Source: a virus | Length of the DNA: 43,313 nucleotides | Reading direction: 5' to 3' (one strand) | Virus genome (UHGV): UHGV-0213395 | Shown: piece after piece, positions 1-43,313 of the stretch | How positions within the stretch are numbered: position 1 is the first letter of the stretch | Layout of the letters: every line of letters begins with the position of its first letter | The notes under the pieces: model-generated | The model's database searches: none | What the model was told of the DNA's origin: nothing | The model's input: only the letters and a program-made list of their open reading frames with translations | Made by a program: the position numbers and the translations under genes

Positions 1-6
1 ATAAGC

Positions 7-1137
7 ATGGCCCGGAAGAAAATAACCGACGAACAGTTACAGGAAGAATTGAACGCCGGTATGAAGAATATCGACATCGCCCGTAAATACGGCATCTCAG
101 ACCGAGTTATTCGTATCCGTAAAGCGAAGCTGGCTAAGAAAGGTGTAGGCCACGGGCGCGACGTCAGCCACCTTGTGCCAGATGGCTACAAGATTAAAGG
201 GACGTCGTCTCTGGTAGACGAGTTCGGCAATACTAAGTTGCAATGGGTTAAGACAGACACCGACGCTGAACGTCAGGTCGAGTTGATGAAAGCCGTGATT
301 GAAGGCATGAAGTCAGAGATTACGCCAGTTGCGCCGGCTAAAGCGACTCGAGCCAAACGCGACGACAAGCTACTCAATCTTTACACGGTATCTGATTTCC
401 ATCTCGGTATGCTTGCCTGGGCCGACGAGAGCGGCGACGACTGGGATATAAAGATTGCGGAAGACCTGTTCTCTCGTTGGTTCGACGCGGCGTTTCAGAA
501 AGCACCGGATGCAGGAACAGGAGTTATTAACCTGCTGGGTGATTTCGCGCACTTCGATAGTCTGGATGCCGTTACACCTGAGTCGCGTCACGTGTTGGAC
601 GCAGACACTCGCTACCAGAAACTCGTCCGCTACATGATTCGTATGGTACGCCGTGTTGTAGATATGGCACTGGTTAAACATAAAAATGTTCGCTTGCTTA
701 TCGTACAGGGGAACCATGACCCTGTAGGCTCTGTATGGCTGGCTGAAATGTTCACAGTTTTATATTCGAACGACAGCCGAGTGATTGTCGATACGTCGCC
801 GGATGTTTACAAGATGGTGCAACACGGAAAAACGACGTTGTTCTTTCACCACGGGCATAAGGCGCGATTCGATGCTATCGAACCGGTTATGATTGCCAAA
901 TTCCGCAAAGCGTTCGGTGAGAGTGTCTATAGCTACGCCCACGTAGGCCACCTGCACCACCAGAAGATTGTAGAAAGCCGTAACATGATTGTTGAGCAAC
1001 ACCGCACCTTAGCGGCTAAAGACGCCTATGCCTCCCGCGGCGGGTGGATGTCAGGCCGTAGTGCAAATGTAATTACTTATAGCGCCGAATATGGCGAGGT
1101 CGCACGTTTAACTATTTCACCGGAGATGCTGGGATGA
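7..1137 (+). CDS. HTH domain fused to calcineurin-like metallophosphoesterase (376 aa)
   Basis: ATG at 7 preceded by GAGGA at window end 43309-43313. N-terminal basic HTH-like segment (ARKYGISDRVIRIRKAKL); phosphoesterase motifs DFH, GDFAHFD, GNHD, HHGH, GHLHH. Antisense to flanking tail genes. Confidence 0.7.
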   Translation: MARKKITDEQLQEELNAGMKNIDIARKYGISDRVIRIRKAKLAKKGVGHGRDVSHLVPDGYKIKGTSSLVDEFGNTKLQWVKTDTDAERQVELMKAVIEGMKSEITPVAPAKATRAKRDDKLLNLYTVSDFHLGMLAWADESGDDWDIKIAEDLFSRWFDAAFQKAPDAGTGVINLLGDFAHFDSLDAVTPESRHVLDADTRYQKLVRYMIRMVRRVVDMALVKHKNVRLLIVQGNHDPVGSVWLAEMFTVLYSNDSRVIVDTSPDVYKMVQHGKTTLFFHHGHKARFDAIEPVMIAKFRKAFGESVYSYAHVGHLHHQKIVESRNMIVEQHRTLAAKDAYASRGGWMSGRSANVITYSAEYGEVARLTISPEMLG

Positions 1138-1364
1138 CTTCAAAATACAACCGAACAATGACAAACACTCACGGCAGCACTATGACCGTAGACGTTTACG
1201 ATGTTCTCCGTGCCTTCGACATCCGTGACCCCGCACTACAGCACGCATTGAAGAAGTTATTGTGCATGGGTCTTCGCGGGCATAAGGACACCGGAACCGA
1301 CTTAGCAGAAGCAATTGAAAGTCTGGAGAAGTTACGGGAGTATCGAAGTAATATTGATGAGTGA
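1134..1364 (+). CDS. hypothetical protein (76 aa), coupled to upstream phosphoesterase gene
   Basis: ATGA start/stop overlap with preceding ORF; followed by terminator hairpin at 1369-1388. Confidence 0.55.
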   Translation: MTSKYNRTMTNTHGSTMTVDVYDVLRAFDIRDPALQHALKKLLCMGLRGHKDTGTDLAEAIESLEKLREYRSNIDE

Positions 1365-1368
1365 GAAA

Positions 1369-1388
1369 AAGGCCCCGAAAGGGGCCTT
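1369..1388. terminator. bidirectional rho-independent terminator (AAGGCCCC-GAAA-GGGGCCTT)
   Basis: Perfect 8-bp GC-rich stem between convergent genes; A-run upstream gives a U-run on the minus strand, AGTTTTA downstream on plus. Confidence 0.7.
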
Positions 1389-1392
1389 AGTT

Positions 1393-2565
1393 TTATGCGT
1401 AGGTGATACGTTGAATTACGATAGACGACTGGTACTGATTGCCGGTAGCCTGGCCTTCAATGGACTGAGTGATTGACTCAGGCCCACCAATCTCAGGTGT
1501 AACCGCCGTAAGCTCTGCACGTTTCAAACTGAAAGACATAGCCCCGTTTACCCCTGCCAGAATAGAGTTAATCTCTACCTGCTGCTCGTTGATAAACTTC
1601 TGAATCATCGCCATGTCGTACAGCTTGCCAGAGATAGAGAATGTGTTAGCTGCGCGTCCACGTTCGACGAACGCCACGCTACTGTTACCGAGTTCGAACT
1701 GCGCGGAAGCTCCGTTGTCGTTGGTGATGGTGAGAGTATCGCAACGCAACGGCGTGGAGCCATCGAACACCGACACATCTACCGACGAGAACGGCTCATC
1801 GGTGAACGTAACCTGAGAGAAATCAGAGCCAGACGGCGGCGCGGTAAGAATCTCCTGACTCAGGCCGATGAACGGGAAGCTGCCGGTGACCATGGCGTTA
1901 ACCGCCTGCTCTACGGTAAAGCCAGAGATTTCCACACCTTTGGTCAGCATGTACGCGTACGGGTTACCACACTGGCCCTTGAACCACGTCAGGATGGAGA
2001 ACGTCTTACACGCGTTACCGGTTTCCAGCTTGTCGCCAGTTTTTGCGTCAGTGGTTACTGTCTCTGCTGTCAGCGTGTGCTGAATACCTGCGCCCGTAAC
2101 TACCAGAGCGGAAACCGCGGTCACGATAAACGGTTTTGCGTTGTCGCCGGTTAAGCCGGTGAACGCAATAAGGTCGCCAACTTCTACACCGTCAGTAATG
2201 AAGCTACCGGCAGCGCGGGTGAATGTTTTACCTGCTGGGGCGACCGTAATTTTGGCGCCAGTAATCTCTACCCCAGCTTGCCACGTAGAAGTCATCGCTC
2301 CCGCAAGGAAATCATCCTGGCTACGAGAGCTAAGTTCGATGGCATACTCCCCGCTAACCTGCTTGTTACCGGTTCGGATGGATGTAGTTTCACGGCTGCC
2401 GTCCAGTTCGTTGGAAGTCAGTGCATCGCGGGTTACAGCGGGAACGCCGCCCGTGTTACGCAACGGCGACCATACCGGGTTAGTCGGTGTTACGCCAGGG
2501 GTAGTTTCCACCACATAGAATTGCGCGGTATTCGCGCCCTTAAAAGGAGTTGTAGCCATATTCAC
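1393..2565 (-). CDS. major tail (tube) protein candidate (390 aa)
   Basis: Last large gene of the head-neck series, in the position of the tube protein ahead of chaperone and tape measure genes; Thr/Gly/Val-rich. Positional call. Confidence 0.5.
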   Translation of the reverse strand: MNMATTPFKGANTAQFYVVETTPGVTPTNPVWSPLRNTGGVPAVTRDALTSNELDGSRETTSIRTGNKQVSGEYAIELSSRSQDDFLAGAMTSTWQAGVEITGAKITVAPAGKTFTRAAGSFITDGVEVGDLIAFTGLTGDNAKPFIVTAVSALVVTGAGIQHTLTAETVTTDAKTGDKLETGNACKTFSILTWFKGQCGNPYAYMLTKGVEISGFTVEQAVNAMVTGSFPFIGLSQEILTAPPSGSDFSQVTFTDEPFSSVDVSVFDGSTPLRCDTLTITNDNGASAQFELGNSSVAFVERGRAANTFSISGKLYDMAMIQKFINEQQVEINSILAGVNGAMSFSLKRAELTAVTPEIGGPESITQSIEGQATGNQYQSSIVIQRITYA

Positions 2566-2975
2566 AGCCTCTTGGTGAATGCAATAAAGTTAATTGACAA
2601 TGGTCGTTTGGCCCATCCGTTTTCTACAATCAGCGGCCCCAGGCTAACCGATTGAACCTCGGCGCAGATGTCGTTACGCGAAAATGACTTACCTGCTTTA
2701 AACGCCGTGTTAAGTAAGTCTGCCATTTTATTGATTGGCGCGCTACCTTTCACCGATGCGTAGTTAATGTCTACCTGATAAATACCAGAGCGTTGCTCAG
2801 TGAAGAACAAATCCGCCTGCTCGGTATCTGCCAGTAGCATGTAACTCGCCAGATACGGCGTATCGGTTGACGTCGGCGCGTCGATGTTTTCAAGCGCAAC
2901 CTTGATGCCGTTGGCGGTTCCGAAGGCTACCAGCGGAACATCGAACGCTTTTGTTAAGTCCTCAAAGTAGCCCAT
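2562..2975 (-). CDS. tail terminator / tail completion protein candidate (137 aa)
   Basis: Position immediately upstream of major tail gene; 4-nt overlap with neighbours. Positional call. Confidence 0.45.
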   Translation of the reverse strand: MGYFEDLTKAFDVPLVAFGTANGIKVALENIDAPTSTDTPYLASYMLLADTEQADLFFTEQRSGIYQVDINYASVKGSAPINKMADLLNTAFKAGKSFSRNDICAEVQSVSLGPLIVENGWAKRPLSINFIAFTKRL

Positions 2976-3475
2976 TATTTATACTTCCTCGCTTCTTCTT
3001 CGAGCAGTTTATTGAATCGCTGAACGTTAACCCGGACAACACCTTGCGGAGCCTGAAGGGAATATCCGTCTGTGGTTGTTCTGCTGGGCGCTTTCGGCCT
3101 CAATGGGCCAACAAATTTAGAGCCTAAGTTAGAAGGACGCTTAGGGCCATGGAAGCCGGTAGCGTAACCCCCGAACTCTATAACTTCCGCATACGGCAGA
3201 TTATTTGTCAGGGTGAACTCGCTCCAGTCGGGTAAACCAGACACGGTAGAAACCATGGCACTTATTGCGTTCGCCCCGCTAGGGTCAGTACCGCGGCTTG
3301 TACCGGAAGCGGGGGTACTGCCAGAGGCCATCCAGTTCATTCGGAACCGGCCTGTATCTACCGGACTCGCCTTTATAATAGCGGAAAACAGCTTGATAGA
3401 CACCTGACGCATCACCTTCTCAGGGTTCTTCTTCGCCTTTTCCACGAACTTAGAGACATCAAGCGCGAAACTCAT
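2975..3475 (-). CDS. HK97 gp10-like tail component (166 aa)
   Basis: Contains DTGRFR...LPYAEVIEFG resembling the HK97 gp10 family signature; coupled to neighbours. Confidence 0.5.
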   Translation of the reverse strand: MSFALDVSKFVEKAKKNPEKVMRQVSIKLFSAIIKASPVDTGRFRMNWMASGSTPASGTSRGTDPSGANAISAMVSTVSGLPDWSEFTLTNNLPYAEVIEFGGYATGFHGPKRPSNLGSKFVGPLRPKAPSRTTTDGYSLQAPQGVVRVNVQRFNKLLEEEARKYK

Positions 3476-3831
3476 TTTCTCACCTGAATAAAATATGCCA
3501 CGACATCATCGTTAACCATCTTCTTCTCAATGGCTACGACCGACCATTGCTCGCCGCCGAATTGTACCTTGTCTTCCATCTTCGGAACGACACTACAATC
3601 CGCTTTAACAATCATGTCGCCAGCCTGAATCGTCGTACCGTTTACCAGCCCAGCGTTTACCGGAACCGGAACGGCCTTCAACGGCAGCGCTTCATCCGCA
3701 GACCAGACGTATTCACCGAGAACTTCATCCCACACTTTCGAGCCAGCGCGAACCAGAGCTACCGTGCTACCGAATTTGGTTAGCAGGCGTGTACCCACGC
3801 CCTGCATACGTTTGCTGAAAGCGGTGCTCAT
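3472..3831 (-). CDS. head-tail joining (head closure) protein candidate (119 aa)
   Basis: Start moved to in-frame ATG at 3831 with GGGGAG SD; the track start at 3918 lies in an AT-rich insert. Positional call. Confidence 0.45.
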   Translation of the reverse strand: MSTAFSKRMQGVGTRLLTKFGSTVALVRAGSKVWDEVLGEYVWSADEALPLKAVPVPVNAGLVNGTTIQAGDMIVKADCSVVPKMEDKVQFGGEQWSVVAIEKKMVNDDVVAYFIQVRK

Positions 3832-3959
3832 GTTGACTCCCCGCAAACCGCTAAAAATATAATTAGAGCTGTTGTTGATACCAGCGCAAACACTGATACC
3901 AAAAATTCGTACTTCCACAAAAAATCAGAGTTAATCCACATATTAATTATTTTACGCAT
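3828..3959 (-). CDS. small single-pass membrane peptide (43 aa), AT-rich moron-like gene
   Basis: MRKIINMWINSDFLWKYEFLVSVFALVSTTALIIFLAVCGEST; TAATG overlap with upstream gene and ATGA overlap with downstream gene; markedly AT-rich compared with flanks. Confidence 0.4.
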   Translation of the reverse strand: MRKIINMWINSDFLWKYEFLVSVFALVSTTALIIFLAVCGEST

Positions 3960-4573
3960 TACGCAGCCTCCAGTCTCGAAATAACCAGTAGCGCAGATGG
4001 TGCTGTGCCCCATGCAGTTACCGTAGCCGCTTGCGGGTATACGCCGCCGAAGTTACTCCCGGCGCTATCCCGCATAATCTGAACGGCAAACGTCTGGCCT
4101 GCGGTCGGGTTAATAACGACGCGGGATTCAATCGGGATTGTTACATCGGCGCTTACCAGTTTCGTGGCAGCTGGTGAGCCGTATTGAGCTCCGTTAAGAA
4201 GAATGCGCGATAACAGGATGGACGTGCCGCTGGCCCCTGTGCGCCCCGCCTGTAACTTGATGCGAACGGCGTAGTTACCCGCGGTGTTGAATGTAACCAG
4301 CCACGCAGCATTAATCATTACCGGGTCAGATGCACTACCCTGAGCAGAGCCGAACGATACCTGCAACGCCGTATCTACTGCGGTAGGCGCTTGCGCTACT
4401 GTCGACGCAGCGCGGAGAACTTCAACCTCTTTAACACCCGGAGTGGCGTAAATAGGTGAGTCAGCCATCTGGGTTAATACCCCGCGCAACTTCGCAGGCG
4501 TAATAAGTCCGGTCGTGTTGTCCGGTAGCTCGGAACCGATTAGCGTGAATATCTCTGATTTAGTCTTCGCCAT
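3959..4573 (-). CDS. structural protein of unknown role (204 aa)
   Basis: Intact ORF within the neck gene series, tightly packed with neighbours. Confidence 0.55.
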   Translation of the reverse strand: MAKTKSEIFTLIGSELPDNTTGLITPAKLRGVLTQMADSPIYATPGVKEVEVLRAASTVAQAPTAVDTALQVSFGSAQGSASDPVMINAAWLVTFNTAGNYAVRIKLQAGRTGASGTSILLSRILLNGAQYGSPAATKLVSADVTIPIESRVVINPTAGQTFAVQIMRDSAGSNFGGVYPQAATVTAWGTAPSALLVISRLEAA

Positions 4574-4575
4574 TT

Positions 4576-5088
4576 TTAACCCCGGTACACGTTAAACGAG
4601 AAACCATTGTTAAGACCGCCACACAATAACGGGCGTAAAGCGTCGTCAGCAGCGGTAATCGCGGTCGTAGCGCCACTGTTGCCATTGTTGAAGTAGGTCA
4701 CTGTTACCGCACCCTCGACACGCTCAGTCTGCACGGCGCGACCGTCTGAGTTAGCCCGGACTTCGGTGCCCTCGCCATATGTAGCGGCAGCGATTACCTG
4801 CGCAAGAATAACCTGTTTCGGGATTACATTGTTCGCGACAGGGAACCCGTTTAACGTAACGCCGGTGCGGGGGTATGCAAGAGACTGTTCGGCGGATACT
4901 CGACGACCGCACATCTGCGGTTCTGCAAGCCCTACATAAGTAGCACCGTTGCGTAAGGCCACCTCTGCTGCGGTATCGTCTTCCGGCAGCTCAAGGCCAT
5001 AATTAGCCGCTAACGCGCGGGCGTCAGCCAGACTAATGTAACTGTCGGCATTTGGGACGATCACCCCAGTTTCCACGATTAGCGGCAT
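4576..5088 (-). CDS. head-tail connector (gp6-like adaptor) candidate (170 aa)
   Basis: Position after capsid/decoration genes; N-terminal SYISLADARALAANYG resembles adaptor proteins. Weak call. Confidence 0.45.
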   Translation of the reverse strand: MPLIVETGVIVPNADSYISLADARALAANYGLELPEDDTAAEVALRNGATYVGLAEPQMCGRRVSAEQSLAYPRTGVTLNGFPVANNVIPKQVILAQVIAAATYGEGTEVRANSDGRAVQTERVEGAVTVTYFNNGNSGATTAITAADDALRPLLCGGLNNGFSFNVYRG

Positions 5089-5091
5089 AAA

Positions 5092-5271
5092 TTATTCCTC
5101 TGACTTACGGCGACGACGCTTAGTACCAACGCCGTTGTTGTGCGCTTCTTCATTGTCTGGTTGGGTTGCAACCAGTTCATCCGCTTCTACCACACCGCGA
5201 ACAGGCATCACCTGTCCGTCAACGATATCAACGTGGGTATACTTTTCGCGGATTACATAATTATCTGCCAT
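5092..5271 (-). CDS. small protein with basic C-terminal tail (59 aa)
   Basis: ATG at 5271 with AAGGAAAGG SD; ends ...GTKRRRRKSEE; below the 60-aa ORF-track threshold. Confidence 0.35.
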   Translation of the reverse strand: MADNYVIREKYTHVDIVDGQVMPVRGVVEADELVATQPDNEEAHNNGVGTKRRRRKSEE

Positions 5272-5307
5272 GACCTTTCCTTATTACGGCCCCGAAGGGC
5301 CGTTGTA

Positions 5308-5658
5308 TTAAGACACAGTTGCTACGGTGCTGCTGGAGATAATATTACCATACACATCGTGAACAACCACTTTATACGTGCCTGAATCTGCGGTAGTAGT
5401 GGACGCCTTCGCATAGGTAGCTGCGGTGGCTCCGTCGATGGCGTTGTTATCTTTGTACCACTGGTAGGAATACGGCTCCAGACCGCCAGTTACCACTACG
5501 GCAAGAGTCATAGTCCGCCCCACCGTAACTGCGGTGGTAGCCGCAAGCGCGGAAGAAAAAGACGCTGGCGAGATATTCGCCATATCGATTTCAACCTGAC
5601 CATCGGCAGGAGAATCATCAGAAACACCGGTAATACGACGTTTGATTACATCAACCAT
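5308..5658 (-). CDS. Ig-like domain protein (head decoration candidate, 116 aa)
   Basis: PYSYQWYKDNNAIDG...GTYKVVVHDVYG matches an Ig-like fold signature; lies just downstream of the capsid gene. Confidence 0.55.
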   Translation of the reverse strand: MVDVIKRRITGVSDDSPADGQVEIDMANISPASFSSALAATTAVTVGRTMTLAVVVTGGLEPYSYQWYKDNNAIDGATAATYAKASTTTADSGTYKVVVHDVYGNIISSSTVATVS

Positions 5659-5670
5659 TTTTAAGCTCCT

Positions 5671-5970
5671 TTAGCTTACGGTTCCTGCGTTTTTAAGCGC
5701 AGTCAACAGATTTGCTACGGTAGTGCGCAGCGCGGTAACATCGGTTCGGAGTTTGTTGTACTCCGCTACAAGGGCGTCGAACTCTTCCTTAGTCGGTGCC
5801 TCGGCGGACTGCGCTCCTTCACCAGCGGTAACCGCCGCAGGTGCGGCTACAGTAGCTGACTTTTTAACCCCACCAACTACGCTGGTAGTAGCAGGCGTGA
5901 CTGGGATATCAAAGTCGCCGAAATCGACATTCTGAAGGCTGCGCGGCAAGCCTTTTCCGGTCTTGACCAT
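5671..5970 (-). CDS. hypothetical head-associated protein (99 aa)
   Basis: AAGAGG SD before ATG at 5970; Ala-rich with C-terminal coiled-coil-like segment; directly after capsid terminator. Confidence 0.55.
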   Translation of the reverse strand: MVKTGKGLPRSLQNVDFGDFDIPVTPATTSVVGGVKKSATVAAPAAVTAGEGAQSAEAPTKEEFDALVAEYNKLRTDVTALRTTVANLLTALKNAGTVS

Positions 5971-5993
5971 AATTTACCTCTTAGTAAATGAAA

Positions 5994-6013
5994 AGAGGGA
6001 CCGAAGTCCCTCT
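5994..6013 (-). terminator. terminator/attenuator hairpin directly after major capsid gene
   Basis: AGAGGGAC-CGAA-GTCCCTCT stem followed on the minus strand by TTTCATTT. Confidence 0.55.
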
Positions 6014-6029
6014 CGATTATAGCTTAACC

Positions 6030-7079
6030 TTAAGCACCGACACCAGTTACCAGGAAGGCAATCGGTACGTGCTTGCGGTCAACCACACGGTTCCAGTTGG
6101 AGGCGTTCGCCAGGTCCTGCCAGGAAGCAGAACGTGCGACAGTCTTGGTGCCGTTACCGGTGATTACTGCGCTGGTGAAGCTGTAACCAAACGGATGTAG
6201 CAACCAGGTCTTACGGGTCCACAGGGTTTCAACGCCGCCGCCGTTGCCGCGGGACGCTTCGCGCTCGTATTCCAGCGGGTTGGACGGAGAACCTTCACCG
6301 TAACCGATAGCGCCGTTGCCGAAGATGATGGAGATGAACTTACGGGTCTGGCCAGTGCCGACTACGGTCATGCTGTCGTCAACAATCACGCGGTAGCCCT
6401 GGTAGGTGGCGAACATGGTGTTGTTGTCCGCGTCACGGATGAAGTCGATAAGCTGCTGCTTACGTGCCTGCGCATAAACGAAGCTATGCATCGCGATAGC
6501 CCCCAGCACTTCACCGCCGTTGCCCATCAGAGCATCGCCCATAGTCTGGGTAGCGTCGATGAACGCGCCCGCATCGAAGCCCAGAGTAGCAGACACGTCG
6601 ATAACCATGTCGTTCTGCTTGTGGTAAGCATCGGTAGCAGCTACGTTGTCGTTGTACAGACCGAGCGCGGTAGCAATCAGACGGCGTTGTGCCTGGCGCT
6701 GCCAGAAGTTATCCAGACGGGACGCTACGGATTGCAGCGGGTTCTGGCTGGTCAGTTCGACAGTCAAATCCGCCTGACCGAAACCTTCGTTCAGGTATGC
6801 AACGCGGGCCATCATCTCACCGGTCTGCACGTTACGCGGGGTGGCGATGTCCTGGTATACATCGTTCGAGTAGTTAGGCTCGATAGAGGTATCAATCGCT
6901 TTCCAGAACGGAATATTAGCGACGTTGGACGGGCCGCGGGCAATCTCGGCAGCGTACGGGGTCGGGGTCAGAATACCAGACTGGAAGAACGCGGTTTTTT
7001 CTACCGGGTCCTCGGTCATATAAGACGCCAGGACCGGGATGTTGCCAGTTACGATATCGCCGATAGTGGTAATTGCCAT
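6030..7079 (-). CDS. major capsid protein (349 aa)
   Basis: Follows scaffold gene by 2 nt; size and position typical of HK97-fold capsid; followed by a terminator-like hairpin. Confidence 0.65.
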   Translation of the reverse strand: MAITTIGDIVTGNIPVLASYMTEDPVEKTAFFQSGILTPTPYAAEIARGPSNVANIPFWKAIDTSIEPNYSNDVYQDIATPRNVQTGEMMARVAYLNEGFGQADLTVELTSQNPLQSVASRLDNFWQRQAQRRLIATALGLYNDNVAATDAYHKQNDMVIDVSATLGFDAGAFIDATQTMGDALMGNGGEVLGAIAMHSFVYAQARKQQLIDFIRDADNNTMFATYQGYRVIVDDSMTVVGTGQTRKFISIIFGNGAIGYGEGSPSNPLEYEREASRGNGGGVETLWTRKTWLLHPFGYSFTSAVITGNGTKTVARSASWQDLANASNWNRVVDRKHVPIAFLVTGVGA

Positions 7080-7081
7080 TA

Positions 7082-7783
7082 TTATTTCCTCAGGGCTTTA
7101 AGTTGCCGTTCAAATTCGGCAGGGTTCGATTTATACAGGGCTAAACGCTCTGCTTCACTCATGTCTTTAAACGCTGGTGCGGCCCCGCCGCCTTTGCTAC
7201 CGGAAGCCCCGCCGCCGGAAGCTGCATTTGCTTTGATCAAATGCGAAAACGCCTTGTGTTCGCGCAGGTATTTGCGGAACTGTTCCGGGTCAGTCGTGAT
7301 TACGTTACCGTCTGCACCAACAAACTTAGTAACCACATCATCGCCTTCGAACTCAGTCTTAACGAACGGCGCAAGAATGTCCACTGCTTCTGGGGTAATA
7401 AAGTCACCCGCGAAAGAGCCTAGCACCGCTTTACGTTCGCTGCCGAGGATACGCTCTGCCATTCTGGAGATGCGACCGTCTTTCTCGGCTAACACCGGGT
7501 CATACTGGCTACGAATCGTCTTTTCGAACTCATCCATCTTACCAGCGGCTTTTAACGCCTCCTGGTGCGCGCGCTGCCGTTCTTCTTCGGCCTCTTTTGC
7601 TTTGCGAGCGGCTTCTTTCTTCTCCGCCAACAATGCTTCCTGATTAGCCTTAAGCCCGGCAACTTCTTTCTCAATCAGCGCCTGAACTTCTTCAGCGGTG
7701 AACATTTTCGGCGCGTCACCGCCACCAGCTTTATCTTCTGCTCCAGCTTCTTCCTGGAACGGATAACGTAAAAAACGATTCAT
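7082..7783 (-). CDS. scaffolding protein (233 aa)
   Basis: Start moved to ATG at 7783 (AGGGGA SD). Ala/Glu/Lys-rich predicted helical protein immediately upstream of capsid gene. Confidence 0.55.
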   Translation of the reverse strand: MNRFLRYPFQEEAGAEDKAGGGDAPKMFTAEEVQALIEKEVAGLKANQEALLAEKKEAARKAKEAEEERQRAHQEALKAAGKMDEFEKTIRSQYDPVLAEKDGRISRMAERILGSERKAVLGSFAGDFITPEAVDILAPFVKTEFEGDDVVTKFVGADGNVITTDPEQFRKYLREHKAFSHLIKANAASGGGASGSKGGGAAPAFKDMSEAERLALYKSNPAEFERQLKALRK

Positions 7784-7865
7784 AGTCAGTATGTCCCCTG
7801 GACGTTGGAATCCGGGCCACCCGGATTTACATGTCAAGAATAAATTATTCCAACATGCAAGGCAA

Positions 7866-8129
7866 CTATTCCAGAATATTCCTCACGTAATCCTGCAACA
7901 TGAACACTTTCAGTCTCAGTTGCCGTACGCATTCAGCATTCTGAACGTCGACGGCCAAATCCTCATCAGCGTCGCTACTTGGCTGCGCCAGTTTGCACGG
8001 CGGCTGCATCATCGTCGTATCCGGGGATGGAATTGGCGTTGGCGACGGCGCGGGACTTGAGCTGCACGCGCTCAGGGTCAAAAGTGCACACGCTGCGACC
8101 AGGCGTTTTAATGTACTTAACGACTTCAC
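7866..8129 (-). CDS. o-spanin (Rz1-like outer-membrane lipoprotein, 87 aa)
   Basis: Signal peptide with lipobox LSAC, Pro-rich mature region; starts inside the i-spanin gene in another frame. Confidence 0.55.
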   Translation of the reverse strand: MKSLSTLKRLVAACALLTLSACSSSPAPSPTPIPSPDTTMMQPPCKLAQPSSDADEDLAVDVQNAECVRQLRLKVFMLQDYVRNILE

Positions 8130-8361
8130 GGGTAATCACCTCTGATTTCGTCTTGCCTTCGTTGTCAGCGGCGGCGGCCTTCGATTCATCCTGCTGCTGC
8201 CGTTGTGTTTTCTTCGCTAACTCAGCCTGTGCTTTCTGCTGTTGCTGCGAAACGAGATTAGCCCGGCCTTCGTTCCATCCGCTGCGATACTGGTAGATGC
8301 CGTGTGCGTAAACCAGGATGATGAAACATGCTCCTGCTACGACAGTTGCTTTAAGATTCAT
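7975..8361 (-). CDS. i-spanin (Rz-like, 128 aa)
   Basis: N-terminal transmembrane segment then charged coiled-coil region; overlapped arrangement with o-spanin ORF. Confidence 0.6.
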   Translation of the reverse strand: MNLKATVVAGACFIILVYAHGIYQYRSGWNEGRANLVSQQQQKAQAELAKKTQRQQQDESKAAAADNEGKTKSEVITREVVKYIKTPGRSVCTFDPERVQLKSRAVANANSIPGYDDDAAAVQTGAAK

Positions 8362-8680
8362 GTTTCCCCTTTCTCGATAAGTAAAGCCCCGCCATAAAGC
8401 GGGGCGCTAGTCCTTATCATTTAAACATAGAAACGGCGTAATCTCAGTAAACCAGTTACTTTTTACACAAGCAATAGAGTATGGCCCTTCCGAACGCGTC
8501 AGCGTAACTACACTCAGGACTTACGTCCCGCTCCGTTACCTGCCCGCGCCGCGGTCGCTTGTTCATACTTCACAAGCTCAGGTGGAGCTTATCATATTTT
8601 TAGTGAAAAGTCAACTATTCGAATAGTTTATTCCAACATTTACAATTCGGAGGAATAACTGGAATACGTAAATAAATAGT

Positions 8681-8709
8681 TTGCACACCCCAATATAATA
8701 GGGTACTAT
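8681..8709 (+). promoter_or_regulatory. sigma70-type promoter TTGCAC-N17-TACTAT (conserved early promoter, copy 1)
   Basis: Near-identical ~33 bp to copies at 42872-42900 (+), 20239-20267 (-) and 19065-19093 (-); AGGAGG SD and ATG at 8737 downstream. Confidence 0.55.
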
Positions 8710-8736
8710 TCAGTTAACTTAAACAGGAGGTGAAAA

Positions 8737-8940
8737 ATGTATGCAATTTGCGAAGTAGTTCAAGAGTTCGATGAAGAGTTCGACGGTGACTTGTGCCGGG
8801 TTAAAAAGGTTCTGCAGGTTTTCCCTGACGCAATGTCTGCTTACAAGGCATTAGATATATTTGAACCTGGAAGATACGGGGATTATGACACTGTTCTGAG
8901 GGTTGTCCATGAGCAGGATTTAAACACAAGATTCCGTTGA
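8737..8940 (+). CDS. small acidic protein (67 aa), moron-like antisense gene
   Basis: Own promoter and AGGAGG SD; terminator at 8946-8966; antisense to head operon; lower GC than flanks. Confidence 0.6.
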   Translation: MYAICEVVQEFDEEFDGDLCRVKKVLQVFPDAMSAYKALDIFEPGRYGDYDTVLRVVHEQDLNTRFR

Positions 8941-8945
8941 AAACT

Positions 8946-8966
8946 AAGGCCCCATAATGGGGCCTT
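8946..8966. terminator. bidirectional terminator (AAGGCCCC-ATAAT-GGGGCCTT)
   Basis: Perfect 8-bp stem followed by TTTAT; between convergent ORF ends at 8940 and 8970. Confidence 0.7.
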
Positions 8967-8969
8967 TTA

Positions 8970-9431
8970 TCATTCTGGCTTAGTAACCTTCGCCGCTTTG
9001 CTTACCGCCTCTACTCCATCGGCATCAGTAACTTTAACGAAGTATTCGCCGACCGCATTAACCGTCAGAGACAGAGCCTCCTCAGGCGCATTCACCACTT
9101 CCTTACCGTCTTTGTACCAGGTCAGAGAATACGGCGCTTTGCCTGCCTTAACCTCGACAGTGATGGTTGCGCTGCCGCCCGCCAGTTCAGCGTCCTGCGG
9201 TTGCGCAGAGAAATACACGTCGCCAGCGTCCGCCAGATACGGAATTTCATAAAGCATACCAGCGGCGGGCAACGCAATACCGGTTTTATCTGCAAACGGC
9301 ATATCATCTACCGGTGTACCGAGTACACTTTCGTCCTCAATAAATACCACGTTCTCGCCAGAGCCAGACACGCGGGCGTACTGGACTACGCGACGAGACG
9401 GTACGTCAGTTACTTTGAAAAAGCCCATCAT
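8970..9431 (-). CDS. Ig-like domain protein (153 aa)
   Basis: C-terminal APYSLTWYKDGKEV...GEYFVKVTDADG Ig-like signature, paralogous to the domain in 5308..5658. Confidence 0.55.
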   Translation of the reverse strand: MMGFFKVTDVPSRRVVQYARVSGSGENVVFIEDESVLGTPVDDMPFADKTGIALPAAGMLYEIPYLADAGDVYFSAQPQDAELAGGSATITVEVKAGKAPYSLTWYKDGKEVVNAPEEALSLTVNAVGEYFVKVTDADGVEAVSKAAKVTKPE

Positions 9432-10507
9432 TATTCCCCTTTCAGATAATCAGCAACACGTTTATCGAGTTCCGCCATCTGCTTAAGCGTGAGCGGATTC
9501 CCGAAACCATCTACAGATATTACGCGAAACTCTTCCGGCGATATACCGCTGTTACGGAAAATCTTACCTCGCACCGGGCCGAGCGCCTGGTCCTGAAACC
9601 ACGCCGGTTGTTGTTTAAGGAACTCGTAGTAAGTGGTGTCTGCGCTTACCTGAGTGCCACCTTCCGCGCCTTTAGCCGCGCGTTTTGCGCCTTTATCGAG
9701 GAAGTCGAACTCGGAACTGATTACCGGAGCCGTGCACGACCGGCAGTTCGGATGGGCTGGGGGCATCGGCCCCTTACCAATTTCCCACGTCATCCCGTCT
9801 CTGACCCTGCAAATTGTACTGGTGCGGCTGTCAAGCGTTGACACCCACTCGTACTTCTCGATGATGTCGTCGTTCTGGCGGTACGTCTCGTTACGGGCCT
9901 CGTTGGATACGTGGGACAGCGCGGTGCGGATTACCGTAGTCGCGTTACGTTCTGAGATGTCGGCTAGTCCACCAGCGCCAACAACATTCTTAACAATCTG
10001 CCGTGTGGTTTGACCTTGCACAAAGCCCATCTTAACTCCAGTTACAAGACGTGCTACTTCCGTTTCGCCCCATCCAGACATCAGCTTGGTGAAATCAACG
10101 GGCTTGTCGCTCAATGATAATGGTTGAAACTCGGCAGCGGCCCATACCTGCTCAGCGGTAGGCGTAACAAATTCCGCGTTTACGTTGGCGGTCAGTGTCT
10201 TTACGTTCCACTCCGCCTCATACGCCGCCAGTTCCTTAAGGTCTTCTGTCAGCTTTGTTTGCCAGTCACCCGTAAGCCCCGTCAGAGCTTCTTCAAGGTC
10301 ACGTAACAGTTTATTCAGCCGTGCGGTGCTGCGGCCGTCGTCGCCGAATAGCAGCACCTGCCGTTTGATTTCGTCCCGCATTTCCTGAATGAATGGTGCG
10401 AGGTCTTTTACTTCACCGGATGCGGCGCGTTGCAGCCAAATCTGGTGGCTGATTAGTGATGTCAGTAAGCTCATAGATAAACCCTGTGGCGCTAAAGTTA
10501 ATAGCAT
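9431..10507 (-). CDS. head morphogenesis (minor head) protein candidate (358 aa)
   Basis: Gene directly after portal, the usual place for SPP1 gp7/Mu F-type proteins. Positional call. Confidence 0.55.
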   Translation of the reverse strand: MLLTLAPQGLSMSLLTSLISHQIWLQRAASGEVKDLAPFIQEMRDEIKRQVLLFGDDGRSTARLNKLLRDLEEALTGLTGDWQTKLTEDLKELAAYEAEWNVKTLTANVNAEFVTPTAEQVWAAAEFQPLSLSDKPVDFTKLMSGWGETEVARLVTGVKMGFVQGQTTRQIVKNVVGAGGLADISERNATTVIRTALSHVSNEARNETYRQNDDIIEKYEWVSTLDSRTSTICRVRDGMTWEIGKGPMPPAHPNCRSCTAPVISSEFDFLDKGAKRAAKGAEGGTQVSADTTYYEFLKQQPAWFQDQALGPVRGKIFRNSGISPEEFRVISVDGFGNPLTLKQMAELDKRVADYLKGE

Positions 10508-10543
10508 ACTATAAGAAAGCCCCTTTCGGGGCTATAGGTGAAC

Positions 10544-12025
10544 TTACTGCTGAGTGGTGTCCTGTTGCTGCGCCGACTGCGGAATCTCTCCCGCTACCTG
10601 AGCAACAGAACCCAACGGCAGAGGTGCGTCTTCAATAGCGTTCTGAATGTCCTCATCTGTCCAGTCAGTCACACCTGCCTTGCGCAACGCAGCATAGTAA
10701 GCGGTGGCGGGTAGCAGGCCAGCGTTAATATCCGCCATCCACTGAGCGCGGTCCTGAGCTGTCATAGGTTGCAGGAAGAATTCCATATTCAGCTTGAACT
10801 CAATCTCAGTATCTTCACTAAGCCCAAGCATACCCGCAACCCAGCGCAACGCATCGGTATACGCCATGCTTACATTACGTGCTATTGTTGCCATGACTGA
10901 CGTGTCGGCGCCGCGTTGCAGGCGGGCCGATTCCGCGGTGATTTGCTGCGTCGGGGTGATAAGCTGCGCGCCAATCTGGATGGCCTGATTCTCTTTATCC
11001 AGCATATTCTGCTTGGCAAGGTTATTCTCCCCCGCCTGGACAAGAAACGCATTACCTCCGTAACCGATGTTATGGCCTGAGCGCGACCCCATGCGCACAC
11101 CGTGAGGGTTGGCCTCTTTCCACTGTTCCATGCTCATGTTCTCGCCGGGGGCGATAAACAGCGTGGGCTGGCCTACAACGAAGCTCGACTCCTCATTGTC
11201 CGCGCTGTTGCGGAAATGCCCGATATTAAGCTCAGCCAACGGCAGCAAAGGAGCATCGTCGATGGTCGCATCGTTGTTGCTTGCGCCAATGAATGTGAAC
11301 GGGATTTTGCCGCGTAACTGTTCGCCAAGTTCCGGGAAGATTTCGATTACTTCATCCTGTGCGCCACCTTCGGCATCGAAGCGGTAGATGCGCTGGCGGT
11401 AGCGACCGTCAATCAGGTCAAGGACGCGGTATTGCTCGCCGAATTTTGTTTCAAACTCAGCGCCTGGTTCCGAGTATTCCCATGCCTCACGCAATACAAC
11501 CATCGTCACGCGGTTCACTGAACCGATGCGGGTGAGTCTCCAGTTGATAATGTTCTCCGCGGTATAGAATGCGATTACCGGGTTTAATAATCCCGCGTTC
11601 TGCTCTGCCGCCGTTGCTGCGGCTGTTTCCGGGGCGTCCACCAGCAACCCGCCACGGCCTATCGAGTTAATCTCCATCAGCGTATCCTGCGCGTGCTGCC
11701 ACAGCCCGACACCTGAACCGTCAGCGTTGTGCAACAGGTACTCAAGTTCAGGCGGGATAATCTGCTCAGGGTCTTTGCGCATCACTGACCCCGTCATCCC
11801 CGCCAGCGTGCGTTTGGTGAAATTGTAGCAGATAGCGCCGTTCTCGTATTCTTCCTGTCGCTGTGCTGCGTAGGTCTGGTCAGGCTCGTTCTTCCCGACG
11901 TTGCGCAGATAGCGGATAAGGTCGCCTTCAAGAGCGTGGCGTACCTTCTGCCATTTATCGAAGTGATGCAGCCATTCCCGGTGTTTTGTCTTAACACCCT
12001 GATTCTGACCGTTCATAGTTAACAT
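10544..12025 (-). CDS. portal protein (493 aa)
   Basis: Large ORF immediately downstream of large terminase; size and position typical. Confidence 0.65.
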   Translation of the reverse strand: MLTMNGQNQGVKTKHREWLHHFDKWQKVRHALEGDLIRYLRNVGKNEPDQTYAAQRQEEYENGAICYNFTKRTLAGMTGSVMRKDPEQIIPPELEYLLHNADGSGVGLWQHAQDTLMEINSIGRGGLLVDAPETAAATAAEQNAGLLNPVIAFYTAENIINWRLTRIGSVNRVTMVVLREAWEYSEPGAEFETKFGEQYRVLDLIDGRYRQRIYRFDAEGGAQDEVIEIFPELGEQLRGKIPFTFIGASNNDATIDDAPLLPLAELNIGHFRNSADNEESSFVVGQPTLFIAPGENMSMEQWKEANPHGVRMGSRSGHNIGYGGNAFLVQAGENNLAKQNMLDKENQAIQIGAQLITPTQQITAESARLQRGADTSVMATIARNVSMAYTDALRWVAGMLGLSEDTEIEFKLNMEFFLQPMTAQDRAQWMADINAGLLPATAYYAALRKAGVTDWTDEDIQNAIEDAPLPLGSVAQVAGEIPQSAQQQDTTQQ

Positions 12026-12037
12026 TGAATAATCCTC

Positions 12038-13309
12038 TTAAAGTGCGAAAGTCACCGGGACGTTAATAACTGGTTTGCGAATCGGCATTTCATACGCGAT
12101 AGGGTATGTGGTTCCATCATTCTGGTGGTCCACACCGCCTGATTTATCCGGTTCGCCGTTCTTGTCGTAAGCCTGTTGCTCCAGGCATCGTGCGGTAACA
12201 GGGCAAGCCTGTTCATTAATCATGACCATACCAGATTCAAGCGCCTTATTCATCGCCGCTACGCGGTCTTTAACCGGTGGGTTTGTCGATTTAGCGCGCA
12301 CTTCGAAGCCGGCCTGCTGTAACTGGGCAATATCAGATGTGCTGGCGTTGTTACTTTTACGGTTTTTACCGCTTGCGTCGGGGTACATAACGATATAGTG
12401 GCCCTTACTTTTCCAGCGCTCTGTTACGGCTCTCACCACATCGGGCGTATCGAACATATCCACCAACTCGGCGACTGCATGCCAGACTTTGCCACGTTGC
12501 ACGTAAACTGTACTAGCCATGTGGCCTACGTTAAAGTCCTGCCCGATATACAGAGTCTCGCCTGGTTTTATTGTTTCGCGGCTGCTGTTTTTCCTGCGGT
12601 CATAGGCGTAATAGACAGTCCCCGCCGTCAGGTTGACGAACTCGCCGTTGATGTAGGCGTCAATCAACTGACCTGGGTATGTGTCGCGTAACGACTGCAC
12701 ATAATCTTCTGGCAGGAACGGGTTAGACAGGGTGGACGCCTGAATCATCTCGTAGCCTGGATTCTTTTTGACTACCCAGCGGTCATGTACGAAACGGAAT
12801 CCTTCCGGGGTAGTGAACACGGAAACGGTATTAGCAGGTTTCGGTGTAATAGGTTTATATGTCCGCGGCAACTGGCGGTTACGGGCGATGACTTTGTTCC
12901 ACGCGTGCTCGGCGTGCTCCATGTTAAGGGTGTCCAACTCGTCGATTTTCGCACGAAACGATTCGTAGCCAACGATTCGTGCTGGATTATCAAGTGTACG
13001 CAGAACAAAATCCCCAAATTGTCCGGAAGACGTATAGATTATGTTGTCAGACTTGTTGTATTTGTACCGGATACCCCAGTCGGTGAGCTTTTCTTCCATA
13101 CGCGGTGCAAGGATGAGGCGCACCAGGTCATAAGTCGGCTCATACATGGCGATGATAGAATCGCTACCACCTTCCATGCTGTCGAGTAGTGCAGAGTTGC
13201 ACATAACTTCGGATTTACCCGTACCGAAGCCAGCTACGAATGCCGGAAACTTGCAATGCATACCGAGAAACGCGCCTTGCGGCTCCGTTGCCGTGATATT
13301 AACGTTCAC
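12038..13309 (-). CDS. terminase large subunit (423 aa)
   Basis: N-terminal Walker A-like GFGTGKSE; overlaps small terminase ORF; precedes portal. Confidence 0.75.
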   Translation of the reverse strand: MNVNITATEPQGAFLGMHCKFPAFVAGFGTGKSEVMCNSALLDSMEGGSDSIIAMYEPTYDLVRLILAPRMEEKLTDWGIRYKYNKSDNIIYTSSGQFGDFVLRTLDNPARIVGYESFRAKIDELDTLNMEHAEHAWNKVIARNRQLPRTYKPITPKPANTVSVFTTPEGFRFVHDRWVVKKNPGYEMIQASTLSNPFLPEDYVQSLRDTYPGQLIDAYINGEFVNLTAGTVYYAYDRRKNSSRETIKPGETLYIGQDFNVGHMASTVYVQRGKVWHAVAELVDMFDTPDVVRAVTERWKSKGHYIVMYPDASGKNRKSNNASTSDIAQLQQAGFEVRAKSTNPPVKDRVAAMNKALESGMVMINEQACPVTARCLEQQAYDKNGEPDKSGGVDHQNDGTTYPIAYEMPIRKPVINVPVTFAL

Positions 13310-13808
13310 CGGACACCACCTTAATTGTTACTTCGCTGATTGGCTCGTCGCGTACTTCTTCGGCGACAACTGTTTTATTCAGGCCCAGTTTCGCGGCAGC
13401 AAACGTAGCAGAGATGCCCGCGGCCCCCGTTTCAGTGAAGTATGCCTCTTCCAGCGCCTGTGCTGTCTCCCAGGCTTCTGCAAATGCGGGAATCTCACGC
13501 AGCCAAAGCTTAATAATCGGGATAGTGACTCCGATGTGTAAGGCGAAGCGGGCCAGTGACGGTGGTTTATCCTGAATCAGCGGGCGTTCGTCACCCTTAG
13601 ACGTAGGCACAAGCTCCCACGACGTGCGGTCGAAGAACTCGATTAGTGCATCGCAATAGCCCGGGTCCCACAACGCGGCGGAATTACGGGATGATTGATA
13701 AAGGCTCTGTCTACCGCGCGGTCGTTTACGGCGACGGTTTGCGCTAACAGCTTCTTCATGTGCAGCTTGTACCACCTCTGGCGATGGCTGCTTAAGTTTC
13801 AGCTTCAT
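13299..13808 (-). CDS. terminase small subunit candidate (169 aa)
   Basis: Start moved to ATG at 13808 (AAGGGGA SD); basic N-terminal region; first gene of the structural operon. Confidence 0.5.
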   Translation of the reverse strand: MKLKLKQPSPEVVQAAHEEAVSANRRRKRPRGRQSLYQSSRNSAALWDPGYCDALIEFFDRTSWELVPTSKGDERPLIQDKPPSLARFALHIGVTIPIIKLWLREIPAFAEAWETAQALEEAYFTETGAAGISATFAAAKLGLNKTVVAEEVRDEPISEVTIKVVSGER

Positions 13809-13874
13809 AGAATCCCCTTGCATATGCGTCTGACCATCAGAGCGCACCAGACGCGCCCTACGCGTCTAAAGGGA

Positions 13875-13903
13875 TTATATAAGGGGATTGGGCGGGATGT
13901 ACA
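13875..13903 (-). promoter_or_regulatory. candidate promoter for the structural operon (TGTACA-N17-TATAAT on minus strand)
   Basis: Consensus -10 TATAAT (rc of 13875-13880) with 17-nt spacer to a -35-like hexamer; lies between the early terminator and terS; palindrome AGACGCG-CCCTA-CGCGTCT (13849-13867) in the leader. Confidence 0.35.
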
Positions 13904-13907
13904 GAAA

Positions 13908-13925
13908 AGCCCTCCGTAGAGGGCT
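13908..13925 (-). terminator. terminator of leftward early transcription unit
   Basis: AGCCCTC-CGTA-GAGGGCT stem followed on the minus strand by TTTCTGT. Confidence 0.5.
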
Positions 13926-13938
13926 TGTGGGTTGGTTA

Positions 13939-14091
13939 TTCTGTTATATCGCCGCCGTCTACCAGTGCGATTGGTATTCTCACTTCACCGTTGAATGTTT
14001 CGGCATACCAGAACTTTTCACACTGCGTTACGCTGAAAACATCGAGTTCTGACGTAGCCCCTGTTTTCCAGTAGATAGTTAACTTTTTCAT
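13939..14091 (-). CDS. small hypothetical protein (50 aa)
   Basis: ATGA overlap with upstream gene; MKKLTIYWKTGATSELDVFSVTQCEKFW...; last ORF before terminator. Confidence 0.3.
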
Positions 14092-14348
14092 TCTCCACTC
14101 TCCTCTTTAGCAATACGTTGCTCAGTTTTAGTGATACCACGGCGCGTGAATAACACCGGGCTAGTCTTAACGTGCGTCATCAGACGATTGTTATAAATTA
14201 CGTGGCGCTCACAATCAACGTCTTTACTGTACTTAGCAATCGTCATTTCGTTGATACCGGTTTGTCGGCATGTCTCCGCCATCGTACCAAATTCTTTAAT
14301 CAGGTTAGGAATGCTGGTAATCATCCTAAGAAATTCCTCGTTGTCCAC
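14088..14348 (-). CDS. putative HTH DNA-binding protein (86 aa)
   Basis: HTH-like segment MAETCRQTGINEMTIAKY; last sizeable gene of the early unit, just upstream of the terminase genes. Confidence 0.5.
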   Translation of the reverse strand: MDNEEFLRMITSIPNLIKEFGTMAETCRQTGINEMTIAKYSKDVDCERHVIYNNRLMTHVKTSPVLFTRRGITKTEQRIAKEESGE

Positions 14349-14493
14349 ATCGCATTCGGATATTTGTTATCGCGGTCCTGCACCACGGCGACCATGTTAC
14401 CACGTTGCACCAGGCAGAAGTGACGCTGTTGCTCGCCGTTGTAACGGCGCCAGATTGCTTCTTCGATTGCTGCGTTGATGTCGCTGAACATTA

Positions 14494-14574
14494 GTATCTA
14501 CCCCACAGAAAACCGACCAATAGCCCAATGAAGTAACTAAGACCAACCAGACTTATAACAACCTCAAGACTCAT
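14494..14574 (-). CDS. 26-aa hydrophobic peptide (possible small membrane protein)
   Basis: MSLEVVISLVGLSYFIGLLVGFLWGRY; purine-rich SD upstream; TAATG coupling to next small ORF. Confidence 0.2.
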
Positions 14575-14578
14575 GCTC

Positions 14579-14776
14579 TCACCCCACTATCTCATCGCCA
14601 AGCCACGCCGTTTCTCGTATATCGTCTACTACACACGCAGCGTGCTCGCGGCTAATCGCAAAAATGTAGAAACTGAACTTCTTCCCATCGGCGTCGATGT
14701 GGTTAACCGAGTAAGGTTTCCACAGGACGCCATCGATAACTACCGGCTCAGGCGTGCTCATCTGGCGCCTCAACAA
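14579..14776 (-). CDS. hypothetical early protein (65 aa)
   Basis: ORF in densely packed early operon; true start may be the internal ATG at 14761. Confidence 0.45.
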   Translation of the reverse strand: MLRRQMSTPEPVVIDGVLWKPYSVNHIDADGKKFSFYIFAISREHAACVVDDIRETAWLGDEIVG

Positions 14777-15056
14777 GACAACTCAGCATGTCAGTAATCT
14801 CCGTCTCAAGCCGTTTTCCTAACGCCGATTTAGTGCAGTGTTCGGCCCACTCCCCGGATTGCAACAATCCAATCATATTTTCTATGTCAGACGCGATGGC
14901 TTGTAGCTCTTTAAACGCCTCTAGAAGTTCTTTATACGCCTCCAGTTGAAACTCACCGTTAATTGACAGTTGCCCGCCTAACGTCTGTTTCTCCGACTCA
15001 AGCACCATAATACGGCGCTCGAGCGATGCAATTGTGATTTTAGGCATTGGTGTCAC
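14748..15056 (-). CDS. hypothetical coiled-coil early protein (102 aa)
   Basis: Intact ORF; heptad-like Leu/Glu-rich composition. Confidence 0.5.
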   Translation of the reverse strand: MTPMPKITIASLERRIMVLESEKQTLGGQLSINGEFQLEAYKELLEAFKELQAIASDIENMIGLLQSGEWAEHCTKSALGKRLETEITDMLSCLVEAPDEHA

Positions 15057-15225
15057 CTTTGTTCAGGTTGAAGCGGTTAATCAGTTCGCGGCGCGTCTCA
15101 TAAAGCGACTCCACCATTTGCTCGGCTACCGCGATTTTATTATTCAGGACGCACATCACGTGGCTAATGTCTACGCCGCCGTTAACGGCCTCTACCATCA
15201 TCTTTTCATATTCACGGTCAGTCAT
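15040..15225 (-). CDS. hypothetical early protein (61 aa)
   Basis: Intact ORF in operon, overlapping neighbours. Confidence 0.45.
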   Translation of the reverse strand: MTDREYEKMMVEAVNGGVDISHVMCVLNNKIAVAEQMVESLYETRRELINRFNLNKGDTNA

Positions 15226-15226
15226 T

Positions 15227-15379
15227 TTTACGCTCTCCCCACATGCGGTTGAGATACTTGTTCTTGTCCGGCCCAGGGAAACTGTTACGTTGCATCAGTT
15301 CCTCGCGTGTCGGGAACGGGGTGTTACTCACCTTACGGCCTACTCGTAATGGTTGGCTTACTTGACCTTGTTCGCTCAT
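15227..15379 (-). CDS. small hypothetical protein (50 aa)
   Basis: ATGA overlap with upstream ORF; fills the gap between track ORFs. Confidence 0.35.
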
Positions 15380-15573
15380 TCTACAACCTCCCATTTAACG
15401 CCGTGGAAACCATCACCGTCATCGTTACCAAAGTCTATGAAAATATGGCAGTCGTCGTCGGAGTCTATATAACCGAAACCAGTAGCTGTCGGGTTGTATA
15501 CATCATACACTTTACCCTCTGTGACATAGTCAAGGGTGGCTAACCAGAGAATTTTAGCGGCTTTAACTTTCAT
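15376..15573 (-). CDS. hypothetical acidic early protein (65 aa)
   Basis: Intact ORF, 4-nt overlap with upstream gene. Confidence 0.45.
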   Translation of the reverse strand: MKVKAAKILWLATLDYVTEGKVYDVYNPTATGFGYIDSDDDCHIFIDFGNDDGDGFHGVKWEVVE

Positions 15574-15818
15574 TTCTTCTCTCCTGCATAAGCTGCTTTC
15601 AGTGTCTGCATAGCAGCGAACCAGAACGCATCCGCAGGGATATTGCGGCTCAGGTTACTAACGGCGATACGCGCCATCAGTTGTGCGTCTTTGAATGCTT
15701 CGGTATCTGTGATTTTCATTGGAAATTTACGCATAGCAACCGGGTCATTACCCATAGTCCATGCGATACATTTGGCTTCAAGTTCCTCGGTTATTGCGAT
15801 TGTCTGTACGTTACTCAT
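15570..15818 (-). CDS. hypothetical early protein (82 aa)
   Basis: ATG at 15818 with GGAG SD; first gene after the promoter at 15852-15880. Confidence 0.5.
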   Translation of the reverse strand: MSNVQTIAITEELEAKCIAWTMGNDPVAMRKFPMKITDTEAFKDAQLMARIAVSNLSRNIPADAFWFAAMQTLKAAYAGEKK

Positions 15819-15851
15819 CTTCTCTACTCCGTTCTCGTTGTCGATGGAGTA

Positions 15852-15880
15852 AATATAATAGGGTCGTAGGTAATAGTCAA
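15852..15880 (-). promoter_or_regulatory. promoter TTGACT-N17-TATATT on minus strand
   Basis: Located between the strong terminator at 15902-15934 and the ATG at 15818; contains CCCTATTAT half-site related to the operator motif. Confidence 0.4.
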
Positions 15881-15901
15881 CTAGTCATTGCAGAAAATAG
15901 A

Positions 15902-15934
15902 TAAAAAAAATCCCGGCTGGGTCAGGGCCGGGAT
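15902..15934 (-). terminator. strong rho-independent terminator downstream of endolysin
   Basis: 8-bp GC stem (ATCCCGGC/GCCGGGAT) followed on the minus strand by an 8-nt U-run. Confidence 0.75.
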
Positions 15935-15998
15935 AAAACTGGAGAGCAGAGGTATGGAACAGGAGGTGATTTAAGTATCGTCGGATTAGTCTCAGGTG

Positions 15999-16484
15999 TC
16001 AACCTTTCACCGCGCGCCCGATAGCCTCTGCCTCTTGCCACGGTTTACCGTCGAACAGCGCCAGACGACCGGCGGTACGACGACGCAGTCCAAGTAACGG
16101 TCTGCCGTTCTGGTTGATGAACAGTGTCAGCTTAGCCCGCAGCGTTGCAATATCACCAGAACGCAGTGCCTTACCCGTGCCGGTAGTAGCAGCAATCACA
16201 CCAGCACCTGCGTTGTATACCAGGTCGCACACTGCATCGAACTGTGCCTGTGTCAATGAATGGTGTGCTGCTGCGTCAACCGCAGCTACGGCCTTAGCCA
16301 TATCACGATTCAGTAACAGGAGGCCTTGTCCCGGGGTGATGGTCTTGCCTGGCGTTACGTCTGGCCCATAATGACCGTACCCAATAGTCAGGTACTTCTC
16401 ATTTGGCGTAGCACGATACGCAGTTCCGCGGAATCCCTCGAACGCGGCGGTGAATTTGATGCCATTGTTGCTAATGTTTCTCAT
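15999..16484 (-). CDS. endolysin, phage lysozyme (GH24/T4-lysozyme-like, 161 aa)
   Basis: N-terminal FEGFRGTAYRATPNEKYLTIGYGHYG lysozyme signature; adjacent to holin genes. Confidence 0.8.
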   Translation of the reverse strand: MRNISNNGIKFTAAFEGFRGTAYRATPNEKYLTIGYGHYGPDVTPGKTITPGQGLLLLNRDMAKAVAAVDAAAHHSLTQAQFDAVCDLVYNAGAGVIAATTGTGKALRSGDIATLRAKLTLFINQNGRPLLGLRRRTAGRLALFDGKPWQEAEAIGRAVKG

Positions 16485-16574
16485 AAAGCACCTTCCCGTA
16501 ATTTATGGTTCGCGAAAACTCCGGTATCGGGGTCGTGGTGTAAAACCTCGCGCAGCTTATCTGCGGTAAGTCCA

Positions 16575-16847
16575 TTATCTGAAATATTTCGAGACACGCT
16601 TATGTCCTCCGTATGACAGCCACGCCTGACGAATCTGGCGCAGCGCAACTAATGTGATTAATGTCTCAGGCAGCGTCGGAGACATGCTGCCCTGTAACAG
16701 GTGGATACATCCTGCGGCGCAGACAATAGCAGTCAGGATATAGAGCACCCGGCCAAATAGCCCGTCGTCAACGCTGGGATGATACACATTAAACAGCGAT
16801 GTGCCTCCGATTGCCAGCATACCGCAGAACCAGAATAACTCATTCAT
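16575..16847 (-). CDS. second holin / antiholin candidate (2 predicted TM segments, 90 aa)
   Basis: Start moved to internal ATG (MNELFWFCGMLAIGG...); two hydrophobic stretches; lies between holin and endolysin. Confidence 0.45.
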   Translation of the reverse strand: MNELFWFCGMLAIGGTSLFNVYHPSVDDGLFGRVLYILTAIVCAAGCIHLLQGSMSPTLPETLITLVALRQIRQAWLSYGGHKRVSKYFR

Positions 16848-17148
16848 CCGGGCCTCCTCGACGTGCGATGTATTCTCCGGCGACGATACCGGACAGACGG
16901 GAATAGATAGGCATCCAGAGAATAGCGATAATGAAGCCCAGGCCTGCGATTTCACGGTCGCCCGTGATTCCAAACCATTGAGCTGCGAGAGGTGCGCCAA
17001 ATACGGCGCAAGTGAAGCCAGTTGCAATAAAGCAGAAGCCGTCGATAGGGCCGGAAATAGCGGACTTATGTTGCCTTAGTCCGATTACCCCTCCGGCTAG
17101 TGCGGCAGCGAGAAGCCACCCCGTCACTGTTTCAGTAAATTTATCCAA
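16840..17148 (-). CDS. holin candidate (3 predicted TM segments, 102 aa)
   Basis: Three hydrophobic segments and charged C-terminus; apparent TTG start 7 nt after GGAGG; first gene of lysis cassette. Confidence 0.55.
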   Translation of the reverse strand: MDKFTETVTGWLLAAALAGGVIGLRQHKSAISGPIDGFCFIATGFTCAVFGAPLAAQWFGITGDREIAGLGFIIAILWMPIYSRLSGIVAGEYIARRGGPDE

Positions 17149-17223
17149 GATGAATCCTCCAGGTGCGTATTAAGTATGCAGTAACTGGAGGATAGCACGG
17201 GTAGGAATTATCTTAATAACGGT

Positions 17224-17517
17224 TTATTTATGACGCCAGATGTATTGTCGTCTCTGCGGTTTAGTCGGAATATCATCGTACCCCAGCGATTTCCAGTAAT
17301 TAAATAGCCGGTTCGCGATAGCTGCGCGTTCCTTTGTTTTAAACTCTCCTAGATTCACGGCCTTTCCGTTCTGGAATCCACAGGCGCGGATAGCTTTACG
17401 CCGTTCTTGTATCTCTGGGTACAGCGCGTTACGGCGGCGCTTGTGTATACGTGTCTTCGCTCTCGGTGACAGCGGCGCAAGGCCGCTTCGTTTCAGGATG
17501 TCAGTTGCTAACGACAT
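17224..17517 (-). CDS. hypothetical basic protein (97 aa)
   Basis: Start moved to ATG at 17517, 1 nt past the stop of the upstream paralog gene. Confidence 0.45.
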   Translation of the reverse strand: MSLATDILKRSGLAPLSPRAKTRIHKRRRNALYPEIQERRKAIRACGFQNGKAVNLGEFKTKERAAIANRLFNYWKSLGYDDIPTKPQRRQYIWRHK

Positions 17518-17786
17518 CACTCCACCCCTTCCACATGTGTAACTGACCCACAGTTCGCGCACTCGACGTAATCAGGGTACTGGTCTTTGTATTTCTGTAG
17601 CTCGGCGTTTACTTCTGCCAGTCTCGACACAAGCCCTTCTATTTCCTTGTCGTCGTCGGCTAGACGTTCCTGGTAATAGTCGTCCAGTTCCTTATAGCTG
17701 TCGTACTCTACATAATCGCCGTATGCGTACTCAGCCATCTCAGGCTCTGGCAGGCCCCACGCTTTTACCTCATATCTCTGTACCAT
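17517..17786 (-). CDS. small protein, tandem paralog B (89 aa)
   Basis: Starts MVQRY, ends ELQKYKDQYPDYVECANCGSVTHVEGVE; C-terminus identical to neighbour A. Confidence 0.5.
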   Translation of the reverse strand: MVQRYEVKAWGLPEPEMAEYAYGDYVEYDSYKELDDYYQERLADDDKEIEGLVSRLAEVNAELQKYKDQYPDYVECANCGSVTHVEGVE

Positions 17787-17989
17787 TACTCCACCCCCTC
17801 CACATGTGTAACCGACCCGCAGTTCGCGCACTCGACGTAATCCGGGAACTGGTCCTTGTATTTCTGTAACTCGGCTTCAACTTCCAACAGCTTTAGGTCA
17901 AGATTCTGGTAGTCCTCAAACTTAACCCACTTCCCGTGGCGGTCAATGAAATGGTTGTCGGACCCATACTTAGAATATCTCTGTACCAT
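17786..17989 (-). CDS. small protein, tandem paralog A (67 aa)
   Basis: Start moved to internal ATG (MVQRYSKYG...); ends ELQKYKDQFPDYVECANCGSVTHVEGVE. Confidence 0.45.
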   Translation of the reverse strand: MVQRYSKYGSDNHFIDRHGKWVKFEDYQNLDLKLLEVEAELQKYKDQFPDYVECANCGSVTHVEGVE

Positions 17990-17990
17990 G

Positions 17991-18212
17991 TTATTTCTCC
18001 TGTTTTCCAAGTCGCTTAGGTGAGCAGATAGCGCGTACCTCTGAATCGTTGGGCTTGTCACCCTGAAACAGAAAGTGCGCGTTCTCTGCGGCGCGTGCAG
18101 CTGACTGGCACGCCTCCATCGAGTAAAACGTTTCTGATGCCGCGAGTTGCATCTGGCCTGCGGACAGTACCCAGATAAAGAGGATGCTGGTCATTCGGTT
18201 ATCCATCCACAT
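17991..18212 (-). CDS. small protein with N-terminal hydrophobic/signal-like segment (73 aa)
   Basis: MTSILFIWVLSAGQMQLAA hydrophobic stretch near the N-terminus; overlaps neighbours. Confidence 0.4.
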   Translation of the reverse strand: MWMDNRMTSILFIWVLSAGQMQLAASETFYSMEACQSAARAAENAHFLFQGDKPNDSEVRAICSPKRLGKQEK

Positions 18213-18604
18213 TTAATACAATGACGGTGCACCCCGCTTTCAGGGTATATGTATTCAAAGTCGTGGCGGCACTCCTGCGTATCTTCCTTACGGCAACCAG
18301 ATTGCTCCGGCGGTACAGGCGTCTGTGTGCACCGACAATTTACCGTTGGCCCGGGCGCATGTTCGCCAACCACGTAGCGCTGGCCTGCGGAAACGTACCC
18401 ACCTTTGCGGATAAGTTTATACGCCTCCACGTCACCCGTAGCTTGGGCCAGAGCCAGATGCAACTCCTTAATCTGCGCCGAAGCATCACGTAACTGGTTT
18501 TTAAGTGACTGCACCTCATGCGCCATGTCTTCGCACTGGTTGTTATTTACCTGCTGCCGTAGCTGGTCAATCAGGTACTCGAATACTTCGTTTTTAGTGT
18601 TCAC
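18191..18604 (-). CDS. coiled-coil plus Cys-rich zinc-finger-like protein (137 aa)
   Basis: N-terminal heptad region; C-terminal CRC...C...C...CIKCG cysteine cluster; GTG start. Confidence 0.55.
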   Translation of the reverse strand: MNTKNEVFEYLIDQLRQQVNNNQCEDMAHEVQSLKNQLRDASAQIKELHLALAQATGDVEAYKLIRKGGYVSAGQRYVVGEHAPGPTVNCRCTQTPVPPEQSGCRKEDTQECRHDFEYIYPESGVHRHCIKCGWITE

Positions 18605-18621
18605 TCTGTCTCTCCTCTCGT

Positions 18622-18900
18622 TTATTCAACAGCGCCTGTTATTGCTATAAGCCCCGTGTTACCGCGGCGGCGATACTTACGAATCACCGTTTTAAGCTCT
18701 TCGTGACTACTCTGATGCCCGAAAGTGATCGGCAACTCTTCGCCGCCAGACATCCCGAACTCAGTGTCTGTAGGTTTGTTCCGCCACCCCTGAATAAACC
18801 CGAAACGGTCACGAGTTATATACCTGTAGTTGTTAGGGAGGGGCAACTCCAGCCCCTCAAAATCAATGGTCACGGTGTAGCTTCTAAAATTCATAGTCAA
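18622..18900 (-). CDS. hypothetical early protein (92 aa)
   Basis: Intact ORF (TTG start in track; ATG at 18894 also possible). Confidence 0.5.
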   Translation of the reverse strand: MTMNFRSYTVTIDFEGLELPLPNNYRYITRDRFGFIQGWRNKPTDTEFGMSGGEELPITFGHQSSHEELKTVIRKYRRRGNTGLIAITGAVE

Positions 18901-19033
18901 TTACCCCGAACTCATTGATGATTTGAGCCTTGTAGAAGTTGCCGTTCGAGGCCAGGCGGTACGCCTGCGCCATAGTCATCTCGCGATAAGTTGCGGCGCT
19001 GTTTTCGAATTCCATAATCATCAAAGTAACCAT
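18884..19033 (-). CDS. small hypothetical protein (49 aa), first gene after promoter copy 3
   Basis: ATG at 19033 with GAGAGGAGAGA SD; directly downstream of conserved promoter 19065-19093. Confidence 0.4.
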   Translation of the reverse strand: MVTLMIMEFENSAATYREMTMAQAYRLASNGNFYKAQIINEFGVIDYEF

Positions 19034-19064
19034 ATTCTGTCTCTCCTCTCGTTTGTGTAAATGA

Positions 19065-19093
19065 ATAGTAGCCTATTCTATATTAGTGTGCAA
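19065..19093 (-). promoter_or_regulatory. conserved early promoter, copy 3 (TTGCAC-N17-TACTAT, minus strand)
   Basis: rc reads CTTGCACACTAATATAGAATAGGCTACTATTCA; same architecture as the other copies. Confidence 0.5.
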
Positions 19094-19170
19094 GTAAATT
19101 TTATTGGTGTTTGTATTGTTGCGTCTCCTGCAATAGTCGCTTCGATTGTTGCGTTTGGTGAAATAGAACA

Positions 19171-19206
19171 AAAATGAGAAAAATGATACGCTGCTGTGTA
19201 GCAGCG
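19171..19206 (-). terminator. rho-independent terminator after DUF551-like gene
   Basis: CGCTGCT-GTGT-AGCAGCG stem followed on the minus strand by a U-rich tract. Confidence 0.6.
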
Positions 19207-19210
19207 TAGG

Positions 19211-19435
19211 TCACTCAGTAAAATCCCAAACTATTGTTACAGTATAACATAACACTTCTGGCGGCTCGGGTAACGGCATCCAGTGGGAGATATCACCGTG
19301 GTATAAACTCTTCGCTGGTCCCCAGTAGCCATCTGAATTAACACGCATAACCTCACAACCGACAAAACCATCAGTTACAAGAACGTATTCATAAGGCTCC
19401 GGCATCCGCTCGCTACACTTAATCCACTCGCTCAT
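19211..19435 (-). CDS. DUF551-like protein (74 aa)
   Basis: N-terminus MSEWIKCSERMPE resembles DUF551 family proteins common in enterobacterial phages. Confidence 0.5.
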   Translation of the reverse strand: MSEWIKCSERMPEPYEYVLVTDGFVGCEVMRVNSDGYWGPAKSLYHGDISHWMPLPEPPEVLCYTVTIVWDFTE

Positions 19436-19438
19436 ATC

Positions 19439-19582
19439 TCACCTCGTATTCACCACCGTTTGCACACCAGCTTTCCACGCCCGCCACGCGAGACGCGTCT
19501 TAACGTTCAGGTACTCTTTCTTCGAACCCTTGTTAACCGGCAGACCCTCGACTACGGCCCACCGTTCAAATGCTCCTCTCAT
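19439..19582 (-). CDS. small hypothetical basic protein (47 aa)
   Basis: ATG at 19582 with GGAGGA SD; fills the gap between track ORFs. Confidence 0.35.
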   Translation of the reverse strand: MRGAFERWAVVEGLPVNKGSKKEYLNVKTRLAWRAWKAGVQTVVNTR

Positions 19583-19585
19583 AAC

Positions 19586-19786
19586 TTAGTCCTCCAGAAC
19601 CTCACACTCACAGGAGTGCACAACCACATATCCGGCGTCACATTCGATAATGAACATATCGGAACCAGCAAGGGAAACCTCAAACTCATCACCTACCGAA
19701 ACTCCCCAGTAACTAAGCGACAAATCGTCACCATCGCGCGGGTCCACATAATCAACATCAGTTATACGAATTCTCATTAACGGCAA
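19586..19786 (-). CDS. small protein, member of tandem paralog pair (66 aa)
   Basis: Shares M..I.ITD..Y...GD...GV.VGD.FEV pattern with the adjacent 19777..20016 gene. Confidence 0.5.
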   Translation of the reverse strand: MPLMRIRITDVDYVDPRDGDDLSLSYWGVSVGDEFEVSLAGSDMFIIECDAGYVVVHSCECEVLED

Positions 19787-20016
19787 CCTCCCTCAGAGTC
19801 GTTGGCACGAGCATCATGATTCGATGCCGTTGTGTATATTTCCGCTTCGGCCTTAGTTACTGGCACTTTGTTGCGTCCAACCTTAATCCACCAACCGCCT
19901 GATACAGTACCAAGCACATCAAAAACGTCACCTATATTTACGCCTATTCTTTCCAGAGTATTGTCGCCACCTTTTTCGTAGGCAACTGTGTTATCCGTAA
20001 TTATGATTTGCATCAC
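19777..20016 (-). CDS. small protein, member of tandem paralog pair (79 aa)
   Basis: MMQIIITDNTVAY...IGVNIGDVFDV; shared pattern with downstream neighbour. Confidence 0.5.
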   Translation of the reverse strand: MMQIIITDNTVAYEKGGDNTLERIGVNIGDVFDVLGTVSGGWWIKVGRNKVPVTKAEAEIYTTASNHDARANDSEGGCR

Positions 20017-20204
20017 TTCGCCCCTTTGAATTTAAAATTGTTGCCGATGAGTTCTAAATTATCGCGTGAGGCGAACCCAGTTTTCTTTCTTACCAGACCC
20101 CATACGTCAACCAGATTATCCTCGTCATACTCGCTCTCGTCCTGCAACACTAATACATATTGCCCTCCGCGTTTAGTTTTAACCAACTGACCCTTCTTAA
20201 ACAT
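20013..20204 (-). CDS. first gene of leftward early operon (63 aa)
   Basis: Start moved to ATG at 20204; purine-rich SD; directly downstream of promoter copy 4. Confidence 0.5.
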   Translation of the reverse strand: MFKKGQLVKTKRGGQYVLVLQDESEYDEDNLVDVWGLVRKKTGFASRDNLELIGNNFKFKGAK

Positions 20205-20238
20205 AACCCTCACTCCTCTGTCTCGTTTCGATAAGTGA

Positions 20239-20267
20239 ATAGTATCCTATTATGTTGGGGTGTGCAA
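20239..20267 (-). promoter_or_regulatory. conserved early promoter, copy 4 (TTGCAC-N17-TACTAT, minus strand)
   Basis: rc reads CTTGCACACCCCAACATAATAGGATACTATTCA, differing at about 2 positions from the plus-strand copies. Confidence 0.55.
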
Positions 20268-20626
20268 GAGAATAGTTACGTTGCCGTTGTGATTCTTTCG
20301 AAACTGTTGTGCCTTTATTCTTATTACTTGGTAACTAAAGGGCAGGCCCTAAGCCTGCCCAATAATCGTTACATTTTTACGGTTGCGAATCTACGGCACA
20401 TTAAGAAACAGTAGATATTTCAGCGGGTTACTTCTTTAAATGAGATTTAGATACACTTATCCTTAAACCACAAGGCAAGCATCTCAGCTGTCTGGGAGGG
20501 GTTGACGAATCCCTCGGGGAGGGTTCGTCAACTCCGTAATATATACAAGTCCCAAAACCATTATACAAACATGTGTCAAGAACTTTCAATAACTTTTTTG
20601 TAAAGATTAAATATTGCAGGGATTGG

Positions 20627-20655
20627 TTGCTTTTACATTCCCGCTATCCTATACT
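20627..20655 (+). promoter_or_regulatory. rightward promoter TTGCTT-N17-TATACT
   Basis: Sits about 30 nt upstream of AGGGGA SD and ATG 20687 of the first rightward gene. Confidence 0.45.
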
Positions 20656-20686
20656 CGGTTTCACTAAACAAACAGGGGATATAAAA

Positions 20687-20869
20687 ATGCAACATTACAT
20701 GACACAGAATGAGGTAGCCGAGCGTATCGGGGTGACACGTCAGACCATTAATAACTGGTTGCGCAGCGGCAAATTCCCTGACTGCTGTATTAAGGTTATG
20801 GGCCGCCGTTTACCGGGAACATTTGACCGTAATAAAGTCGAAGCATGGATTAAGGAGAACGTGAAATGA
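20687..20869 (+). CDS. small HTH DNA-binding protein (AlpA/MerR-type, 60 aa)
   Basis: MTQNEVAERIGVTRQTINNWLRSGKFP HTH signature; start moved to ATG 20687; first gene of rightward operon. Confidence 0.6.
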   Translation: MQHYMTQNEVAERIGVTRQTINNWLRSGKFPDCCIKVMGRRLPGTFDRNKVEAWIKENVK

Positions 20870-21156
20870 AAGGCGTAATTTTCCACAATAAAGCAGAAAA
20901 CGAAGTGTATATGGTTCACTCCGTGGCCGGAGAGTTCGCTTTATGCTTCAATATCTCTTGCCATCTTGATACCTACCGGCCTTTCTGCGTAGAAACAGAA
21001 ATGAAGCTAATTAGCTTACGCCAACTAAGCACCATGTCGGCATCGCTTAACGTAAGAGATAATCTCGAGTATATCGACTTCTATTTCGGCGATGATTTGG
21101 TCGAGGAATATTTTGAAGAGTATAAAAATTTGCTGGAAGGGTTGGCTAAACGGTAA
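20866..21156 (+). CDS. hypothetical protein (96 aa)
   Basis: ATGA overlap with upstream gene; intact ORF. Confidence 0.55.
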   Translation: MKGVIFHNKAENEVYMVHSVAGEFALCFNISCHLDTYRPFCVETEMKLISLRQLSTMSASLNVRDNLEYIDFYFGDDLVEEYFEEYKNLLEGLAKR

Positions 21157-21225
21157 AAAGAAACCCCAACGCCAGAACGTCGGGGCTAAAGTACAAATCA
21201 TCAAAGTAAGCATAAGGATTATACA

Positions 21226-21354
21226 ATGACAAAGTTAATAGTTCCACAGCTACGCCGCCAGAAACACGGCGCTGACTTCTTCGCACCGGTAAAGATGAAC
21301 CGCGCAATGCGCCGTATGCAGGAAGCCTTAGAACGTGCGGAGAAAAAGAAATGA
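21226..21354 (+). CDS. small basic protein (42 aa), coupled to helicase-primase
   Basis: AAGGA SD; ATGA overlap with start of 21351 gene. Confidence 0.3.
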   Translation: MTKLIVPQLRRQKHGADFFAPVKMNRAMRRMQEALERAEKKK

Positions 21355-23585
21355 ATATTGTTTTTGCAACGCTGCGTAACACATTCGATAAAAACCCTGT
21401 AGCGCGTGAGATGCCGCTCGAGCAGTTTGTGGAGTATGTCTGCGATACATCGAAGCGTTTATCCGTGGACCCGTCATGGACTAAGGAAGAGTACGACGCG
21501 GCCAAGATTAAACAGAAAGCTATTGCGCCTGTTGGCGGTCGCCGTAAGAACGCTATTCTGGAAGACAGTGTGGTTAAGTTCGATTTTGACCATCTCAACC
21601 GTACTCAGTACCGCGACCTTACCCGCAAATTCAAGAACGCACCGTTCTTCAATATTCTGCATACAACGGCATCGCATCAGCATGTGTGTAAAAACGGAGA
21701 TTACGCTTTCCGCGTTCTGGTTCCAGCTCGCACGCCGTTTAACTCTAACGACGCGTGGATGGTGCAACGTGCTATTTGTGCAGAGTTAGAAATAGACGAA
21801 GCGTTGCGCGACCACTGCACGGAAGATGGCAACCGCCTTATCTACCTGCCGCACAAAGAGTCGAAGATAACGGTTACAGAAGGGCGTGTTATCCGTGCCG
21901 AGCGGTACATCAAGAAAGCCGAAGAGATGGGGTTGCGTAAGCGTGAGGCTAAAACACTTGCCGCTGATGAGCATGGGCTTAACGCGGATATAGCACACTT
22001 CTGCGAAGCCGAGCTTGGCCTTGACGCTTTATCTTCCGGGCGCGGGTACGAAGTGCCATGCCCTAACGAACATCTGCATACAGGCAAGGGCTCCACCAGC
22101 ATAATGCTCGACGGTAAAGAAGTGCGCTTTGTCTGCCAGCATACAAACAACGGCGCTTGCACCGAGCTTAACCGCCGACAGCATTTGGCCCTGCGTATGT
22201 GCGGCCTGCCAGACGAGCTTAACGTAGACAAGCAACCTATCAGCATTAACAGCATTCGTGCGGCTCTGCCTGATTTACCGGAAGAAGAGATTGAAGAACT
22301 ACACCGCACAGAGAACGAGGACCCAGTAACTTGCAGCCTCGACGACCTGGAAGACGACGAGGACTCAGAGGAGGACTCAGAGGGGGACGGGTTACCGGAG
22401 CCGGTAAAGGCTGATTTCGTCGTTGAGGGGTACATGCCGTCGGATTGTATCTGGGATATCGTCGGGGAATCTGGCACGTACAAATCGTTCTATACGCTGG
22501 GGATGATGTACCTCAGCGCCGCCGGGTACAGGTTTGCGGGGGCGGATACCCAGCGTTGCCACCATTTCTATATTGATGGTGAGGGTGGCGCAGCTACACG
22601 CACCCGTATTGATGCACTAGCGGCTAAATATGGCGGGGAAGGTAAAGATTATGTACACGTCATCGATATGGGCGAAGTCGGCAAACTTAAAAGCCTGATT
22701 AAGTTAATGCGCGAAACTGCTGGCGACGAGCCAATTGGCATGGTTGCGTTCGACACCCTTAACCAGACCCTGGCACTGACGATTGATAAGTTCGACGAGA
22801 ACAGTTCATCAACAGCAATCGGCATGGGTAAAGTTATCGCCATTCTGAAAGAAGTACGCGATGCAACTAAAGCCGCAGTAGGCGTTGTCCACCATACGCC
22901 GAAGGGTGGAAAGAAAGCACGCGGCAGTGGGGCGCTGTATGCGGGTGTTGACGTGGAACTGACAATCGAACGTGCAACCGACCGTCAAATAAACGTATAC
23001 CACTCGAAATTTAAGCACGGTCCTCAACAGAAAACGGTTGGCATGGTGCTGGAGTCTGTGCAGTTCCGCGAAGCTCCGCCGCCGAAAGAGTACCGTGCGG
23101 TTGAGTTCCTGGGGGGCACAGAAGAATACGGCACAATCGTAAACCTGGACCTTCCTGAACCACACAAGGCGCTTGTGTTGATGCCGTGGGGTTTCGAGCC
23201 GTTCAAAACTGACGAGGAGAAAGAGCGGGAAGAAGGGTTGACGAAAGAAGGTAAGCAAAAAGTAAAGGAAGAAGTTAAACGCGGCAGGGATGAAGTAAGG
23301 AAGGAGTCAATACTTTCGGCACTGGAAGACCTGCAACAGTCAGATGACACAGGTCGCGGTTTTACTCAGCAGCAGATAGTGGCTCGTTCCGGTGACTTCT
23401 CTGTGACTAACACCCATCTTGATAAAATGTTGAAAGATGGAGAACTAATGCTTGGTTGCGATGCTAACGGCGAAGTAGTACCGAGAACATATCGTATACC
23501 CGAAAGAATAGGGGATAGATTAAGGCCGAAGACACTATACGAACCAAATGAGATGCTGGTGGTGACAGAGGAGGATTTGGAATAG
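21351..23585 (+). CDS. DNA helicase-primase (primase-like N-terminal region with RecA/DnaB-like NTPase domain, 744 aa)
   Basis: Walker A GESGTYKS and DnaB/RepA-like region; acidic C-terminus ...VVTEEDLE. Confidence 0.7.
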   Translation: MNIVFATLRNTFDKNPVAREMPLEQFVEYVCDTSKRLSVDPSWTKEEYDAAKIKQKAIAPVGGRRKNAILEDSVVKFDFDHLNRTQYRDLTRKFKNAPFFNILHTTASHQHVCKNGDYAFRVLVPARTPFNSNDAWMVQRAICAELEIDEALRDHCTEDGNRLIYLPHKESKITVTEGRVIRAERYIKKAEEMGLRKREAKTLAADEHGLNADIAHFCEAELGLDALSSGRGYEVPCPNEHLHTGKGSTSIMLDGKEVRFVCQHTNNGACTELNRRQHLALRMCGLPDELNVDKQPISINSIRAALPDLPEEEIEELHRTENEDPVTCSLDDLEDDEDSEEDSEGDGLPEPVKADFVVEGYMPSDCIWDIVGESGTYKSFYTLGMMYLSAAGYRFAGADTQRCHHFYIDGEGGAATRTRIDALAAKYGGEGKDYVHVIDMGEVGKLKSLIKLMRETAGDEPIGMVAFDTLNQTLALTIDKFDENSSSTAIGMGKVIAILKEVRDATKAAVGVVHHTPKGGKKARGSGALYAGVDVELTIERATDRQINVYHSKFKHGPQQKTVGMVLESVQFREAPPPKEYRAVEFLGGTEEYGTIVNLDLPEPHKALVLMPWGFEPFKTDEEKEREEGLTKEGKQKVKEEVKRGRDEVRKESILSALEDLQQSDDTGRGFTQQQIVARSGDFSVTNTHLDKMLKDGELMLGCDANGEVVPRTYRIPERIGDRLRPKTLYEPNEMLVVTEEDLE

Positions 23586-23594
23586 GTAAAAAGA

Positions 23595-23613
23595 AAGGGG
23601 CTTTAAGCCCCTT
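23595..23613 (-). terminator. terminator hairpin at end of XRE regulator gene
   Basis: AAGGGGC-TTTAA-GCCCCTT; U-run on the minus strand; the regulator stop codon lies in the loop. Confidence 0.5.
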
Positions 23614-23818
23614 CACCTAACGCCAGCCACTTGGCGTCTACTTCCAGAACTTCCGCCAGTTTGAACAGCGTTGCCGGGCGGACGTCCTGAGTTACTCCAA
23701 GTGCCAGTTGGTTAATCGCGCCCTGGGAAACGCCGGTCAGGGCCGCCAAACGGCGCTGGGAGATGCCGAGTTCTTTGCGGCGTTGTTCTACACGGATGCC
23801 TAGTTCAGATGGTTGCAT
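23603..23818 (-). CDS. Cro/CI-type (XRE family) HTH transcriptional regulator (71 aa)
   Basis: GISQRRLAALTGVSQGAINQLALG HTH_XRE signature; AAGGAG SD; antisense and monocistronic within the replication module. Confidence 0.75.
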   Translation of the reverse strand: MQPSELGIRVEQRRKELGISQRRLAALTGVSQGAINQLALGVTQDVRPATLFKLAEVLEVDAKWLALGEGA

Positions 23819-23882
23819 GTCAATTACTCCTTAGTCAGTTGATATGTGAATAGTACCATATTAATTATTTTAGAAAAGCCCA

Positions 23883-23911
23883 TTGACATGTGAATAGTTC
23901 GCTATTATAGT
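23883..23911 (+). promoter_or_regulatory. promoter TTGACA-N17-TATAGT with AATAG-N4-CTATT operator-like palindrome in the spacer
   Basis: Consensus -35, 17-nt spacer, good -10; near-identical architecture at 26566-26594; drives the gene at 23943. Confidence 0.55.
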
Positions 23912-23942
23912 TAGCCCATACCAAACGAGAGGAGAGAAACAA

Positions 23943-24443
23943 ATGTTAGAACAATTCTTAAAATTACTGGAACGTTTCGTAGTTGCACATGAACTGATTG
24001 CTGCGAACAGTGCGAAACAGTCAGCACAAGTTGCAGCGCCGTTAGAAGTAGAGACGGTAGTGTATACCAAAGAAGCGGTAGCTGAGTGCGAAAAAGAAGC
24101 AACAAAAGAAATCCCTGTTGAAGGTGAAGACATCGTTGACGCTAAACCAGCAGAAGAAGAGAAGCCGAAACGCAAGCCGCGTAAAGCTAAAGTAGAGGAG
24201 CCGACTCCAGAACCAGAAGAAGAGAAAGAAGAGGTCGATTACCAGTCTCTTCGTGACCAGATTCAGGCTATCGACGATGCAATTAACGAAGGTCCTAGCG
24301 ATGCTGCGTGCGACGATTCCGATGAACTGCTGGAGGAGTTCACCGGTAAGAAAATGAAGATTGCCGCGATTAAAGACGAAGACCTGGCTGAATACCTGAA
24401 ACGCCTGACGGCGATTAAGAACAAGTATTTCGAAGAAGAATAA
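23943..24443 (+). CDS. highly acidic low-complexity protein (166 aa)
   Basis: GAGAGGAGAG SD; Glu/Asp/Lys-rich central region; terminator at 24452-24470. Confidence 0.6.
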   Translation: MLEQFLKLLERFVVAHELIAANSAKQSAQVAAPLEVETVVYTKEAVAECEKEATKEIPVEGEDIVDAKPAEEEKPKRKPRKAKVEEPTPEPEEEKEEVDYQSLRDQIQAIDDAINEGPSDAACDDSDELLEEFTGKKMKIAAIKDEDLAEYLKRLTAIKNKYFEEE

Positions 24444-24451
24444 TTTATCTG

Positions 24452-24470
24452 GCGGCCTCCGGGCCGCTTT
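24452..24470 (+). terminator. rho-independent terminator
   Basis: GCGGCC-TCCG-GGCCGC followed by TTT. Confidence 0.5.
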
Positions 24471-24486
24471 AACAGAGGGTCGTAAT

Positions 24487-24759
24487 ATGATTTACCAACT
24501 CTACCGAGGTATTGACCGACGGGATAACACAGAGGCGTTGTGGCTGTTGCGTGCGCCGTCCGGCGCGCACCAGATGGAAGAGATGGCCTACCTCGGCAAA
24601 GTACCGAAGCCGAAAGATATAGGCCGTCACCTGTCGCAGATTAAGCGCACGACATTCGTTAAAAGTGACTTTTATGTCTTCGAGTCGATGTATAGCTGGG
24701 CGATGCATTGTGACCACAAGACACGACATTTAATTGACCAGTGGGAGAACCGGGTATGA
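24487..24759 (+). CDS. hypothetical protein (90 aa)
   Basis: AGAGGG SD; intact ORF. Confidence 0.55.
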   Translation: MIYQLYRGIDRRDNTEALWLLRAPSGAHQMEEMAYLGKVPKPKDIGRHLSQIKRTTFVKSDFYVFESMYSWAMHCDHKTRHLIDQWENRV

Positions 24760-25103
24760 CGGATAAATGGTGGCTTAATCTGCGTAGTGGTGACAAGGTT
24801 TACACCGTCGGTGACCGCAGAAAGAACAGCGGCGTAGCTACTGTGCTACAAAACGGCAAAAAGTACATCCACATTGCGCATGAAGCTCGAGCACTCCGCG
24901 TGAATAAATCGTCTGGAAGACTTGAGGATTACCCGAAAACATTAATATACAAAAGCGAAAAGCATCACATGGCCACTGTTGACGCAAGACGTAAGTTCGC
25001 AGGAATGCTGCAACAGTTAAGCGACTTACATCGTGATGATTCTTTCATCCCCACAGAAGAACAGCTACAGGCATTAAACTTGTATTTGGAGAGTTTACGA
25101 TGA
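24756..25103 (+). CDS. hypothetical protein (115 aa)
   Basis: Start moved to ATG 24756 (ATGA overlap with upstream stop). Confidence 0.55.
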   Translation: MTDKWWLNLRSGDKVYTVGDRRKNSGVATVLQNGKKYIHIAHEARALRVNKSSGRLEDYPKTLIYKSEKHHMATVDARRKFAGMLQQLSDLHRDDSFIPTEEQLQALNLYLESLR

Positions 25104-26380
25104 TTCTAAAAGAACGCGGCGGCAATAACGACGTACACGCCTTACTGTCACCGTCAGGTGCTAAAAAGTGGTTAACCTGCGCCGCATCACTGGCCTGTGA
25201 AAAGGATATTCCTGACACGTCCGGTAAAGCTGCGATATTAGGCACGGCAATGCACACCATAGCCGAGATACACCTTAACCAGTACATCAAAGGCACTGCG
25301 TTGCCATTAGAACGTGAAGTCGGCGCTTATGTACTGGACGAAGGAAAAGGCCAGATTAAGGCGTTAATCAGCCCTATGAAAGGCGCGGTACTGATTACGG
25401 CTGACATGATTGAACAGGTTCGCAAGTACACCGACTACTGCAAAGCGATTATCGATGTAGCGACTTACGCCAAGCTGGAAATGCGTGTCAATCTTACTGA
25501 GGTATTGCATCCGGGCTACAAAGTACCTGCTGAGAGTGAAGAAGGTAAGGAGGATGATTTAGAGACATTCGGGACAGCCGACTTAGTGGCGGTTATAGAA
25601 GGCTTTACAGGTGAAAGTAACTCCGCGATGCTCATTATCGGCGACCTTAAAACAGGACGGCATCGCGTCGAAGCGAAAGAAAACAAGCAGCTTATGCTTT
25701 ACGCTCTCGGTGTTTATCGTCGACTCAAGAGACGTTATAACATAACAACCGTTCGTCTGGTCATCTTCCAGCCTTACGCTGGGGGCGCGACAGAGTGGGA
25801 CATCTCGGTTGAAGGACTGGAACTGTTCGCTAAGTTCGCACAGAAACGCGCGCTGTTAGCGCTTGATGCGTATTTCCGTGGCAAGAAGAACCTGAAAGCG
25901 TCGGACTTCAAGCCATCGGTAGATGGTTGTCAGTGGTGCCGGTTCTCTGAACAATGCGCTGCGCGTACAAAGACGGTTAATTCTGTACTGGCGGAAGAAC
26001 TGGAAGACGACTTTGTGCTGGAACTGACGCCGGAGCAACTCGTAGCTGAGTATGAGAAGTTGCCGCTGTTGCGCCAGCACATCGACAAGGTTGAGAAAGC
26101 TATGGCGGCCGCGTTGCATTCAGGTAAGAAAGTTCCTGGTTACAAGTTGGTTGAAGGCCGCCCAGGTAATCGTGCATGGAAAGACGCGGAGAAAGTAACA
26201 GAACTCTACGGCGACAAGCTGACTAAAGAAGTGCTCATGTCACCTACCGAAGCTGTTAAAGTCATACCGGAAGAAGAACTGAAAGACTTCATTACCCGTA
26301 AGCCAGGCGCACCATGTGTCGCAACGGCAGACGACAAACGTCCTGAGTGGAATCAGGTAACAGAGGAGGATTTGGAATGA
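25100..26380 (+). CDS. PD-(D/E)XK nuclease with Cys cluster (RecB/Cas4-like recombination exonuclease, 426 aa)
   Basis: GTADLV ... IGDLKTG nuclease motifs; cysteines at WLTCAASLAC and CQWCRFSEQC; C-terminus ...QVTEEDLE. Confidence 0.65.
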   Translation: MILKERGGNNDVHALLSPSGAKKWLTCAASLACEKDIPDTSGKAAILGTAMHTIAEIHLNQYIKGTALPLEREVGAYVLDEGKGQIKALISPMKGAVLITADMIEQVRKYTDYCKAIIDVATYAKLEMRVNLTEVLHPGYKVPAESEEGKEDDLETFGTADLVAVIEGFTGESNSAMLIIGDLKTGRHRVEAKENKQLMLYALGVYRRLKRRYNITTVRLVIFQPYAGGATEWDISVEGLELFAKFAQKRALLALDAYFRGKKNLKASDFKPSVDGCQWCRFSEQCAARTKTVNSVLAEELEDDFVLELTPEQLVAEYEKLPLLRQHIDKVEKAMAAALHSGKKVPGYKLVEGRPGNRAWKDAEKVTELYGDKLTKEVLMSPTEAVKVIPEEELKDFITRKPGAPCVATADDKRPEWNQVTEEDLE

Positions 26381-26580
26381 TTCAAGTAAATGAAATGCCC
26401 ACAGATAAAGATTTTGTGATGATATGGCGCTGGGGCGGTTATATCCATTCGGAATCGTTTACGTTCCTGAACGGCACGATGGTGCGATACAACCATGTGG
26501 AGGATGAATTCGAACCCGTTGATATGAATGATTTCGAGAACATAGTCCGTATTGCGAAATTTTATTTGACACCTGAATAG
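26377..26580 (+). CDS. hypothetical protein (67 aa)
   Basis: ATGA overlap with nuclease stop; the GAGGAGGA SD lies inside the nuclease C-terminal codons. Confidence 0.5.
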   Translation: MIQVNEMPTDKDFVMIWRWGGYIHSESFTFLNGTMVRYNHVEDEFEPVDMNDFENIVRIAKFYLTPE

Positions 26581-26594
26581 TTAGCTATTATAGT
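26566..26594 (+). promoter_or_regulatory. promoter TTGACA-N17-TATAGT with operator-like palindrome (second copy)
   Basis: TTGACACCTGAATAGTTAGCTATTATAGT; drives the SSB-like gene at 26648. Confidence 0.5.
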
Positions 26595-26647
26595 TCTAAT
26601 CACTGGCCGGGCAGCTCCCGGAGTAAACTTAAAAGCGAGAAATCAAG

Positions 26648-27274
26648 ATGGGCATTAAACTGAATCTGCGTAAAGTAAACACTGCATGGGTTAACGTATT
26701 CGAACGCGAAAAAGACCGTGAAAACGACGACGGCTCAATCACTAAAGGCCAGTACAGCGCAACTATCATCCTGCCGTCTGACCATGCTCAAATCGACGCG
26801 CTCTACGACACCGTTTACGCTGTGGTTGAAGAAGCGTTGGGTGCAGCCGCCGCAGAGAAATGGATGAAGTCAAACTACGGCGAAGGCAAGCACATGGATA
26901 AATGCGCGATTAAGGACATCGCCGAGCGCGACAATCCGTTTGAAGACTTCCCGGAAGGTTTCTACTTCAAAGCGAAAGCGCAGAAACAACCTCTGATTGT
27001 AACATCTAAAAAAGGCGAAACTCAGGTAGAACCAGACTTCAATGTAGAAGGCGAACAGATTGAAGGTGAACAGGTGTACAGTGGCTGCGTCGCTAACGTA
27101 AGCGTTGAAATCTGGTTCAGCCAGAAATATAAAGTACTCGGCGTTAACCTGCTGGCAATTAAGTACGTTGGCGAAGGTAAAGCGTTTGGAGGCTCTAAAG
27201 TTGCTGCAAGCGTCGACGACCTGGAAGACGACGAAGAAGATGAAGCACCGCGCCGCGAACGTCGCCGCCGTTAA
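26648..27274 (+). CDS. SSB-like ssDNA-binding protein candidate with acidic C-terminal tail (208 aa)
   Basis: Sits between nuclease and polymerase as in DUF2800/DUF2815/PolA-type modules; C-terminal DDLEDDEEDE then basic tail. Confidence 0.5.
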   Translation: MGIKLNLRKVNTAWVNVFEREKDRENDDGSITKGQYSATIILPSDHAQIDALYDTVYAVVEEALGAAAAEKWMKSNYGEGKHMDKCAIKDIAERDNPFEDFPEGFYFKAKAQKQPLIVTSKKGETQVEPDFNVEGEQIEGEQVYSGCVANVSVEIWFSQKYKVLGVNLLAIKYVGEGKAFGGSKVAASVDDLEDDEEDEAPRRERRRR

Positions 27275-27293
27275 TATCTGAATCAATTTAACT

Positions 27294-27316
27294 AAGGCCC
27301 TTCATTGGGCCTTTTT
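27294..27316 (+). terminator. rho-independent terminator
   Basis: AAGGCCC-TTCATT-GGGCCTT followed by TTT. Confidence 0.6.
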
Positions 27317-27333
27317 ACTAAGGGTCGAAAATC

Positions 27334-27489
27334 ATGTTTTTCTGTAAGCACGTATACCGATATATGAAACCGCTTCCGTGGTACGCGGATGAGTACCGCG
27401 CCGGGTACAGGCATGTGTGGATTTGCCGTGATTGTATGAAAATAAGACTCAGCGAAACGAAGGCACTGGATTTAAGGAAAAAGAAATGA
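27334..27489 (+). CDS. small Cys-containing protein (51 aa), coupled to DNA polymerase
   Basis: AGGGT SD; MFFCKH...ICRDCM; ATGA overlap with polymerase start. Confidence 0.3.
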   Translation: MFFCKHVYRYMKPLPWYADEYRAGYRHVWICRDCMKIRLSETKALDLRKKK

Positions 27490-29666
27490 GCTACTTATAC
27501 CTGGACTTTGAAACATTCTCCGAAGCCGATTTAAAGAAAGTCGGCTCCTACGCTTACGCCGAACACCCGACTACCGAAGTGCTTATCTGCACATATGCTT
27601 TTGACGACGAGCCTGTGCGGGTATGGGATTGCACCGACGGCAGCGACATGCCGGGTGATTTGCACCGCGCACTGCGCCGCCTGGTTAAGCCGAACAGTCG
27701 TATTAAGATGGTGTGGCACAACGGCTCAATGTTCGACAGGCTCATCATGAAACACTGCTGGGGCTTTGATATTCCCGTAAGCAACACCATTGATACGATG
27801 ATTTGGGCGTTTCGTCACGCGCTGCCGGGTTCACTTGATGCGCTGTGCGAAGTGCTGGGCGTGTCTGCAGACAACGCGAAAGATAAACGCGGCAAGGCTC
27901 TGATTAAGCGTTTCTCTAAACCGACGCCGAAGAACTACAAAATCCGCCGCTACACCGCAGAAACTCACCCTGACGAGTGGGCGATGTTCATCAGGTACGC
28001 CGTGAGCGACATCACTGCGATGCGTGAAGTCTTCCATAAGCTGCCGCGTTGGGGTAACTCCGAGTTCGAAGACCGTGTACTGGAACTGGACCAGTTGATT
28101 AACGACCGTGGGTTTAAGGTTGATGTGACGCTGGCGGAAGCCGCGATTGAAGCCGTGGAAAAACACAAGGCCCAGCTACAGGAAGAAGCACAGCGCAAAT
28201 ACGGCGGCTCGCTTACTGGTAAAGACTTCCTGCCGATTCTGCGTGAACTTGCACCAGCGCACCGCATCCACAACGCGCAGAAGTCTACGCTTAACGACCT
28301 GTTGGCGGATGATGATTTACCGGACGACGCACGCACGATTATCGAAATGCGCCTCGGGGCCGCGTCCACAGCGTCAACGAAATATAACCCGCTGCTGTTA
28401 GGGCGCTCGTCGGACGACCGCCGTCGTGGTTGCATTCAGTACGGCGGAGCCAAGCGTACATTACGATTTGCCGGTAAAGGATTTCAGCCGCAGAACCTCG
28501 CGCGTGGGTACTATCACGATGATGAACTGGATAAAGGTATTTCAGCGTTACTTAAGGGCCGCGCGCATCGCCGTTTCGATGTCGCTAAGCTAACGGCATC
28601 GACGGTGCGTAGCTGCATTATCCCGGAAGCCGGAAAAAAGTTTGTCGTCGCCGATTACTCTAACGTTGAAGGTCGGGGGCTTGCGTGGCTGGCAGGCGAA
28701 GAAACCGCGCTAGATACGTTCCGCGCCGGGCTGGACATTTACTGTGTAACCGCGGGTAAGATGTTCGGCATGGAGCCGGATTACATTAAGAAGGAACGCA
28801 AAGACTTGCGCCAGATTGGTAAAGCCTGCGAGCTTGGCCTCGGCTACGCTGGTGGTGTTGGCGCTTTCGTTCAGTTTGCTAAGAACCTCGGACTTGACCT
28901 TGTTGATATGTCAAAAACAATGGACGGTACTTTCCCGGACCACATCTGGGCGGCTACTGCACGCGGCTATGAATGGGCACGTATTCAGGAAGCCAAGCGA
29001 CCGCCGCGACCCGGGGAGAAGGATGACCGACCATCGTATATTCTTGATAAGAAAGTGTGGCGTACCTGTGACGCTATCAAGCGTATGTGGCGAGAGTCAC
29101 ACCCTGAAACAGTAGCTTTCTGGCGAGATATTGAAGACGCAGCTATGGCCGCTATCCGCAATCCAGGTAAAGAGTTCACCGCGGGGCCTAGGGGGGTTAA
29201 GTTTTCGCGCAACGTAGAGACAGACAACAACGGCAACAAAGTCGCCGGCTGGTGGTTGCGCATGACGTTGCCGTCGGGTCGCGTTATGTCTTATCCGGGC
29301 GTCGGGTTAAGCGTGTCGAAAGAAACAGACGAAGATGGAAAAGTGTCTACTAACGTACGCATCAAGTACCAGGGGGAGAACCAGTTAACCCGTCAGTGGG
29401 GCTTCCAGTACACCTACTCTGGTAAACTCGTGGAAAACTGTACTCAGGCGCTGTGCCGTGATTTGCTGGCCAATGCACTGCTGAACGTTGAAGCAAACGG
29501 CTATCCTATTGTGCTTCACGTACACGACGAAATTATCTGCGAAACACCAGATACGCCAGAATACAATGTTGCAGAGCTTGAGCGGTTGATGTGCGAATTA
29601 CCGGAGTGGGCGGAGGGGTTCCCTCTTGTAGCGGAAGGTGCGGAGATGAAGCGTTATGCCAAGTAA
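27486..29666 (+). CDS. family A DNA polymerase with N-terminal 3'-5' exonuclease domain (726 aa)
   Basis: Exo motif YLDFETFS; Pol A motif A VVADYSNVEGR, motif B RKDLRQIGKACELGLGYAGG, motif C VLHVHDEIICE. Start moved to ATG 27486 (AAGGAAAAAG SD). Confidence 0.85.
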   Translation: MSYLYLDFETFSEADLKKVGSYAYAEHPTTEVLICTYAFDDEPVRVWDCTDGSDMPGDLHRALRRLVKPNSRIKMVWHNGSMFDRLIMKHCWGFDIPVSNTIDTMIWAFRHALPGSLDALCEVLGVSADNAKDKRGKALIKRFSKPTPKNYKIRRYTAETHPDEWAMFIRYAVSDITAMREVFHKLPRWGNSEFEDRVLELDQLINDRGFKVDVTLAEAAIEAVEKHKAQLQEEAQRKYGGSLTGKDFLPILRELAPAHRIHNAQKSTLNDLLADDDLPDDARTIIEMRLGAASTASTKYNPLLLGRSSDDRRRGCIQYGGAKRTLRFAGKGFQPQNLARGYYHDDELDKGISALLKGRAHRRFDVAKLTASTVRSCIIPEAGKKFVVADYSNVEGRGLAWLAGEETALDTFRAGLDIYCVTAGKMFGMEPDYIKKERKDLRQIGKACELGLGYAGGVGAFVQFAKNLGLDLVDMSKTMDGTFPDHIWAATARGYEWARIQEAKRPPRPGEKDDRPSYILDKKVWRTCDAIKRMWRESHPETVAFWRDIEDAAMAAIRNPGKEFTAGPRGVKFSRNVETDNNGNKVAGWWLRMTLPSGRVMSYPGVGLSVSKETDEDGKVSTNVRIKYQGENQLTRQWGFQYTYSGKLVENCTQALCRDLLANALLNVEANGYPIVLHVHDEIICETPDTPEYNVAELERLMCELPEWAEGFPLVAEGAEMKRYAK

Positions 29667-29787
29667 ACTGATTATCGCGGTACTGGCGGGATTTGCCGCC
29701 GGTGTCTACTGTCACGAGGGACAATACGGCATGATGGTTGCCATATTGGGCATGTTCATCGCAATTTATATGTGGGTGCTGGAATGA
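29656..29787 (+). CDS. small membrane protein (43 aa)
   Basis: ATG overlaps 3' end of polymerase gene; hydrophobic IIAVLAGFAAGV ... VAILGMFIAIYMWVL. Confidence 0.3.
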   Translation: MPSKLIIAVLAGFAAGVYCHEGQYGMMVAILGMFIAIYMWVLE

Positions 29788-29873
29788 AAATTTACTGGTT
29801 TTATGAAGACGACTGCCGAATCTGCCCGCGCTGCGGGATTGAGCATACGAAACGTGAGGGGTGCGTATTATGA
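29784..29873 (+). CDS. 29-aa zinc-ribbon-like peptide
   Basis: CRICPRC ... EGC cysteine pattern; ATGA coupling on both sides. Confidence 0.25.
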   Translation: MKIYWFYEDDCRICPRCGIEHTKREGCVL

Positions 29874-30022
29874 CAATGTTTGTATTTAGGACCATAGTAA
29901 CCATGCTCGCACTGTTACTCGGTGCGGGAATAGCTGCTATGTTCTGTTACGGCCTGTTCTTTCAGTTTGCCGGTGTTGCCATTCTAGGCTGGGTTTTCCT
30001 TACCTGGATGCTGCGGTCATGA
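29870..30022 (+). CDS. small membrane protein (50 aa, 2 predicted TM segments)
   Basis: Hydrophobic throughout; ATGA overlap with VRR-NUC start. Confidence 0.3.
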   Translation: MTMFVFRTIVTMLALLLGAGIAAMFCYGLFFQFAGVAILGWVFLTWMLRS

Positions 30023-30351
30023 CTAAAGAGGGCCGCATCCAGAAATACGCAAAAGAGCGATTCGAGGCCATTGGTGGCCTCGTTCGTAAACTTTCCTACG
30101 AAGGACGTTCAGGCGCTCCTGACCTGCTGGCAATTCTACCCGGCGGCATCGTCTGGTTCGTCGAGGTGAAGAAAGACGAAAACACTAAGCCAGACCCGCA
30201 CCAGCTACGGGAACACGAGCGTATACGTAAACGTGGCGCAAATGTTTTTGTCGTTGGTTCGATAAAACAGATTGACACCCTAATAGCAGACTATTATAGT
30301 AAGCACATACCCCAACAATATAAGGAATTTAGAAATGAAACACGAATATGA
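30019..30351 (+). CDS. VRR-NUC domain nuclease (110 aa)
   Basis: PDLLAI ... VEVKK PD-(D/E)XK core in a ~100 aa protein. Confidence 0.65.
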   Translation: MTKEGRIQKYAKERFEAIGGLVRKLSYEGRSGAPDLLAILPGGIVWFVEVKKDENTKPDPHQLREHERIRKRGANVFVVGSIKQIDTLIADYYSKHIPQQYKEFRNETRI

Positions 30352-30526
30352 CCGCAAACCAGCACGTGACATCGTACCAGGCGACATGATTTTCAACGTT
30401 AAGACCCGTCGTCCTGTTGCCGTTGATACGGTGTTCGTCGAGTCGAACGGTAAACTGGTTATCGAAGATGTAACGGGTAACGTTACGGCGTTCGGGCGTA
30501 AAGAGCTGGTGCTGGTGGCAAAATGA
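30335..30526 (+). CDS. hypothetical protein (63 aa)
   Basis: Intact ORF overlapping neighbours. Confidence 0.45.
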   Translation: MKHEYDRKPARDIVPGDMIFNVKTRRPVAVDTVFVESNGKLVIEDVTGNVTAFGRKELVLVAK

Positions 30527-31317
30527 ACTATTACAACGAATGGGATAAAGGCGCAGCCGCGTGGCTGCGTGAATTAATAAAACAGGGTCACATACCTTTT
30601 GGAGTTGTAGATGAAAGAAGCATTACCGAAGTTAGACCAGAAGACCTTGACGGGTTCACCCAGTGTCATTTTTTCGCGGGTATCGGCGGCTGGCCTCTCG
30701 CGCTCAGACTTGCGGGAGTTTCTGAAGATACGCCTATATGGACGGGAAGTCCGCCTTGCCAACCGTTTAGCACGGCAGGAAAGCAACTCGGACAGTTCGA
30801 CCAGAGACACCTCGCACCTGTGCTCCTCGACCTCATCAGCGAGTGCCACCCTCCAGTCATCTTTGGGGAGCAGGTTGCGGCAGCAATTGCAAAATCGTGG
30901 ATGTGCGATTTACAAACTCACCTGGAAAGAGAAGACTACGCCGTCGGGTTTGCCGTACTCCCAGCTTGTAGCGTCGGCGCACCGCACAAAAGGAATCGAT
31001 TGTTCTTCGGAGCGCAGCAACTGGCCAACACCGTGTGCGAACAACTCGGCGGGAGCAGGCCATCAGGGCAGGAACGGGGGCCACAATCTGCAAACAGAGG
31101 CATCTCTGACACAGCCAATCCGCCTAACGGGTTCTGGTCAGATGCTGACTGGCTCGGATGCCGGGATGGAAAATTCAGGCCAGTTGAACCCAGCACATTC
31201 CCGCTGGCTAATGGGGTACCCGCCAGAGTGGGACGATTGCGCGGTTACGGCAATGCTATCGTCCCGCAAGTAGCCGCTGAATTTATAAAGGCGTTCATGG
31301 GGGCCGTAAATGAGTAA
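30523..31317 (+). CDS. DNA cytosine-5 methyltransferase, apparently frameshifted (motifs split between two frames)
   Basis: Frame 1: motif I FAGIGGW, motif [10 protein letters not shown], motif [13 protein letters not shown]. The +1 frame (ORF 30611..31273) carries WPTP and [18 protein letters not shown] (motif IX-like). Confidence 0.55.
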
Positions 31318-32734
31318 GTTTCAAAGGCGCGAATACCAGAAGCTAATGACTTCGTTCATGTTGCGGCACCATCGCTGTAATATTTGGGCGAGCATGGGCG
31401 CCGGGAAGACTGGCAGCGTACTGTGGACATTAAACCGACTGTTCCGCAACGGGCAGCTTACAGAAGAGGACCGCGTGTTAATCCTCGCCCCGTTGCGCGT
31501 TGCATCAGGCACATGGCCGGCGGAACAAACTAAGTGGAATTTCCCATGTCTGCGTGTCGTAGACGCGACCGGTTCAGAGAAGCGCCGCATCGCGGCGCTG
31601 GAGTCGGACGCTAACGTGGTGTGCACGAACTATGAGGTAATAGAGTGGTTGATTGACTACTACGGCAAAGACGACTGGCCTTTTACCGTTATCGTTGCCG
31701 ATGAAAGCACGAAACTGAAGTCATTCCGCAGCCGTTCAGGCGGCAGCAAGAGGGCAAAGGCGCTTAGTAAAGTGGCATTTGGCAAAGTTAAGCGTTTCAT
31801 TAACCTGACTGGCACGCCGTCACCAAACGGCCTCAAGGACTTGTGGGGGCAGAACTGGTTTATCGACGCAGGCGAGCGCCTGGGGTCATCGTACACAGCA
31901 TTCACCGACCGCTGGTTTAACTCGGTACAGAAAGGGAAATCTGCGATGGCCCGTGAATACCACGCACGCCCGGGTGCGGATAATGAAATTCACCAGAAGA
32001 TGAAGGACATTAGTCTCACGATTGACGCCGCCGAGTGGTTCGGGTGTGAAGCGCCGATTATTGTGCCGGTTGAAATCGACCTGCCGAAGAAAGCACGTCA
32101 GGCGTACATCGATATGGAGGAGAAGTTATTCGCGGAACTGGAAAGCGGAGAAGTTGAAGCGGCTAACGCTGCGGCGAAGACGTCGAAGTGCCTACAGATT
32201 GCCTCCGGTGCCGTGTATGTATCGGGGCCAGATGGCGAATCAACCAAAGAATGGGAGAAAGTGCACGACACGAAACTTGATGCGCTCGAGTCCATTGTTG
32301 AGGAGTTACAGGGGGCACCGTTACTGGTGGCCTATCAGTTCAAGCACGAACTGGAGCGCATCCTTAAGCGATTCCCACAAGCACAGGCGTTTTCCAAAGG
32401 CGCGAAGGGTAATAAGCAGATGGAAGCGTGGAACCGCGGCGAAATAGAAATCTTATGCGTACACCCTGCGTCAGCCGGGCATGGTTTGAATTTACAGGAC
32501 GGCGGCCATCATCTGGCGTTTATTTCACAAGGCTGGAATCTTGAGCACTATTTGCAGGTTGTCGAGCGCATCGGCCCTGTTCGCCAGAAACAAGCTGGGC
32601 ACGAGCGCCCGGTGTTCCTTTATCACATAGTCGCTAAAGACACGCTGGACGAGGTTGTTGCCGCGCGTACCGACGAGAAGAAATCGGTACAGGAAGAGTT
32701 GCTTAACTACATGAAGAGACGAGGTAAGAAATGA
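31310..32734 (+). CDS. SNF2/DEAD-like superfamily 2 helicase (474 aa)
   Basis: Motif I MGAGKTGS, motif II VIVADESTKLK, C-terminal helicase domain. Confidence 0.75.
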   Translation: MSKFQRREYQKLMTSFMLRHHRCNIWASMGAGKTGSVLWTLNRLFRNGQLTEEDRVLILAPLRVASGTWPAEQTKWNFPCLRVVDATGSEKRRIAALESDANVVCTNYEVIEWLIDYYGKDDWPFTVIVADESTKLKSFRSRSGGSKRAKALSKVAFGKVKRFINLTGTPSPNGLKDLWGQNWFIDAGERLGSSYTAFTDRWFNSVQKGKSAMAREYHARPGADNEIHQKMKDISLTIDAAEWFGCEAPIIVPVEIDLPKKARQAYIDMEEKLFAELESGEVEAANAAAKTSKCLQIASGAVYVSGPDGESTKEWEKVHDTKLDALESIVEELQGAPLLVAYQFKHELERILKRFPQAQAFSKGAKGNKQMEAWNRGEIEILCVHPASAGHGLNLQDGGHHLAFISQGWNLEHYLQVVERIGPVRQKQAGHERPVFLYHIVAKDTLDEVVAARTDEKKSVQEELLNYMKRRGKK

Positions 32735-32868
32735 ACATCATAGCCCCGATTCCAGCATTGCAAAAACGTATCAAGGAACTCGAAGAGGAGGTTCTACGCC
32801 TACGGCAACAGAGAGATGCCGCTAATGCGCAACTGGCGTTTGTGCTGGAGAAGTTATCAGAAGAGTAG
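32731..32868 (+). CDS. small coiled-coil protein (45 aa)
   Basis: ATGA overlap with helicase stop; heptad-like KELEEEVLRLRQQ; followed by terminator. Confidence 0.3.
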   Translation: MNIIAPIPALQKRIKELEEEVLRLRQQRDAANAQLAFVLEKLSEE

Positions 32869-32872
32869 AGAA

Positions 32873-32893
32873 AAGGCCCCATTATGGGGCCTT
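32873..32893. terminator. bidirectional terminator (AAGGCCCC-ATTAT-GGGGCCTT)
   Basis: Perfect 8-bp stem between convergent helicase-operon and tailspike gene ends; T-rich on both sides. Confidence 0.7.
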
Positions 32894-32897
32894 AGTT

Positions 32898-34829
32898 TTA
32901 AGCTATAGATGGAGTTTGACGCCAATTCGCCCCGTCAAAAACGTACATTATAGTGTCTCCGCCCGCAATGGTCTTACCAACCGCCCCGTTATTTGCGATT
33001 CCACCAGACCCTGGATTATGGTTCATAACGAACGAGATAGCGGATGCGTTTCGGATTATTAGAAGAAAACCTGGCTTAACCGGCTGACCATAGTCGTCAT
33101 TAATAGCAATACTGCTGAATGAACTGCCGGCGGATATCGCGGTGACAGACACAACCCCAGAGGGCCCCAAACTGTCGCCAACAATCATTGTAGCCGCAGC
33201 GCCGCTAAGATTCTGTTCTTTATACCCCGGCCTAGGTTTGCCGTTTCCTATTACTTTCGCCTTAACAGATGATAATCTATTATTAAGATAACTGTTACCG
33301 AGATTCATTGTCATTAGGTCACTGCGGTATTGACGGACTAGTTGGATATTTGACCCGCTAAAAAGCCCTACGGCGGCGCTAACCTCAAACGCAGTATCGG
33401 CGGGAGCGCCAGGTTTCAGGGACCCATAGAATCCTGTTACCATCAGTTGTTCACAGAAACCTGCAGCCATAAATTTCTGGCTATTTACTGCGGTTATACT
33501 ATCTAAACTAACATTGTGCAACGTGCCAGCCGAAGTGCCTTCGACGAGCACATCCGCATAAGTAGATCCTGAATAATTTGCCCCAACAATTTGCACGTCA
33601 TTAGCTACGTTTTCGGACTTAATCCGCATATGTATAGCGGAATCGATGCTTTGTAAGTTTGCGCAGGTAATACGCTCAAGTTGTGCGGTTGTGCTGTAAA
33701 TCCAAACACCTTGACTGGAAACACCATTACCGACATTAATGTGCCCGTCCAGCACCACATTTTTTGCCGTGCTGAACTCACTATCAGATTTAATGATAAC
33801 GCCAGTATCACAGCTTACGGTTATTACGCCTCTGGCAACAACGTTTCTTGACTTAATCGCGAGGCCAAAAAGATTATAACCGCCAGTTATTTGAGATACA
33901 TGCGCGGAATCGTAGCCTTCAACAAGAACGCTGTGGTACGGGTCCGAACCGGAAAGGCCCGCGGCAACTACATCTTGAACAATACAAGACCCACCAGCAT
34001 AGTTATCGGTCGATAACACCAGACAATCTCCGGGGGAGCCTGTAGGCCTACGCACACCAAGTGACTTAATAATCACCTGGCTTGCGGAAAATCTTAAATT
34101 GCCAATTATAACAGACCCGTTAGACATAGAATTGGAGATAAGATTGTAATCAGGACGTCTGTCACCGATTATTGTTACGGGTGAAGTTATAATACCGCCA
34201 TTCCAAACATAAGATTTTGCGGGGATTCTTAACGCGATACCGTTGCTTGAGCAATAGTCAATAGCCTGTTGCAAAGGCGCGGTGTCGTCGGTAACACCAT
34301 CACCCACCGCGCCGAAATCATCGGGTGTCATATACCCTATTTTGAAATGGTCAACCTCGCCTTGCACTGTGCGACCCGAAGACGTACCGACTAGCCCTGC
34401 GCCAGTGCTTAGGGCCAAATCACGGCGCAATGCAGCTTCACTAACGGAAACCCATGCGGTCTGGCCTACTCCGCCCGTAGACGCCGGGGTTGAAGATGCC
34501 GGGATGGTTTTTGGCAGGGCACCTTTCCATGCATAATAGTTGCCGTCGCCTGATGGCCCTGGCCACAACACCGCCAGGTCAGCGTCGTTAACGCCCAAAG
34601 TCCCACCTGTTTCGAATGTGAATGGCGCAGGTCTGAACCCGGCGTCACGCAACACGGCCGGGAGCGTCTTCTGAGTCTGCCCTGTAACCTGATTTGTCGC
34701 GTAATCGATATCAGCACCCGTAGCTACACCGCCAGCTTTACCGGTGATAACCTCGGCTTCAAAAATTTGGTGTTTCTTGGCGGTTTGTAAATCCGCCAGG
34801 CTTAAAACGTCACCGCATCCGCTTGACAT
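32898..34829 (-). CDS. tailspike / tail fibre with beta-helix (pectate-lyase-like) domain candidate (643 aa)
   Basis: Last gene of tail module; Gly/Asn/Ser/Thr-rich repetitive composition typical of right-handed beta-helix receptor-binding proteins. Confidence 0.6.
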   Translation of the reverse strand: MSSGCGDVLSLADLQTAKKHQIFEAEVITGKAGGVATGADIDYATNQVTGQTQKTLPAVLRDAGFRPAPFTFETGGTLGVNDADLAVLWPGPSGDGNYYAWKGALPKTIPASSTPASTGGVGQTAWVSVSEAALRRDLALSTGAGLVGTSSGRTVQGEVDHFKIGYMTPDDFGAVGDGVTDDTAPLQQAIDYCSSNGIALRIPAKSYVWNGGIITSPVTIIGDRRPDYNLISNSMSNGSVIIGNLRFSASQVIIKSLGVRRPTGSPGDCLVLSTDNYAGGSCIVQDVVAAGLSGSDPYHSVLVEGYDSAHVSQITGGYNLFGLAIKSRNVVARGVITVSCDTGVIIKSDSEFSTAKNVVLDGHINVGNGVSSQGVWIYSTTAQLERITCANLQSIDSAIHMRIKSENVANDVQIVGANYSGSTYADVLVEGTSAGTLHNVSLDSITAVNSQKFMAAGFCEQLMVTGFYGSLKPGAPADTAFEVSAAVGLFSGSNIQLVRQYRSDLMTMNLGNSYLNNRLSSVKAKVIGNGKPRPGYKEQNLSGAAATMIVGDSLGPSGVVSVTAISAGSSFSSIAINDDYGQPVKPGFLLIIRNASAISFVMNHNPGSGGIANNGAVGKTIAGGDTIMYVFDGANWRQTPSIA

Positions 34830-34841
34830 ATAGAGTCCTCT

Positions 34842-37409
34842 TTAATTAAAACCATTGCTGAATCCGTCGGAGAAACCGCTGCCGTATGGCGCGACGCCGT
34901 CGTATTTATAGAATCCGTCATCATAGTTGTAGCCCGTAATCTTGACCGTGCGGTCGTCGCCGGGGTCGATTGAAGAAACAACTATCTTCTGAGCATTATG
35001 CCTTGCTTCGTTGCCGAATGAAAACTCAGTTTTTAGCGCACTATTCCCCGTGTAGATTGCCTCCTCCGGCGCGGAGAGCATAATCACTTCGCGGTCGTGG
35101 CTTCCTTTGATAACAGAAATACTCTGCACAGAGCCGTCGCGCTTCTTAAGAATGATGGAATGGTCATCACCAGGAGTAAACGTAACCGGCTGCGACAGCG
35201 TAAGCGTAAGCCCATTAACGGCGACAACATAACCATCCTGCGGCGCGATGCGGGAGCCTTTAACCACGCTGATTACGCCGCCGGGAGTAGCTAGAGCGCC
35301 TTCTTCGGTAGCTTCGAACTCTACGACAACTTTACTTAACGCATTGCGCTGGTAGCGACGCCACGCCAGCCAGTACGCTTGCTGATAGTTACGTACACCC
35401 TTCGATTCGTACTCCTCGGTGTTCGCGCCGAGTTCTTCCGGGATATAAATCGTCTCCTGTACGTTTGTATCCGGGTCAATGTACGAGAACGACAGGCTAT
35501 CGTAGGTTGTCGAATCGTTGAACGTGCGCGTCCATTTCTCCGTACCGGTCGTTTTGCTGCGGTGGGTGAAAACCATCTCAGGCCCCGCAACAGGACGGTC
35601 GAATCGCAGCATAATATCAGCACCTTTACGGTATGCCGTACAAAACACGGCTTCCGCGATGGTCTGAACGATGTCTTGCATGGTTGTGTCGTAGTCGTCG
35701 AATGTGTAGCAGAACTGCCCGGCTAATTCACTGTCAAAATACGACTCAATTTCTTCCTGCACGGCAAGTAACTTGTCCATATTTGCCGTTGTCAGTTCCA
35801 GATTACCCACCACAGGGTCACGCGCCAGCCTGATTAGCGACTGCACGGCCTGAGTGTTCGGTGTCATTACCGTATCGAATACGCCGTTACCTAAGTATTT
35901 GTAGCACATCTCGGTAGCAATCATGCGCAGTTCCGGTTCTGACACCTCCGCGGCACGTGGCGTTTGTTTACGAGCGCAGTGTACGGTGGTTCTGTTGCCG
36001 TAGTGTGGGGTTGTGTCCAGAGACTGCCCGTACAGATTAGTGAAAGTAACCTCATCACTAACAGTACCTTCAAAATCTTTATCGGTGTCGGAAACACGAC
36101 GCATACGGGCGCGGAATCTGGAAGCAGTTGGTAAACTTCCGTAAAGAGTAATACCTGTGTAATCCGTGTTCCGGCCTGTTACGGTTCCTTGTACAGTAAA
36201 TATATCACCTACAGGCTGTTTCAGCTCATCAACCATCTGGTATTGCAGTTCCACTGTCACTGAAGCGCGGTTATAGTCGCCGTTGTATTTATACATGCCG
36301 TTGCTGGCGGCGACATTGGCTACAACACGGTCGACAGTACCGCGGGTGATGTACGCCCATTCAGAGAGAGAAGCCGCGTAAGTGTCCGCCGGGCCTATAA
36401 GATGGTTACCCTCTTCACCTATAAACCACACAGACGCCCCTAGCTGGTTCCATACTGATTGATTTGTACTGACGTCCACAATAAGGGTGGTTTCACTAAC
36501 CGAAAGAACCGTGTACCTCCCGTCCAGGTTAACCTCATTACCCAAAGACCCTGGGGTTGTATCTGCATATACGTTATCGAAGTATGCCAGGTCCCCGACC
36601 GCCAAAAACTCATCGAAACCAGCGTCATCGCCTACTACAACGCCGGTTGTTCCCTGCCGCTGGACAGTGTAGTCCTGCACGTCTATAGCGATATCATTAG
36701 GGGCGGGAAGAACAGCGCCATCGACATCGGCGTTTTTAAATGTAACGTACAATTTCTGGTCTATAGGGTCGCCGATATGCAATTGTGGTGTGCTGGTGTT
36801 ATTCGGCGAAGTGTAAGGAGAATACACCGTCACCGACGAGCCAGTTATCTCGCTGATTCGGGTATCTGCCTCAGTTACACCGTCTTCCTCAATATGCAGA
36901 TACCCTCGACCGGCGTCATAGTACGCATATTCAATAAGCGCACCCGCGGCATTAAACACCTTATATGTCTGCATCAGGTCATTGGGGATGGTCTGCACTG
37001 TCCCGCAGATATCATAGGAACGCTCATAAGGTCGTGGCTTGTTTGAGCGGTCGGTGAGACTGTTGTTAGGCGACGTAGCCTGATTGTTGGTAGCGGAATA
37101 ATTAGCGTTAGCCGCTGTGTTTAGCCCGAACAATTTGGCGATTGGCTTAAGGATGAAACTGAATACACTCCCGATGGCGTCGCCAATGCCGCCGCCAGCG
37201 CCCTCAATAATGTGGTACACGGCGTCCTCGTCTTTGAGCGCGTCGAAGTCGTCTGTAACATCAGTATCATCACCAATCTCGCCAAGATAGACGCGTACCG
37301 GAACGCCGTCCGGGATACGGTTAACGACAAACTCCATCGGCATCCCGACGTGTTTTGTACGGTTGAAAGCGCCATCAGCGTTTCGCGTGTAGTGCAGGAT
37401 TATCGCCAA
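34842..37409 (-). CDS. central tail fibre / host specificity protein (lambda J-like, 855 aa)
   Basis: Large tail-tip gene following the K-like peptidase gene; lambda-type order. Confidence 0.6.
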   Translation of the reverse strand: MAIILHYTRNADGAFNRTKHVGMPMEFVVNRIPDGVPVRVYLGEIGDDTDVTDDFDALKDEDAVYHIIEGAGGGIGDAIGSVFSFILKPIAKLFGLNTAANANYSATNNQATSPNNSLTDRSNKPRPYERSYDICGTVQTIPNDLMQTYKVFNAAGALIEYAYYDAGRGYLHIEEDGVTEADTRISEITGSSVTVYSPYTSPNNTSTPQLHIGDPIDQKLYVTFKNADVDGAVLPAPNDIAIDVQDYTVQRQGTTGVVVGDDAGFDEFLAVGDLAYFDNVYADTTPGSLGNEVNLDGRYTVLSVSETTLIVDVSTNQSVWNQLGASVWFIGEEGNHLIGPADTYAASLSEWAYITRGTVDRVVANVAASNGMYKYNGDYNRASVTVELQYQMVDELKQPVGDIFTVQGTVTGRNTDYTGITLYGSLPTASRFRARMRRVSDTDKDFEGTVSDEVTFTNLYGQSLDTTPHYGNRTTVHCARKQTPRAAEVSEPELRMIATEMCYKYLGNGVFDTVMTPNTQAVQSLIRLARDPVVGNLELTTANMDKLLAVQEEIESYFDSELAGQFCYTFDDYDTTMQDIVQTIAEAVFCTAYRKGADIMLRFDRPVAGPEMVFTHRSKTTGTEKWTRTFNDSTTYDSLSFSYIDPDTNVQETIYIPEELGANTEEYESKGVRNYQQAYWLAWRRYQRNALSKVVVEFEATEEGALATPGGVISVVKGSRIAPQDGYVVAVNGLTLTLSQPVTFTPGDDHSIILKKRDGSVQSISVIKGSHDREVIMLSAPEEAIYTGNSALKTEFSFGNEARHNAQKIVVSSIDPGDDRTVKITGYNYDDGFYKYDGVAPYGSGFSDGFSNGFN

Positions 37410-37765
37410 AATTCAATCTCCGTGTACGTGTCTCTGAGATCCGCCAGCCTGTCAAGCCGTACCTGACGGGACGCAAGCTCGCAATGGCTCACCATCCCGT
37501 CGAAGTAAACTCCTGCGTGCCACACGATACGACCGCCGCGGCGATACCCCATAAGCACCGCACAGAAGTTTTCAGGCTTATCAATTTTTGTAAGTCCCTT
37601 CGTGTTGCGATGTCCTTCGTCGAACGCTTCGTTAATCGCCGTTGGGCTTGCAACGTCGAACGCCGGGGTTTCTAACCCGGCATCGGCCCGTACAATGCGA
37701 ACGTGATGCCAGCAATTGCGCTTGCGAAAGTCGTAAGGTATGCCCGTGTAGTCGTTAATATTCAT
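37400..37765 (-). CDS. NlpC/P60-family tail assembly protein (lambda K-like, 121 aa)
   Basis: Cys-His-containing NCWHHV ... HAGVY arrangement; position between L-like and J-like genes. Confidence 0.55.
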   Translation of the reverse strand: MNINDYTGIPYDFRKRNCWHHVRIVRADAGLETPAFDVASPTAINEAFDEGHRNTKGLTKIDKPENFCAVLMGYRRGGRIVWHAGVYFDGMVSHCELASRQVRLDRLADLRDTYTEIEFWR

Positions 37766-38277
37766 GTGGTCAACAGGCCGCGTAATAACGGTATCTCTTT
37801 AGGTGTCATCAGTATACCAGTGCTTCGCTGGTTCAGCATAGGTGTACCAACATCCGCGGAGAACTCGCCCTTCTCCTGGTTGATGGCCTGCAACTCATAC
37901 ATGACAGGACCGTCAGCCGGATAAGACAGGTCTGTGCTGACGTAACGACGGAAGACGAACTTCGGCAACTCGGTGTTACTCATAGGGATTTTATCCATCT
38001 CATCGTCAAGTTGATTGAGAATATCCGGTAAAGTAAACGTAGTCGTCTGGTCCATATCACTGTTGTTAGCCGCCCCCGACGCCTCCATCGGGGTTGGCTC
38101 GAACGTGATAATTTCGCCTGTCTCCAGTGTTGCCGTGAGTTCCTGTAGCCCACGAACAAGATAGTACGTCTTTGACAACAACGGGTGGCTGATTTGCAAC
38201 GTGATGTAGTCCATCTCGCCGTCGGGATTTGAGGCCAGCTTACGGCGATAGGCGGCTTCTACAGATTCCTGGCTCAT
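37762..38277 (-). CDS. minor tail protein (lambda L-like position, 171 aa)
   Basis: Position in tail-tip cluster; overlapping stop/start with neighbours. Confidence 0.45.
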   Translation of the reverse strand: MSQESVEAAYRRKLASNPDGEMDYITLQISHPLLSKTYYLVRGLQELTATLETGEIITFEPTPMEASGAANNSDMDQTTTFTLPDILNQLDDEMDKIPMSNTELPKFVFRRYVSTDLSYPADGPVMYELQAINQEKGEFSADVGTPMLNQRSTGILMTPKEIPLLRGLLTT

Positions 38278-38280
38278 AAA

Positions 38281-39681
38281 TTAACCGTCCACATTAAAAT
38301 CAATACGAGTGATGTACTTGCTACCCCACGCGGAATCAGCCTGCGGGATGGTTGCGTAATCATCTGCCGCCAGAACGTTTACCACAGAGCCGTCGGAATA
38401 GGTAATGTCGATGCTTGTCGCGCCGTTCATTGCCACTTTTGCTGATGCCGTTGGACGAGTTACCGGTGACTCCTCGGTCACTATCGGGGAGGAGGCAAAC
38501 TCTGAAGGCTCCATCTGGATTAGGGCTATAATGAACCCACTGACATCATCCCCTGTGAAGGTGAGGGAGTTAGACGGAGACAACATGTTTATCTGCGAAT
38601 AAATCAATCCGCCGGAGTCGTTAGTGTCCGCTGACATTGAAACGTGATACCACCCACCACCAAGATTGCTTACGAACGACCTTGAGGTGTCGCCTGATAT
38701 CAAATAGCCGGAGGCTAAGTCAACATAGGCATACTGGAAATTATCTAAAGCGGCTCGGTTGCCGATGACTACCGCTGCCGACTGGTACTCATCTGCTTTT
38801 ATAATAGCACTAATAGAGTATCTTGTTTCTTGTTCTGGGGCCTCTGCCTTGTTTATATAATGGTTACCTGATACCGACGTTGCGGTTAATTTAGCAGCAT
38901 AAGTTTCTTGGAATAACGCCAAAGAACTCGCCGTGGTTGTTGTTCTGGTACGTGAAAATGATGTAGATAGTAAGTTGTTAGAATGTTCTACCACATTGGT
39001 AGCAGCCTTTTCCGGCGGCACACGCCCAACTGCAGTTCCGTCAATAAACGTAAGAGGCCATTCATTAGTGGCGGACTGCACAAGATTGCCGTTGCGGTTG
39101 ATGTAATAAACCTGCGGCCCTTCATACACAATGCGGCTATCAAGAGTCGACGCCAGAAGGTTAATCGGCGGATATCCGGCAGGGCCTTCATTACTCCAGA
39201 TTCGTGGAAACGTTGATTGCGCGGTTCCGTAGGCTTTAAGGAAACACCCCAGCCCGTCACCATAGCAACCATACAAATCCGGCAGATTATTGACAAGACA
39301 CTGGTTCTCGAGGTCCTGGAACGGGGATTTCTCGGCGGTTGCCGTGAAAGTAATCGTCCAGTTAATGCCGTCTTCGGTGGACTCCGCGATGGTGGACGTG
39401 ATGGTTACCTGATAATCTTCAATACCCATGCCGAAGTCATGCGCCATCCAGAAACTTGACGCGCCGCCGTCCACTTTCTCAAGGAACGACAGGAACGCCT
39501 GTCGCCCTAGTGCAGATGTAATCAGAGTTACGCTTATTGGGAACACATCATAATACGTGTCACGGCCTTGACGCACTCCGCCACCGGCTAAATCTACACT
39601 CCAGACGTTGTTGCGTCTGGTCATTGAGTAGCCTTTCGATACCACCGGCTTAAGGCTACGTGGGAAATATAAGTCGCTCAT
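38281..39681 (-). CDS. tail tip protein (distal tail protein candidate, 466 aa)
   Basis: First gene after tape measure, 1-nt overlap with its stop. Positional call. Confidence 0.5.
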   Translation of the reverse strand: MSDLYFPRSLKPVVSKGYSMTRRNNVWSVDLAGGGVRQGRDTYYDVFPISVTLITSALGRQAFLSFLEKVDGGASSFWMAHDFGMGIEDYQVTITSTIAESTEDGINWTITFTATAEKSPFQDLENQCLVNNLPDLYGCYGDGLGCFLKAYGTAQSTFPRIWSNEGPAGYPPINLLASTLDSRIVYEGPQVYYINRNGNLVQSATNEWPLTFIDGTAVGRVPPEKAATNVVEHSNNLLSTSFSRTRTTTTASSLALFQETYAAKLTATSVSGNHYINKAEAPEQETRYSISAIIKADEYQSAAVVIGNRAALDNFQYAYVDLASGYLISGDTSRSFVSNLGGGWYHVSMSADTNDSGGLIYSQINMLSPSNSLTFTGDDVSGFIIALIQMEPSEFASSPIVTEESPVTRPTASAKVAMNGATSIDITYSDGSVVNVLAADDYATIPQADSAWGSKYITRIDFNVDG

Positions 39682-42008
39682 TATTTAAACCCCGGCGCAT
39701 TTCTTGTGGCCTTGCGGGCCTTGCTAATCTTACTGTTACTGTTCTGCAAAGAGGCAGCCACTTGCTCCTCGATGATGATACGCAAACGGCCTTCATCATC
39801 TTGCTCAGTGGATACGTTGCCGATTTGAGAACTCGTGTTGTTTACGATAGTAACATTAGACGGTCCGGAAGAAGACCCGTTTTGCCCCATAATTTCTTTC
39901 ATCTGCTGTGCGGTGCGTACACGTGACGCACCAGCGGGCATGATAACTTCTGGTTTACCGCGTTCGGCGATGGTTGAAGCCTGCCCCGCGGATAACTGTC
40001 CGCCCTGTTCACGTGCGGACCTGATAGCGGAAATCTGCGCCATACCCGCCCCAACGGCAGCAGCGGCAGCTACAGGAGCCAGGAACGGGCCAACTACAGG
40101 GATAGCCGCTGTTGACTTATACGCCTCAATAGCCGCGGTGTACGTGGCTATAGTGGCCTGCACGATAGCGAATGCCTTGTACGCGCCAGAAGCCTCGCCC
40201 AAAGCCGAACCGATGTTTGAGGCCATGTTACCGAAGGCCGTTGCCGTTGCGTCGGCACGCTTCGTGGCGTACTGCTCGTTGATGGCATTAAGCGCAGCCT
40301 GATACTGCTTCTCACTAATCAAACCCTGCTCGCGGTACTTATCTGCTACCGACAGTTTCTGCTGTTCCTGGATGTCGAGAAGCTCAAGCTCAGCGGCGTT
40401 CTGACCCATAATCTGGGCCATGAAGTCGTCGCCTTTCTGCTGCTTTTCCTGCTGCTCTTTTCTTTTCTTATCCAGTTCTTCCTGTCTGGCCTGCTCGGCG
40501 GTGAGCATAATTTGAGTTTTGGCGTTTTCGTACTGCTGCTGGCTTATCGTTCCGGCGCGGTTGAACTCTTCAAGTTTCGCCAGTTTCTGTTCTTCTGCCG
40601 CTGTGATACGTGAAATTTCGTCTCCGGTTGTGCGGTCGACAGTAGCCAGGAAATCTTCCGCCGCTTTTTTCTGACGTTGTGCCGCTGTTTCTTCGCGTTT
40701 GGCTTGTGCCGCCAGACGTTCCTCGTTCGATTTAGCCTCGCGGTCGGCCTTCTCTTTCTCGGTCTTGTCAATGCGGGCGATGTCTTGCTGCGCTTCCGCG
40801 TCGCGGGCCGCATTATACGCGGCTATCTGTTCTTTGGTGACGGCTTCACGTTTAGCGAACGCCTGTTTATCAAGTTCAGCTTGCGCCCGGATACGCTCAC
40901 GGTCGCTTAAGATGGCGATTTGCTGGTTTTTGACGATAGCTTCGTTCTGTTCCTGGAATCTCTGCGTGGTTGAGTTGACGTTGCGACCAAGATTCTTTTG
41001 GGCCTCTGCCGCCGCGTTTGCTGACTTCTCCGCGTTCTCCAGTGCCGTGGCGTTCTTGTTGGCGTTGTCCGTCAGGCGGATAAGTTCCGGGTTCAACTGT
41101 TTTGTGTTACCGAGCCAGTCGGTAAACACATCGGCGATGCGACGGGCATTCTCGGCGGTTGGCTCTTTGTTAAACGCACTCTGCGCCGCTATCATCTCCA
41201 GCGCCTGGTCACGGTTAACTCCGAACTTACTGCTAAGCTCCGCGATATTCTGCGCCAGCATGTTGACGCCTACGATGTTGCCCTCGTAAGTGCCGCCGAG
41301 TTTTTCTAATGTGTCGCCTACATCTGCGCCCTTAGAGACTAATGCATCATACTGGCTAATCGCCGATGCCGTGGAGGCTTTCCACGTTTCCCATGATTCG
41401 GCATCTTCACGAACAGCTTTAGCGGTTTGCTGCGCGATAAGGTCCGCGTTAGCCTTAGCCAGAGCAAGCTGAGTCTCCGCTGCTTCTCTGCTGATTTGGG
41501 TAAGCTGGATAAGGCCGTCTGTCAGCTCGAGAGAGCCAGATGCCGTTTGCTGGAAAGTATCTTTTAACTGTTTCTGCGCGGCTTCGAGGTCTTTTGAACT
41601 GCCTTCTGCTTCGGTTAGTGATTTATACAGTACTCCACCAACAGCCGACGCTAGTGCGATTACGGCCCCAAGCACAGCACCACCAGGGCCGAAAGCACCC
41701 GCAAGTTGCGAACCTTGCTGGCCTATTGCCACAAATGCTGACGTACCGGATTGCAGCTGGACAACCATGTCCTGCACCTGGAAGCCTACCTGCCCGGCAG
41801 CGTTACGGAACTTAGCGAAACCGTCAGAAGCCGCTTTAGACGTAGCGGAGTTTACTTTATTAACGTCCGGAGTCAGCTTGTTTACCGCGGTATCAGCGCG
41901 GTCTGCAGACGACGCCATAGCGTCAAGCTGTTTGGCAGCTACGTCAGCACCTTCTGTTTTTACTCTGGCGATTAGGGAAGCCGTATCAGCCATCTTCTCT
42001 GCCCTCAA
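39681..42008 (-). CDS. tail tape measure protein (775 aa)
   Basis: Long Ala/Gln/Glu/Lys-rich helical protein with a Gly/Ala-rich hydrophobic C-terminal region; preceded by chaperone ORF pair. Confidence 0.8.
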   Translation of the reverse strand: MRAEKMADTASLIARVKTEGADVAAKQLDAMASSADRADTAVNKLTPDVNKVNSATSKAASDGFAKFRNAAGQVGFQVQDMVVQLQSGTSAFVAIGQQGSQLAGAFGPGGAVLGAVIALASAVGGVLYKSLTEAEGSSKDLEAAQKQLKDTFQQTASGSLELTDGLIQLTQISREAAETQLALAKANADLIAQQTAKAVREDAESWETWKASTASAISQYDALVSKGADVGDTLEKLGGTYEGNIVGVNMLAQNIAELSSKFGVNRDQALEMIAAQSAFNKEPTAENARRIADVFTDWLGNTKQLNPELIRLTDNANKNATALENAEKSANAAAEAQKNLGRNVNSTTQRFQEQNEAIVKNQQIAILSDRERIRAQAELDKQAFAKREAVTKEQIAAYNAARDAEAQQDIARIDKTEKEKADREAKSNEERLAAQAKREETAAQRQKKAAEDFLATVDRTTGDEISRITAAEEQKLAKLEEFNRAGTISQQQYENAKTQIMLTAEQARQEELDKKRKEQQEKQQKGDDFMAQIMGQNAAELELLDIQEQQKLSVADKYREQGLISEKQYQAALNAINEQYATKRADATATAFGNMASNIGSALGEASGAYKAFAIVQATIATYTAAIEAYKSTAAIPVVGPFLAPVAAAAAVGAGMAQISAIRSAREQGGQLSAGQASTIAERGKPEVIMPAGASRVRTAQQMKEIMGQNGSSSGPSNVTIVNNTSSQIGNVSTEQDDEGRLRIIIEEQVAASLQNSNSKISKARKATRNAPGFK

Positions 42009-42347
42009 ATATTCCGTCTAAGCCCATGATAACCTCGGCTTCGAACAAACTTATGCCGTAACCGGCGACATCACGAAACGCTACCAAATCTTGCCATTTG
42101 AGCGCATCGCGCGGGATTATAACGATAGTATCATCTGTTTCGCGCTGTAGGAATTTAATGGCACGGTATTTCTCGAACACGTCGATAAGAGAAACGGGGC
42201 ATTCTGGCCCCGTCGCTTCTTTCATCTGCGGTTCTTTAATCACGCCCATTGCAATCAAAGCCGCCTGGTGGCCCGCCGCGATGTCGTCGAATTGCTTACG
42301 TTTGTGGCGGTCGACAAAGCACCATTGCGCAAATTCATACAGCGCTT
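41986..42347 (-). CDS. tail assembly chaperone T-frame extension (expressed by -1 frameshift from the G frame)
   Basis: -1 frame is open from the G stop through to an overlap with the tape measure start; the track start is only a TTG. Confidence 0.45.
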
Positions 42348-42764
42348 TTACTTTTCCGAGAGTTTCTCACGGCTATCGGTGTGATGCTTAACTACGGCCT
42401 CTGCCAACCCACTGTACTGGTCGAACAGGTTAGCAAGCGCCTCTTTGCTGAATGGTTCGTCGAATGACCAACCGGTGACGATTTCCACGGCAAGCTGCTT
42501 GTTCAGGTCCATCACCCGCCAGCCCTTCTCATCATTATAGCGCGCCCAGTTATTCAGCGCCTCGCACTCTTTATCTAATGGCGCAAGTTCTTCCGTAAGG
42601 CGTCGAATTGCCGTTGTGTAGGCACGGCCCGCACGAACACCAGCGTCACAATCGGGGCCGATGACCTGCAACCATTCACCGGAATCTTTACCACTGGGCA
42701 GAAGGATAGGCATTTTAGTACCGGCGGCGTGGCGGTCGGCAAAATAGAAATCAGAAAGTTTCAT
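42348..42764 (-). CDS. tail assembly chaperone (G-like, 138 aa)
   Basis: Immediately upstream of tape measure; ends ...SEK with GGAAAAG heptamer at the stop. Confidence 0.55.
   Translation of the reverse strand: MKLSDFYFADRHAAGTKMPILLPSGKDSGEWLQVIGPDCDAGVRAGRAYTTAIRRLTEELAPLDKECEALNNWARYNDEKGWRVMDLNKQLAVEIVTGWSFDEPFSKEALANLFDQYSGLAEAVVKHHTDSREKLSEK
42351..42357 (-). other. candidate -1 programmed frameshift site GGAAAAG
   Basis: Heptamer is rc of plus CTTTTCC, occupying the last two G-frame codons before TAA; the -1 frame is open downstream. Confidence 0.4.
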
Positions 42765-42871
42765 TCTTTAGTCCTTTGGTTAAGAGGTTACTGGTTATGG
42801 TTAATGCGCCAGGCGGGAACCACCCGCTTTTCGTGTGCGACACTAGGCGCAAACTTATTCTAGCACACTAC

Positions 42872-42900
42872 TTGCACACCCCAATATAATAGGGTACTAT
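42872..42900 (+). promoter_or_regulatory. conserved early promoter, copy 2 (TTGCAC-N17-TACTAT)
   Basis: Identical over ~33 bp to the copy at 8681-8709; GAGG SD and ATG 42929 downstream. Confidence 0.55.
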
Positions 42901-42928
42901 TCACATGTAACTTACTGAGGAAATAATT

Positions 42929-43255
42929 ATGCGTAAATTAGTACTAGCTCTGGGTTTTATGTCTTTTGCTACTTTTGGGGCCCCGTGCGAACAGGTATTT
43001 AGTGAATCTGTTCTTATGACTTCTGGTGTGCTTGATAAAGCCGACCCTACTATTGTAAAGGCATTTAAGGACTCCACAGTCCGTGAATGCGAGGCCGCCG
43101 TAGATGTCGGTAAATCGGGCCTACCTCCGCAAGCCGTAACATACACGGTAATACGTTCGGTAGAGAAAACCGGAGACGCGTTTTACAGCCTTCTGACAGC
43201 CACCCGTCTGCAAATGGTAATGACTGGATGGGCAATAGGCGCAGAAAGTAAATAG
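42929..43255 (+). CDS. small secreted/periplasmic protein (108 aa, signal peptide)
   Basis: MRKLVLALGFMSFATFGA then PCEQ: cleavable signal peptide without lipobox; two Cys in the mature part; lower GC than flanks. Confidence 0.6.
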   Translation: MRKLVLALGFMSFATFGAPCEQVFSESVLMTSGVLDKADPTIVKAFKDSTVRECEAAVDVGKSGLPPQAVTYTVIRSVEKTGDAFYSLLTATRLQMVMTGWAIGAESK

Positions 43256-43313
43256 TTGCCTTTATTTAAAGGAATCCACTGTGGTTAAATAGGACAAATC
43301 CTAAGCACGAGGA

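What the first reader, a model, noticed from the sequence alone, without database searches (positions are those of the whole stretch)
16481..16597. 38-codon remnant of an HNH homing-endonuclease N-terminus between holin and endolysin
A GTG-initiated ORF after a GGAGG SD encodes MSRNISDNGLTADKLREVLHHDPDTGVFANHKLREGAL. The L-x-E-x-L-x-(Y/H)-D-P-(D/E)-T-G-V-F segment matches the characteristic N-terminal motif of phage HNH/AP2-type homing endonucleases, but the ORF terminates straight after it, overlapping the endolysin start. This looks like a decayed footprint of a homing endonuclease insertion.
Basis: partly seen in the sequence, partly recalled or inferred. Interest (0 to 1): 0.45.

Follow-up and report, generated by a model that had tools for sequence, protein, structure and literature searches.

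The report
Deleted homing-endonuclease remnant before phage endolysin
The 38-codon ORF is the leftover of a selfish HNH homing-endonuclease gene whose catalytic middle was deleted; this is an ordinary stage in the life of such elements, but here related phages show every stage.

Summary
The window is a Kagunavirus-like E. coli siphophage, and its lysis genes lie on the minus strand. The ORF at 16597..16481 (GGAGG, 8 nt, GTG) matches the two ends of a 177-aa HNH_3 endonuclease. That endonuclease is intact at the same site in Escherichia phage BUCT825 and ZCEC5, in several metagenomic contigs and in Salmonella Jerseyviruses such as SETP13. The remnant keeps 83 nt of the 5' end and 39 nt of the 3' end, which overlap in a 5-nt microhomology (GTTTT). 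The loss is 417 nt (139 codons) and is in frame.

First correction: the ORF does not end at a decay stop. Its last 11 residues are the endonuclease's own C-terminus.

Second correction: the element is not intergenic. It sits inside the endolysin's first codons. It uses the endolysin's original ribosome-binding site, GTG and nine codons. Its 3' end supplies a new ribosome-binding site and ATG for an endolysin whose 5' end is Jerseyvirus-type (a co-conversion tract).

About 33 relatives have the empty site. Four sequences share this exact remnant. Bas71 looks like a precise-loss scar.

This is a known kind of feature and of modest interest.

The parts
16606..16610 (-). GGAGG Shine-Dalgarno, 8 nt upstream of the GTG. 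In relatives with an empty site this is the endolysin's own ribosome-binding site.
   Evidence: Sequence reading. The same GGAGG-N8-GTG heads the endolysin in about 33 relatives with an empty site.
16481..16597 (-). Remnant ORF of 38 codons plus stop: an HNH homing-endonuclease pseudogene with an in-frame internal deletion.
16571..16597 (-). Codons 1-9 (V/M-SRNISDNG): the original first nine codons of the endolysin, now fused to the endonuclease reading frame. This is the left homology arm.
   Evidence: Identical to the start of endolysins at empty sites (VSRNISDNGLHF). Unrelated homologues of the HNH begin with Met at position 9 of this ORF.
16514..16570 (-). Codons 10-28 (LTADKLREVLHHDPDTGVF): the native N-terminal motif of the HNH_3-type endonuclease. 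It carries a Y21H change unique to this window.
16515..16519 (-). GTTTT microhomology at the deletion junction (GGAGTTTT on the left, GGGGTTTT on the right in the intact gene). 417 nt (139 codons) are missing here.
   Evidence: Prefix and suffix comparison with BUCT825: 83 + 39 - 117 = 5 nt shared.
16481..16513 (-). Codons 29-38 plus stop (ANHKLREGAL*): the native C-terminal end of the endonuclease.
   Evidence: Identical to the 3' end of the BUCT825 HNH.
16489..16497 (-). GGGAAGGTG, a Shine-Dalgarno-like sequence for the present endolysin ATG, embedded in the endonuclease's 3' end.
   Evidence: Sequence reading. Its function is inferred.
15999..16484 (-). Endolysin (Phage_lysozyme). Its present ATG start overlaps the remnant's stop (ATGA).
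16452..16484 (-). Replacement 5' end of the endolysin (MRNISNNGIKF). The allele is Jerseyvirus-type, that is, a co-conversion tract brought in with the endonuclease. It is also the degenerate direct repeat of 16571-16597 (right homology arm).
   Evidence: Native Jerseyvirus endolysins without the element start MSNRNISNNGIKF with nearly the same DNA. Window versus 590B identity is 63% in the first 30 nt and 93-100% after that.
16575..16847 (-). Class-I-like holin gene (second membrane protein of the lysis cassette). Its last 23 nt overlap the remnant ORF.
   Evidence: tblastn 86% over 90 aa to the BUCT825 protein. Annotated as holin in relatives.
16840..17148 (-). Class-II-like holin gene, the first gene of the lysis cassette.
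   Evidence: annotations of relatives.

Best explanation
The ORF is an inactive remnant of a free-standing HNH_3 (HNH-AP2 type) homing-endonuclease gene that circulates in the lysis cassettes of Guernseyvirinae phages (Kagunavirus and Jerseyvirus).

The intact element sits inside the first ten codons of the endolysin gene. Its reading frame is fused to the endolysin's own ribosome-binding site, GTG and first nine codons. Its 3' end carries a new ribosome-binding site and an ATG. It is followed by a second, diverged copy of the endolysin's first codons, so the endolysin stays intact.

In the lineage of this window, a 417-nt in-frame deletion between two G-V-F codon triplets (microhomology GTTTT) removed the whole catalytic HNH core and the AP2-like region. 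It left 28 N-terminal and 10 C-terminal residues.

Shown here:
- homology of the remnant to the intact gene;
- the deletion junction;
- the polymorphism of the site among relatives;
- cross-genus near-identity of the element;
- co-conversion tracts in the flanking endolysin sequence.

Inferred:
- The remnant cannot cut DNA.
- It is probably still translated from the strong original start and ends on the endolysin ATG. It would then act at most as a short leader ORF that delivers ribosomes to the endolysin.
- The 3' piece persists because it carries the endolysin's present start signals.
- The interrupted target site probably keeps the phage immune to cleavage by intact copies.
For: - Alignment of the window with relatives shows empty, full and remnant states at one position.
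- BUCT825 has an uninterrupted 177-aa ORF starting at the same GTG, with PF13392 HNH_3 at E=2.5e-14.
- The remnant matches it at 27/28 residues in the N-terminus and is identical at the C-terminus. The DNA is 97.7% identical.
- The junction analysis gives a 417-nt deletion with a 5-nt microhomology.
- Survey: about 33 Kagunavirus-like loci have the empty site. The remnant occurs only in the window, Bas73, Bas74 and one IMG/VR contig, always with the same junction. Full copies occur in BUCT825, ZCEC5, L057, L093, L095, L105 and in Jerseyviruses.
- The element is 97% identical in DNA and 99% in protein between Kagunavirus and Jerseyvirus. By contrast, the adjacent holin is 37% and the endolysin about 80% identical in protein.
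- The flanking endolysin 5' tract is Jerseyvirus-type for about 30 nt with the type A element and about 120 nt with the type B element.
- Homologues in unrelated phages start at position 9 of this ORF, so the first codons are endolysin-derived.
- No other HNH_3 gene is present in the window.
- Independent decay alleles exist: a 22-nt deletion flanked by AGGCT repeats (L107) and a 1-nt deletion in a type B copy (L058).
Against: - Nothing contradicts the homology or the direction of change (deletion rather than insertion).
- No experiment shows that any member of this element cleaves DNA or homes. The target site is unknown.
- Translation of the 38-codon ORF and coupling to the endolysin are not demonstrated.
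- An in-frame deletion has a one-in-three chance without any selection.
- GenBank annotators of Bas73 and Bas74 called a different-frame 34-aa ORF here. This shows only that gene callers disagree.
- The 1-nt (L058) and 22-nt (L107) lesions in metagenomic contigs could be assembly errors.
Confidence: 0.9

Rival explanations
1. The 38-codon ORF is kept by selection as a functional leader ORF. Ribosomes would load at the strong GGAGG-GTG start, terminate at UGA within AUGA, and re-initiate on the endolysin. The remnant would then be needed for correct endolysin dosage and lysis timing, rather than being neutral debris.
For: - The start-stop overlap ATGA and the retained original ribosome-binding site.
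- The deletion is in frame and spares exactly the 3' end that carries the endolysin's new start signals.
- The same allele occurs in four phages with different neighbouring genes.
- The T4 literature describes an analogous principle: host-gene expression signals embedded in endonuclease genes favour their retention (PMC2988022).
Against: - Bas71, 99-100% identical in the flanks, has lost the whole insert and uses the original GTG directly. The leader is therefore dispensable.
- The endolysin ATG has its own GGGAAGGTG ribosome-binding site.
- The region has no unusual RNA structure (z=-0.55).
- The only substitution in the window hits the family's most conserved motif residue (Y21H), as expected without constraint on the peptide.
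Confidence: 0.2
2. The peptide has a new activity of its own. For example, the retained N-terminal motif could interfere with intact endonucleases of co-infecting phages, or the peptide could modulate the holins.
For: Only that the ORF is intact, is probably translated, and lies in the lysis cassette.
Against: - It is rare: 4 of roughly 50 Kagunavirus-like loci, all from a single deletion event.
- It has no family match.
- The exact peptide is absent from the 15-billion-protein collection.
- The conserved Y is mutated in this window.
Confidence: 0.03
3. The feature is a chance ORF or an assembly artefact in an ordinary holin-endolysin spacer.
For: None found.
Against: - E=6e-18 in protein and 2e-32 in DNA to the intact gene.
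- The identical junction is present in three independently sequenced sources besides the window: Bas73, Bas74 and IMG/VR 3300015188.
Confidence: 0.01

Closest known systems
HNH endonuclease of Escherichia phage BUCT825 (between XQQ52549 and XQQ52552, mis-split in the record) and of Salmonella phages SETP13 (YP_008767060), SETP7, AG11, SB3, STP03 and pink
   Same: Same insertion site, same fused start, and same 5' and 3' ends. It is 97-100% identical to the retained 117 nt.
   Different: Those genes are intact (177-181 aa, HNH_3 domain). The window lacks the central 139 codons.
Bas73_0071 / Bas74_0070 region of the BASEL-collection phages GertrudWoker and SonjaBuckley
   Same: The identical remnant with the identical deletion junction.
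   Different: They carry Y21 where the window has H21. The records annotate a different-frame 34-aa 'hypothetical protein' rather than this ORF.
[quoted passage not shown]
   Same: A phage HNH homing endonuclease inactivated by a large internal deletion, while an intact orthologue survives in a relative.
   Different: I-TevIII is intron-encoded. The element here is free-standing and has no intron. It is instead fused to the host gene's start.
Free-standing endonucleases that split or abut essential genes in T4-like phages (mobE in Aeh1 nrdA, mobA in gene 60, seg genes with embedded host promoters)
   Same: Insertion into a conserved essential gene, co-conversion of flanks, and host-gene expression signals embedded in the endonuclease gene (PMC2988022).
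   Different: Here the host gene is not split into two functional polypeptides. Only its first nine codons are captured, and a duplicate set is supplied downstream.
The cyclical invasion-degeneration-loss model of homing endonuclease genes (Goddard and Burt 1999; own knowledge, also referred to in PMC2988022)
   Same: Empty, invaded, degenerate and lost-with-scar alleles coexist among close relatives.
   Different: That model was derived for a yeast mitochondrial intron endonuclease. Here it applies to a lytic phage population.

Membership tests
HNH_3 (PF13392) / HNH-AP2 type phage homing endonucleases | HNH catalytic core domain (PF13392) | tested here: not met
   The 38-aa product has no Pfam hit. 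The region matching PF13392 in the intact BUCT825 copy (residues 62-105, E=2.5e-14) lies entirely inside the 417-nt deletion. The window therefore holds a pseudogene of the family, not a member enzyme.
HNH_3 (PF13392) / HNH-AP2 type phage homing endonucleases | Conserved N-terminal motif L-x-E-x-L-x-Y-[DN]-P-x-[TA]-G-x-F-T-W | tested here: met
   The motif is present up to the F and aligns with EcSzw-2, JLBYU43 and BA3 homologues. In this window the Y is replaced by H.
HNH_3 (PF13392) / HNH-AP2 type phage homing endonucleases | Direct sequence homology of the retained parts to a bona fide member | tested here: met
   27/28 and 14/14 residues; 97.7% DNA identity over 117 nt.
HNH_3 (PF13392) / HNH-AP2 type phage homing endonucleases | AP2-like DNA-binding domain C-terminal to the HNH core | tested here: inconclusive
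   In the intact copy AP2 (PF00847) scores 15.6 bits, E=0.02, below the gathering score of 33.3. The region is deleted in the window.
Mobile (homing) free-standing endonuclease genes | Presence/absence polymorphism at one precise site among close relatives | tested here: met
   About 33 empty, 4 remnant and several full loci, all at the same codon 9/10 boundary.
Mobile (homing) free-standing endonuclease genes | Element much more similar between distant genomes than its flanks | tested here: met
   The element is 97% identical in DNA and 99% in protein between Kagunavirus and Jerseyvirus. The holin is 37% and the endolysin about 80% identical in protein.
Mobile (homing) free-standing endonuclease genes | Co-conversion tract of donor-type flanking sequence | tested here: met
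   The first 30 nt (type A) or about 120 nt (type B) of the endolysin downstream of the element are Jerseyvirus-type in Kagunavirus genomes.
Mobile (homing) free-standing endonuclease genes | Site-specific cleavage of the element-free allele and super-Mendelian inheritance | not testable with these tools
   This needs enzyme assays and phage crosses. I found no published assay for this element.

The most novel reading that the evidence does not exclude
The Guernseyvirinae lysis-cassette endonucleases (types A and B) may be a distinct way for an intron-less homing gene to live inside an essential gene. The element takes over the host gene's ribosome-binding site, start codon and first nine codons for itself. 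It hands the host gene a replacement start. The two diverged copies of those codons serve both as homing arms and as the substrate for precise excision, as the Bas71 allele suggests. On this reading the remnant in the window persists as a translationally coupled leader that also keeps the target site interrupted. The phage would then get immunity to the endonuclease without paying for it.
Probability: 0.3. Interest if true: 0.45.

Novelty: new member of a known kind. Interest (0 to 1): 0.3.

Why it matters
The finding gives a clean, sequence-resolved series for the life cycle of a homing endonuclease in lytic coliphages. The series runs from empty site to intact element shared across two genera. 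It continues through three independent decay lesions, two of them deletions at short direct repeats, and ends in an apparent precise-loss scar.

It also corrects public annotation. The intact gene is split or given a wrong start in several records, and the remnant is called in the wrong frame in Bas73 and Bas74.

Practically, it shows that the endolysin start codon and its first codons differ between otherwise near-identical therapeutic-candidate phages. This matters for cloning endolysins and for interpreting mosaicism in the lysis module. It does not reveal a new mechanism.

Tried and rejected
- Pfam on the 38-aa peptide gave no hit because the peptide is too short.
- An RNA fold of 16465-16625 on the minus strand showed no unusual structure (z=-0.55). 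A promoter and terminator scan found nothing inside the remnant.
- I looked for a second HNH_3 gene in the window that could act in trans. There is none.
- An exact look-up of the remnant peptide (H and Y forms) and of the alternative-frame 34-aa ORF in the 15-billion-protein collection found nothing.
- I scanned for the 19-mer of the element's 3' end. IMG/VR gave only the two contigs already known. The metagenome collection gave two more full copies and four chance hits, but no new kind of remnant.
- fFiEco03 and fPoEco01 had slightly higher query coverage and were suspected of carrying the Bas71-like hybrid allele. They are ordinary empty alleles.
- The 106-aa cluster member P0006 was suspected to be another truncation. 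In L105 and L106 it is only a mis-called start of an intact gene. In L107 there is a real 22-nt deletion.
- Literature searches for this element in Kagunavirus and Jerseyvirus found only generic mentions of homing endonucleases as accessory genes.
- The rival that the short form is ancestral was rejected. Family matches occur in 3137 phage records, and the full-length homologues examined (BUCT825, DUEC01, EcSzw-2, JLBYU43, BA3) all carry the central HNH domain.

Full report
**Setting.** The window is a Kagunavirus-like (Guernseyvirinae) E. coli siphophage. A 1.2-kb query over the lysis region hits 177 phage records, mostly Escherichia and Salmonella Guernseyvirinae. The first 25 kb of the window are about 90% identical to known Kagunaviruses, and none of them is a near-identical match across that stretch. 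The lysis genes lie on the minus strand:

- class-II-like holin, 17148..16840
- class-I-like holin, 16847..16575
- the ORF in question, 16597..16481
- endolysin, 16484..15999 (Phage_lysozyme, E=8e-27)

**Observation.** The ORF reads VSRNISDNGLTADKLREVLHHDPDTGVFANHKLREGAL*. GGAGG lies 8 nt upstream of the GTG. The ORF overlaps the end of the holin gene by 23 nt, and its TGA overlaps the endolysin ATG as ATGA.

**What it is.** I aligned the window with relatives and found three states at one position.

- *Empty site.* Most relatives (590B, fTaEco03, SHAK7693 and about 30 IMG/VR contigs) have no insert. In them the same GGAGG-N8-GTG is the start of the endolysin itself, reading VSRNISDNGLHFTAAFEG....
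- *Full element.* Escherichia phage BUCT825 has 527 extra nucleotides. These form one uninterrupted 177-aa ORF starting at that same GTG. It carries an HNH_3 domain (PF13392, E=2.5e-14) and a sub-threshold AP2 match.
- *Remnant.* The window, Bas73, Bas74 and IMG/VR contig 3300015188_000003 carry only 110 of those nucleotides.

Comparison with BUCT825 shows that the remnant is the first 83 nt plus the last 39 nt of the gene, sharing 5 nt (GTTTT). This is a 417-nt, 139-codon, in-frame deletion between GGAGTTTT and GGGGTTTT, both of which encode G-V-F. The protein identity is 27/28 at the N-terminus (E=6e-18) and the C-terminal 14 residues are identical. The DNA identity is 97.7%. The catalytic domain lies wholly within the deletion, so the product cannot be a nuclease. 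No other gene of this family is in the window.

**Architecture of the intact element.** Homologues of the endonuclease in unrelated phages (EcSzw-2, JLBYU43, BA3) start with Met at position 9 of this ORF, directly before the L-T-x-x-x-L-K/R-E-x-L-x-Y-D/N-P-x-T/A-G-x-F-T-W motif. This confirms two things. And the first nine codons here are not endonuclease sequence.

Those nine codons are the endolysin's own, so the element is fused to the endolysin's translation start. Downstream, the element ends with GGGAAGGTGCTTTATGA. This provides a Shine-Dalgarno-like sequence and an ATG for an endolysin that now begins MRNISNNGIKF.

That 30-nt 5' end is the allele native to element-free Jerseyvirus endolysins (MSNRNISNNGIKF). 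From nucleotide 31 on, the window's endolysin is 93-100% identical to Kagunavirus 590B. This is a short co-conversion tract. For a second endonuclease at the same site (type B, 50% identical in protein, in S102, DUEC01, SHAK7858 and L039) the donor-type tract is about 120 nt.

The type A element is 97% identical in DNA and 99% in protein between Kagunavirus and Jerseyvirus. The adjacent holin is only 37% and the endolysin about 80% identical in protein. Site polymorphism, cross-genus near-identity and co-conversion are the sequence signatures expected of a homing element. Cleavage itself has not been tested by anyone I could find.

**Other stages of decay and loss.**

- Bas71 is 97-100% identical to the window in 30-nt steps through the endolysin. 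It has no insert but carries a hybrid start, GTGTCTCGAAACATT|AGCAACAATGGCATCAAATTC. This is the original GTG side joined to the element-side codons, including the AAT that distinguishes Kagunavirus element-bearing genomes from Jerseyviruses. The simplest reading is precise excision by recombination between the two diverged copies of the endolysin's first codons. It was the only such allele in the survey.
- A metagenomic scaffold (L107) carries a 22-nt out-of-frame deletion flanked by AGGCT repeats.
- A type B copy (L058) carries a 1-nt deletion.
- Both of the last two could be assembly errors, but they fit the same pattern.

**How the remnant most likely behaves (inference).** It retains the strong original start, so it is probably translated. 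Ribosomes terminate on the endolysin ATG, so it may act as a short leader. The 3' piece cannot be lost without removing the endolysin's present start signals, unless the original start is restored as in Bas71.

This parallels the T4 observation that host expression signals embedded in endonuclease genes protect them from deletion (PMC2988022). Because the insert still interrupts the sequence found in empty alleles, the phage is probably immune to cleavage by intact copies.

Three observations argue against a selected function for the peptide. The only difference between the window and the other three remnant copies is Y21H, at the motif's most conserved residue. There is no special RNA structure. 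And the allele is rare.

**Comparison with known systems.** This is a degenerate free-standing HNH homing-endonuclease gene. The closest precedents are T4's defunct, internally deleted I-TevIII versus the intact RB3 enzyme, and the free-standing mob and seg genes that abut or split essential genes (PMC2988022). It also fits the invasion-degeneration-loss cycle known from yeast. The capture of the host gene's start and first codons, with a duplicate supplied downstream, is a less commonly described arrangement, but it uses known principles.

**Annotation problems in public records.**

- BUCT825's gene is split into a wrong-frame 'hypothetical protein' and a 5'-shortened 'endonuclease'.
- S4lw's copy is labelled holin.
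- The copy in ZCEC5 runs to the end of the linear record and has no endonuclease annotation there.
- Bas73 and Bas74 annotate a different-frame 34-aa ORF instead of the remnant.

**Verdict.** This is a known kind of feature and is of modest interest, mainly as a well-resolved example.

Noticed in passing
window 17515-17615 and 17784-17884: A 101-nt direct repeat (89% identical, spacing 269 nt). It covers the 3' ends of two adjacent small minus-strand ORFs (17517..17831 and 17786..18061) that share the C-terminal sequence QKYKDQ(Y/F)PDYVECANCGSVTHVEGVE, so they are tandem paralogues.
   Followed up: partly
window about 15905-15940, minus strand: A hairpin, GTTTTATCCCGGCCCTGACCCAGCCGGGATTTTTTTT, follows the endolysin. 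It looks like an intrinsic terminator for the lysis cassette. The scan tool missed it, probably because the loop has 9 nt.
   Followed up: no
window 17224-17517, minus strand: A 97-aa ORF lies upstream of the holins and has no Pfam hit. This slot is variable among relatives. Bas74, Bas71, fTaEco03 and DUEC01 have this 97-aa protein. BUCT825, 590B, Bas73 and SETP13 have an HslV-family peptidase instead.
   Followed up: no
L004 (fTaEco03) 553-851: A roughly 299-nt extra segment lies upstream of the first holin gene. It is annotated as a 43-aa 'putative antiholin/holin class II protein' and is apparently a partial duplication of the holin's 5' end.
   Followed up: no
L006 (SHAK7693) 1089-1623: The endolysin is annotated as two ORFs, and the locus is 31 nt longer than other empty-site loci. 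tblastn shows overlapping endolysin segments, which suggests a small internal duplication and frameshift or a sequencing error. The record's taxonomy line (Autographiviridae) also disagrees with its Kagunavirus-like sequence.
   Followed up: no
L007 (SETP13) 1416-1437 versus L001 (BUCT825): Jerseyvirus copies of the type A endonuclease lack one G (GGGAAGTGC versus GGGAAGGTGC). As a result their reading frame ends ...LREVLYEKH*, 14 nt inside the endolysin, instead of at the ATGA overlap.
   Followed up: partly
L053/L054/L056 (IMG/VR contigs), endolysin starts: A third Guernseyvirinae-like lineage has endolysins starting MP(N)RNISDNGLHF. Its DNA (AACATCAGTGATAACGG) is closest to the endolysin-derived codons fused to the Jerseyvirus copies of the endonuclease. 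This hints at where the original fusion arose.
   Followed up: no
window 15922-16041, minus strand: A 39-aa GTG ORF overlaps the endolysin's 3' end in another frame. The corresponding ORF is annotated as a hypothetical protein in Bas74, Bas71, SHAK7693 and SHAK7858. I did not examine whether it is a real gene (for example, a lysis accessory).
   Followed up: no

What the first reader, a model, noticed from the sequence alone, without database searches (positions are those of the whole stretch)
17517..17989. Tandem paralogs sharing an identical 30-aa C-terminus and ~90 bp of near-identical DNA
Adjacent genes 17786..17989 and 17517..17786 both start MVQRY and end ELQKYKDQ(F/Y)PDYVECANCGSVTHVEGVE. 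The nucleotide repeats at about 17517-17610 and 17786-17880 are roughly 90% identical. The N-terminal extensions in the ORF track (MREL.V.YTCG.GGVM) are read-through of the repeat in another frame. This suggests recent duplication or a recombination-prone variable module.
Basis: seen in the sequence. Interest (0 to 1): 0.45.

Follow-up and report, generated by a model that had tools for sequence, protein, structure and literature searches.

The report
Shuffled small-protein genes sharing one tail
Two neighbouring small phage genes end in the same 30 amino acids because both are mix-and-match products of a heavily recombined family of dispensable, uncharacterised proteins, not because one was recently copied from the other.

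Summary
Genes 17786..17989(-) (67 aa) and 17517..17786(-) (89 aa) both start MVQRY. They share a 29-30 aa C-terminus with one F/Y difference, encoded by a 101-nt direct repeat (90/101 identical).

"Recent duplication" is not supported. The two copies are no closer to each other (84/93 nt) than to copies in other phages (86-90/93). Differences are almost all synonymous, and the N-terminal two thirds are unrelated.

The window is a Kagunavirus-like coliphage. The genes sit in a slot that holds 0-3 genes of one family. That family is built combinatorially:
- a conserved MVQRY...G-x-W/Y-V-x-Y-E-D-Y scaffold around a hypervariable loop;
- an optional coiled-coil insert;
- one of about 20 alternative tails.

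The CANCG tail occurs with 27 of 33 loop types. Gene B combines the head of a "second-slot" allele (identical to Bas72 gene 2 for ~93 nt) with a "first-slot" long tail.

Function is unknown: no Pfam family, no named homologue and no fold match. My inference is an accessory coiled-coil oligomer with a half zinc-knuckle tail and a variable target-binding head.

This is ordinary phage mosaicism in an unusually clear, uncharacterised family.

The parts
17786..17989 (-). Gene A, 67 aa: head MVQRYSKYGSDNHFIDRHGKWVKFEDY, short helix, then the CANCG tail
   Evidence: Full-length match to phrog_29624 (unknown function), E 9e-24. The same gene is the only slot gene in Bas74 and Bas73.
17517..17786 (-). 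Gene B, 89 aa: a chimera of a second-slot head, a long coiled-coil insert and the CANCG tail
   Evidence: phrog_29624 matches only residues 56-89. AF2 model, pLDDT 80: small beta region 1-25, helix 28-69, beta-hairpin 73-84.
17700..17786 (-). Head module of B (aa 1-29, MVQRYEVKAWGLPEPEMAEYAYGDYVEYD)
   Evidence: Essentially identical in DNA to the start of Bas72 gene 2 up to ...GAC (D29), then unrelated. In relatives the same head normally carries the ...REILGI tail in slot 2.
17610..17699 (-). Coiled-coil insert of B (aa 30-59, SYKELDDYYQERLADDDKEIEGLVSRLAEV)
   Evidence: Homologous to the insert of first-slot genes in L007, L008 and L040 and of many database proteins. Hydrophobic residues fall in an a/d heptad pattern, read directly from the sequence.
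17515..17615 (-). Repeat copy 1: tail module of B, its TGA stop and the ATG of the next gene
17784..17884 (-). Repeat copy 2: tail module of A, its TAA stop and the ATG of B
17772..17786 (-). 15-nt start box ATGGTACAGAGATAT (MVQRY) of B. The purine-rich GGAGGGGGTGGAG just upstream (17789-17801) is both the HVEGVE codons of A and a Shine-Dalgarno-like stretch for B.
   Evidence: Start-box codons are largely shared across the family.
17975..17989 (-). 15-nt start box of A, preceded by AGGAG
17224..17517 (-). Conserved downstream flank of the slot: 97-aa basic protein (phrog_9632)
17991..18194 (-). Conserved upstream flank of the slot: 67-aa protein with a hydrophobic N-terminus (phrog_3766)

Best explanation
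A and B are two intact members of one modular family of small accessory proteins. They occupy a variable-copy slot of a Kagunavirus-like phage, between the phrog_3766 gene and the phrog_9632 gene.

Each family protein has three parts:
(1) a constant two-strand scaffold, MVQRY ... G-x-[WY]-V-x-Y-E-D-Y, that frames a hypervariable loop;
(2) a coiled-coil helix of variable length;
(3) one of about 20 interchangeable tails.

The shared 30 aa is the commonest tail. It consists of the last heptads of the coiled coil followed by a beta-hairpin knuckle, E-C-A-N-C-G-x3-H. It is kept almost invariant by selection on the protein. Its last codons (HVEGVE plus stop) also supply the ribosome-binding stretch and the overlapping start of the next gene.

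The tandem same-tail pair did not arise by local duplication. Gene B is a recombinant that joins the head of a second-slot allele to the long tail of a first-slot allele. A single non-allelic crossover at the conserved Y-x-Y-(E/D)-D-Y region between two co-infecting relatives would produce it.

Shown: the modular anatomy, the combinatorial distribution, the breakpoint, the purifying selection and the dispensability of the slot.

Inferred: the proteins form coiled-coil oligomers. Two CxxC(H) half-sites may share a zinc ion. The variable loop binds a host target (host takeover or anti-defence). A and B could co-assemble through their identical tails.
For: Phage identity and slot variation:
- The closest records are Kagunavirus.
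- The slot holds 0, 1, 2 or 3 family genes in 19, 21, 14 and 1 of 55 loci (heuristic count). Bas74 and Bas73 have A only; Bas72 has A plus another gene; NTEC3 and 590B have A, B and a third gene.

Combinatorial shuffling:
- 256 unique family proteins fall into 33 loop clusters and 21 tail clusters, giving 74 combinations.
- The CANCG tail occurs with 27 loop clusters.
- 112 complete 2x2 head/tail rectangles are observed.
- Searches show the same pattern in the sequences themselves.

Breakpoint:
- B is identical to Bas72 gene 2 for about 93 nt. After that it follows the first-slot long tails.

No recent duplication or conversion:
- A vs B tail is 84/93 nt, against 86-90/93 to copies in other genomes.

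Protein-level selection:
- Among 27 unique tail DNAs, variable sites number 4, 7 and 17 at codon positions 1, 2 and 3.
- Within the window the tails differ by 6 synonymous changes, 1 replacement and the stop codon.

Junction as a joint:
- In L020 a different tail ends in ...EHVEGVE when it sits in slot 1, but in ...EHEPRN when it sits in slot 2 in L008.

Ongoing rearrangement:
- XY2 carries an out-of-frame remnant of B between two intact genes.
- L006, L034 and L039 carry fusions of the tail to other modules.

Structure:
- The AF2 model of B has a small beta region, a 42-residue helix and a C-terminal hairpin with CANCG at the turn.
- In distant relatives the E-C-x-x-C-G knuckle is paired with a second CxxC (P0260) or H/C/H ligands (P0242), or lies between two helices (P0262).

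Loop variability:
- In the 58-aa subfamily, 4-6 different residues occur at four hairpin-tip positions and 1-2 everywhere else.

Recombination machinery:
- The phage encodes an exonuclease and a Gp2.5-like annealing protein.
Against: - There is no functional evidence at all. Pfam has no family above cut-off and PADLOC nothing significant.
- All database homologues are 'hypothetical'.
- The tail has only three candidate zinc ligands per chain, and the hairpin is modelled at low confidence (pLDDT 50-60). The model of gene A is poor (pLDDT 64).
- Oligomerisation and hetero-assembly were not modelled.
- The identity ranking rests on 93 nt.
- Loop hypervariability was read from representatives of 90%-identity clusters, which biases towards variable sequences. 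No dN/dS was computed.
- The slot count uses a motif heuristic that missed a few genes (for example in L011, L036 and L039).
Confidence: 0.7

Rival explanations
1. A recent tandem duplication of one gene occurred in this genome, followed by rapid divergence of the N-terminal part.
For: The two genes are adjacent, in the same orientation, with the same start box and the same tail.
Against: The tail copies are the most divergent pair in the comparison (84/93) and carry 6 synonymous differences. The heads are unrelated. Each head occurs on its own in other phages with other tails. Gene B occurs without A in L004, and A without B in Bas73 and Bas74.
Confidence: 0.03
2. Gene conversion (concerted evolution) between the two neighbours keeps their 3' ends alike.
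For: A 101-nt direct repeat 269 nt apart, with a 23-nt exact core, is a possible substrate. The phage has an annealing protein and an exonuclease.
Against: Similarity within the genome is not higher than between genomes. B keeps its lineage marker (Y instead of F) in the window, NTEC3, L004, XY2 and 590B, while A keeps F.
Confidence: 0.05
3. The repeat is conserved as a DNA or RNA element rather than as protein. Candidates are a ribosome-binding/translational-coupling cassette, a recombination or homing-endonuclease site, or a structured RNA.
For: The last ~15 nt (GGGGTGGAGTRATG) are Shine-Dalgarno-like and overlap the next start. The HVEGVE end is transplanted onto another tail in L020. An HNH homing endonuclease sits two genes upstream in NTEC3.
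Against: Variation across 27 copies is concentrated at third codon positions, so the whole 90 nt is constrained as coding sequence. RNA folds of both junctions are no more stable than shuffles (z +0.9 to +1.2). There are no Rfam matches. No promoter-like or strong terminator-like site lies at the junctions.
Confidence: 0.1
4. The pair is an assembly artefact: two allelic variants from a mixed phage population were joined in tandem.
For: The two genes look like alleles of one locus, and the repeat could mislead an assembler.
Against: The A-B order is present in independently sequenced isolates NTEC3, SCS92 and 590B. XY2 carries B next to another CANCG gene. The junctions are clean, in-frame stop/start overlaps.
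Confidence: 0.02

Closest known systems
Modular shuffling in hyperplastic regions of T4-type phages through repeated PeSL cassettes (Arbiol et al. 2010, PMC2839356)
   Same: A region of small, dispensable, mostly unknown genes. Short conserved sequences recur at gene boundaries, and insertion, deletion and replacement events map to them. Direct repeats flank a gene.
   Different: The repeated unit here is coding sequence (a protein tail, a stop/start overlap and a 15-nt start box). It is not a promoter plus terminator stem-loop: none was found at the junctions. Exchanges also occur inside the genes, at a conserved protein motif. Mini-circles were not examined.
General mosaicism of tailed phages: exchange at short conserved boundary sequences, helped by phage single-strand-annealing recombinases.
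   Same: Non-allelic exchange at short, imperfect homology. The phage encodes its own exonuclease and annealing protein.
   Different: The exchange here is at sub-gene, domain scale within 58-117 aa proteins, and gives a near-combinatorial head x tail matrix.
phrog_29624 (PHROGs v4, unknown function)
   Same: Gene A matches over its full length (E 9e-24). Gene B matches over the tail (E 2e-19).
   Different: The PHROG captures only one head-tail combination. The superfamily defined by the head scaffold is wider: 1203 clusters at E <= 0.01.
Rad50-type zinc hook (CxxC half-site at the end of a coiled coil, completed by a second chain). The comparison is from my own knowledge and is an analogy only.
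   Same: A coiled coil leads directly into a CxxC turn. A single chain has too few ligands for a full tetrahedral site. In relative P0262 the knuckle lies between two helices.
Lar restriction-alleviation protein family (Pfam PF14354)
   Same: A small phage or prophage protein with a CxxC knuckle. There are weak sub-threshold hits to the tail (E ~0.1).
   Different: Scores of 13 bits against a 28.6-bit cut-off, so A and B are not members.

Membership tests
phrog_29624 | Significant full-length match to the profile | tested here: met
   A matches residues 1-67 to profile positions 1-60 of 60, E 9.1e-24. B matches only residues 56-89 to positions 27-60, E 1.9e-19. A is a member. B is a member through its tail only.
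MVQRY-head superfamily (defined here) | N-terminal M-V-x-R-Y, then within about 10-30 residues G-x-[WY]-V-x-Y-E-D-Y-x-x-L leading into a helix | tested here: met
   Both A and B have it. The profile finds 1203 clusters, all unnamed, on contigs of ~41-45 kb.
Lar_restr_allev (PF14354) | Score above Pfam gathering cut-off (28.6 bits) | tested here: not met
   13.2 and 13.5 bits, E ~0.1
PeSL-type regulatory cassette (T4-type hyperplastic regions) | Strong sigma-70-like promoter plus a terminator stem-loop in the repeated unit | tested here: not met
   No promoter-like or terminator-like site at 17500-17620 or 17770-17890 on the coding strand. Junction RNAs are not more stable than shuffles.
Zinc hook / zinc knuckle | Metal coordination by CxxC (plus His or a second chain) | not testable with these tools
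   The C-x2-C-x4-H motif is invariant or nearly so. AF2 places it on a beta-hairpin turn at low confidence. No structural match was found.
Recent tandem duplicate (paralog pair by local duplication) | Copies in the same genome are each other's closest relatives | tested here: not met
   84/93 within the genome, against 89-90/93 to counterparts in other genomes
Known anti-defence or defence protein families (PADLOC-DB) | Significant profile match | tested here: not met
   Only LmuB at E 0.018 over a coiled-coil stretch of B; nothing for A

The most novel reading that the evidence does not exclude
The slot encodes a natural combinatorial library of small adaptor or inhibitor proteins. A hypervariable hairpin loop on a fixed two-strand scaffold recognises host (possibly defence) targets. 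Interchangeable tails specify what happens next. Proteins with the same coiled-coil/half-zinc-knuckle tail, such as A and B here, co-assemble into hetero-oligomers that carry two different heads.
Probability: 0.15. Interest if true: 0.65.

Novelty: new member of a known kind. Interest (0 to 1): 0.35.

Why it matters
The pair itself is a routine outcome of phage mosaicism. The family behind it is more useful.

It is a compact, very clear example of domain-scale shuffling at conserved motifs: 33 loop types by 21 tails in proteins of 60-100 aa.

The genes are dispensable and uncharacterised, and their variability is focused on one loop. Genes with this profile in phage genomes have often turned out to be host-takeover or anti-defence factors.

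Kagunavirus phages are now in the BASEL collection and are being used for synthetic biology (PMC11990801). Deletion and swap experiments are therefore feasible.

Tried and rejected
- A profile search of 1.84 billion representatives found only 55 hits. Its main value was a few distant relatives with complete zinc sites or fused tandem heads.
- RNA or DNA element at the junctions: no stable fold, no Rfam family, no promoter or terminator.
- Link to the BASEL phenotype (growth on K-12 with cryptic prophages): rejected. Bas73 grows and Bas74 does not, yet both have only gene A.
- Literature on Kagunavirus: nothing found on these genes.
- A diversity-generating retroelement was considered for the variable loop. 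I did not test it. The loops differ in length and overall sequence, which fits module replacement better.
- AP2-like nature of the downstream 97-aa protein: only a 10-residue similarity to the NTEC3 HNH endonuclease (E 0.024). Left as a lead.

Full report
**1. The observation**

The region was read on both strands. Two minus-strand genes lie head to tail:
- A, 17786..17989, 67 aa: MVQRYSKYGSDNHFIDRHGKWVKFEDYQNLDLKLLEVEAELQKYKDQFPDYVECANCGSVTHVEGVE.
- B, 17517..17786, 89 aa: MVQRYEVKAWGLPEPEMAEYAYGDYVEYDSYKELDDYYQERLADDDKEIEGLVSRLAEVNAELQKYKDQYPDYVECANCGSVTHVEGVE.

The repeat finder reports a 101-nt direct repeat (17515-17615 and 17784-17884, 89% identical). It also reports an exact 15-nt repeat at the two starts. 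I count 90/101 identical with a longest exact run of 23 nt. That 23-mer occurs twice in the window, against 0 expected in shuffles.

The stop of A overlaps the ATG of B (TAATG). The stop of B overlaps the ATG of the next gene (TGATG). The 'MREL...GGVM' extensions come from a GTG inside the repeat read in another frame.

**2. Where this is**

The window matches Kagunavirus phages (Guernseyvirinae) of Escherichia and Salmonella.

On the minus strand the gene order is:
- a run of small unknown genes;
- a coiled-coil/zinc-ribbon protein (18191..18604);
- a 67-aa protein with a hydrophobic N-terminus (17991..18194, phrog_3766);
- A and B;
- a 97-aa basic protein (17224..17517, phrog_9632);
- holins and the endolysin.

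**3. Variation among relatives**

Annotated relatives differ exactly at this position:
- Bas74 and Bas73 have A only.
- Bas72 and Bas71 have a first gene with the same tail plus a second gene with another tail.
- Bas70 and KMB35 have A plus yet another second gene.
- NTEC3 and 590B have A, B and a third gene.

I anchored 63 IMG/VR loci on the 97-aa gene. In the 55 loci that have both flanks, the slot holds 0, 1, 2 or 3 family genes in 19, 21, 14 and 1 loci. This is a heuristic count that missed a few genes. Empty slots show that the genes are dispensable.

A tblastn search of the tail against 50,697 phage records finds it in 101 records, at 109 places. Two or more copies occur only in the NTEC3/SCS92/590B group, in XY2, and in one 164-kb record that is probably concatenated.

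**4. The family is modular**

All slot genes share M-V-Q-R-Y and, 10-30 residues later, G-x-[WY]-V-x-Y-E-D-Y-x-x-L. Between these two motifs lies a loop that is unrelated from one type to the next. After them comes a helix of variable length. Several alternative inserts occur there, for example KELD..FQDYITTTDMEIEGLVxRLAEVN. The protein ends in one of many tails: the CANCG tail...REILGI...EKYRNEPCN...YELGILL...AEIVEHEPRN and others.

On 256 unique proteins I get 33 loop clusters and 21 tail clusters, with 74 observed combinations. The CANCG tail occurs with 27 loop clusters. All four head-tail combinations are seen for 112 pairs of heads and tails. That is a four-gamete-type signature of repeated recombination between head and tail.

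The head of A also occurs with the long insert (P0009). The head of B occurs with the ...REILGI tail in at least eight loci.

**5. Origin of gene B**

In a DNA alignment, B is identical to Bas72 gene 2 from the ribosome-binding site through codon 29 (...TAC GAC) and unrelated afterwards. From there it follows the long tails of first-slot genes of L007, L008 and L040.

In every two-gene array I inspected, the CANCG-tail gene comes first and a gene with another tail comes second. So B is a second-slot head that has acquired a first-slot tail.

One non-allelic crossover at the conserved Y-x-Y-(E/D)-D-Y region would give exactly [A][B][97-aa gene]. The partners would be the slot-2 gene of a Bas72-like phage and the slot-1 gene of an L040-like phage. 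This step is inferred, not observed.

**6. Not a recent duplication, not gene conversion**

Over the 93 nt of tail, A and B of the window share 84 positions. A shares 89 with A of NTEC3 and Bas72. B shares 90 with B of NTEC3 and L004. Most other inter-genome comparisons give 86-88.

B keeps Y at the F/Y position in all five genomes that carry it, and A keeps F.

Within the window the tails differ by six synonymous changes, one F/Y replacement and the stop codon. Across 27 unique tail DNAs, variable sites number 4, 7 and 17 at codon positions 1, 2 and 3. The tail is therefore conserved as protein.

The comparison rests on few sites, so the ranking is indicative only. Nothing points to homogenisation within the genome.

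**7. Signs of ongoing rearrangement**

- XY2 has, between an intact CANCG gene and an intact B, a 47-codon remnant. It is made of the first 14 codons of B joined out of frame to the tail DNA.
- In L006 the last 14 residues of the tail are fused to the upstream zinc-ribbon protein at a C-D-N-C-G knuckle.
- In L034 and L039 the tail runs on into a C-x-H...C-x-x-C module otherwise found in the upstream gene.
- In L020 another tail ends ...EHVEGVE when it sits in slot 1, instead of ...EHEPRN as in slot 2 of L008. The HVEGVE-stop-ATGGTACAG junction therefore behaves as a joint of its own.
- The phage encodes an exonuclease and a Gp2.5-like annealing protein. This is the kind of machinery known to recombine short, imperfect homologies; that statement is from my own knowledge.

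**8. DNA or RNA element?**

The last ~15 nt of the tail are purine-rich (GGAGGGGGTGGAG) and sit just before the next ATG. They therefore plausibly serve as the ribosome-binding stretch for the downstream gene, read directly from the sequence.

Beyond that I found nothing. There is no promoter- or terminator-like site at the junctions. The RNA folds are no more stable than shuffles. There is no Rfam match.

**9. What the proteins may do**

No curated or solved-structure library gave a usable match for function; the individual searches are listed under what was tried and rejected. Section 10 gives the family's size and distribution.

AlphaFold2 with the family alignment gives B a small beta region (1-25), one helix (28-69) and a C-terminal beta-hairpin (73-84) with C-A-N-C-G at the turn. 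Mean pLDDT is 80 and the hairpin is modelled at 50-60. The model of A is weaker (pLDDT 64) but has the same topology.

Hydrophobic residues of the helix follow an a/d heptad pattern up to F/Y70, read directly from the sequence, so an oligomeric coiled coil is likely.

The tail offers only C, C and H as metal ligands. Distant relatives pair the same E-C-x-x-C-G knuckle with a second C-x-x-C (P0260) or with H/C/H (P0242), or place it between two helices (P0262). That supports a zinc-knuckle reading. It also suggests the Kagunavirus tail is a half-site that would need a partner chain. This is an inference.

In the 58-aa subfamily, variation is confined to four positions at the hairpin tip, with 4-6 residue types there and 1-2 elsewhere. 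That is what a binding surface under diversifying pressure would look like. However, the sample is made of cluster representatives, and no codon test was done.

My best guess, at about 30% confidence for this functional part, has three elements:
- these are accessory oligomeric proteins whose variable head binds a host factor;
- the tail mediates assembly or a common downstream interaction;
- A and B, having the same tail, could co-assemble.

**10. Comparison with what is known**

The behaviour is that of a phage hyperplastic region. The closest described mechanism is PeSL-mediated shuffling in T4-type phages (PMC2839356). The repeated unit here is coding sequence, not a promoter/terminator cassette, so it works like that system but is not a member of it.

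A is a member of phrog_29624; B is a member only through its tail. Lar (PF14354) membership fails on score. The zinc-hook comparison is an analogy only.

**11. Verdict**

The finding is real and now explained at the level of gene history. It is a rare same-tail pairing produced by module exchange in a combinatorially shuffled, dispensable family.

- The phenomenon is known.
- The family is uncharacterised and small: 55 representatives at 50% identity in 1.84 billion proteins. In the 5.8-billion-protein collection, clustered at 90% identity, there are 1203 clusters, and the listed contigs are about the size of these phage genomes.
- Interest is modest (0.35). It would be higher if the head-loop/tail logic proves to be a host-targeting system.

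Noticed in passing
window 18191-18604 (-), and its homologues in L001-L041: The gene two positions upstream has a conserved N-terminus (M(S/N)xKNEVFEYLIDQLRQQV), a coiled coil, and a variable number of C-x-H...C-x-x-C zinc-ribbon-like modules. The modules are joined by a conserved linker (E)QSGCRKED(T/A)QEC. Its C-terminal modules differ between relatives, which is the same 'conserved joint, swapped module' pattern seen in the MVQRY family.
   Followed up: partly
L072/L073 (Escherichia phage vB_EcoS_XY2, record end joined to record start): A 47-codon out-of-frame remnant lies between an intact CANCG-tail gene and an intact copy of B. It consists of the first 14 codons of gene B followed by tail DNA read in another frame. 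It is a footprint of a partial duplication or deletion.
   Followed up: yes
L006 (-614..0 relative to the 97-aa gene); L012 (-347..0); L071 (590B) 1011-1388: Deletion fusions. In L006 the upstream coiled-coil protein ends in ...VVCDNCGSVTHVEGVE; the phrog_3766 gene and the MVQRY head are lost. In L012 and 590B the coiled-coil protein is fused in frame to the C-terminal part of the phrog_3766 protein.
   Followed up: partly
L001 (NTEC3) 2701-3174 (-): An HNH homing endonuclease with an AP2-like C-terminus is inserted between the phrog_3766 gene and the coiled-coil gene. It is absent from the window and from Bas72 and Bas74. It could promote local exchange.
   Followed up: no
window 17224-17517 (-): The conserved 97-aa protein downstream of the slot is very basic at its N-terminus. 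It contains NGKAVNLGEF..ERAAIA, which resembles the AP2-type DNA-binding segment of the NTEC3 HNH endonuclease (only 10 residues aligned, E 0.024). It may be a DNA-binding regulator placed just before the lysis genes.
   Followed up: partly
between window 17148 and 17224; L001 1065-1502; L068 162-602; L071 2387-2827: An HslV-like peptidase / 'ATP-dependent protease' gene sits between the 97-aa gene and the holins in NTEC3, Bas73, 590B and XY2. It is absent from the window, Bas70, Bas71, Bas72 and Bas74. This is another presence/absence polymorphism.
   Followed up: no
P0255, P0252, P0237, P0240: Distant relatives from metagenomes carry two MVxRY...YV.YEDY heads within one polypeptide of 171-231 aa. 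These are tandem family genes fused into one protein.
   Followed up: no
P0217, P0234, P0237, P0240; upstream genes of L032 and L037: A recurrent ~55-aa C-terminal module (E)AWTVW.GGENPVPG..V..K.RDG......W......DIIAYRVV is appended to some CANCG tails and to some upstream coiled-coil proteins. It is one more shuffled module of unknown function.
   Followed up: no
window 25100-26380 (+) and 26648-27274 (+): The window encodes an exonuclease (phrog_69) and a Gp2.5-like ssDNA-binding/annealing protein (phrog_112). This is a phage-encoded recombination pair that could drive exchange at short homologies.
   Followed up: partly
L005, about 1404-1222 nt upstream of the 97-aa gene: An ORF with the peptide repeat (CNRW)x6 indicates a 12-nt tandem DNA repeat in that relative's early region.
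   Followed up: no
window 19187-19208 (-) and 19034-19061 (-): A terminator-like hairpin is followed by a weak promoter-like site about 1 kb upstream of the slot on the coding strand. These may delimit the transcription unit that contains the slot and the lysis genes. They are consensus matches only.
   Followed up: no

What the first reader, a model, noticed from the sequence alone, without database searches (positions are those of the whole stretch)
20235..20268. One ~33-bp promoter sequence reused four times on both strands
CTTGCACACCCCAA(T/C)ATAATAGG(G/A)TACTATTCA with TTGCAC-N17-TACTAT occurs at 8681-8712 (+), 42871-42903 (+), 20235-20268 (-) and as a variant at 19062-19094 (-). It drives both leftward early transcription units and both antisense morons in the structural region. 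Conservation far beyond the -35/-10 hexamers implies an additional shared factor-binding requirement or recent duplication by recombination.
Basis: seen in the sequence. Interest (0 to 1): 0.65.

Follow-up and report, generated by a model that had tools for sequence, protein, structure and literature searches.

The report
Shared promoter with embedded repressor-binding palindrome
The repeated 33-bp sequence is real: it is one class of host-type promoters in a Kagunavirus-like E. coli phage. What the copies share beyond the promoter hexamers is a 14-bp palindrome, most likely the binding site of the phage's own small Cro-like regulator, which makes it a conserved but ordinary kind of phage gene switch.

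Summary
TTGCAC-N17-TACTAT occurs exactly four times (expected 0.01): 8681-8712(+), 42872-42903(+), 20236-20267(-) and a variant at 19065-19093(-). Each lies 24-30 nt upstream of the ribosome-binding site and start codon of the first gene of a transcription unit.

The conserved core is a palindrome, AATAG-N4-CTATT, with 7 perfect copies (expected 0.03). It also sits, in the opposite orientation and a different register, in three near-consensus TTGACA-N17-TATAGT promoters of the replication genes (23883, 26566, 30272). A degenerate copy lies at the promoter of a divergent 71-aa HTH_3 gene (23603-23818, -) whose closest solved relatives are 434 Cro and the 434 repressor.

The palindrome is the top-ranked palindrome, alone or tied, in every Kagunavirus and Jerseyvirus sequence examined. 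It is absent where the regulator is 44% identical or less. Homologous regulators in unrelated phages have palindromes of the same design (ATTAG-N4-CTAAT, TGTAG-N4-CTACA, TAAAG-N4-CTTTA) just upstream of their own genes.

Best reading: sigma-70 promoters with an embedded operator that is occluded by a phage Cro-like dimer. Binding and repression are inferred, not shown.

The motif was already published for the relative fBC-Eco01, mislabelled there as a phage-RNA-polymerase promoter. No RNA polymerase gene was found among the ten largest ORFs. This is a new member of a known kind, of modest interest.

The parts
8681..8712 (+). A1: A-type promoter TTGCAC-N17-TACTAT with palindrome AATAGGGTACTATT (8697-8710). 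Drives the 67-aa ORF 8737-8940, antisense within the head-gene region.
42872..42903 (+). A2: A-type promoter, identical to A1 over 32 nt, palindrome 42888-42901. Drives 42929-43255, then across the window ends 7-1137 (DNA-repair exonuclease) and 1134-1364. Antisense within the tail-gene region.
20236..20267 (-). A3: A-type promoter, 2 differences from A1, palindrome 20238-20251. Drives the first leftward unit of small genes (ATG at 20204) down to the terminator at 19208-19187.
19065..19093 (-). A4: variant A-type promoter with the same hexamers and palindrome arms (19064-19077) but a different spacer. Drives the second leftward unit (ATG at 19033), which by the Bas72 annotation runs into the holin and endolysin genes.
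23883..23911 (+). B1: TTGACA-N17-TATAGT promoter with the same palindrome (23893-23906) in the spacer, in inverted orientation relative to the A-type. Drives 23943-24443 and the recombination/replication genes that follow.
26566..26594 (+). B2: TTGACA-N17-TATAGT promoter, palindrome 26576-26589. Lies upstream of the gp2.5-like ssDNA-binding gene and the DNA polymerase gene.
30272..30300 (+). B3: TTGACA-N17-TATAGT promoter, palindrome 30282-30295. Lies upstream of 30335-30526, the methyltransferase gene and the helicase gene.
23847..23865 (-). B4: degenerate copy (AATATGGTACTATT, 23862->23849) that supplies a TACTAT -10 for the regulator gene. Its centre is 44 bp from the centre of B1.
23603..23818 (-). 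71-aa HTH_3 (XRE/Cro-type) regulator gene. This is the proposed binder of the palindrome.
15852..15880 (-). C-type promoter TTGACT-N17-TATATT with a one-mismatch palindrome (15872-15885) centred on the -35 hexamer. Lies after the terminator that follows the lysis genes.
8606..8619 (-). One-mismatch palindrome AATAGTTGACTTTT over a TTGACT hexamer, pointing towards the spanin and head genes. The -10 hexamer is uncertain.
8946..8966 (.). Bidirectional intrinsic terminator that closes the A1 cassette.
1366..1392 (.). GC-rich hairpin of the same repeated terminator family, at the end of the A2 unit.
20687..20869 (+). 60-aa HTH_17 protein gene. This is the second, less likely candidate binder. Its own promoter TTGCTT-N17-TATACT (20627-20655) lacks the palindrome.

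Best explanation
The 33-bp repeat is one class ('A-type') of host sigma-70 promoters in a Kagunavirus-like virulent siphophage. Beyond the hexamers, these promoters share a 14-bp palindromic operator, AATAG-N4-CTATT. In the A-type the operator spans about -19 to -6, and its right arm forms part of the -10 hexamer TACTAT. The same operator, flipped, lies in the spacer (about -25 to -12) of the strong TTGACA-N17-TATAGT promoters of the replication genes. A degenerate copy lies at the promoter of the divergent 71-aa Cro-like HTH_3 gene. One-mismatch copies lie over the -35 hexamer of two further promoter-like sites. The proposed mechanism is that a dimer of the 71-aa protein binds these sites and blocks RNA polymerase. 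This would turn down the replication-gene units, the small-gene units and the two units that run antisense to the structural operons, while a weak site at the regulator's own promoter gives autoregulation. Shown here: the sequences, their statistics, their positions relative to genes, their conservation across two genera, and the fold and family of the protein. Inferred: promoter activity, which protein binds, and that binding represses.
For: 1. Statistics and anatomy. There are 7 perfect palindromes against 0.03 expected, and 12 with at most 1 mismatch against 1.1 expected. The arms are invariant while the central 4 nt vary (GGTA, TAGC, TATC, TTCG, TTAG, CAGA). This is the pattern expected of a dimeric HTH operator.

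2. The same core lies in promoters that share nothing else, in two orientations and two fixed registers. Across 41 Kagunavirus and 13 Jerseyvirus sequences, the gap from a TTGnnn hexamer to the palindrome is 4 nt (86+22 sites) or 10-11 nt (71+14 sites). A sigma-70 spacer has no reason of its own to be conserved.

3. It is the top-ranked 5-mer-arm palindrome, alone or tied for top, in the window, in the full genomes of that clade examined in that call (Bas72, fBC-Eco01, Jersey, PVP-SE2), and in all 48 IMG/VR loci with a regulator >=48% identical to that of the window over most of its length, plus L071, a Jersey-like locus whose match covers only residues 15-69 at 40%. It has 0 copies in loci with a regulator <=44% identical. 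St162-like phages carry TATTA-N6-TAATA at the equivalent promoter positions.

4. The 71-aa protein matches Pfam HTH_3 (3.9e-13). Its closest solved sequences are 434 Cro and the 434 repressor (about 1e-5). Its model (pLDDT 81) matches XRE-family DNA-binding domains such as HipB, C.BclI, 434 Cro, SinR and P22 c2, several of them solved on operator DNA. The gene sits beside two sites whose centres are 44 bp apart.

5. Homologous regulators in unrelated phage contigs have palindromes of the same design 38-123 nt upstream of their own gene: ATTAG-N4-CTAAT in L058, L062, L072/73 and L085, TGTAG-N4-CTACA in L076, and TAAAG-N4-CTTTA (two copies 46 bp apart) in L059-61. My estimate of the chance expectation is about 0.005 per locus.

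6. The sites are conserved at orthologous positions in Bas72, Bas71, 590B and fBC-Eco01, while the upstream flanks vary.
Against: There is no binding, footprint or transcript data, and I found no transcriptome study of this subfamily. The A-type hexamers match the consensus at only 7 of 12 positions (my count), and the consensus scan did not list them, so an activating role cannot be excluded. The recognition helices of the Kagunavirus and Jerseyvirus regulators differ (SQGAINQ against SQSLITH) although the operator core is the same, and the Jerseyvirus and St162 helices are more alike although their operators differ, so helix and site do not co-vary simply. The spacer ACCCCAAYAT shared by A1-A3 is conserved in 36 distinct orthologous sequences and the palindrome does not explain it. 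A second HTH protein (HTH_17) is encoded nearby. Sites at nearly every transcription unit, including the one that carries the lysis genes, do not fit a simple 'early shut-off' picture.
Confidence: 0.6

Rival explanations
1. The palindrome-binding protein is an activator, so the A-type elements are activator-dependent (middle or delayed) promoters rather than repressed ones.
For: A-type hexamers are weak: TTGCAC matches 3 of 6 and TACTAT 4 of 6 (my count), and the consensus scan does not list them. The unit downstream of A4 includes the lysis genes. The regulator's own promoter has a poor -35 hexamer.
Against: The site overlaps the -10 hexamer or fills the spacer, positions typical of steric repression (established knowledge of 434, P22 and lambda operators). 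The near-consensus B-type promoters (11 of 12) need no activator yet carry the same site. The registers differ by 6 bp, so the site faces different sides of the helix relative to the polymerase.
Confidence: 0.15
2. The similarity is only history. A promoter cassette was recently copied or gene-converted between sites, and no extra factor is involved.
For: A1 and A2 are identical at 32 of 32 positions. The ACCCCAAYAT spacer shared by A1-A3 is not part of the palindrome. In fBC-Eco01 the A2 position carries the A3-type variant, and a fifth copy drives an extra antisense cassette. This shows that copies move or exchange.
Against: Identity stops exactly at the promoter edges. The arms are kept in B-type promoters whose other sequence is unrelated, and across Kagunavirus and Jerseyvirus, while the central 4 nt vary. 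Orthologous copies are conserved in dozens of genomes whose flanks have diverged.
Confidence: 0.1
3. The palindrome is bound by a different factor: the phage HTH_17 protein (20687-20869), another small phage protein, or a host regulator.
For: A second HTH gene is present. Helix-operator co-variation for the HTH_3 protein is imperfect. Many small early genes have no known function.
Against: The motif follows phage lineage, not host. It is shared by E. coli Kagunavirus and Salmonella Jerseyvirus but absent from Salmonella phage St162. HTH_3 homologues in unrelated phages sit next to palindromes of the same design. From general knowledge, HTH_17/Xis-type proteins do not usually read 14-bp symmetric sites.
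Confidence: 0.1
4. These are promoters for a phage-encoded RNA polymerase, as the motif was labelled (via PHIRE) in the fBC-Eco01 genome paper.
For: PMC9825357 lists seven such sites with consensus tgAATAGTa-ccTATTat-T under 'Phage RNAP promoter'.
Against: No RNA polymerase domain is present in the ten largest ORFs, and none is annotated in Bas72, Jersey, St162, fBC-Eco01 or PVP-SE2. The motif lies inside standard -35/-10 frames with 17-nt spacing.
Confidence: 0.02

Closest known systems
Operators of the phage 434 Cro/repressor and P22 c2/Cro type (lambdoid immunity regions)
   Same: A small HTH_3 protein is involved, and 434 Cro and the 434 repressor are the best solved sequence matches. The operator is a 14-bp symmetric site with fixed outer arms and a variable centre. 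The sites overlap the core promoter elements. Two sites lie in the divergent region next to the regulator gene. From memory, the P22 operator half-sites are TTAAG-N4-CTTAA, which is the same design.
   Different: The sites are spread over the whole genome at about 10 promoters, not clustered in OL/OR triplets. The phage has no integrase or long CI-type repressor and is classed as virulent. The site is used in two orientations and three registers relative to the hexamers. Binding was not tested.
PHIRE 'phage promoter' motif reported for Kagunavirus fBC-Eco01 (PMC9825357) and the seven PHIRE elements of vB_EcoS-Golestan (PMC7203180)
   Same: For fBC-Eco01 it is the same element. The listed sequences TGAATAGTACCCTATTATAT, TGAATAGTATCCTATTATGT and TGAATAGTAGTCTATTCTAT are the reverse complements of the A1/A2, A3 and A4 types.
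   Different: Those papers treat it as a phage-RNA-polymerase promoter and do not note the palindrome, the sigma-70 frames or the adjacent regulator. The Golestan sequences themselves were not read here.
Morons (independent promoter-gene-terminator cassettes inserted in late operons of tailed phages)
   Same: The A1 cassette consists of its own promoter, one small ORF and a bidirectional terminator inside the head-gene region. Its cargo differs between relatives, and fBC-Eco01 has an extra cassette with the same promoter.
   Different: The cassettes are antisense to the late operon. They share one phage-wide regulated promoter type rather than each having its own. The A2 unit carries a conserved exonuclease present across the subfamily.
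Mycobacteriophage L5 'stoperators' (from memory)
   Same: There are many copies of a single repressor site dispersed through a phage genome.
   Different: Stoperators are asymmetric 13-bp sites inside transcription units, oriented with transcription, in a temperate phage. Here the sites are symmetric and lie on promoters.

Membership tests
Bacterial sigma-70 promoter | -35-like and -10-like hexamers separated by 17 +/- 1 nt | tested here: met
   TTGCAC-N17-TACTAT occurs 4 times. TTGACA-N17-TATAGT occurs 3 times, two of them listed at 11 of 12 by the scan. The A-type matches the consensus at only 7 of 12 positions.
Bacterial sigma-70 promoter | Position upstream of the first gene of a unit, with a ribosome-binding site downstream and a terminator or divergent gap upstream | tested here: met
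Bacterial sigma-70 promoter | Transcripts start 6-8 nt downstream of the -10 hexamer | not testable with these tools
   No 5'-end data. No transcriptome study of this subfamily was found.
Cro/CI-type (XRE, HTH_3) repressor-operator system | Regulator with an HTH_3 fold | tested here: met
   Pfam HTH_3 3.9e-13. 434 Cro and the 434 repressor are the best PDB sequence hits. The model matches XRE-family domains with TM 0.6-0.7.
Cro/CI-type (XRE, HTH_3) repressor-operator system | Symmetric operator with conserved arms and a variable centre, repeated at the regulated promoters | tested here: met
Cro/CI-type (XRE, HTH_3) repressor-operator system | Operators overlap the core promoter, including the regulator's own promoter | tested here: met
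   Registers -19..-6 (A-type) and -25..-12 (B-type), plus the degenerate site at 23849-23862 upstream of the regulator gene. Positions are counted from predicted hexamers.
Cro/CI-type (XRE, HTH_3) repressor-operator system | The protein binds the operator as a dimer and represses | not testable with these tools
   Only indirect support: lineage correlation and like-designed palindromes next to homologous regulators.
Phage-RNA-polymerase promoter (PHIRE label in the literature) | The phage encodes its own RNA polymerase | tested here: not met
   No RNA polymerase domain in the ten largest ORFs. None is annotated in five related genomes.
Moron | Own promoter and terminator around a gene inserted in a late operon, with variable presence among relatives | tested here: inconclusive
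   The A1 cassette fits. The A2 unit carries a conserved exonuclease. Expression independent of the late operon was not tested.

The most novel reading that the evidence does not exclude
Nearly every transcription unit of this supposedly strictly virulent phage carries the same operator: the small-gene units, the replication units, the antisense cassettes and, as one-mismatch sites over the -35 hexamer, two further promoter-like sites ahead of late-type genes. A single Cro/CI-like protein, with matches in 488 phage records of the collection searched, could therefore act as a genome-wide master switch. That would permit a silenced or carrier state, or strict temporal gating graded by site affinity and register, in a group with no known lysogeny. 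The separately conserved ACCCCAAYAT spacer would then mark a second, unknown input on the A-type promoters.
Probability: 0.12. Interest if true: 0.55.

Novelty: new member of a known kind. Interest (0 to 1): 0.27.

Why it matters
It gives a testable regulatory map for Guernseyvirinae (Kagunavirus and Jerseyvirus), a group widely isolated for phage therapy and biocontrol and included in the BASEL collection. The map consists of about ten promoter sites and one candidate regulator. It also corrects a published label ('phage RNAP promoters') and shows why the regulator should not be read as a lysogeny marker. It offers compact promoter/operator parts for engineering these phages. It does not reveal a new principle.

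Tried and rejected
1. Rfam at gathering thresholds on the whole window gave no hits.

2. A simple symmetric swap ATTAG-N4-CTAAT in St162 gave only one-mismatch hits (4 against 1.2 expected). The St162 sites are better described as TATTA-N6-TAATA with only 3 copies, so the co-variation argument from that clade is suggestive at best.

3. The phage-RNA-polymerase reading is rejected.

4. Literature searches for promoter or transcriptome work on Kagunavirus, Jerseyvirus and Guernseyvirinae returned only PHIRE/phiSITE predictions.

Most multi-copy matches were in the 35-45 kb contigs that also carry the regulator. Two ~28-kb contigs I did not identify (L146, L153) also had two each. Other contigs had one match each, which I took as chance and did not analyse.

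6. The ungapped footprints lose register at indels, so only the conserved blocks, not the flanks, should be read from them.

7. The regex collection of A-type variants required the arms, so it cannot be used as evidence of arm invariance.

8. Only a single-sequence structure model was possible, because alignment rows from fetched loci are not accepted. Its Foldseek E-values are weak (at best 4e-3) because the domain is small.

Full report
**What the window is.** The window is a complete, circularly permuted genome of a Kagunavirus-like E. coli siphophage. A 6-kb stretch is 99.6% identical to Escherichia phage NicoleGrasset_Bas72, in reverse orientation, and the Bas72 annotation was used as the gene map. 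In window coordinates the layout is as follows:
- Structural and packaging genes run leftward (about 42764->32898 and 15818->1393).
- Two small-gene units run leftward from about 20267.
- Replication genes run rightward (20687-32734).
- Two short units run rightward, antisense inside the structural region: 8737-8940, and 42929-43255 continuing across the window ends into 7-1364.

**Checking the observation.** All four copies are present.
- A1 (8681-8712, +) and A2 (42872-42903, +) are identical over 32 nt.
- A3 (20236-20267, -) differs at two positions.
- A4 (19065-19093, -) keeps TTGCAC, TACTAT and TCA but has a different spacer.
- TTGCAC-N17-TACTAT occurs four times exactly against 0.01 expected. 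The 32-mer with up to 3 mismatches occurs three times against 0.00 expected.
- Identity begins at the -35 hexamer and ends right after TACTATTCA, and the flanks are unrelated.
- Each copy is followed within 24-30 nt by a Shine-Dalgarno sequence and the start codon of the first gene of a unit. Each is preceded by a terminator or a divergent gap.

So the promoter reading is reasonable. However, the hexamers match the consensus at only 7 of 12 positions, and the simple consensus scan does not report them.

**What the conserved part is.** The repeat finder linked the four copies to a second family on the + strand at 23875-23922, 26558-26605 and 30264-30311, and to 23839-23863. The shared core is a palindrome, AATAG-N4-CTATT. 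It has 7 perfect copies against 0.03 expected and 12 copies with at most one mismatch against 1.1 expected. The longer asymmetric form TGAATAGT-N3-CTATTATA has 10 matches against 0.26 expected.

In the second family ('B-type') the palindrome lies in the spacer of near-consensus promoters TTGACA-N17-TATAGT at 23883-23911, 26566-26594 and 30272-30300. There it is in the opposite orientation to the A-type.
- In the A-type the palindrome spans about -19 to -6, and its right arm is part of TACTAT.
- In the B-type it spans about -25 to -12.
- The arms are invariant while the central four bases differ at almost every site.
- One-mismatch copies sit on the -35 hexamer TTGACT of a promoter-like site at 15880->15852 and at 8606-8619.
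- The rightward promoter-like sequence for the HTH_17/helicase-primase unit (TTGCTT-N17-TATACT, 20627-20655) has no palindrome.

**The candidate binder.** Between the helicase-primase gene and B1, a 71-aa gene (23603-23818) lies on the opposite strand. Several lines mark it as a Cro-type DNA-binding protein:
- It matches Pfam HTH_3 at 3.9e-13.
- It falls in PHROG repressor/regulator families.
- Its best solved sequence relatives are 434 Cro and the 434 repressor, with P22 c2 further down the list.
- A single-sequence AlphaFold model (pLDDT 81) matches XRE-family DNA-binding domains such as HipB, C.BclI, 434 Cro, SinR and P22 c2.

Its upstream region holds two sites whose centres are 44 bp apart: B1, and the degenerate site 23849-23862, which read on the minus strand gives a TACTAT -10 hexamer for the regulator gene.

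**Comparative evidence.**
- tblastn found matches to the regulator in 488 phage records. Identity is >90% in Kagunavirus, about 48% in Jerseyvirus, about 40% in St162-like phages, and lower in a few phages of other hosts.
- AATAG-N4-CTATT ranks top, alone or tied, among 5-mer-arm palindromes in the window, Bas72, fBC-Eco01, Jersey and PVP-SE2. The same holds in all 48 IMG/VR loci with a regulator >=48% identical to that of the window over most of its length, plus L071, a Jersey-like locus whose match covers only residues 15-69 at 40%. There are no copies in loci whose regulator is 44% identical or less.
- Across 41 Kagunavirus and 13 Jerseyvirus sequences the perfect sites fall into two fixed registers relative to a TTGnnn hexamer: a gap of 4 nt, or of 10-11 nt.
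- The sites are at orthologous positions in Bas71, 590B, Bas72 and fBC-Eco01. The promoter blocks are conserved while the upstream flanks vary.
- St162, a Salmonella phage like Jersey, lacks the motif. It has three TATTA-N6-TAATA palindromes at the positions equivalent to A1, A2 and A3/A4. The motif therefore follows phage lineage rather than host.
- Homologous regulators in unrelated viral contigs have palindromes of the same design just upstream of their own genes: ATTAG-N4-CTAAT in four lineages, TGTAG-N4-CTACA in one, and TAAAG-N4-CTTTA as a pair 46 bp apart in another. My estimate of the chance expectation is about 0.005 per locus.

This is the best available support for linking this protein family to this type of site.

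**Mechanism.** The most likely reading is a set of host-polymerase promoters carrying an operator that a dimer of the 71-aa protein occupies, excluding the polymerase. This works as in 434 and P22 but is dispersed over the genome. A plausible function is to turn down the replication-gene and small-gene units, and especially the two units antisense to the structural operons. A weak site at the regulator's own promoter would hold the regulator level steady. These steps are inferred.

Several points weigh against a simple picture:
- The A-type hexamers are weak, so activation is conceivable.
- The unit downstream of A4 includes the holin and endolysin genes.
- The recognition helices of the Kagunavirus and Jerseyvirus proteins differ although the core site is the same.
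- The spacer ACCCCAAYAT of A1-A3 is conserved in 36 distinct orthologous sequences but is not explained by the palindrome.

**Duplication versus selection.** Copies clearly share ancestry and are sometimes exchanged. fBC-Eco01 has a fifth A-type copy driving an extra antisense cassette, and its A2 position carries the A3-type variant. Recent duplication alone does not fit three facts: identity stops at the promoter edges, the arms are kept in otherwise unrelated B-type promoters, and they are kept across two genera while the centre varies.

**Prior knowledge.** The fBC-Eco01 genome paper lists seven of these sites, found with PHIRE, with consensus tgAATAGTa-ccTATTat-T, and calls them promoters for a phage RNA polymerase (PMC9825357). 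The Golestan paper reports seven PHIRE elements (PMC7203180). The ten largest ORFs of the window contain no RNA polymerase domain, and none is annotated in five related genomes, so that label is wrong. I found no paper that notes the palindrome, links it to the regulator, or maps transcripts in this subfamily.

**Verdict.** The element is a conserved promoter/operator module of a familiar type whose motif has already appeared in the literature under a wrong label. Interest is modest.

Noticed in passing
window 20330-20600 (minus strand): A near-consensus promoter TTGAAA-N18-TATAAT (20589->20560) is followed by about 224 nt without a convincing ORF and an intrinsic terminator (20360-20340). The RNA fold has z = -4.4. 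Only the last ~100 nt are conserved beyond close relatives, but a ~70-nt block there (TGTGCCGTAGATTCGCAACCGTAAAAATGTAACGATTATTGGGCAGGC...) is almost invariant between Kagunavirus and Jerseyvirus. It may be the 3' domain of a small RNA or a DNA-level site just upstream of A3.
   Followed up: partly
window 42885-42912 (minus strand): The reverse complement of A2 reads GTTACA-N17-TATATT in exactly the B-type register and points at the tail-chaperone and tape-measure genes. A2 may therefore be a bidirectional promoter. A1 lacks a comparable -35 hexamer on the other strand.
   Followed up: partly
window 1363-1398, 8940-8971, 27290-27317, 32868-32899: One family of GC-rich hairpins (AAGGCCCC...GGGGCCTT), probably bidirectional terminators, is reused at the boundaries between oppositely oriented modules.
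   Followed up: no
window 20205-20225, 19035-19055, 23920-23940: The leaders of A3, A4 and B1 share AAACGAGAGGAGAG(A) just before the start codon. This is a repeated 5'-UTR and ribosome-binding module in addition to the promoter.
   Followed up: no
window 20235-20414 (+); L086 (Bas71) 32649-32861: There are annotation problems in relatives. Bas72_0056 (window 20235-20414) starts inside the A3 promoter and is a doubtful gene. Bas71 does not annotate the regulator gene although it is intact and 100% identical.
   Followed up: yes
window 10500-10513: A one-mismatch palindrome (TATAGTATGCTATT on the minus strand) straddles the start codon of the head-morphogenesis gene, right after the portal terminator. 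It is conserved in Bas72, Bas71 and 590B. fBC-Eco01 has an A-type antisense cassette inserted at this junction.
   Followed up: partly
window 17515-17615 and 17784-17884: A 101-nt direct repeat at 89% identity lies inside the second leftward unit, presumably two paralogous small genes.
   Followed up: no
window 8615-8630: A perfect 12-bp palindrome CTATTCGAATAG (arms in swapped order) abuts the one-mismatch site at 8606-8619, upstream of the spanin and head genes.
   Followed up: no

What the first reader, a model, noticed from the sequence alone, without database searches (positions are those of the whole stretch)
23565..26380. Replication proteins share an identical acidic C-terminal peptide and 20 nt of identical DNA
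The helicase-primase ends ...VVTEEDLE and the RecB/Cas4-like nuclease ends ...QVTEEDLE. The underlying DNA ACAGAGGAGGATTTGGAAT is identical at 23565-23583 and 26360-26378. The SSB-like protein carries a related acidic tail (DDLEDDEEDE). Shared acidic C-terminal tails are a known way for phage replisome proteins to dock onto a common partner, as in T7. In the nuclease the same nucleotides also serve as the SD for the next gene.
Basis: partly seen in the sequence, partly recalled or inferred. Interest (0 to 1): 0.6.

Follow-up and report, generated by a model that had tools for sequence, protein, structure and literature searches.

The report
Shared docking tail on phage replication proteins
Three replication and recombination proteins of this E. 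coli phage carry the same short acidic peptide with a leucine, which is conserved in distant relatives and so probably plugs them into one common partner as in phage T7, while the identical DNA beneath it is a side effect.

Summary
The helicase-primase (21351-23585) and the DUF2800 nuclease (25100-26380) both end in VTEEDLE. The DNA is identical over 19 nt, or 23 nt with one mismatch.

The signal lies in the protein. All 68 helicase-primase tails and 71 of 73 nuclease tails in related phages keep [ST]-acidic-acidic-D-L near the C-terminus. This holds down to 30% and 44% identity, with different codons.

The motif occurs four times in this phage. It is also in the primase-helicase linker (SLDDLEDDE) and at the start of the tail of the gp2.5-like SSB (SVDDLEDDE).

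In all 22 lineages examined across four bacterial phyla, the DUF2800 nuclease tail resembles the proximal tail motif of its own SSB, and in 21 of them it carries the same hydrophobic anchor (L, F, W or Y). Pairing test on 18 of them: p about 1e-5.

This fits a T7-like docking peptide for a common receptor. The receptor is not identified. The SSB core groove and the PolA polymerase are the leading candidates.

The DNA identity is not conserved in deeper lineages. In the nuclease the GAGGAGGA codons also serve as the Shine-Dalgarno site for an overlapping cassette gene.

I rate this a new variant of a known kind, of moderate interest.

The parts
21351..23585 (+). Replicative helicase-primase gene (744 aa), which carries two copies of the motif
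   Evidence: Translation. Pfam AAA_25 at E 5e-17. PHROG 3228, replicative helicase-primase. Annotated as such in PQ850621.
23562..23582 (+). Codons for the C-terminal tail VTEEDLE of the helicase-primase. The DNA repeat copy 1 is 23561-23583 and the stop TAG is 23583-23585.
   Evidence: The tail motif is conserved in 68 of 68 related loci and in most family representatives. The D-L is invariant across lineages.
22335..22363 (+). Internal motif copy S329-LDDLEDDE-D338 in the primase-helicase linker. Its DNA matches the SSB motif DNA at 27 of 29 nt.
   Evidence: The linker motif C[ST]x[DE]xDL[ED] is conserved in the Kaguna, Jersey, Klebsiella and Dhillonvirus lineages.
25100..26380 (+). DUF2800 / PD-(D/E)XK (RecB/Cas4-like) nuclease gene, 426 aa
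   Evidence: Translation. Pfam DUF2800 at E 9e-65 and PDDEXK_1.
26357..26377 (+). Codons for the C-terminal tail VTEEDLE of the nuclease. The DNA repeat copy 2 is 26356-26378 and the stop TGA is 26378-26380.
   Evidence: The motif is conserved in 71 of 73 related loci.
26363..26379 (+). GAGGAGGA (26363-26370), a 6-nt spacer and the ATG at 26377: the Shine-Dalgarno site and start of the overlapping 67-aa cassette ORF (26377-26580)
   Evidence: The codon form GAGGAG or GAAGAA tracks the presence or absence of an overlapping downstream ATG. The downstream ORFs are variable cassettes.
26648..27274 (+). gp2.5-like (DUF2815 / Enc34-type) SSB and annealing protein gene, 208 aa. It is a candidate receptor through its core groove and also a motif carrier.
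   Evidence: Translation. Pfam Enc34_ssDNA-bd. PDB 4JG2 hit. AF2 core pLDDT about 90.
27209..27237 (+). Proximal SSB tail motif S188-VDDLEDDEE. It aligns with the AEDDFD / AYDE / AWDE motif of other DUF2815 SSBs.
   Evidence: The Enc34 crystal shows this part of the tail lying in the groove of a neighbouring molecule.
27245..27271 (+). Basic C-terminal end APRRERRRR of the SSB, which is unusual for this SSB family
   Evidence: contrasted with the family-typical ...DDFL[GS]* or ...EDF* tips.
27486..29666 (+). Family A DNA polymerase gene. It has no tail motif and is a candidate receptor by analogy with T7 gp5.
   Evidence: The internal DDDL is part of a structured conserved PolA segment, not a tail motif.

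Best explanation
The repeat encodes a short linear docking motif: a run of acidic residues around a hydrophobic anchor, here [ST]-[DE]-[DE]-D-L-[E/S/K], placed on flexible segments. In this phage it sits at the C-terminus of the helicase-primase, at the C-terminus of the DUF2800 nuclease, in the primase-helicase linker, and at the start of the tail of the gp2.5-like SSB. I infer that all copies bind the same receptor site. The helicase-primase, the resection nuclease and the SSB would then be recruited to, or handed over at, one hub of the phage replication and recombination machinery, as the tails of T7 gp4 and gp2.5 are at gp5. The receptor is not identified. The two leading candidates are the concave beta-sheet and ssDNA groove of the SSB core and a basic patch on the PolA polymerase. 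The 19-23 nt of identical DNA is not a functional element in its own right. It reflects the same peptide encoded with Shine-Dalgarno-compatible codons, and probably a shared DNA origin of the motif copies. Shown here: motif presence, conservation, co-variation and the codon patterns. Inferred: binding, the partner and the consequences.
For: (1) Conservation under divergence. The motif is present in 68 of 68 helicase-primase tails and 71 of 73 nuclease tails in the Kaguna/Jersey, Klebsiella 37P2-like and Dhillonvirus loci, with varied codons. Examples are VASDEDLNS* with QASDEDLS*, and SATDDDLKD* with EATDEDLSNE*. Of the 18 helicase-primase representatives with E < 1e-30 (50%-identity clusters), 15 are about full length, and 12 of those end in an acidic tail with a D-L or D-I core, for example TAEYDDLAD*, SATNADLED* and VDEDDLSDD*; the other 3 lack it. 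D-L accounts for 2 of 4 invariant columns in the last 80 aligned positions. (2) Four copies in three proteins of one module. (3) Generality and co-variation. In all 22 lineages examined across phages of Proteobacteria, Firmicutes, Actinobacteria and Bacteroidetes, the DUF2800 tail resembles the proximal motif of the cognate SSB tail, and in 21 of them it has the same anchor residue (Bacata is the exception). Examples: IPLA35 AEDDFDKL and AEDDFDEL; GaryLarson SLEQEFA and SLEDEFA; BU2-1 TIDDFD and SIDDFD; Enc34 GAYDDED and DAYDEDE; YSD1 AWDDED and AWDEDE; JS26 WDDEEE and WDDEED; L201 AEEEFSVV and AADEFSAV. On the 18 lineages scored, cognate pairs score above non-cognate pairs, 23.6 against 17.6, with permutation p about 1e-5, and p about 2e-4 with one genome per clade. 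(4) The anchor column is homologous across the SSB family, with L in this lineage and F, W or Y elsewhere. (5) A structural precedent for a receptor: in crystals of Enc34 ORF6, two other DUF2815 proteins and T7 gp2.5, the tail lies in the concave sheet of a neighbouring molecule, burying 842 A2 in Enc34. AF2 gives pLDDT of about 71-73 for the two 10-residue blocks (161-180) that hold the proximal AEDDF motif of a typical family member, against 55 for its tip. (6) The T7 precedent for shared tails binding one polymerase patch.
Against: For the window's own SSB, AF2 places the tail with low confidence (pLDDT 52-60). The SSB-nuclease 6-mer similarity in this particular phage is not outstanding against acidic background: it ranks 9th and 6th of 18. 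The motif differs from T7 in lacking a terminal aromatic residue. In Casjensviridae (Enc34, YSD1, JS26, PM87) a similar acidic C-terminus also occurs on various other proteins: the ORF3-like protein, and in some of them the SNF2-type helicase, the small terminase and one polymerase. That fits a generic property of DNA-binding proteins as well as it fits a single hub. The DNA identity exceeds what independent codon choice predicts (p about 0.004 and about 0.002 for the two pairs, and my estimate from it). A DNA-level process has therefore contributed.
Confidence: 0.7

Rival explanations
1. The acidic tails act in cis as ssDNA mimics that auto-inhibit each protein's own DNA-binding surface. They resemble each other because they mimic the same thing, not because they share a partner.
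For: The tails of T7 gp2.5 and Enc34 SSB modulate DNA binding, and the gp2.5 tail competes with ssDNA for the same surface (and the reference listed). In Casjensviridae many DNA-binding proteins, including the small terminase, have similar acidic ends.
Against: Generic charge mimicry does not predict an invariant D-L, an identical heptapeptide in two unrelated folds, or lineage-specific co-variation of the anchor residue and its flanks between nuclease and SSB.
Confidence: 0.13
2. The tails recruit a host protein, for example by imitating the C-terminal tip of the host SSB, rather than a phage partner.
For: Many DUF2815 SSBs end in ...DDFL*...EDF* or ...DDLPF*, which resemble bacterial SSB tips. 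One nuclease fragment ends ...AIPQF*.
Against: The motif shared with the nuclease and helicase-primase is the proximal one, not the tip. In this phage the motif has no Pro-Phe, and the SSB tip is basic. The anchor type follows phage lineage among phages of the same host genus: Leu in Kagunavirus and Dhillonvirus, Phe in E. coli phage 689R2.
Confidence: 0.08
3. The primary feature is the DNA repeat: a recombination or gene-conversion substrate, or a portable Shine-Dalgarno/ATGA junction for accessory cassettes. On this view the peptide identity is its by-product.
For: Codon identity is greater than independent choice predicts. A second motif pair is also nearly identical in DNA. Variable cassettes abut the tail codons. 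In L025 the inserted ORF ends ...KEDLE* using the 3' end of the cassette-less nuclease allele, so the tail codons were duplicated during insertion.
Against: The peptide is conserved where the DNA is not, at 10-14 of 18 nt in most of the Jersey-type, Klebsiella-phage and Dhillonvirus loci. Within-genome DNA identity is no higher than between-genome identity, so there is no sign of ongoing concerted evolution (p 0.28 and 0.44). No cassette family is shared between the two sites. The helicase-primase copy in this window has no downstream gene.
Confidence: 0.07
4. The match is a chance coincidence of low-complexity acidic ends with no function.
For: Acidic runs are common in these proteins.
Against: None of 100 shuffles gave a match. 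The motif is conserved across about 70% sequence divergence. The cognate-pair permutation test gives p about 1e-5.
Confidence: 0.02

Closest known systems
Phage T7 replisome: acidic C-terminal tails of gp4 helicase-primase and gp2.5 SSB binding basic patches of gp5 DNA polymerase
   Same: A helicase-primase and a gp2.5-family SSB carry related acidic tails with a hydrophobic anchor. T7 has ...TDWSNDTDF* and ...SWDEDDEESEEADEDGDF*. In T7 the tails bind the same polymerase patches and are needed for processivity and for SSB displacement. The SSB here is a homolog of gp2.5, and the module also has a family A polymerase.
   Different: Here the anchor is Leu followed by 1-3 residues, not a terminal Phe. 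The helicase-primase has a second, internal copy. A PD-(D/E)XK nuclease carries the tail, whereas the T7 gp6 exonuclease does not. The SSB tail ends in a basic peptide. The polymerase is too diverged from gp5 to locate an equivalent basic patch. The receptor is unknown.
Tail-to-groove contacts of DUF2815 / T7-type SSBs (Enc34 ORF6, PDB 4JG2, 4KLK, T7 gp2.5)
   Same: This is the same SSB family. The proximal acidic-aromatic part of the tail lies in the concave seven-stranded sheet of a neighbouring molecule in four crystal structures. The window's SVDDLE aligns with that segment.
   Different: Those contacts were described as SSB-SSB contacts with possible roles in oligomerisation or cooperativity. 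That the cognate nuclease and primase carry copies of the same segment is not mentioned in the papers I read and came up in none of my searches.
Bacterial SSB C-terminal tip (DDDIPF-type) as an interaction hub
   Same: A short acidic-hydrophobic peptide on a disordered tail mediates many replication, repair and recombination contacts, including with exonucleases (established knowledge).
   Different: The polarity is reversed. Here several client proteins carry the peptide, instead of one SSB presenting it to many clients. There is no Pro-Phe terminus.
Two-component phage recombinases: exonuclease plus annealing protein pairs such as lambda Exo-Beta and RecE-RecT
   Same: A resection nuclease and an ssDNA annealing protein are encoded side by side (the duf2800-gp2.5-polA module) and are expected to need a specific physical link (my own knowledge of those systems).
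   Different: The protein families are different. The proposed link here is a tail peptide mimicking the annealing protein's own tail, which is not how the lambda or Rac pairs are known to interact.

Membership tests
T7-type shared acidic-tail docking (gp4 / gp2.5 to gp5) | The replicative helicase-primase ends in a short acidic tail | tested here: met
   It ends ...VVTEEDLE*. The tail is conserved in orthologs.
T7-type shared acidic-tail docking (gp4 / gp2.5 to gp5) | A gp2.5-family SSB carries a related acidic tail | tested here: met
   Pfam Enc34_ssDNA-bd. The tail reads SVDDLEDDEEDE. One caveat is that it is followed by the basic end APRRERRRR*.
T7-type shared acidic-tail docking (gp4 / gp2.5 to gp5) | The C-terminal residue is an aromatic (Phe) that is essential for function | tested here: not met
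   The tails end in D-L-E*. The anchor is Leu, 1-4 residues from the end in relatives. T7 has ...DF*.
T7-type shared acidic-tail docking (gp4 / gp2.5 to gp5) | The tails bind basic patches of the family A DNA polymerase | not testable with these tools
   Only monomer prediction is available. The polymerase cannot be aligned to gp5 by BLASTP.
DUF2800 - DUF2815 (gp2.5-like) - PolA replication/recombination module | The three genes are adjacent and co-oriented | tested here: met
   25100-26380, 26648-27274 and 27486-29666, all on the + strand. The module is described in PMC8093625.
Bacterial SSB-Ct tip motif ([DE][DE][DE][IL]PF-COOH) | Terminal Pro-Phe with a free carboxylate after an acidic run | tested here: not met
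   No protein in the window ends this way. Some other DUF2815 SSBs do, ending ...DDLPF*.
Beta-clamp binding motif (QL[SD]LF type) | Gln-x-x-Leu-x-Phe-like consensus | tested here: not met
   The sequences VTEEDLE and SLDDLEDDE have no Gln or Phe positions. The consensus is recalled from memory.

The most novel reading that the evidence does not exclude
Across the whole DUF2800-DUF2815-PolA module in phages of at least four bacterial phyla, the resection nuclease is tethered to the gp2.5-like SSB/annealase by molecular mimicry. Its C-terminal tail is a copy of the SSB's own proximal tail motif and plugs into the same concave groove of the SSB core that the SSB tail occupies in crystals. In Kagunavirus-like phages the helicase-primase uses the same plug twice, so the SSB rather than the polymerase is the hub that hands ssDNA between unwinding, priming, resection and annealing. 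The basic end of this lineage's SSB would be a new regulatory cap on that exchange.
Probability: 0.3. Interest if true: 0.7.

Novelty: new variant of a known kind. Interest (0 to 1): 0.55.

Why it matters
Shared acidic tails are textbook for T7 but have been studied in very few systems. The DUF2800-gp2.5-like-PolA module is one of the most widespread phage replication and recombination cassettes. A tblastn search found it in 1,538 phage records, from Salmonella and E. coli to Staphylococcus, Streptococcus and Bacteroides phages. Its nuclease is essentially uncharacterised.

A conserved, co-varying tail peptide gives a concrete, cheap hypothesis for how the nuclease, SSB and helicase-primase are coupled. 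It supplies point mutants to test this: the Leu anchor and a deletion of the last 7 residues. It also offers a specificity code (L, F, W, Y) that may explain which module parts can be shuffled between mosaic phages, or ported for recombineering.

The DUF2800 protein of a BASEL Dhillonvirus was recently reported as the trigger of a type IX retron. Its disordered C-terminus may therefore be relevant to immune sensing too.

Tried and rejected
1. First homolog search with the nuclease. It returned only relatives at 82% identity or above (nearly all 89% or more), which was useless for deep conservation. I replaced it with fetched loci and a spread tblastn search.

2. Scans of viral contigs with the Enc34, IPLA35 and APSE nucleases. 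They gave only close relatives and added little.

3. The internal DDDL of the polymerase (LLADDDLPDD) as a fifth motif copy. It is part of a structured, conserved PolA segment and reads EDPDFPDE in Dhillonvirus. Rejected.

4. KDEDLAEY in the 166-aa protein (23943-24443). It corresponds in position to ...EEKRAEFLAEL / ...TDENLAEV, a segment shared by the upstream-ORF proteins of other lineages, so it looks like a structural segment rather than a tail. Homology of those ORFs is only weakly supported. Rejected.

5. Locating a T7-like basic patch by aligning PolA to gp5. No meaningful alignment was obtained.

6. AF2 on the window SSB to see its own tail dock. The tail pLDDT was only 52-60, with a 4-residue helix at VDDL. 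Inconclusive. A typical family member gave about 71-73 at the proximal motif, but contacts are not reported by the tool.

7. Ongoing gene conversion between motif copies. Within-genome DNA identity is no higher than between-genome identity.

8. Exchange of accessory cassettes between the two tail sites. No cassette family is shared.

9. Pfam annotation of the conserved ORF upstream of the nuclease. No hits.

10. Literature searches for a prior description of shared tails in this module found nothing. The searched library is incomplete.

Full report
**What the window is.** The region 21000-27000 is 100% identical to Escherichia phage NicoleGrasset_Bas72 (PQ850621.1). This is a roughly 43.7-kb siphovirus of the Kagunavirus/Jerseyvirus group, and the window is its reverse complement. 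Elsewhere the window differs slightly from that record; for example, the polymerase C-terminus differs. The genes around the finding are listed below.

| Coordinates | Strand | Gene |
|---|---|---|
| 21351-23585 | + | Helicase-primase, AAA_25 helicase domain |
| 23603-23818 | - | Convergent HTH regulator |
| 23943-24443 | + | Unknown ORF, 166 aa |
| 24487-24759 | + | Unknown ORF |
| 24756-25103 | + | Unknown ORF, ProQ-C-like |
| 25100-26380 | + | DUF2800 / PD-(D/E)XK nuclease |
| 26377-26580 | + | 67-aa ORF |
| 26648-27274 | + | gp2.5-like (DUF2815 / Enc34-type) SSB |
| 27486-29666 | + | Family A DNA polymerase |

**Checking the observation.** The 19-mer ACAGAGGAGGATTTGGAAT occurs at 23565-23583 and at 26360-26378.
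- With one G/A difference the match extends to 23 nt, at 23561-23583 and 26356-26378.
- No further copy exists with up to 3 mismatches, and none of 100 shuffles gives a match.
- About 0.003 exact 19-mers are expected by chance.
- The two proteins end ...MLVVTEEDLE* and ...WNQVTEEDLE*.
- No other ORF of the window carries [ST][DE][DE]DL at its end.

The SSB does contain ...ASVDDLEDDEEDE. This is followed by APRRERRRR*, so the SSB does not end in an acidic tail. GAGGAGGA at 26363-26370 lies 6 nt before the ATG at 26377, which overlaps the nuclease stop as ATGA.

**Protein or DNA?** I fetched 74 related loci carrying the nuclease at 93-44% identity. They fall into three groups: Kagunavirus/Jerseyvirus, Klebsiella 37P2/VLCpiS11a-like phages, and Dhillonvirus (Gluttony, SO-1).
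- All 68 recovered helicase-primase C-termini carry the motif. So do 71 of 73 nuclease C-termini; the exceptions are one L-to-S change and one truncated ORF.
- The peptide persists where the proteins are only 30-35% (helicase-primase) and 44-47% (nuclease) identical. Examples are VASDEDLNS* with QASDEDLS*, SATDDDLKD* with EATDEDLSNE*, and VATDDDLAD* with EATDEDLE*.
- The codons differ. Identity between the two sites over 18 nt ranges from 10 to 17 across genomes.
- In an alignment of helicase-primases from the four lineages, only 4 of the last 80 columns are invariant. Two of these are the D-L of the tail.
- An exhaustive search of 50%-identity cluster representatives gave 18 hits with E < 1e-30, of which 15 are about full length. 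Twelve of those 15 end in an acidic tail with a D-L or D-I core, for example TAEYDDLAD*, TASEADLE*, SATNADLED*, VDEDDLSDD* and PEDDYDLDD*. The other three (P0242, P0243, P0245) lack that core.

This is selection on the peptide, not on the DNA.

**More copies of the motif.** A repeat scan found a second near-identical DNA pair. The segment 22335-22363 in the helicase-primase matches 27209-27237 in the SSB at 27 of 29 nt, with 18 nt exact. They encode S329-LDDLEDDED and S188-VDDLEDDEE.
- The first lies in the linker between the primase and helicase parts. It is conserved in every lineage: TCSLDDLEDDE, TCDEEDLADEE, QCTDEDLDDDP, VCTDADLDNEP and VCTDFDLENEP.
- The second is the first segment of the SSB tail, about 12 residues after the end of the OB fold. 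It is likewise conserved: SVDDLEDD, ANDDDLDD, CSDEDLGDD and ATDDDLGDD.

The motif therefore occurs four times in three proteins.

**Generality.** A tblastn search with the nuclease found the module in 1,538 phage records. I fetched 15 distant phages and four independent metagenomic or genomic contigs chosen through their SSB. In all 22 lineages examined, the C-terminus of the DUF2800 nuclease resembles the proximal motif of the cognate SSB tail. In 21 of them it carries the same hydrophobic anchor, and usually the same flanking residues. The exception is Xylella phage Bacata, where the similarity is weak (nuclease ...SLELLDD*, SSB ...DDDDDDIGL*).

| Phage or contig | Nuclease tail | SSB proximal tail |
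|---|---|---|
| Staphylococcus IPLA35 | AEDDFDKL* | AEDDFDEL... |
| Paenibacillus GaryLarson | SLEQEFA | SLEDEFA |
| Bacteroides BU2-1 | TIDDFDE | SIDDFDF |
| Corynebacterium Dina | AEDDFA | AESDFG |
| E. coli 689R2 | NDFDDVS | DDFDDIS |
| Enc34 | GAYDDEDE | DAYDEDED |
| YSD1 | GAWDDED | DAWDEDE |
| JS26 | MWDDEEE | AWDDEED |
| PM87 | VWDD* | AWDDED |
| RcPacific | DDFDDL | DDFDEL |
| L201 | AEEEFSVV | AADEFSAV |

- On the 18 lineages scored, the best-6-mer score of cognate nuclease-SSB pairs (mean 23.6) exceeds that of non-cognate pairs (17.6). The permutation p is about 1e-5, or about 2e-4 with one genome per clade.
- The window's own pair is not exceptional by this measure, ranking 9th and 6th of 18. 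Purely acidic runs score well against each other.
- In an alignment of SSBs the anchor falls in one column: L in this lineage, and F, W or Y elsewhere.
- In nearly all of 120 further DUF2815 proteins the proximal motif is a variant of AEDDFD (AEDDFD, AESDFD/G, [DE]DEFA; one reads GEDFS). A distinct tip follows...DDFL[GSDN]*...EDF* or ...DDLPF*.
- The primase or helicase-primase carries the tail only in some lineages. These are this one and the Casjensviridae, for example Enc34 ...DPFDDEDEV* and YSD1 ...GEWDDEV*. VirE-type primases lack it.
- In Casjensviridae (Enc34, YSD1, JS26, PM87) a similar acidic end also occurs on other proteins, though not on all of them in every phage: the ORF3-like protein, and in some the SNF2-type helicase, the small terminase and, in JS26, the polymerase.

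**Mechanism.** The closest precedent is T7. There gp4 (...DWSNDTDF*) and gp2.5 (...SWDEDDEESEEADEDGDF*) share acidic tails. These bind basic patches of gp5 and support processivity, polymerase exchange and SSB displacement.

A second relevant fact concerns the SSB core. In crystals of Enc34 ORF6, of two other DUF2815 proteins and of T7 gp2.5, the tail lies in the concave seven-stranded sheet of a neighbouring molecule, burying 842 A2 in Enc34. The last 11 residues are disordered. By my residue count the ordered, docked part is the proximal ...DTSDAYD segment. That is the part the nuclease copies.

AF2 gives moderate confidence (mean pLDDT about 71-73 for residues 161-180) for the stretch holding the proximal AEDDF motif of a typical family member, against 55 for its tip. 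For the window's SSB it gives only 52-60. The tool does not report contacts, so this support is weak.

I therefore propose that the motif is a docking peptide for one receptor site, and that the SSB, the nuclease and the helicase-primase compete for it or are exchanged on it. Whether the receptor is the SSB core groove, a basic patch of PolA, both as in T7, or another protein cannot be decided here.

**The DNA identity.** Given the same peptide, independent codon choice would give 18 of 18 identical bases with probability about 0.004. My estimate for the second pair, from the same codon table, is about 0.002. Something beyond the peptide is therefore involved.

For the nuclease, that something is translation initiation of the next gene.
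- Alleles with an overlapping ATGA use ACA GAG GAG GAT (22 of 22 have a GGAGG-type site).
- Alleles followed by TAA and the SSB promoter use AGT GAA GAA GAT (26 of 29 lack such a site). The three exceptions have a downstream ATG starting just past the stop.
- The gene that follows is a variable cassette. At least six unrelated small-ORF families sit exactly between the tail codons and the TTGACACC -35 box.

The helicase-primase copy keeps Shine-Dalgarno-like codons in 22 genomes that have no downstream gene, including this window. Here the stop is followed directly by the terminator hairpin of the convergent regulator gene. In 16 other genomes a cassette overlaps the helicase-primase stop as well, and 15 of these have Shine-Dalgarno-like tail codons.

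The two pairs use different codons for the D-L core. The two tails use GAT TTR, while the linker and SSB use GAC CTG. This suggests two separate DNA copying events or ancestries. There is no sign of ongoing concerted evolution: within-genome identity equals between-genome identity, with p 0.28 and 0.44. The DNA identity fades in the Dhillonvirus lineage.

The repeat is thus best seen as a by-product of three things: a shared peptide, a shared Shine-Dalgarno constraint, and a probable shared origin. As a side effect, the tail codons serve as the left homology arm for cassette exchange. In L025 the inserted ORF ends ...KEDLE*, using the 3' end of the cassette-less nuclease allele.

**Comparison with what is known, and novelty.** The principle of shared acidic tails docking on a common partner is known from T7. 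The DUF2800-gp2.5-PolA module has been noted, and so have the SSB tail contacts. A 2026 preprint notes a disordered C-terminal region in a Dhillonvirus DUF2800 protein that triggers a type IX retron.

The searches I could run found no description of the following:
- the nuclease and the helicase-primase carrying copies of the SSB's proximal tail motif;
- the co-variation of the anchor residue across phyla;
- the Leu-type variant with an internal second copy and a basic SSB end.

The library searched is incomplete, so this is absence of evidence only. I classify the finding as a new variant of a known kind.

**Verdict.** The identical DNA is incidental. The receptor and all functional consequences remain to be tested.

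Noticed in passing
window 22335-22363 and 27209-27237: A second pair of near-identical coding DNA (27 of 29 nt, 18 nt exact) encodes SLDDLEDDED in the helicase-primase linker and SVDDLEDDEE in the SSB tail. A weaker third copy at 25994-26011 encodes EELEDD inside the nuclease.
   Followed up: yes
window 27245-27271; L051-L074 SSB genes: The SSB of the Kaguna, Jersey, Klebsiella-phage and Dhillonvirus lineages ends in a conserved basic peptide, (A)PR(R/K)(E)RRRR*. In the Klebsiella-phage and Dhillonvirus groups, 2-4 tandem acidic/basic repeats precede it. The typical acidic DUF2815 tips are ...DDFL* or ...EDF*. The function is unknown.
   Followed up: partly
window 26377-26580; L002-L050 downstream of the nuclease and helicase-primase genes: Hypervariable small accessory ORFs lie between the nuclease tail codons and the SSB promoter, in at least 6 unrelated families. 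At least 4 further families follow the helicase-primase in relatives. In L025 the inserted ORF ends ...KEDLE*, using a duplicated copy of the nuclease 3' end.
   Followed up: partly
window 20228-20257, 23839-23868, 23883-23912, 26566-26595, 30272-30301: A five-copy family of 30-nt promoter-like elements reads TTGACAnnTGAATAGTnnnCTATTATAGTT. An AATAG(N5)CTATT palindrome lies between the -35 and -10 boxes, possibly an operator for the HTH regulator at 23603-23818.
   Followed up: no
window 23943-24443; L076 9090-9992, L192 6612-6998, L078 3681-4055 and others: The ORF upstream of the nuclease (166 aa here, PHROG 3127, no Pfam hit) shows weak but consistent pairwise similarity to the ORF at the same position in distant phages. 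It may be a fourth conserved, uncharacterised component of the module. In Casjensviridae it also ends in the acidic tail.
   Followed up: partly
window 23594-23614: A GC-rich hairpin, GAAGGGGCTTAAAGCCCCTT, lies 9 nt after the helicase-primase stop. It scores as an intrinsic terminator for the minus-strand HTH gene only.
   Followed up: no
window 8681-8712 and 42872-42903; 18605-18623 and 19036-19054; 17515-17615 and 17784-17884; 1363-1398 and 32868-32903: Other direct repeats in the window: an identical 32-mer, an identical 19-mer, a 101-nt pair at 89% identity, and a pair of terminator-like hairpins at 81% identity. None was examined.
   Followed up: no
helicase-primase genes of L002, L005, L010, L014, L033, L036: The helicase-primase is mosaic. 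Some relatives share only about 60% identity over the whole protein, and in others the best match to the window covers only residues 349-744, at 75-97% identity. The C-terminal tail and the linker motif stay constant. SSB alleles (46-66% identity) and polymerase alleles (74-78%) are also reshuffled.
   Followed up: no
L199 2-217 (metagenomic contig): A nuclease fragment ends ...ADFNNTDEDPDAIPQF*, and its cognate SSB ends ...DDLPF*. In some lineages the nuclease may therefore also copy the distal tip, which resembles the host SSB tip.
   Followed up: no

What the first reader, a model, noticed from the sequence alone, without database searches (positions are those of the whole stretch)
23603..23818. 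Lone antisense Cro/CI-type regulator inside the replication operon of an apparently virulent phage
A classic XRE-family HTH gene is transcribed against the flow of the replication operon, monocistronic with its own SD and terminator, and no integrase or other lysogeny genes were recognised. It may be a Cro-like early-to-middle switch, a remnant of a temperate ancestor's immunity region, or an anti-defence-associated regulator.
Basis: partly seen in the sequence, partly recalled or inferred. Interest (0 to 1): 0.55.

Follow-up and report, generated by a model that had tools for sequence, protein, structure and literature searches.

The report
Cro-like regulator of a virulent Kagunavirus
A small, well-conserved 434-Cro-type DNA-binding gene in a strictly lytic E. 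coli phage is real and already annotated, and it probably turns phage promoters down through a 14-bp palindrome found in nearly all of them, though binding is untested.

Summary
Window 23603-23818 (-) encodes a 71-aa XRE/HTH_3 protein with its own Shine-Dalgarno site and terminator, antisense to the flanking replication genes. The window is a Kagunavirus, 99.7% identical to Escherichia phage Bas72, which has no annotated integrase or CI.

The gene is not a novelty: it is annotated as regulator, repressor or Cro in about 490 phage records. It is not a decaying relic either. All 37 Kagunavirus copies are intact, pN/pS is 0.06, and the recognition helix is invariant.

Its closest solved relatives are 434 Cro and 434 repressor. 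It lies at a junction of two transcription units next to a divergent promoter region. In sister genera it is co-oriented with, and upstream of, the primase gene.

New here: the palindrome AATAG-N4-CTATT is the only over-represented palindrome in the genome (12 sites against 1.1 expected). It has the 14-bp 434-operator geometry and sits in the core of nearly every sigma-70-like promoter. Two copies bracket the regulator's own promoter.

Best model: a Cro-like lytic turn-down repressor with autoregulation.

Main caveat: the palindrome co-occurs phylogenetically with a second small HTH protein (HTH_17, 20687-20869), so the binder is unproven. Interest is modest.

The parts
23603..23818 (-). XRE/434-Cro-type regulator gene, 71 aa
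   Evidence: ORF. Pfam HTH_3 E 3.9e-13. 434 Cro E 8.5e-6 over residues 6-68. Five-helix AF2 model, mean pLDDT 78. Foldseek 434 Cro TM 0.70-0.76 at 40% identity. pN/pS 0.06 in 37 genomes.
23827..23832 (-). Shine-Dalgarno AAGGAG, 8 nt before the ATG
   Evidence: Read directly from the sequence. Invariant in 36 Kagunavirus sequences.
23585..23614 (-). Intrinsic terminator of the regulator gene: hairpin 23594-23614 plus U-tract 23585-23593. It overlaps the stop codon and lies just after the primase stop.
   Evidence: Terminator scan flags the minus strand only. The hairpin folds on both strands at -18 to -20 kcal/mol, but only the minus-strand RNA has a U-tract.
23849..23862 (.). O1, imperfect palindrome AATAGTACCATATT (1 mismatch). 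It overlaps the regulator's own promoter or transcription start.
   Evidence: It is centred at +4.5 of TTCACA-16-TAAAAT, or it contains a class-B-type -10 TACTAT. Nearly invariant in 37 loci.
23893..23906 (.). O2, perfect palindrome AATAGTTCGCTATT in the spacer of the strong plus-strand promoter
   Evidence: Arms are invariant while the centre and upstream flank vary in 36 sequences.
23883..23911 (+). Class A promoter TTGACA-17-TATAGT for the 23943-26580 unit (gp49-like gene through the exonuclease)
   Evidence: 11 of 12 consensus match.
23867..23894 (-). Candidate promoter of the regulator, TTCACA-16-TAAAAT. An alternative is a class-B-like -10 TACTAT at 23850-23855.
   Evidence: 10 of 12 consensus match. 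Comparison with class B promoters.
26576..26589 (.). Perfect palindrome in the class A promoter of the SSB-to-DNA-polymerase unit
30282..30295 (.). Perfect palindrome in the class A promoter of the methyltransferase/helicase unit. It lies inside the 3' end of ORF 30019-30351.
20238..20251 (.). Perfect palindrome over the -10 of the class B promoter of the leftward small-gene unit
19064..19077 (.). Perfect palindrome over the -10 of a second leftward class B promoter
8697..8710 (.). Perfect palindrome over the class B promoter of a 67-aa plus-strand gene (8737-8940) that is antisense in the head module
42888..42901 (.). Perfect palindrome over the class B promoter of the plus-strand unit 42929-43255, which continues as 7-1137 (exonuclease)
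15872..15885 (.). One-mismatch palindrome over the -35 of TTGACT-17-TATATT (-), upstream of the small genes, terminase and structural genes
   Evidence: The same mismatch is conserved in Jersey and in 27 Kagunavirus loci.
20687..20869 (+). HTH_17 (Xis/AlpA/MerR-like) 60-aa protein, the rival candidate binder of the palindrome
   Evidence: Pfam HTH_17 E 1.6e-8. PHROG_66. Found only in Jerseyvirus and Kagunavirus. 80% identical between the two genera.
21351..23585 (+). Replicative primase-helicase, convergent with the regulator gene
   Evidence: It has no plus-strand U-tract terminator.

Best explanation
The gene encodes a single-domain, 434-Cro-type HTH protein that works as a lytic-cycle repressor in a phage with no lysogeny apparatus.

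Shown:
- The gene is real, expressed as its own unit, conserved and under purifying selection.
- Its fold and sequence are closest to 434 Cro and 434 repressor.
- A 14-bp palindrome AATAG-N4-CTATT, with constrained arms and a free centre, sits in the core of nearly all sigma-70-like promoters of the phage.
- Two copies lie in the regulator's own control region.

Inferred:
- The protein binds these palindromes as a dimer.
- At O2 it occludes the strong promoter of the adjacent replication unit.
- At the imperfect O1 it represses its own promoter once it has accumulated.
- At the other perfect sites it turns down early and middle promoters, as Cro does at PL and PR.
- The late (terminase and structural) promoter and its own promoter carry weaker, one-mismatch sites, so they are spared for longer.
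- Plus-strand transcripts from the primase gene have no proper terminator. They probably read antisense through the gene and add transcriptional interference.

Its lone antisense position comes from an inversion of the primase block in the Jerseyvirus/Kagunavirus lineage.
For: - Protein: HTH_3 E 3.9e-13. The best PDB sequence matches are 434 Cro and 434 repressor over the full length. The AF2 model has five helices, and Foldseek hits 434 Cro at 40% identity.
- Selection: 37 of 37 copies intact, pN/pS 0.06. Recognition helix S31-Q37 is essentially invariant (one A34V change) across clusters of 77-100% identity.
- Palindrome abundance: 12 sites with at most 1 mismatch against 1.08 expected, reached by 0 of 100 shuffles. 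It is the only over-represented 5-N-5 palindrome: 7 perfect copies, next best 3.
- Palindrome location: every perfect copy coincides with a promoter-like site.
- Constraint: across 7 orthologous sites in 27-37 genomes the arms deviate at 1.2% per position, the centre at 11% and the flanks at 14.7%.
- Register: the palindrome occurs at four registers relative to the -10, centred at -33.5, -18.5, -15.5 and -12.5. This fits steric repression, which is register-insensitive, better than activation.
- Own control region: O1 and O2 bracket the regulator's own promoter.
- From knowledge of the family (434 structures, from memory): 434 operators are also 14 bp (ACAA-N6-TTGT). The two Gln residues that read A1 and A4 in 434 repressor are conserved here (Q32, Q37), and A1 and A4 are conserved in AATAG. 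Gln29 is replaced by Gly, and positions 2-3 differ.
Against: - No binding data exist.
- SE1 and VLCpiS11a carry homologues at 40-43% identity, with recognition helices resembling Jersey's, yet have no over-represented palindrome.
- The palindrome is identical in Jerseyvirus and Kagunavirus, although the regulator is only 48% identical and differs in the recognition helix: SQGAINQ against SQSLITH. From memory, 434 Cro and 434 repressor are similarly diverged and share operators.
- The HTH_17 protein has exactly the phyletic range of the palindrome and is 80% conserved.
- A repressor with sites in all promoters, including candidate late ones, needs graded affinities that have not been shown.
- The one published Kagunavirus time course is too coarse to help. 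Mapping its gene numbers onto this gene is my inference from gene order.
Confidence: 0.5

Rival explanations
1. The promoter-embedded palindrome is bound by the early HTH_17 protein (20687-20869) or by another clade-specific factor. It would act as a repressor or as an AlpA/Q-like promoter-loaded factor. The XRE protein would then have only a local role, such as autoregulation or control of the adjacent unit through a different, unrecognised site, or a role tied to the primase module.
For: - HTH_17 occurs in 443 phage records, all in the Jerseyvirus/Kagunavirus clade, which is exactly where the palindrome is found.
- It is 80% identical between the genera, matching the invariance of the palindrome.
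- XRE homologues exist in genera that lack the palindrome.
- XRE (48%) and primase (52%) are jointly the most diverged proteins between the genera, against 85-98% for other replication proteins. This suggests a separately exchanged module.
- An HTH gene is reported as early in phage K1B4. By gene order I infer it is the HTH_17 gene.
Against: - Small HTH_17/Xis/Cox-type proteins usually bind arrays of direct repeats, not single two-fold sites (family knowledge, from memory).
- There is no palindrome at the HTH_17 promoter, whereas two flank the XRE promoter.
- The co-occurrence rests on a single clade, which amounts to one evolutionary event.
- The promoters concerned are near-consensus and the site register varies, which argues against activation.
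Confidence: 0.25
2. The protein is aimed mainly at other genomes. It could repress the early promoters of superinfecting sibling phages (transcriptional exclusion), or host or prophage genes, rather than time the phage's own programme.
For: - Operators in all promoters would make trans-expressed protein a broad inhibitor of related phages.
- XRE is a diversified locus between genera, as immunity determinants are.
- Jerseyviruses carry other temperate-type accessory genes, Ant and Imm-like (PMC9409062; Jersey gp22).
Against: - The palindrome is the same in both genera, so there is no immunity-type specificity difference.
- No host targets were examined.
- This is compatible with, rather than exclusive of, the best explanation.
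Confidence: 0.1
3. It is a non-functional relic of a temperate ancestor's immunity region.
For: - It has distant homology to a lambdoid cro that sits beside cI in a Yersinia phage: 34% identity, E 1e-6.
- The phage has no integrase or CI.
Against: - 37 of 37 copies are intact and pN/pS is 0.06.
- The recognition helix is invariant.
- The SD site, promoter and terminator are conserved.
- The gene is present in 488 records across several genera.
Confidence: 0.03
4. It is a controller (C) protein or an antitoxin-type XRE, governing the phage methyltransferase or a toxin partner.
For: C.AhdI, C.BclI, HipB and HigA are among the structural and sequence neighbours. The phage encodes a DNA methyltransferase.
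Against: - No restriction endonuclease or toxin gene is adjacent.
- The gene is monocistronic.
- The methyltransferase is 6.7 kb away.
Confidence: 0.03

Closest known systems
Phage 434 Cro (and the 434 repressor N-terminal domain)
   Same: - Same length, 71 aa, in a single five-helix HTH_3 domain.
- Full-length alignment at E 8.5e-6, with 37-40% identity in structural alignments.
- The candidate operator has the same 14-bp geometry: conserved outer arms and a free centre.
- The first Gln of the recognition helix is conserved.
   Different: - There is no cI partner, no OR/OL triplets and no lysogeny genes.
- The second recognition residue is Gly, not Gln.
- The half-site is AATAG, not ACAA.
- Single operators are scattered over about 9 promoters, instead of tandem sites at two promoters.
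Lambda/P22 Cro as a functional class (lytic turn-down repressor of early promoters)
   Same: - Small repressor next to a divergent promoter region and upstream of replication genes in sister genera.
- Operators overlap strong early promoters.
- Autoregulation is predicted.
   Different: The phage is obligately lytic. The regulon appears to cover nearly all promoters. The function is inferred, not shown.
Restriction-modification controller (C) proteins, e.g. C.AhdI and C.BclI
   Same: - Small XRE proteins with similar structures.
- They are timing devices that use a strong and a weak palindromic site at their own promoter. O2 (perfect, centred at -39.5) and O1 (imperfect, centred at +4.5) resemble that logic.
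   Different: There is no endonuclease gene and no co-transcribed target. O1 and O2 are 44 bp apart, not adjacent C-boxes.
Annotated homologues in Guernseyvirinae (Bas72_0050, Jersey gp50, Golestan 'CRO', phage G 'DicA')
   Same: This is the same gene, 98.6% identical to Bas72_0050. It is syntenic in Jersey.
   Different: Those are annotation labels only. No paper I could find describes function, operators or the promoter palindrome.

Membership tests
XRE / Pfam HTH_3 (PF01381) | Profile match above the curated gathering score | tested here: met
   49.7 bits against a cut-off of 23, E 3.9e-13, residues 11-65.
434 Cro/repressor-type DNA-binding domain | Five-helix all-alpha fold superposable on 434 Cro | tested here: met
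   The AF2 model has helices 5-17, 21-28, 32-39, 48-57 and 62-66, mean pLDDT 78. Foldseek: 2cro TM 0.70/0.76, 1pra 0.75/0.77, probability 1.00. The same search also hits SinR, HipB and C proteins equally well, so the fold alone does not single out 434.
434 Cro/repressor-type DNA-binding domain | Significant full-length sequence similarity to 434 Cro or repressor | tested here: met
   phmmer E 8.5e-6 (Cro, residues 6-68 against 4-64) and 1.1e-5 (repressor). These are the top natural hits in the PDB.
434 Cro/repressor-type DNA-binding domain | Gln-Gln pair at the start of the recognition helix | tested here: not met
   The first Gln (Q32) is invariant. The second position is Gly in Kagunavirus and Ser in other genera.
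Cro (as opposed to CI) class | Single DNA-binding domain with no C-terminal oligomerisation or peptidase domain | tested here: met
   71 aa, all covered by the HTH domain.
Cro (as opposed to CI) class | Binds pseudo-symmetric operators overlapping early promoters and represses them | not testable with these tools
   Candidate operators exist. Binding and repression need EMSA or footprinting, reporters, or ChIP.
Temperate-phage immunity region (cI, operators, cro plus integration module) | Divergently transcribed CI-type repressor next to cro | tested here: not met
   The divergent neighbour is a 166-aa acidic protein of PHROG 3127 (unknown function) with no Pfam hit. Bas72 has no CI annotated.
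Temperate-phage immunity region (cI, operators, cro plus integration module) | Integrase and attachment site in the genome | tested here: not met
   There is no integrase among the 82 CDS of Bas72 or the 69 of Jersey. attP was not searched for separately.
R-M controller (C) proteins | Located upstream of, and co-transcribed with, a restriction endonuclease gene, with C-boxes at its own promoter | tested here: not met
   The gene is monocistronic with its own terminator, and no endonuclease partner is present.
Type II antitoxins of XRE type (HigA/HipB) | Adjacent co-transcribed toxin gene | tested here: not met
   No co-oriented neighbour: both flanking genes are on the other strand.

The most novel reading that the evidence does not exclude
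A single 434-Cro-like protein is the master timer of an obligately lytic siphovirus that has no RNA polymerase or sigma factor of its own. By binding one 14-bp operator built into the core of virtually every phage promoter, it shuts early and middle transcription in order and leaves late transcription running. The sites are perfect at early and middle promoters, and one mismatch off at its own and the late promoter. This would be a 'Cro-only' genetic circuit. It would also make the protein a portable, phage-wide off-switch for the Kagunavirus and Jerseyvirus phages used in therapy and in the BASEL collection.
Probability: 0.35. Interest if true: 0.6.

Novelty: new member of a known kind. Interest (0 to 1): 0.35.

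Why it matters
Guernseyvirinae (Jerseyvirus, Kagunavirus) are among the most frequently isolated Salmonella and E. coli therapy phages, and they are now part of the BASEL model collection. Their transcriptional programme is essentially unknown.

If the model is right, one small protein and one 14-bp site explain how host RNA polymerase is scheduled across the whole genome. That would give three practical things:
- a simple handle for engineering, because the promoters would be repressible;
- a way to build synthetic immunity to these phages;
- a reason not to read 'repressor' annotations in these phages as a sign of temperate behaviour.

If the model is wrong, the palindrome still marks the phage's promoter set and points to the HTH_17 protein instead.

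Tried and rejected
- **Co-variation test across genera.** I looked for a different over-represented palindrome in phages with diverged homologues (SE1, VLCpiS11a). Exhaustive 5- and 6-nt-arm enumerations and inspection of all SE1 intergenic regions found none. The test neither confirms the XRE link nor gives an alternative operator.
- **One-mismatch palindrome enumeration.** GC-rich coding repeats dominated it and it was uninformative.
- **Alignment-based locus search.** It failed for lack of conserved stretches. The single-protein search returned almost only Kagunavirus contigs.
- **Word-indexed protein search.** It returned only close relatives on phage-sized contigs and no prophage context.
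- **K1B4 transcriptome paper.** It classifies one HTH gene as early and a 'specific DNA binding' gene as middle. The supplements held only host gene tables, so the mapping to XRE or HTH_17 stays inferred.
- **Literature.** Searches for promoter, operator or repressor work on these phages found nothing specific.
- **Rfam.** The scan of the window found nothing.
- **Rejected readings.** I rejected CRP and ArgR boxes as explanations for the TGTGAAT... flank, by eye against consensus sequences recalled from memory. I treated the 9-nt inverted repeat 23816-23824 / 23882-23890 as probably chance.

Full report
**What the window is.** An 8-kb stretch around the finding is 99.7% identical to Escherichia phage NicoleGrasset_Bas72. 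It matches 449 phage records, essentially all Kagunavirus and Jerseyvirus of the subfamily Guernseyvirinae. In Bas72 the ORF in question is Bas72_0050, 'transcriptional regulator'. None of the 82 annotated CDS is an integrase or a CI-type repressor. The same holds for Salmonella phage Jersey, where the gene is gp50 in the same position. A published analysis of a Jerseyvirus likewise concluded that it lacks the functions needed for lysogeny, despite a few temperate-type accessory genes (PMC9409062).

**The observation.**
- ORF 23603-23818 (-) encodes 71 aa. It matches Pfam HTH_3 at E 3.9e-13.
- AAGGAG lies 8 nt before the ATG.
- A hairpin at 23594-23614 overlaps the stop codon and is followed by a U-tract only on the minus strand. 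The regulator therefore has a proper intrinsic terminator. The convergent primase-helicase gene (21351-23585, +) does not, so plus-strand transcripts plausibly read antisense through the regulator gene (inference).
- Both neighbours are on the plus strand.

The one correction is that the gene sits at the junction of two transcription units, not inside one.

**Is it a live gene?** tblastn finds it in 488 phage records. In 37 Kagunavirus genomes from IMG/VR plus the window, every copy is an intact 71-codon ORF. Mean pS is 0.22, pN is 0.013, and the ratio is 0.06. Across protein clusters of 77-100% identity, helix 2 and the recognition helix (S31-Q37) are essentially invariant (one A34V change), while the termini vary. 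This rules out a decaying relic.

**What kind of protein?**
- The best solved-structure matches by sequence are 434 Cro (71 aa, E 8.5e-6, residues 6-68 against 4-64) and the 434 repressor DNA-binding domain.
- An AlphaFold2 model has five helices, mean pLDDT 78.
- Foldseek returns the 434 repressor domain, 434 Cro (40% identity, TM 0.70-0.76), SinR, HipB, and the controller proteins C.AhdI and C.BclI.
- The nearest homologue outside Guernseyvirinae in the phage collection is the cro of a lambdoid Yersinia phage. It sits next to cI, with cII, O and P downstream (34% identity).

It is thus a Cro-sized member of the 434 branch of the XRE family.

**Genomic logic.**
- In Cornellvirus-like phage SE1 and in Klebsiella phage VLCpiS11a, the homologue (40-43% identity) is not antisense. 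It is co-oriented with and immediately upstream of the primase-helicase gene. It is divergent from the gp49-like, exonuclease, SSB and polymerase genes, which is the position cro holds in lambdoid phages.
- In Jerseyvirus and Kagunavirus the primase block is inverted. It is headed by an extra 60-aa HTH_17 protein (20687-20869) found only in these two genera. This leaves the XRE gene alone and convergent with primase. The 'lone antisense' look is therefore a lineage-specific rearrangement.
- Between Kagunavirus and Jersey, XRE (48%) and primase (52%) are by far the most diverged proteins of the region. Polymerase is 97% identical, SSB 98%, helicase 93%, exonuclease 85% and HTH_17 80%.

**The control region and a genome-wide palindrome.**
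- The 124-bp region between the regulator and the next gene holds a 25-nt direct repeat 44 bp apart. It also holds a near-consensus plus-strand promoter, TTGACA-17-TATAGT, and a minus-strand candidate, TTCACA-16-TAAAAT.
- Each repeat contains a 14-bp palindrome of the form AATAG-N4-CTATT. O2 (23893-23906) is perfect. O1 (23849-23862) has one mismatch.
- The pattern occurs 12 times in the window with at most one mismatch, against 1.08 expected, and none of 100 shuffles reached 12.
- An unbiased count of all 5-N(0-10)-5 palindromes shows it is the only over-represented one: 7 perfect copies against at most 3 for any other.
- All seven perfect copies sit in promoter-like sequences:
  - three 'class A' promoters of the rightward replication units, TTGACA-N4-palindrome-ATAGT, palindrome centred at -18.5 (23893, 26576, 30282);
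  - four 'class B' promoters, TTGCAC...TACTAT with the -10 inside the palindrome, centred at -12.5 (20238 and 19064 leftward; 8697 and 42888 for two small antisense units).
- A one-mismatch copy overlaps the -35 of TTGACT-17-TATATT upstream of the small-gene, terminase and structural block (15872).
- On the minus strand, O1 is a class-B-type core (AATATGGTACTATTCAC) with a poor -35, placed 31 nt before the regulator's ATG, as in the other class B promoters. Whichever minus-strand promoter is used, O1 covers its -10 or its start site, and O2 lies at about -39.5.

**Is the palindrome a protein site?**
- In 36 distinct Kagunavirus versions of the control region, the arms are invariant. The four central bases, and the 4-5 bases between the -35 and the palindrome, vary and even change length.
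- Over seven orthologous sites in 27-37 genomes, the arms deviate from the majority at 1.2% per position, the centre at 11% and the flanks at 14.7%.
- Jersey has the same palindrome at orthologous promoters, as TAATAG-N4-CTATTA: 7 sites against 1.25 expected. Across the two genera it occupies four registers relative to the -10.
- A register-free element with constrained arms and a free centre inside RNA polymerase's footprint is what a dimeric repressor operator looks like.
- In 2.9 million IMG/VR contigs, the class A operator-promoter pattern was found in 49 stretches, on 31 distinct contigs. Nearly all are phage-sized (about 24-45 kb) contigs already seen in the regulator search; two were new (35.7 and 5.8 kb) and were not examined.

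**Who binds it?**

For the XRE protein:
- The site has the geometry of 434 operators: 14 bp, conserved outer bases, uncontacted centre (from knowledge of the 434 structures).
- The residues equivalent to 434 repressor Gln28 and Gln33, which read A1 and A4, are conserved (Q32, Q37), and A1 and A4 are shared by ACAAG and AATAG. Gln29 is replaced by Gly, and positions 2-3 differ. This is inference from family knowledge, not a test.
- Two sites bracket the protein's own promoter, as expected for an autoregulated repressor.

Against the XRE protein:
- SE1 and VLCpiS11a have homologues but no over-represented palindrome.
- The regulator is only 48% identical between genera that share the same palindrome, and its recognition helices differ. 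From memory, 434 Cro and 434 repressor are similarly diverged and share operators, which softens this point.
- The HTH_17 protein has exactly the phyletic range of the palindrome and is 80% conserved.

Against the HTH_17 protein:
- Small Xis/Cox-type HTH proteins usually bind direct-repeat arrays.
- There is no palindrome at its own promoter.
- The co-occurrence amounts to a single evolutionary event.

I put XRE at about 0.5, HTH_17 or another factor at about 0.25, and other roles for XRE at the remainder.

**Mechanism proposed (inferred).**
1. Early in infection, host RNA polymerase fires the strong class A and class B promoters and, weakly, the regulator's promoter.
2. The protein accumulates and occupies the perfect sites. 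This turns down the leftward early units, the three replication units and the two antisense accessory units.
3. The one-mismatch sites at its own promoter (O1) and at the terminase/structural promoter are filled last. This gives autoregulation and relative sparing of late transcription.
4. O2 at about -39.5 could also stimulate the regulator's promoter, as CI at OR2 or C proteins do. This step is speculative.
5. Read-through from the primase unit may add antisense interference.

The only published time course for a Kagunavirus (K1B4) is too coarse, and its gene numbering is only inferentially mappable. It calls one HTH gene early and a 'specific DNA binding' gene next to the AAA (primase) gene middle.

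**Comparison and novelty.** The gene is a member of the XRE/HTH_3 family and of its 434-like structural branch. It behaves positionally like cro, but it is not part of an immunity region: there is no CI, no integrase and no tandem OR/OL. It is already annotated in hundreds of genomes. I found no paper that assigns it a function or describes the promoter palindrome. A Cro-like regulator in a virulent phage is not surprising to a specialist. The promoter-wide operator is a useful, testable addition, but it is unproven.

Noticed in passing
window 20214-20686: A 470-bp low-GC region (the GC-skew minimum of the window) lies between the leftward and rightward units. It holds a strong minus-strand promoter (TTGAAA-18-TATAAT, 20589-20560), a terminator-like hairpin (20340-20360, -) and a long hairpin at about 20497-20535. 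The short ORFs annotated here in Bas72 (0055, 0056) overlap these signals and look doubtful. It could be a leader or small RNA, or the replication origin. Rfam found nothing.
   Followed up: partly
window 21351-23818 against L003 (Jersey) 35909-38327: The regulator (48%) and the primase-helicase (52%) are jointly the most diverged proteins between Kagunavirus and Jerseyvirus, whereas polymerase, SSB and helicase are 93-98% identical. This suggests the two convergent genes are exchanged or evolve as one module.
   Followed up: partly
window 8737-8940 (+), and 42929-43255 continuing as 7-1137 (+): Two plus-strand units are embedded antisense in the head and tail gene blocks. One is a 67-aa protein. 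The other is a 108-aa protein plus the DNA repair exonuclease. Each has its own nearly identical class B promoter with a perfect palindrome (TTGCACACCCCAATATAATAGGGTACTATTCA).
   Followed up: partly
L047 (SE1) 6410-6541: In the Cornellvirus-like phage SE1, a terminator-like hairpin follows the regulator and the next small gene. A near-consensus promoter (TTGACT-18-TATAAT) then fires back antisense into them. Convergent transcription against the regulator may therefore be a conserved feature despite the different gene order.
   Followed up: no
window 24756-25103 (+): A 115-aa protein matches the Pfam 'Phage ProQ C-terminal-like domain' just below the cut-off (26.6 against 27 bits, E 1e-5), downstream of the O2-controlled promoter.
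   Followed up: no
window 23943-24443 (+): The first gene under the O2-controlled promoter encodes a 166-aa, very acidic, Glu/Lys-rich protein (PHROG 3127, unknown function, no Pfam hit). It is 75% identical in Jersey and recognisable in SE1.
   Followed up: no
window 23816-23824 and 23882-23890: A perfect 9-nt inverted repeat (CATGTCAAT / ATTGACATG) links the regulator's start codon with the -35 of the plus-strand promoter, 57 nt apart. It is probably chance in a region of this size.
   Followed up: no
palindrome flanks, window sites against L003 sites: The base just outside one arm differs by genus. Kagunavirus sites mostly read TG-AATAG on one side: G at O1, O2, 26576, 20238 and 19064. All Jersey sites read T-AATAG ... 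CTATT-A, which makes a 16-bp perfect palindrome. That position is as constrained as the arms in Kagunavirus (1.4% deviation). It might track the difference in the regulators' recognition helices.
   Followed up: partly
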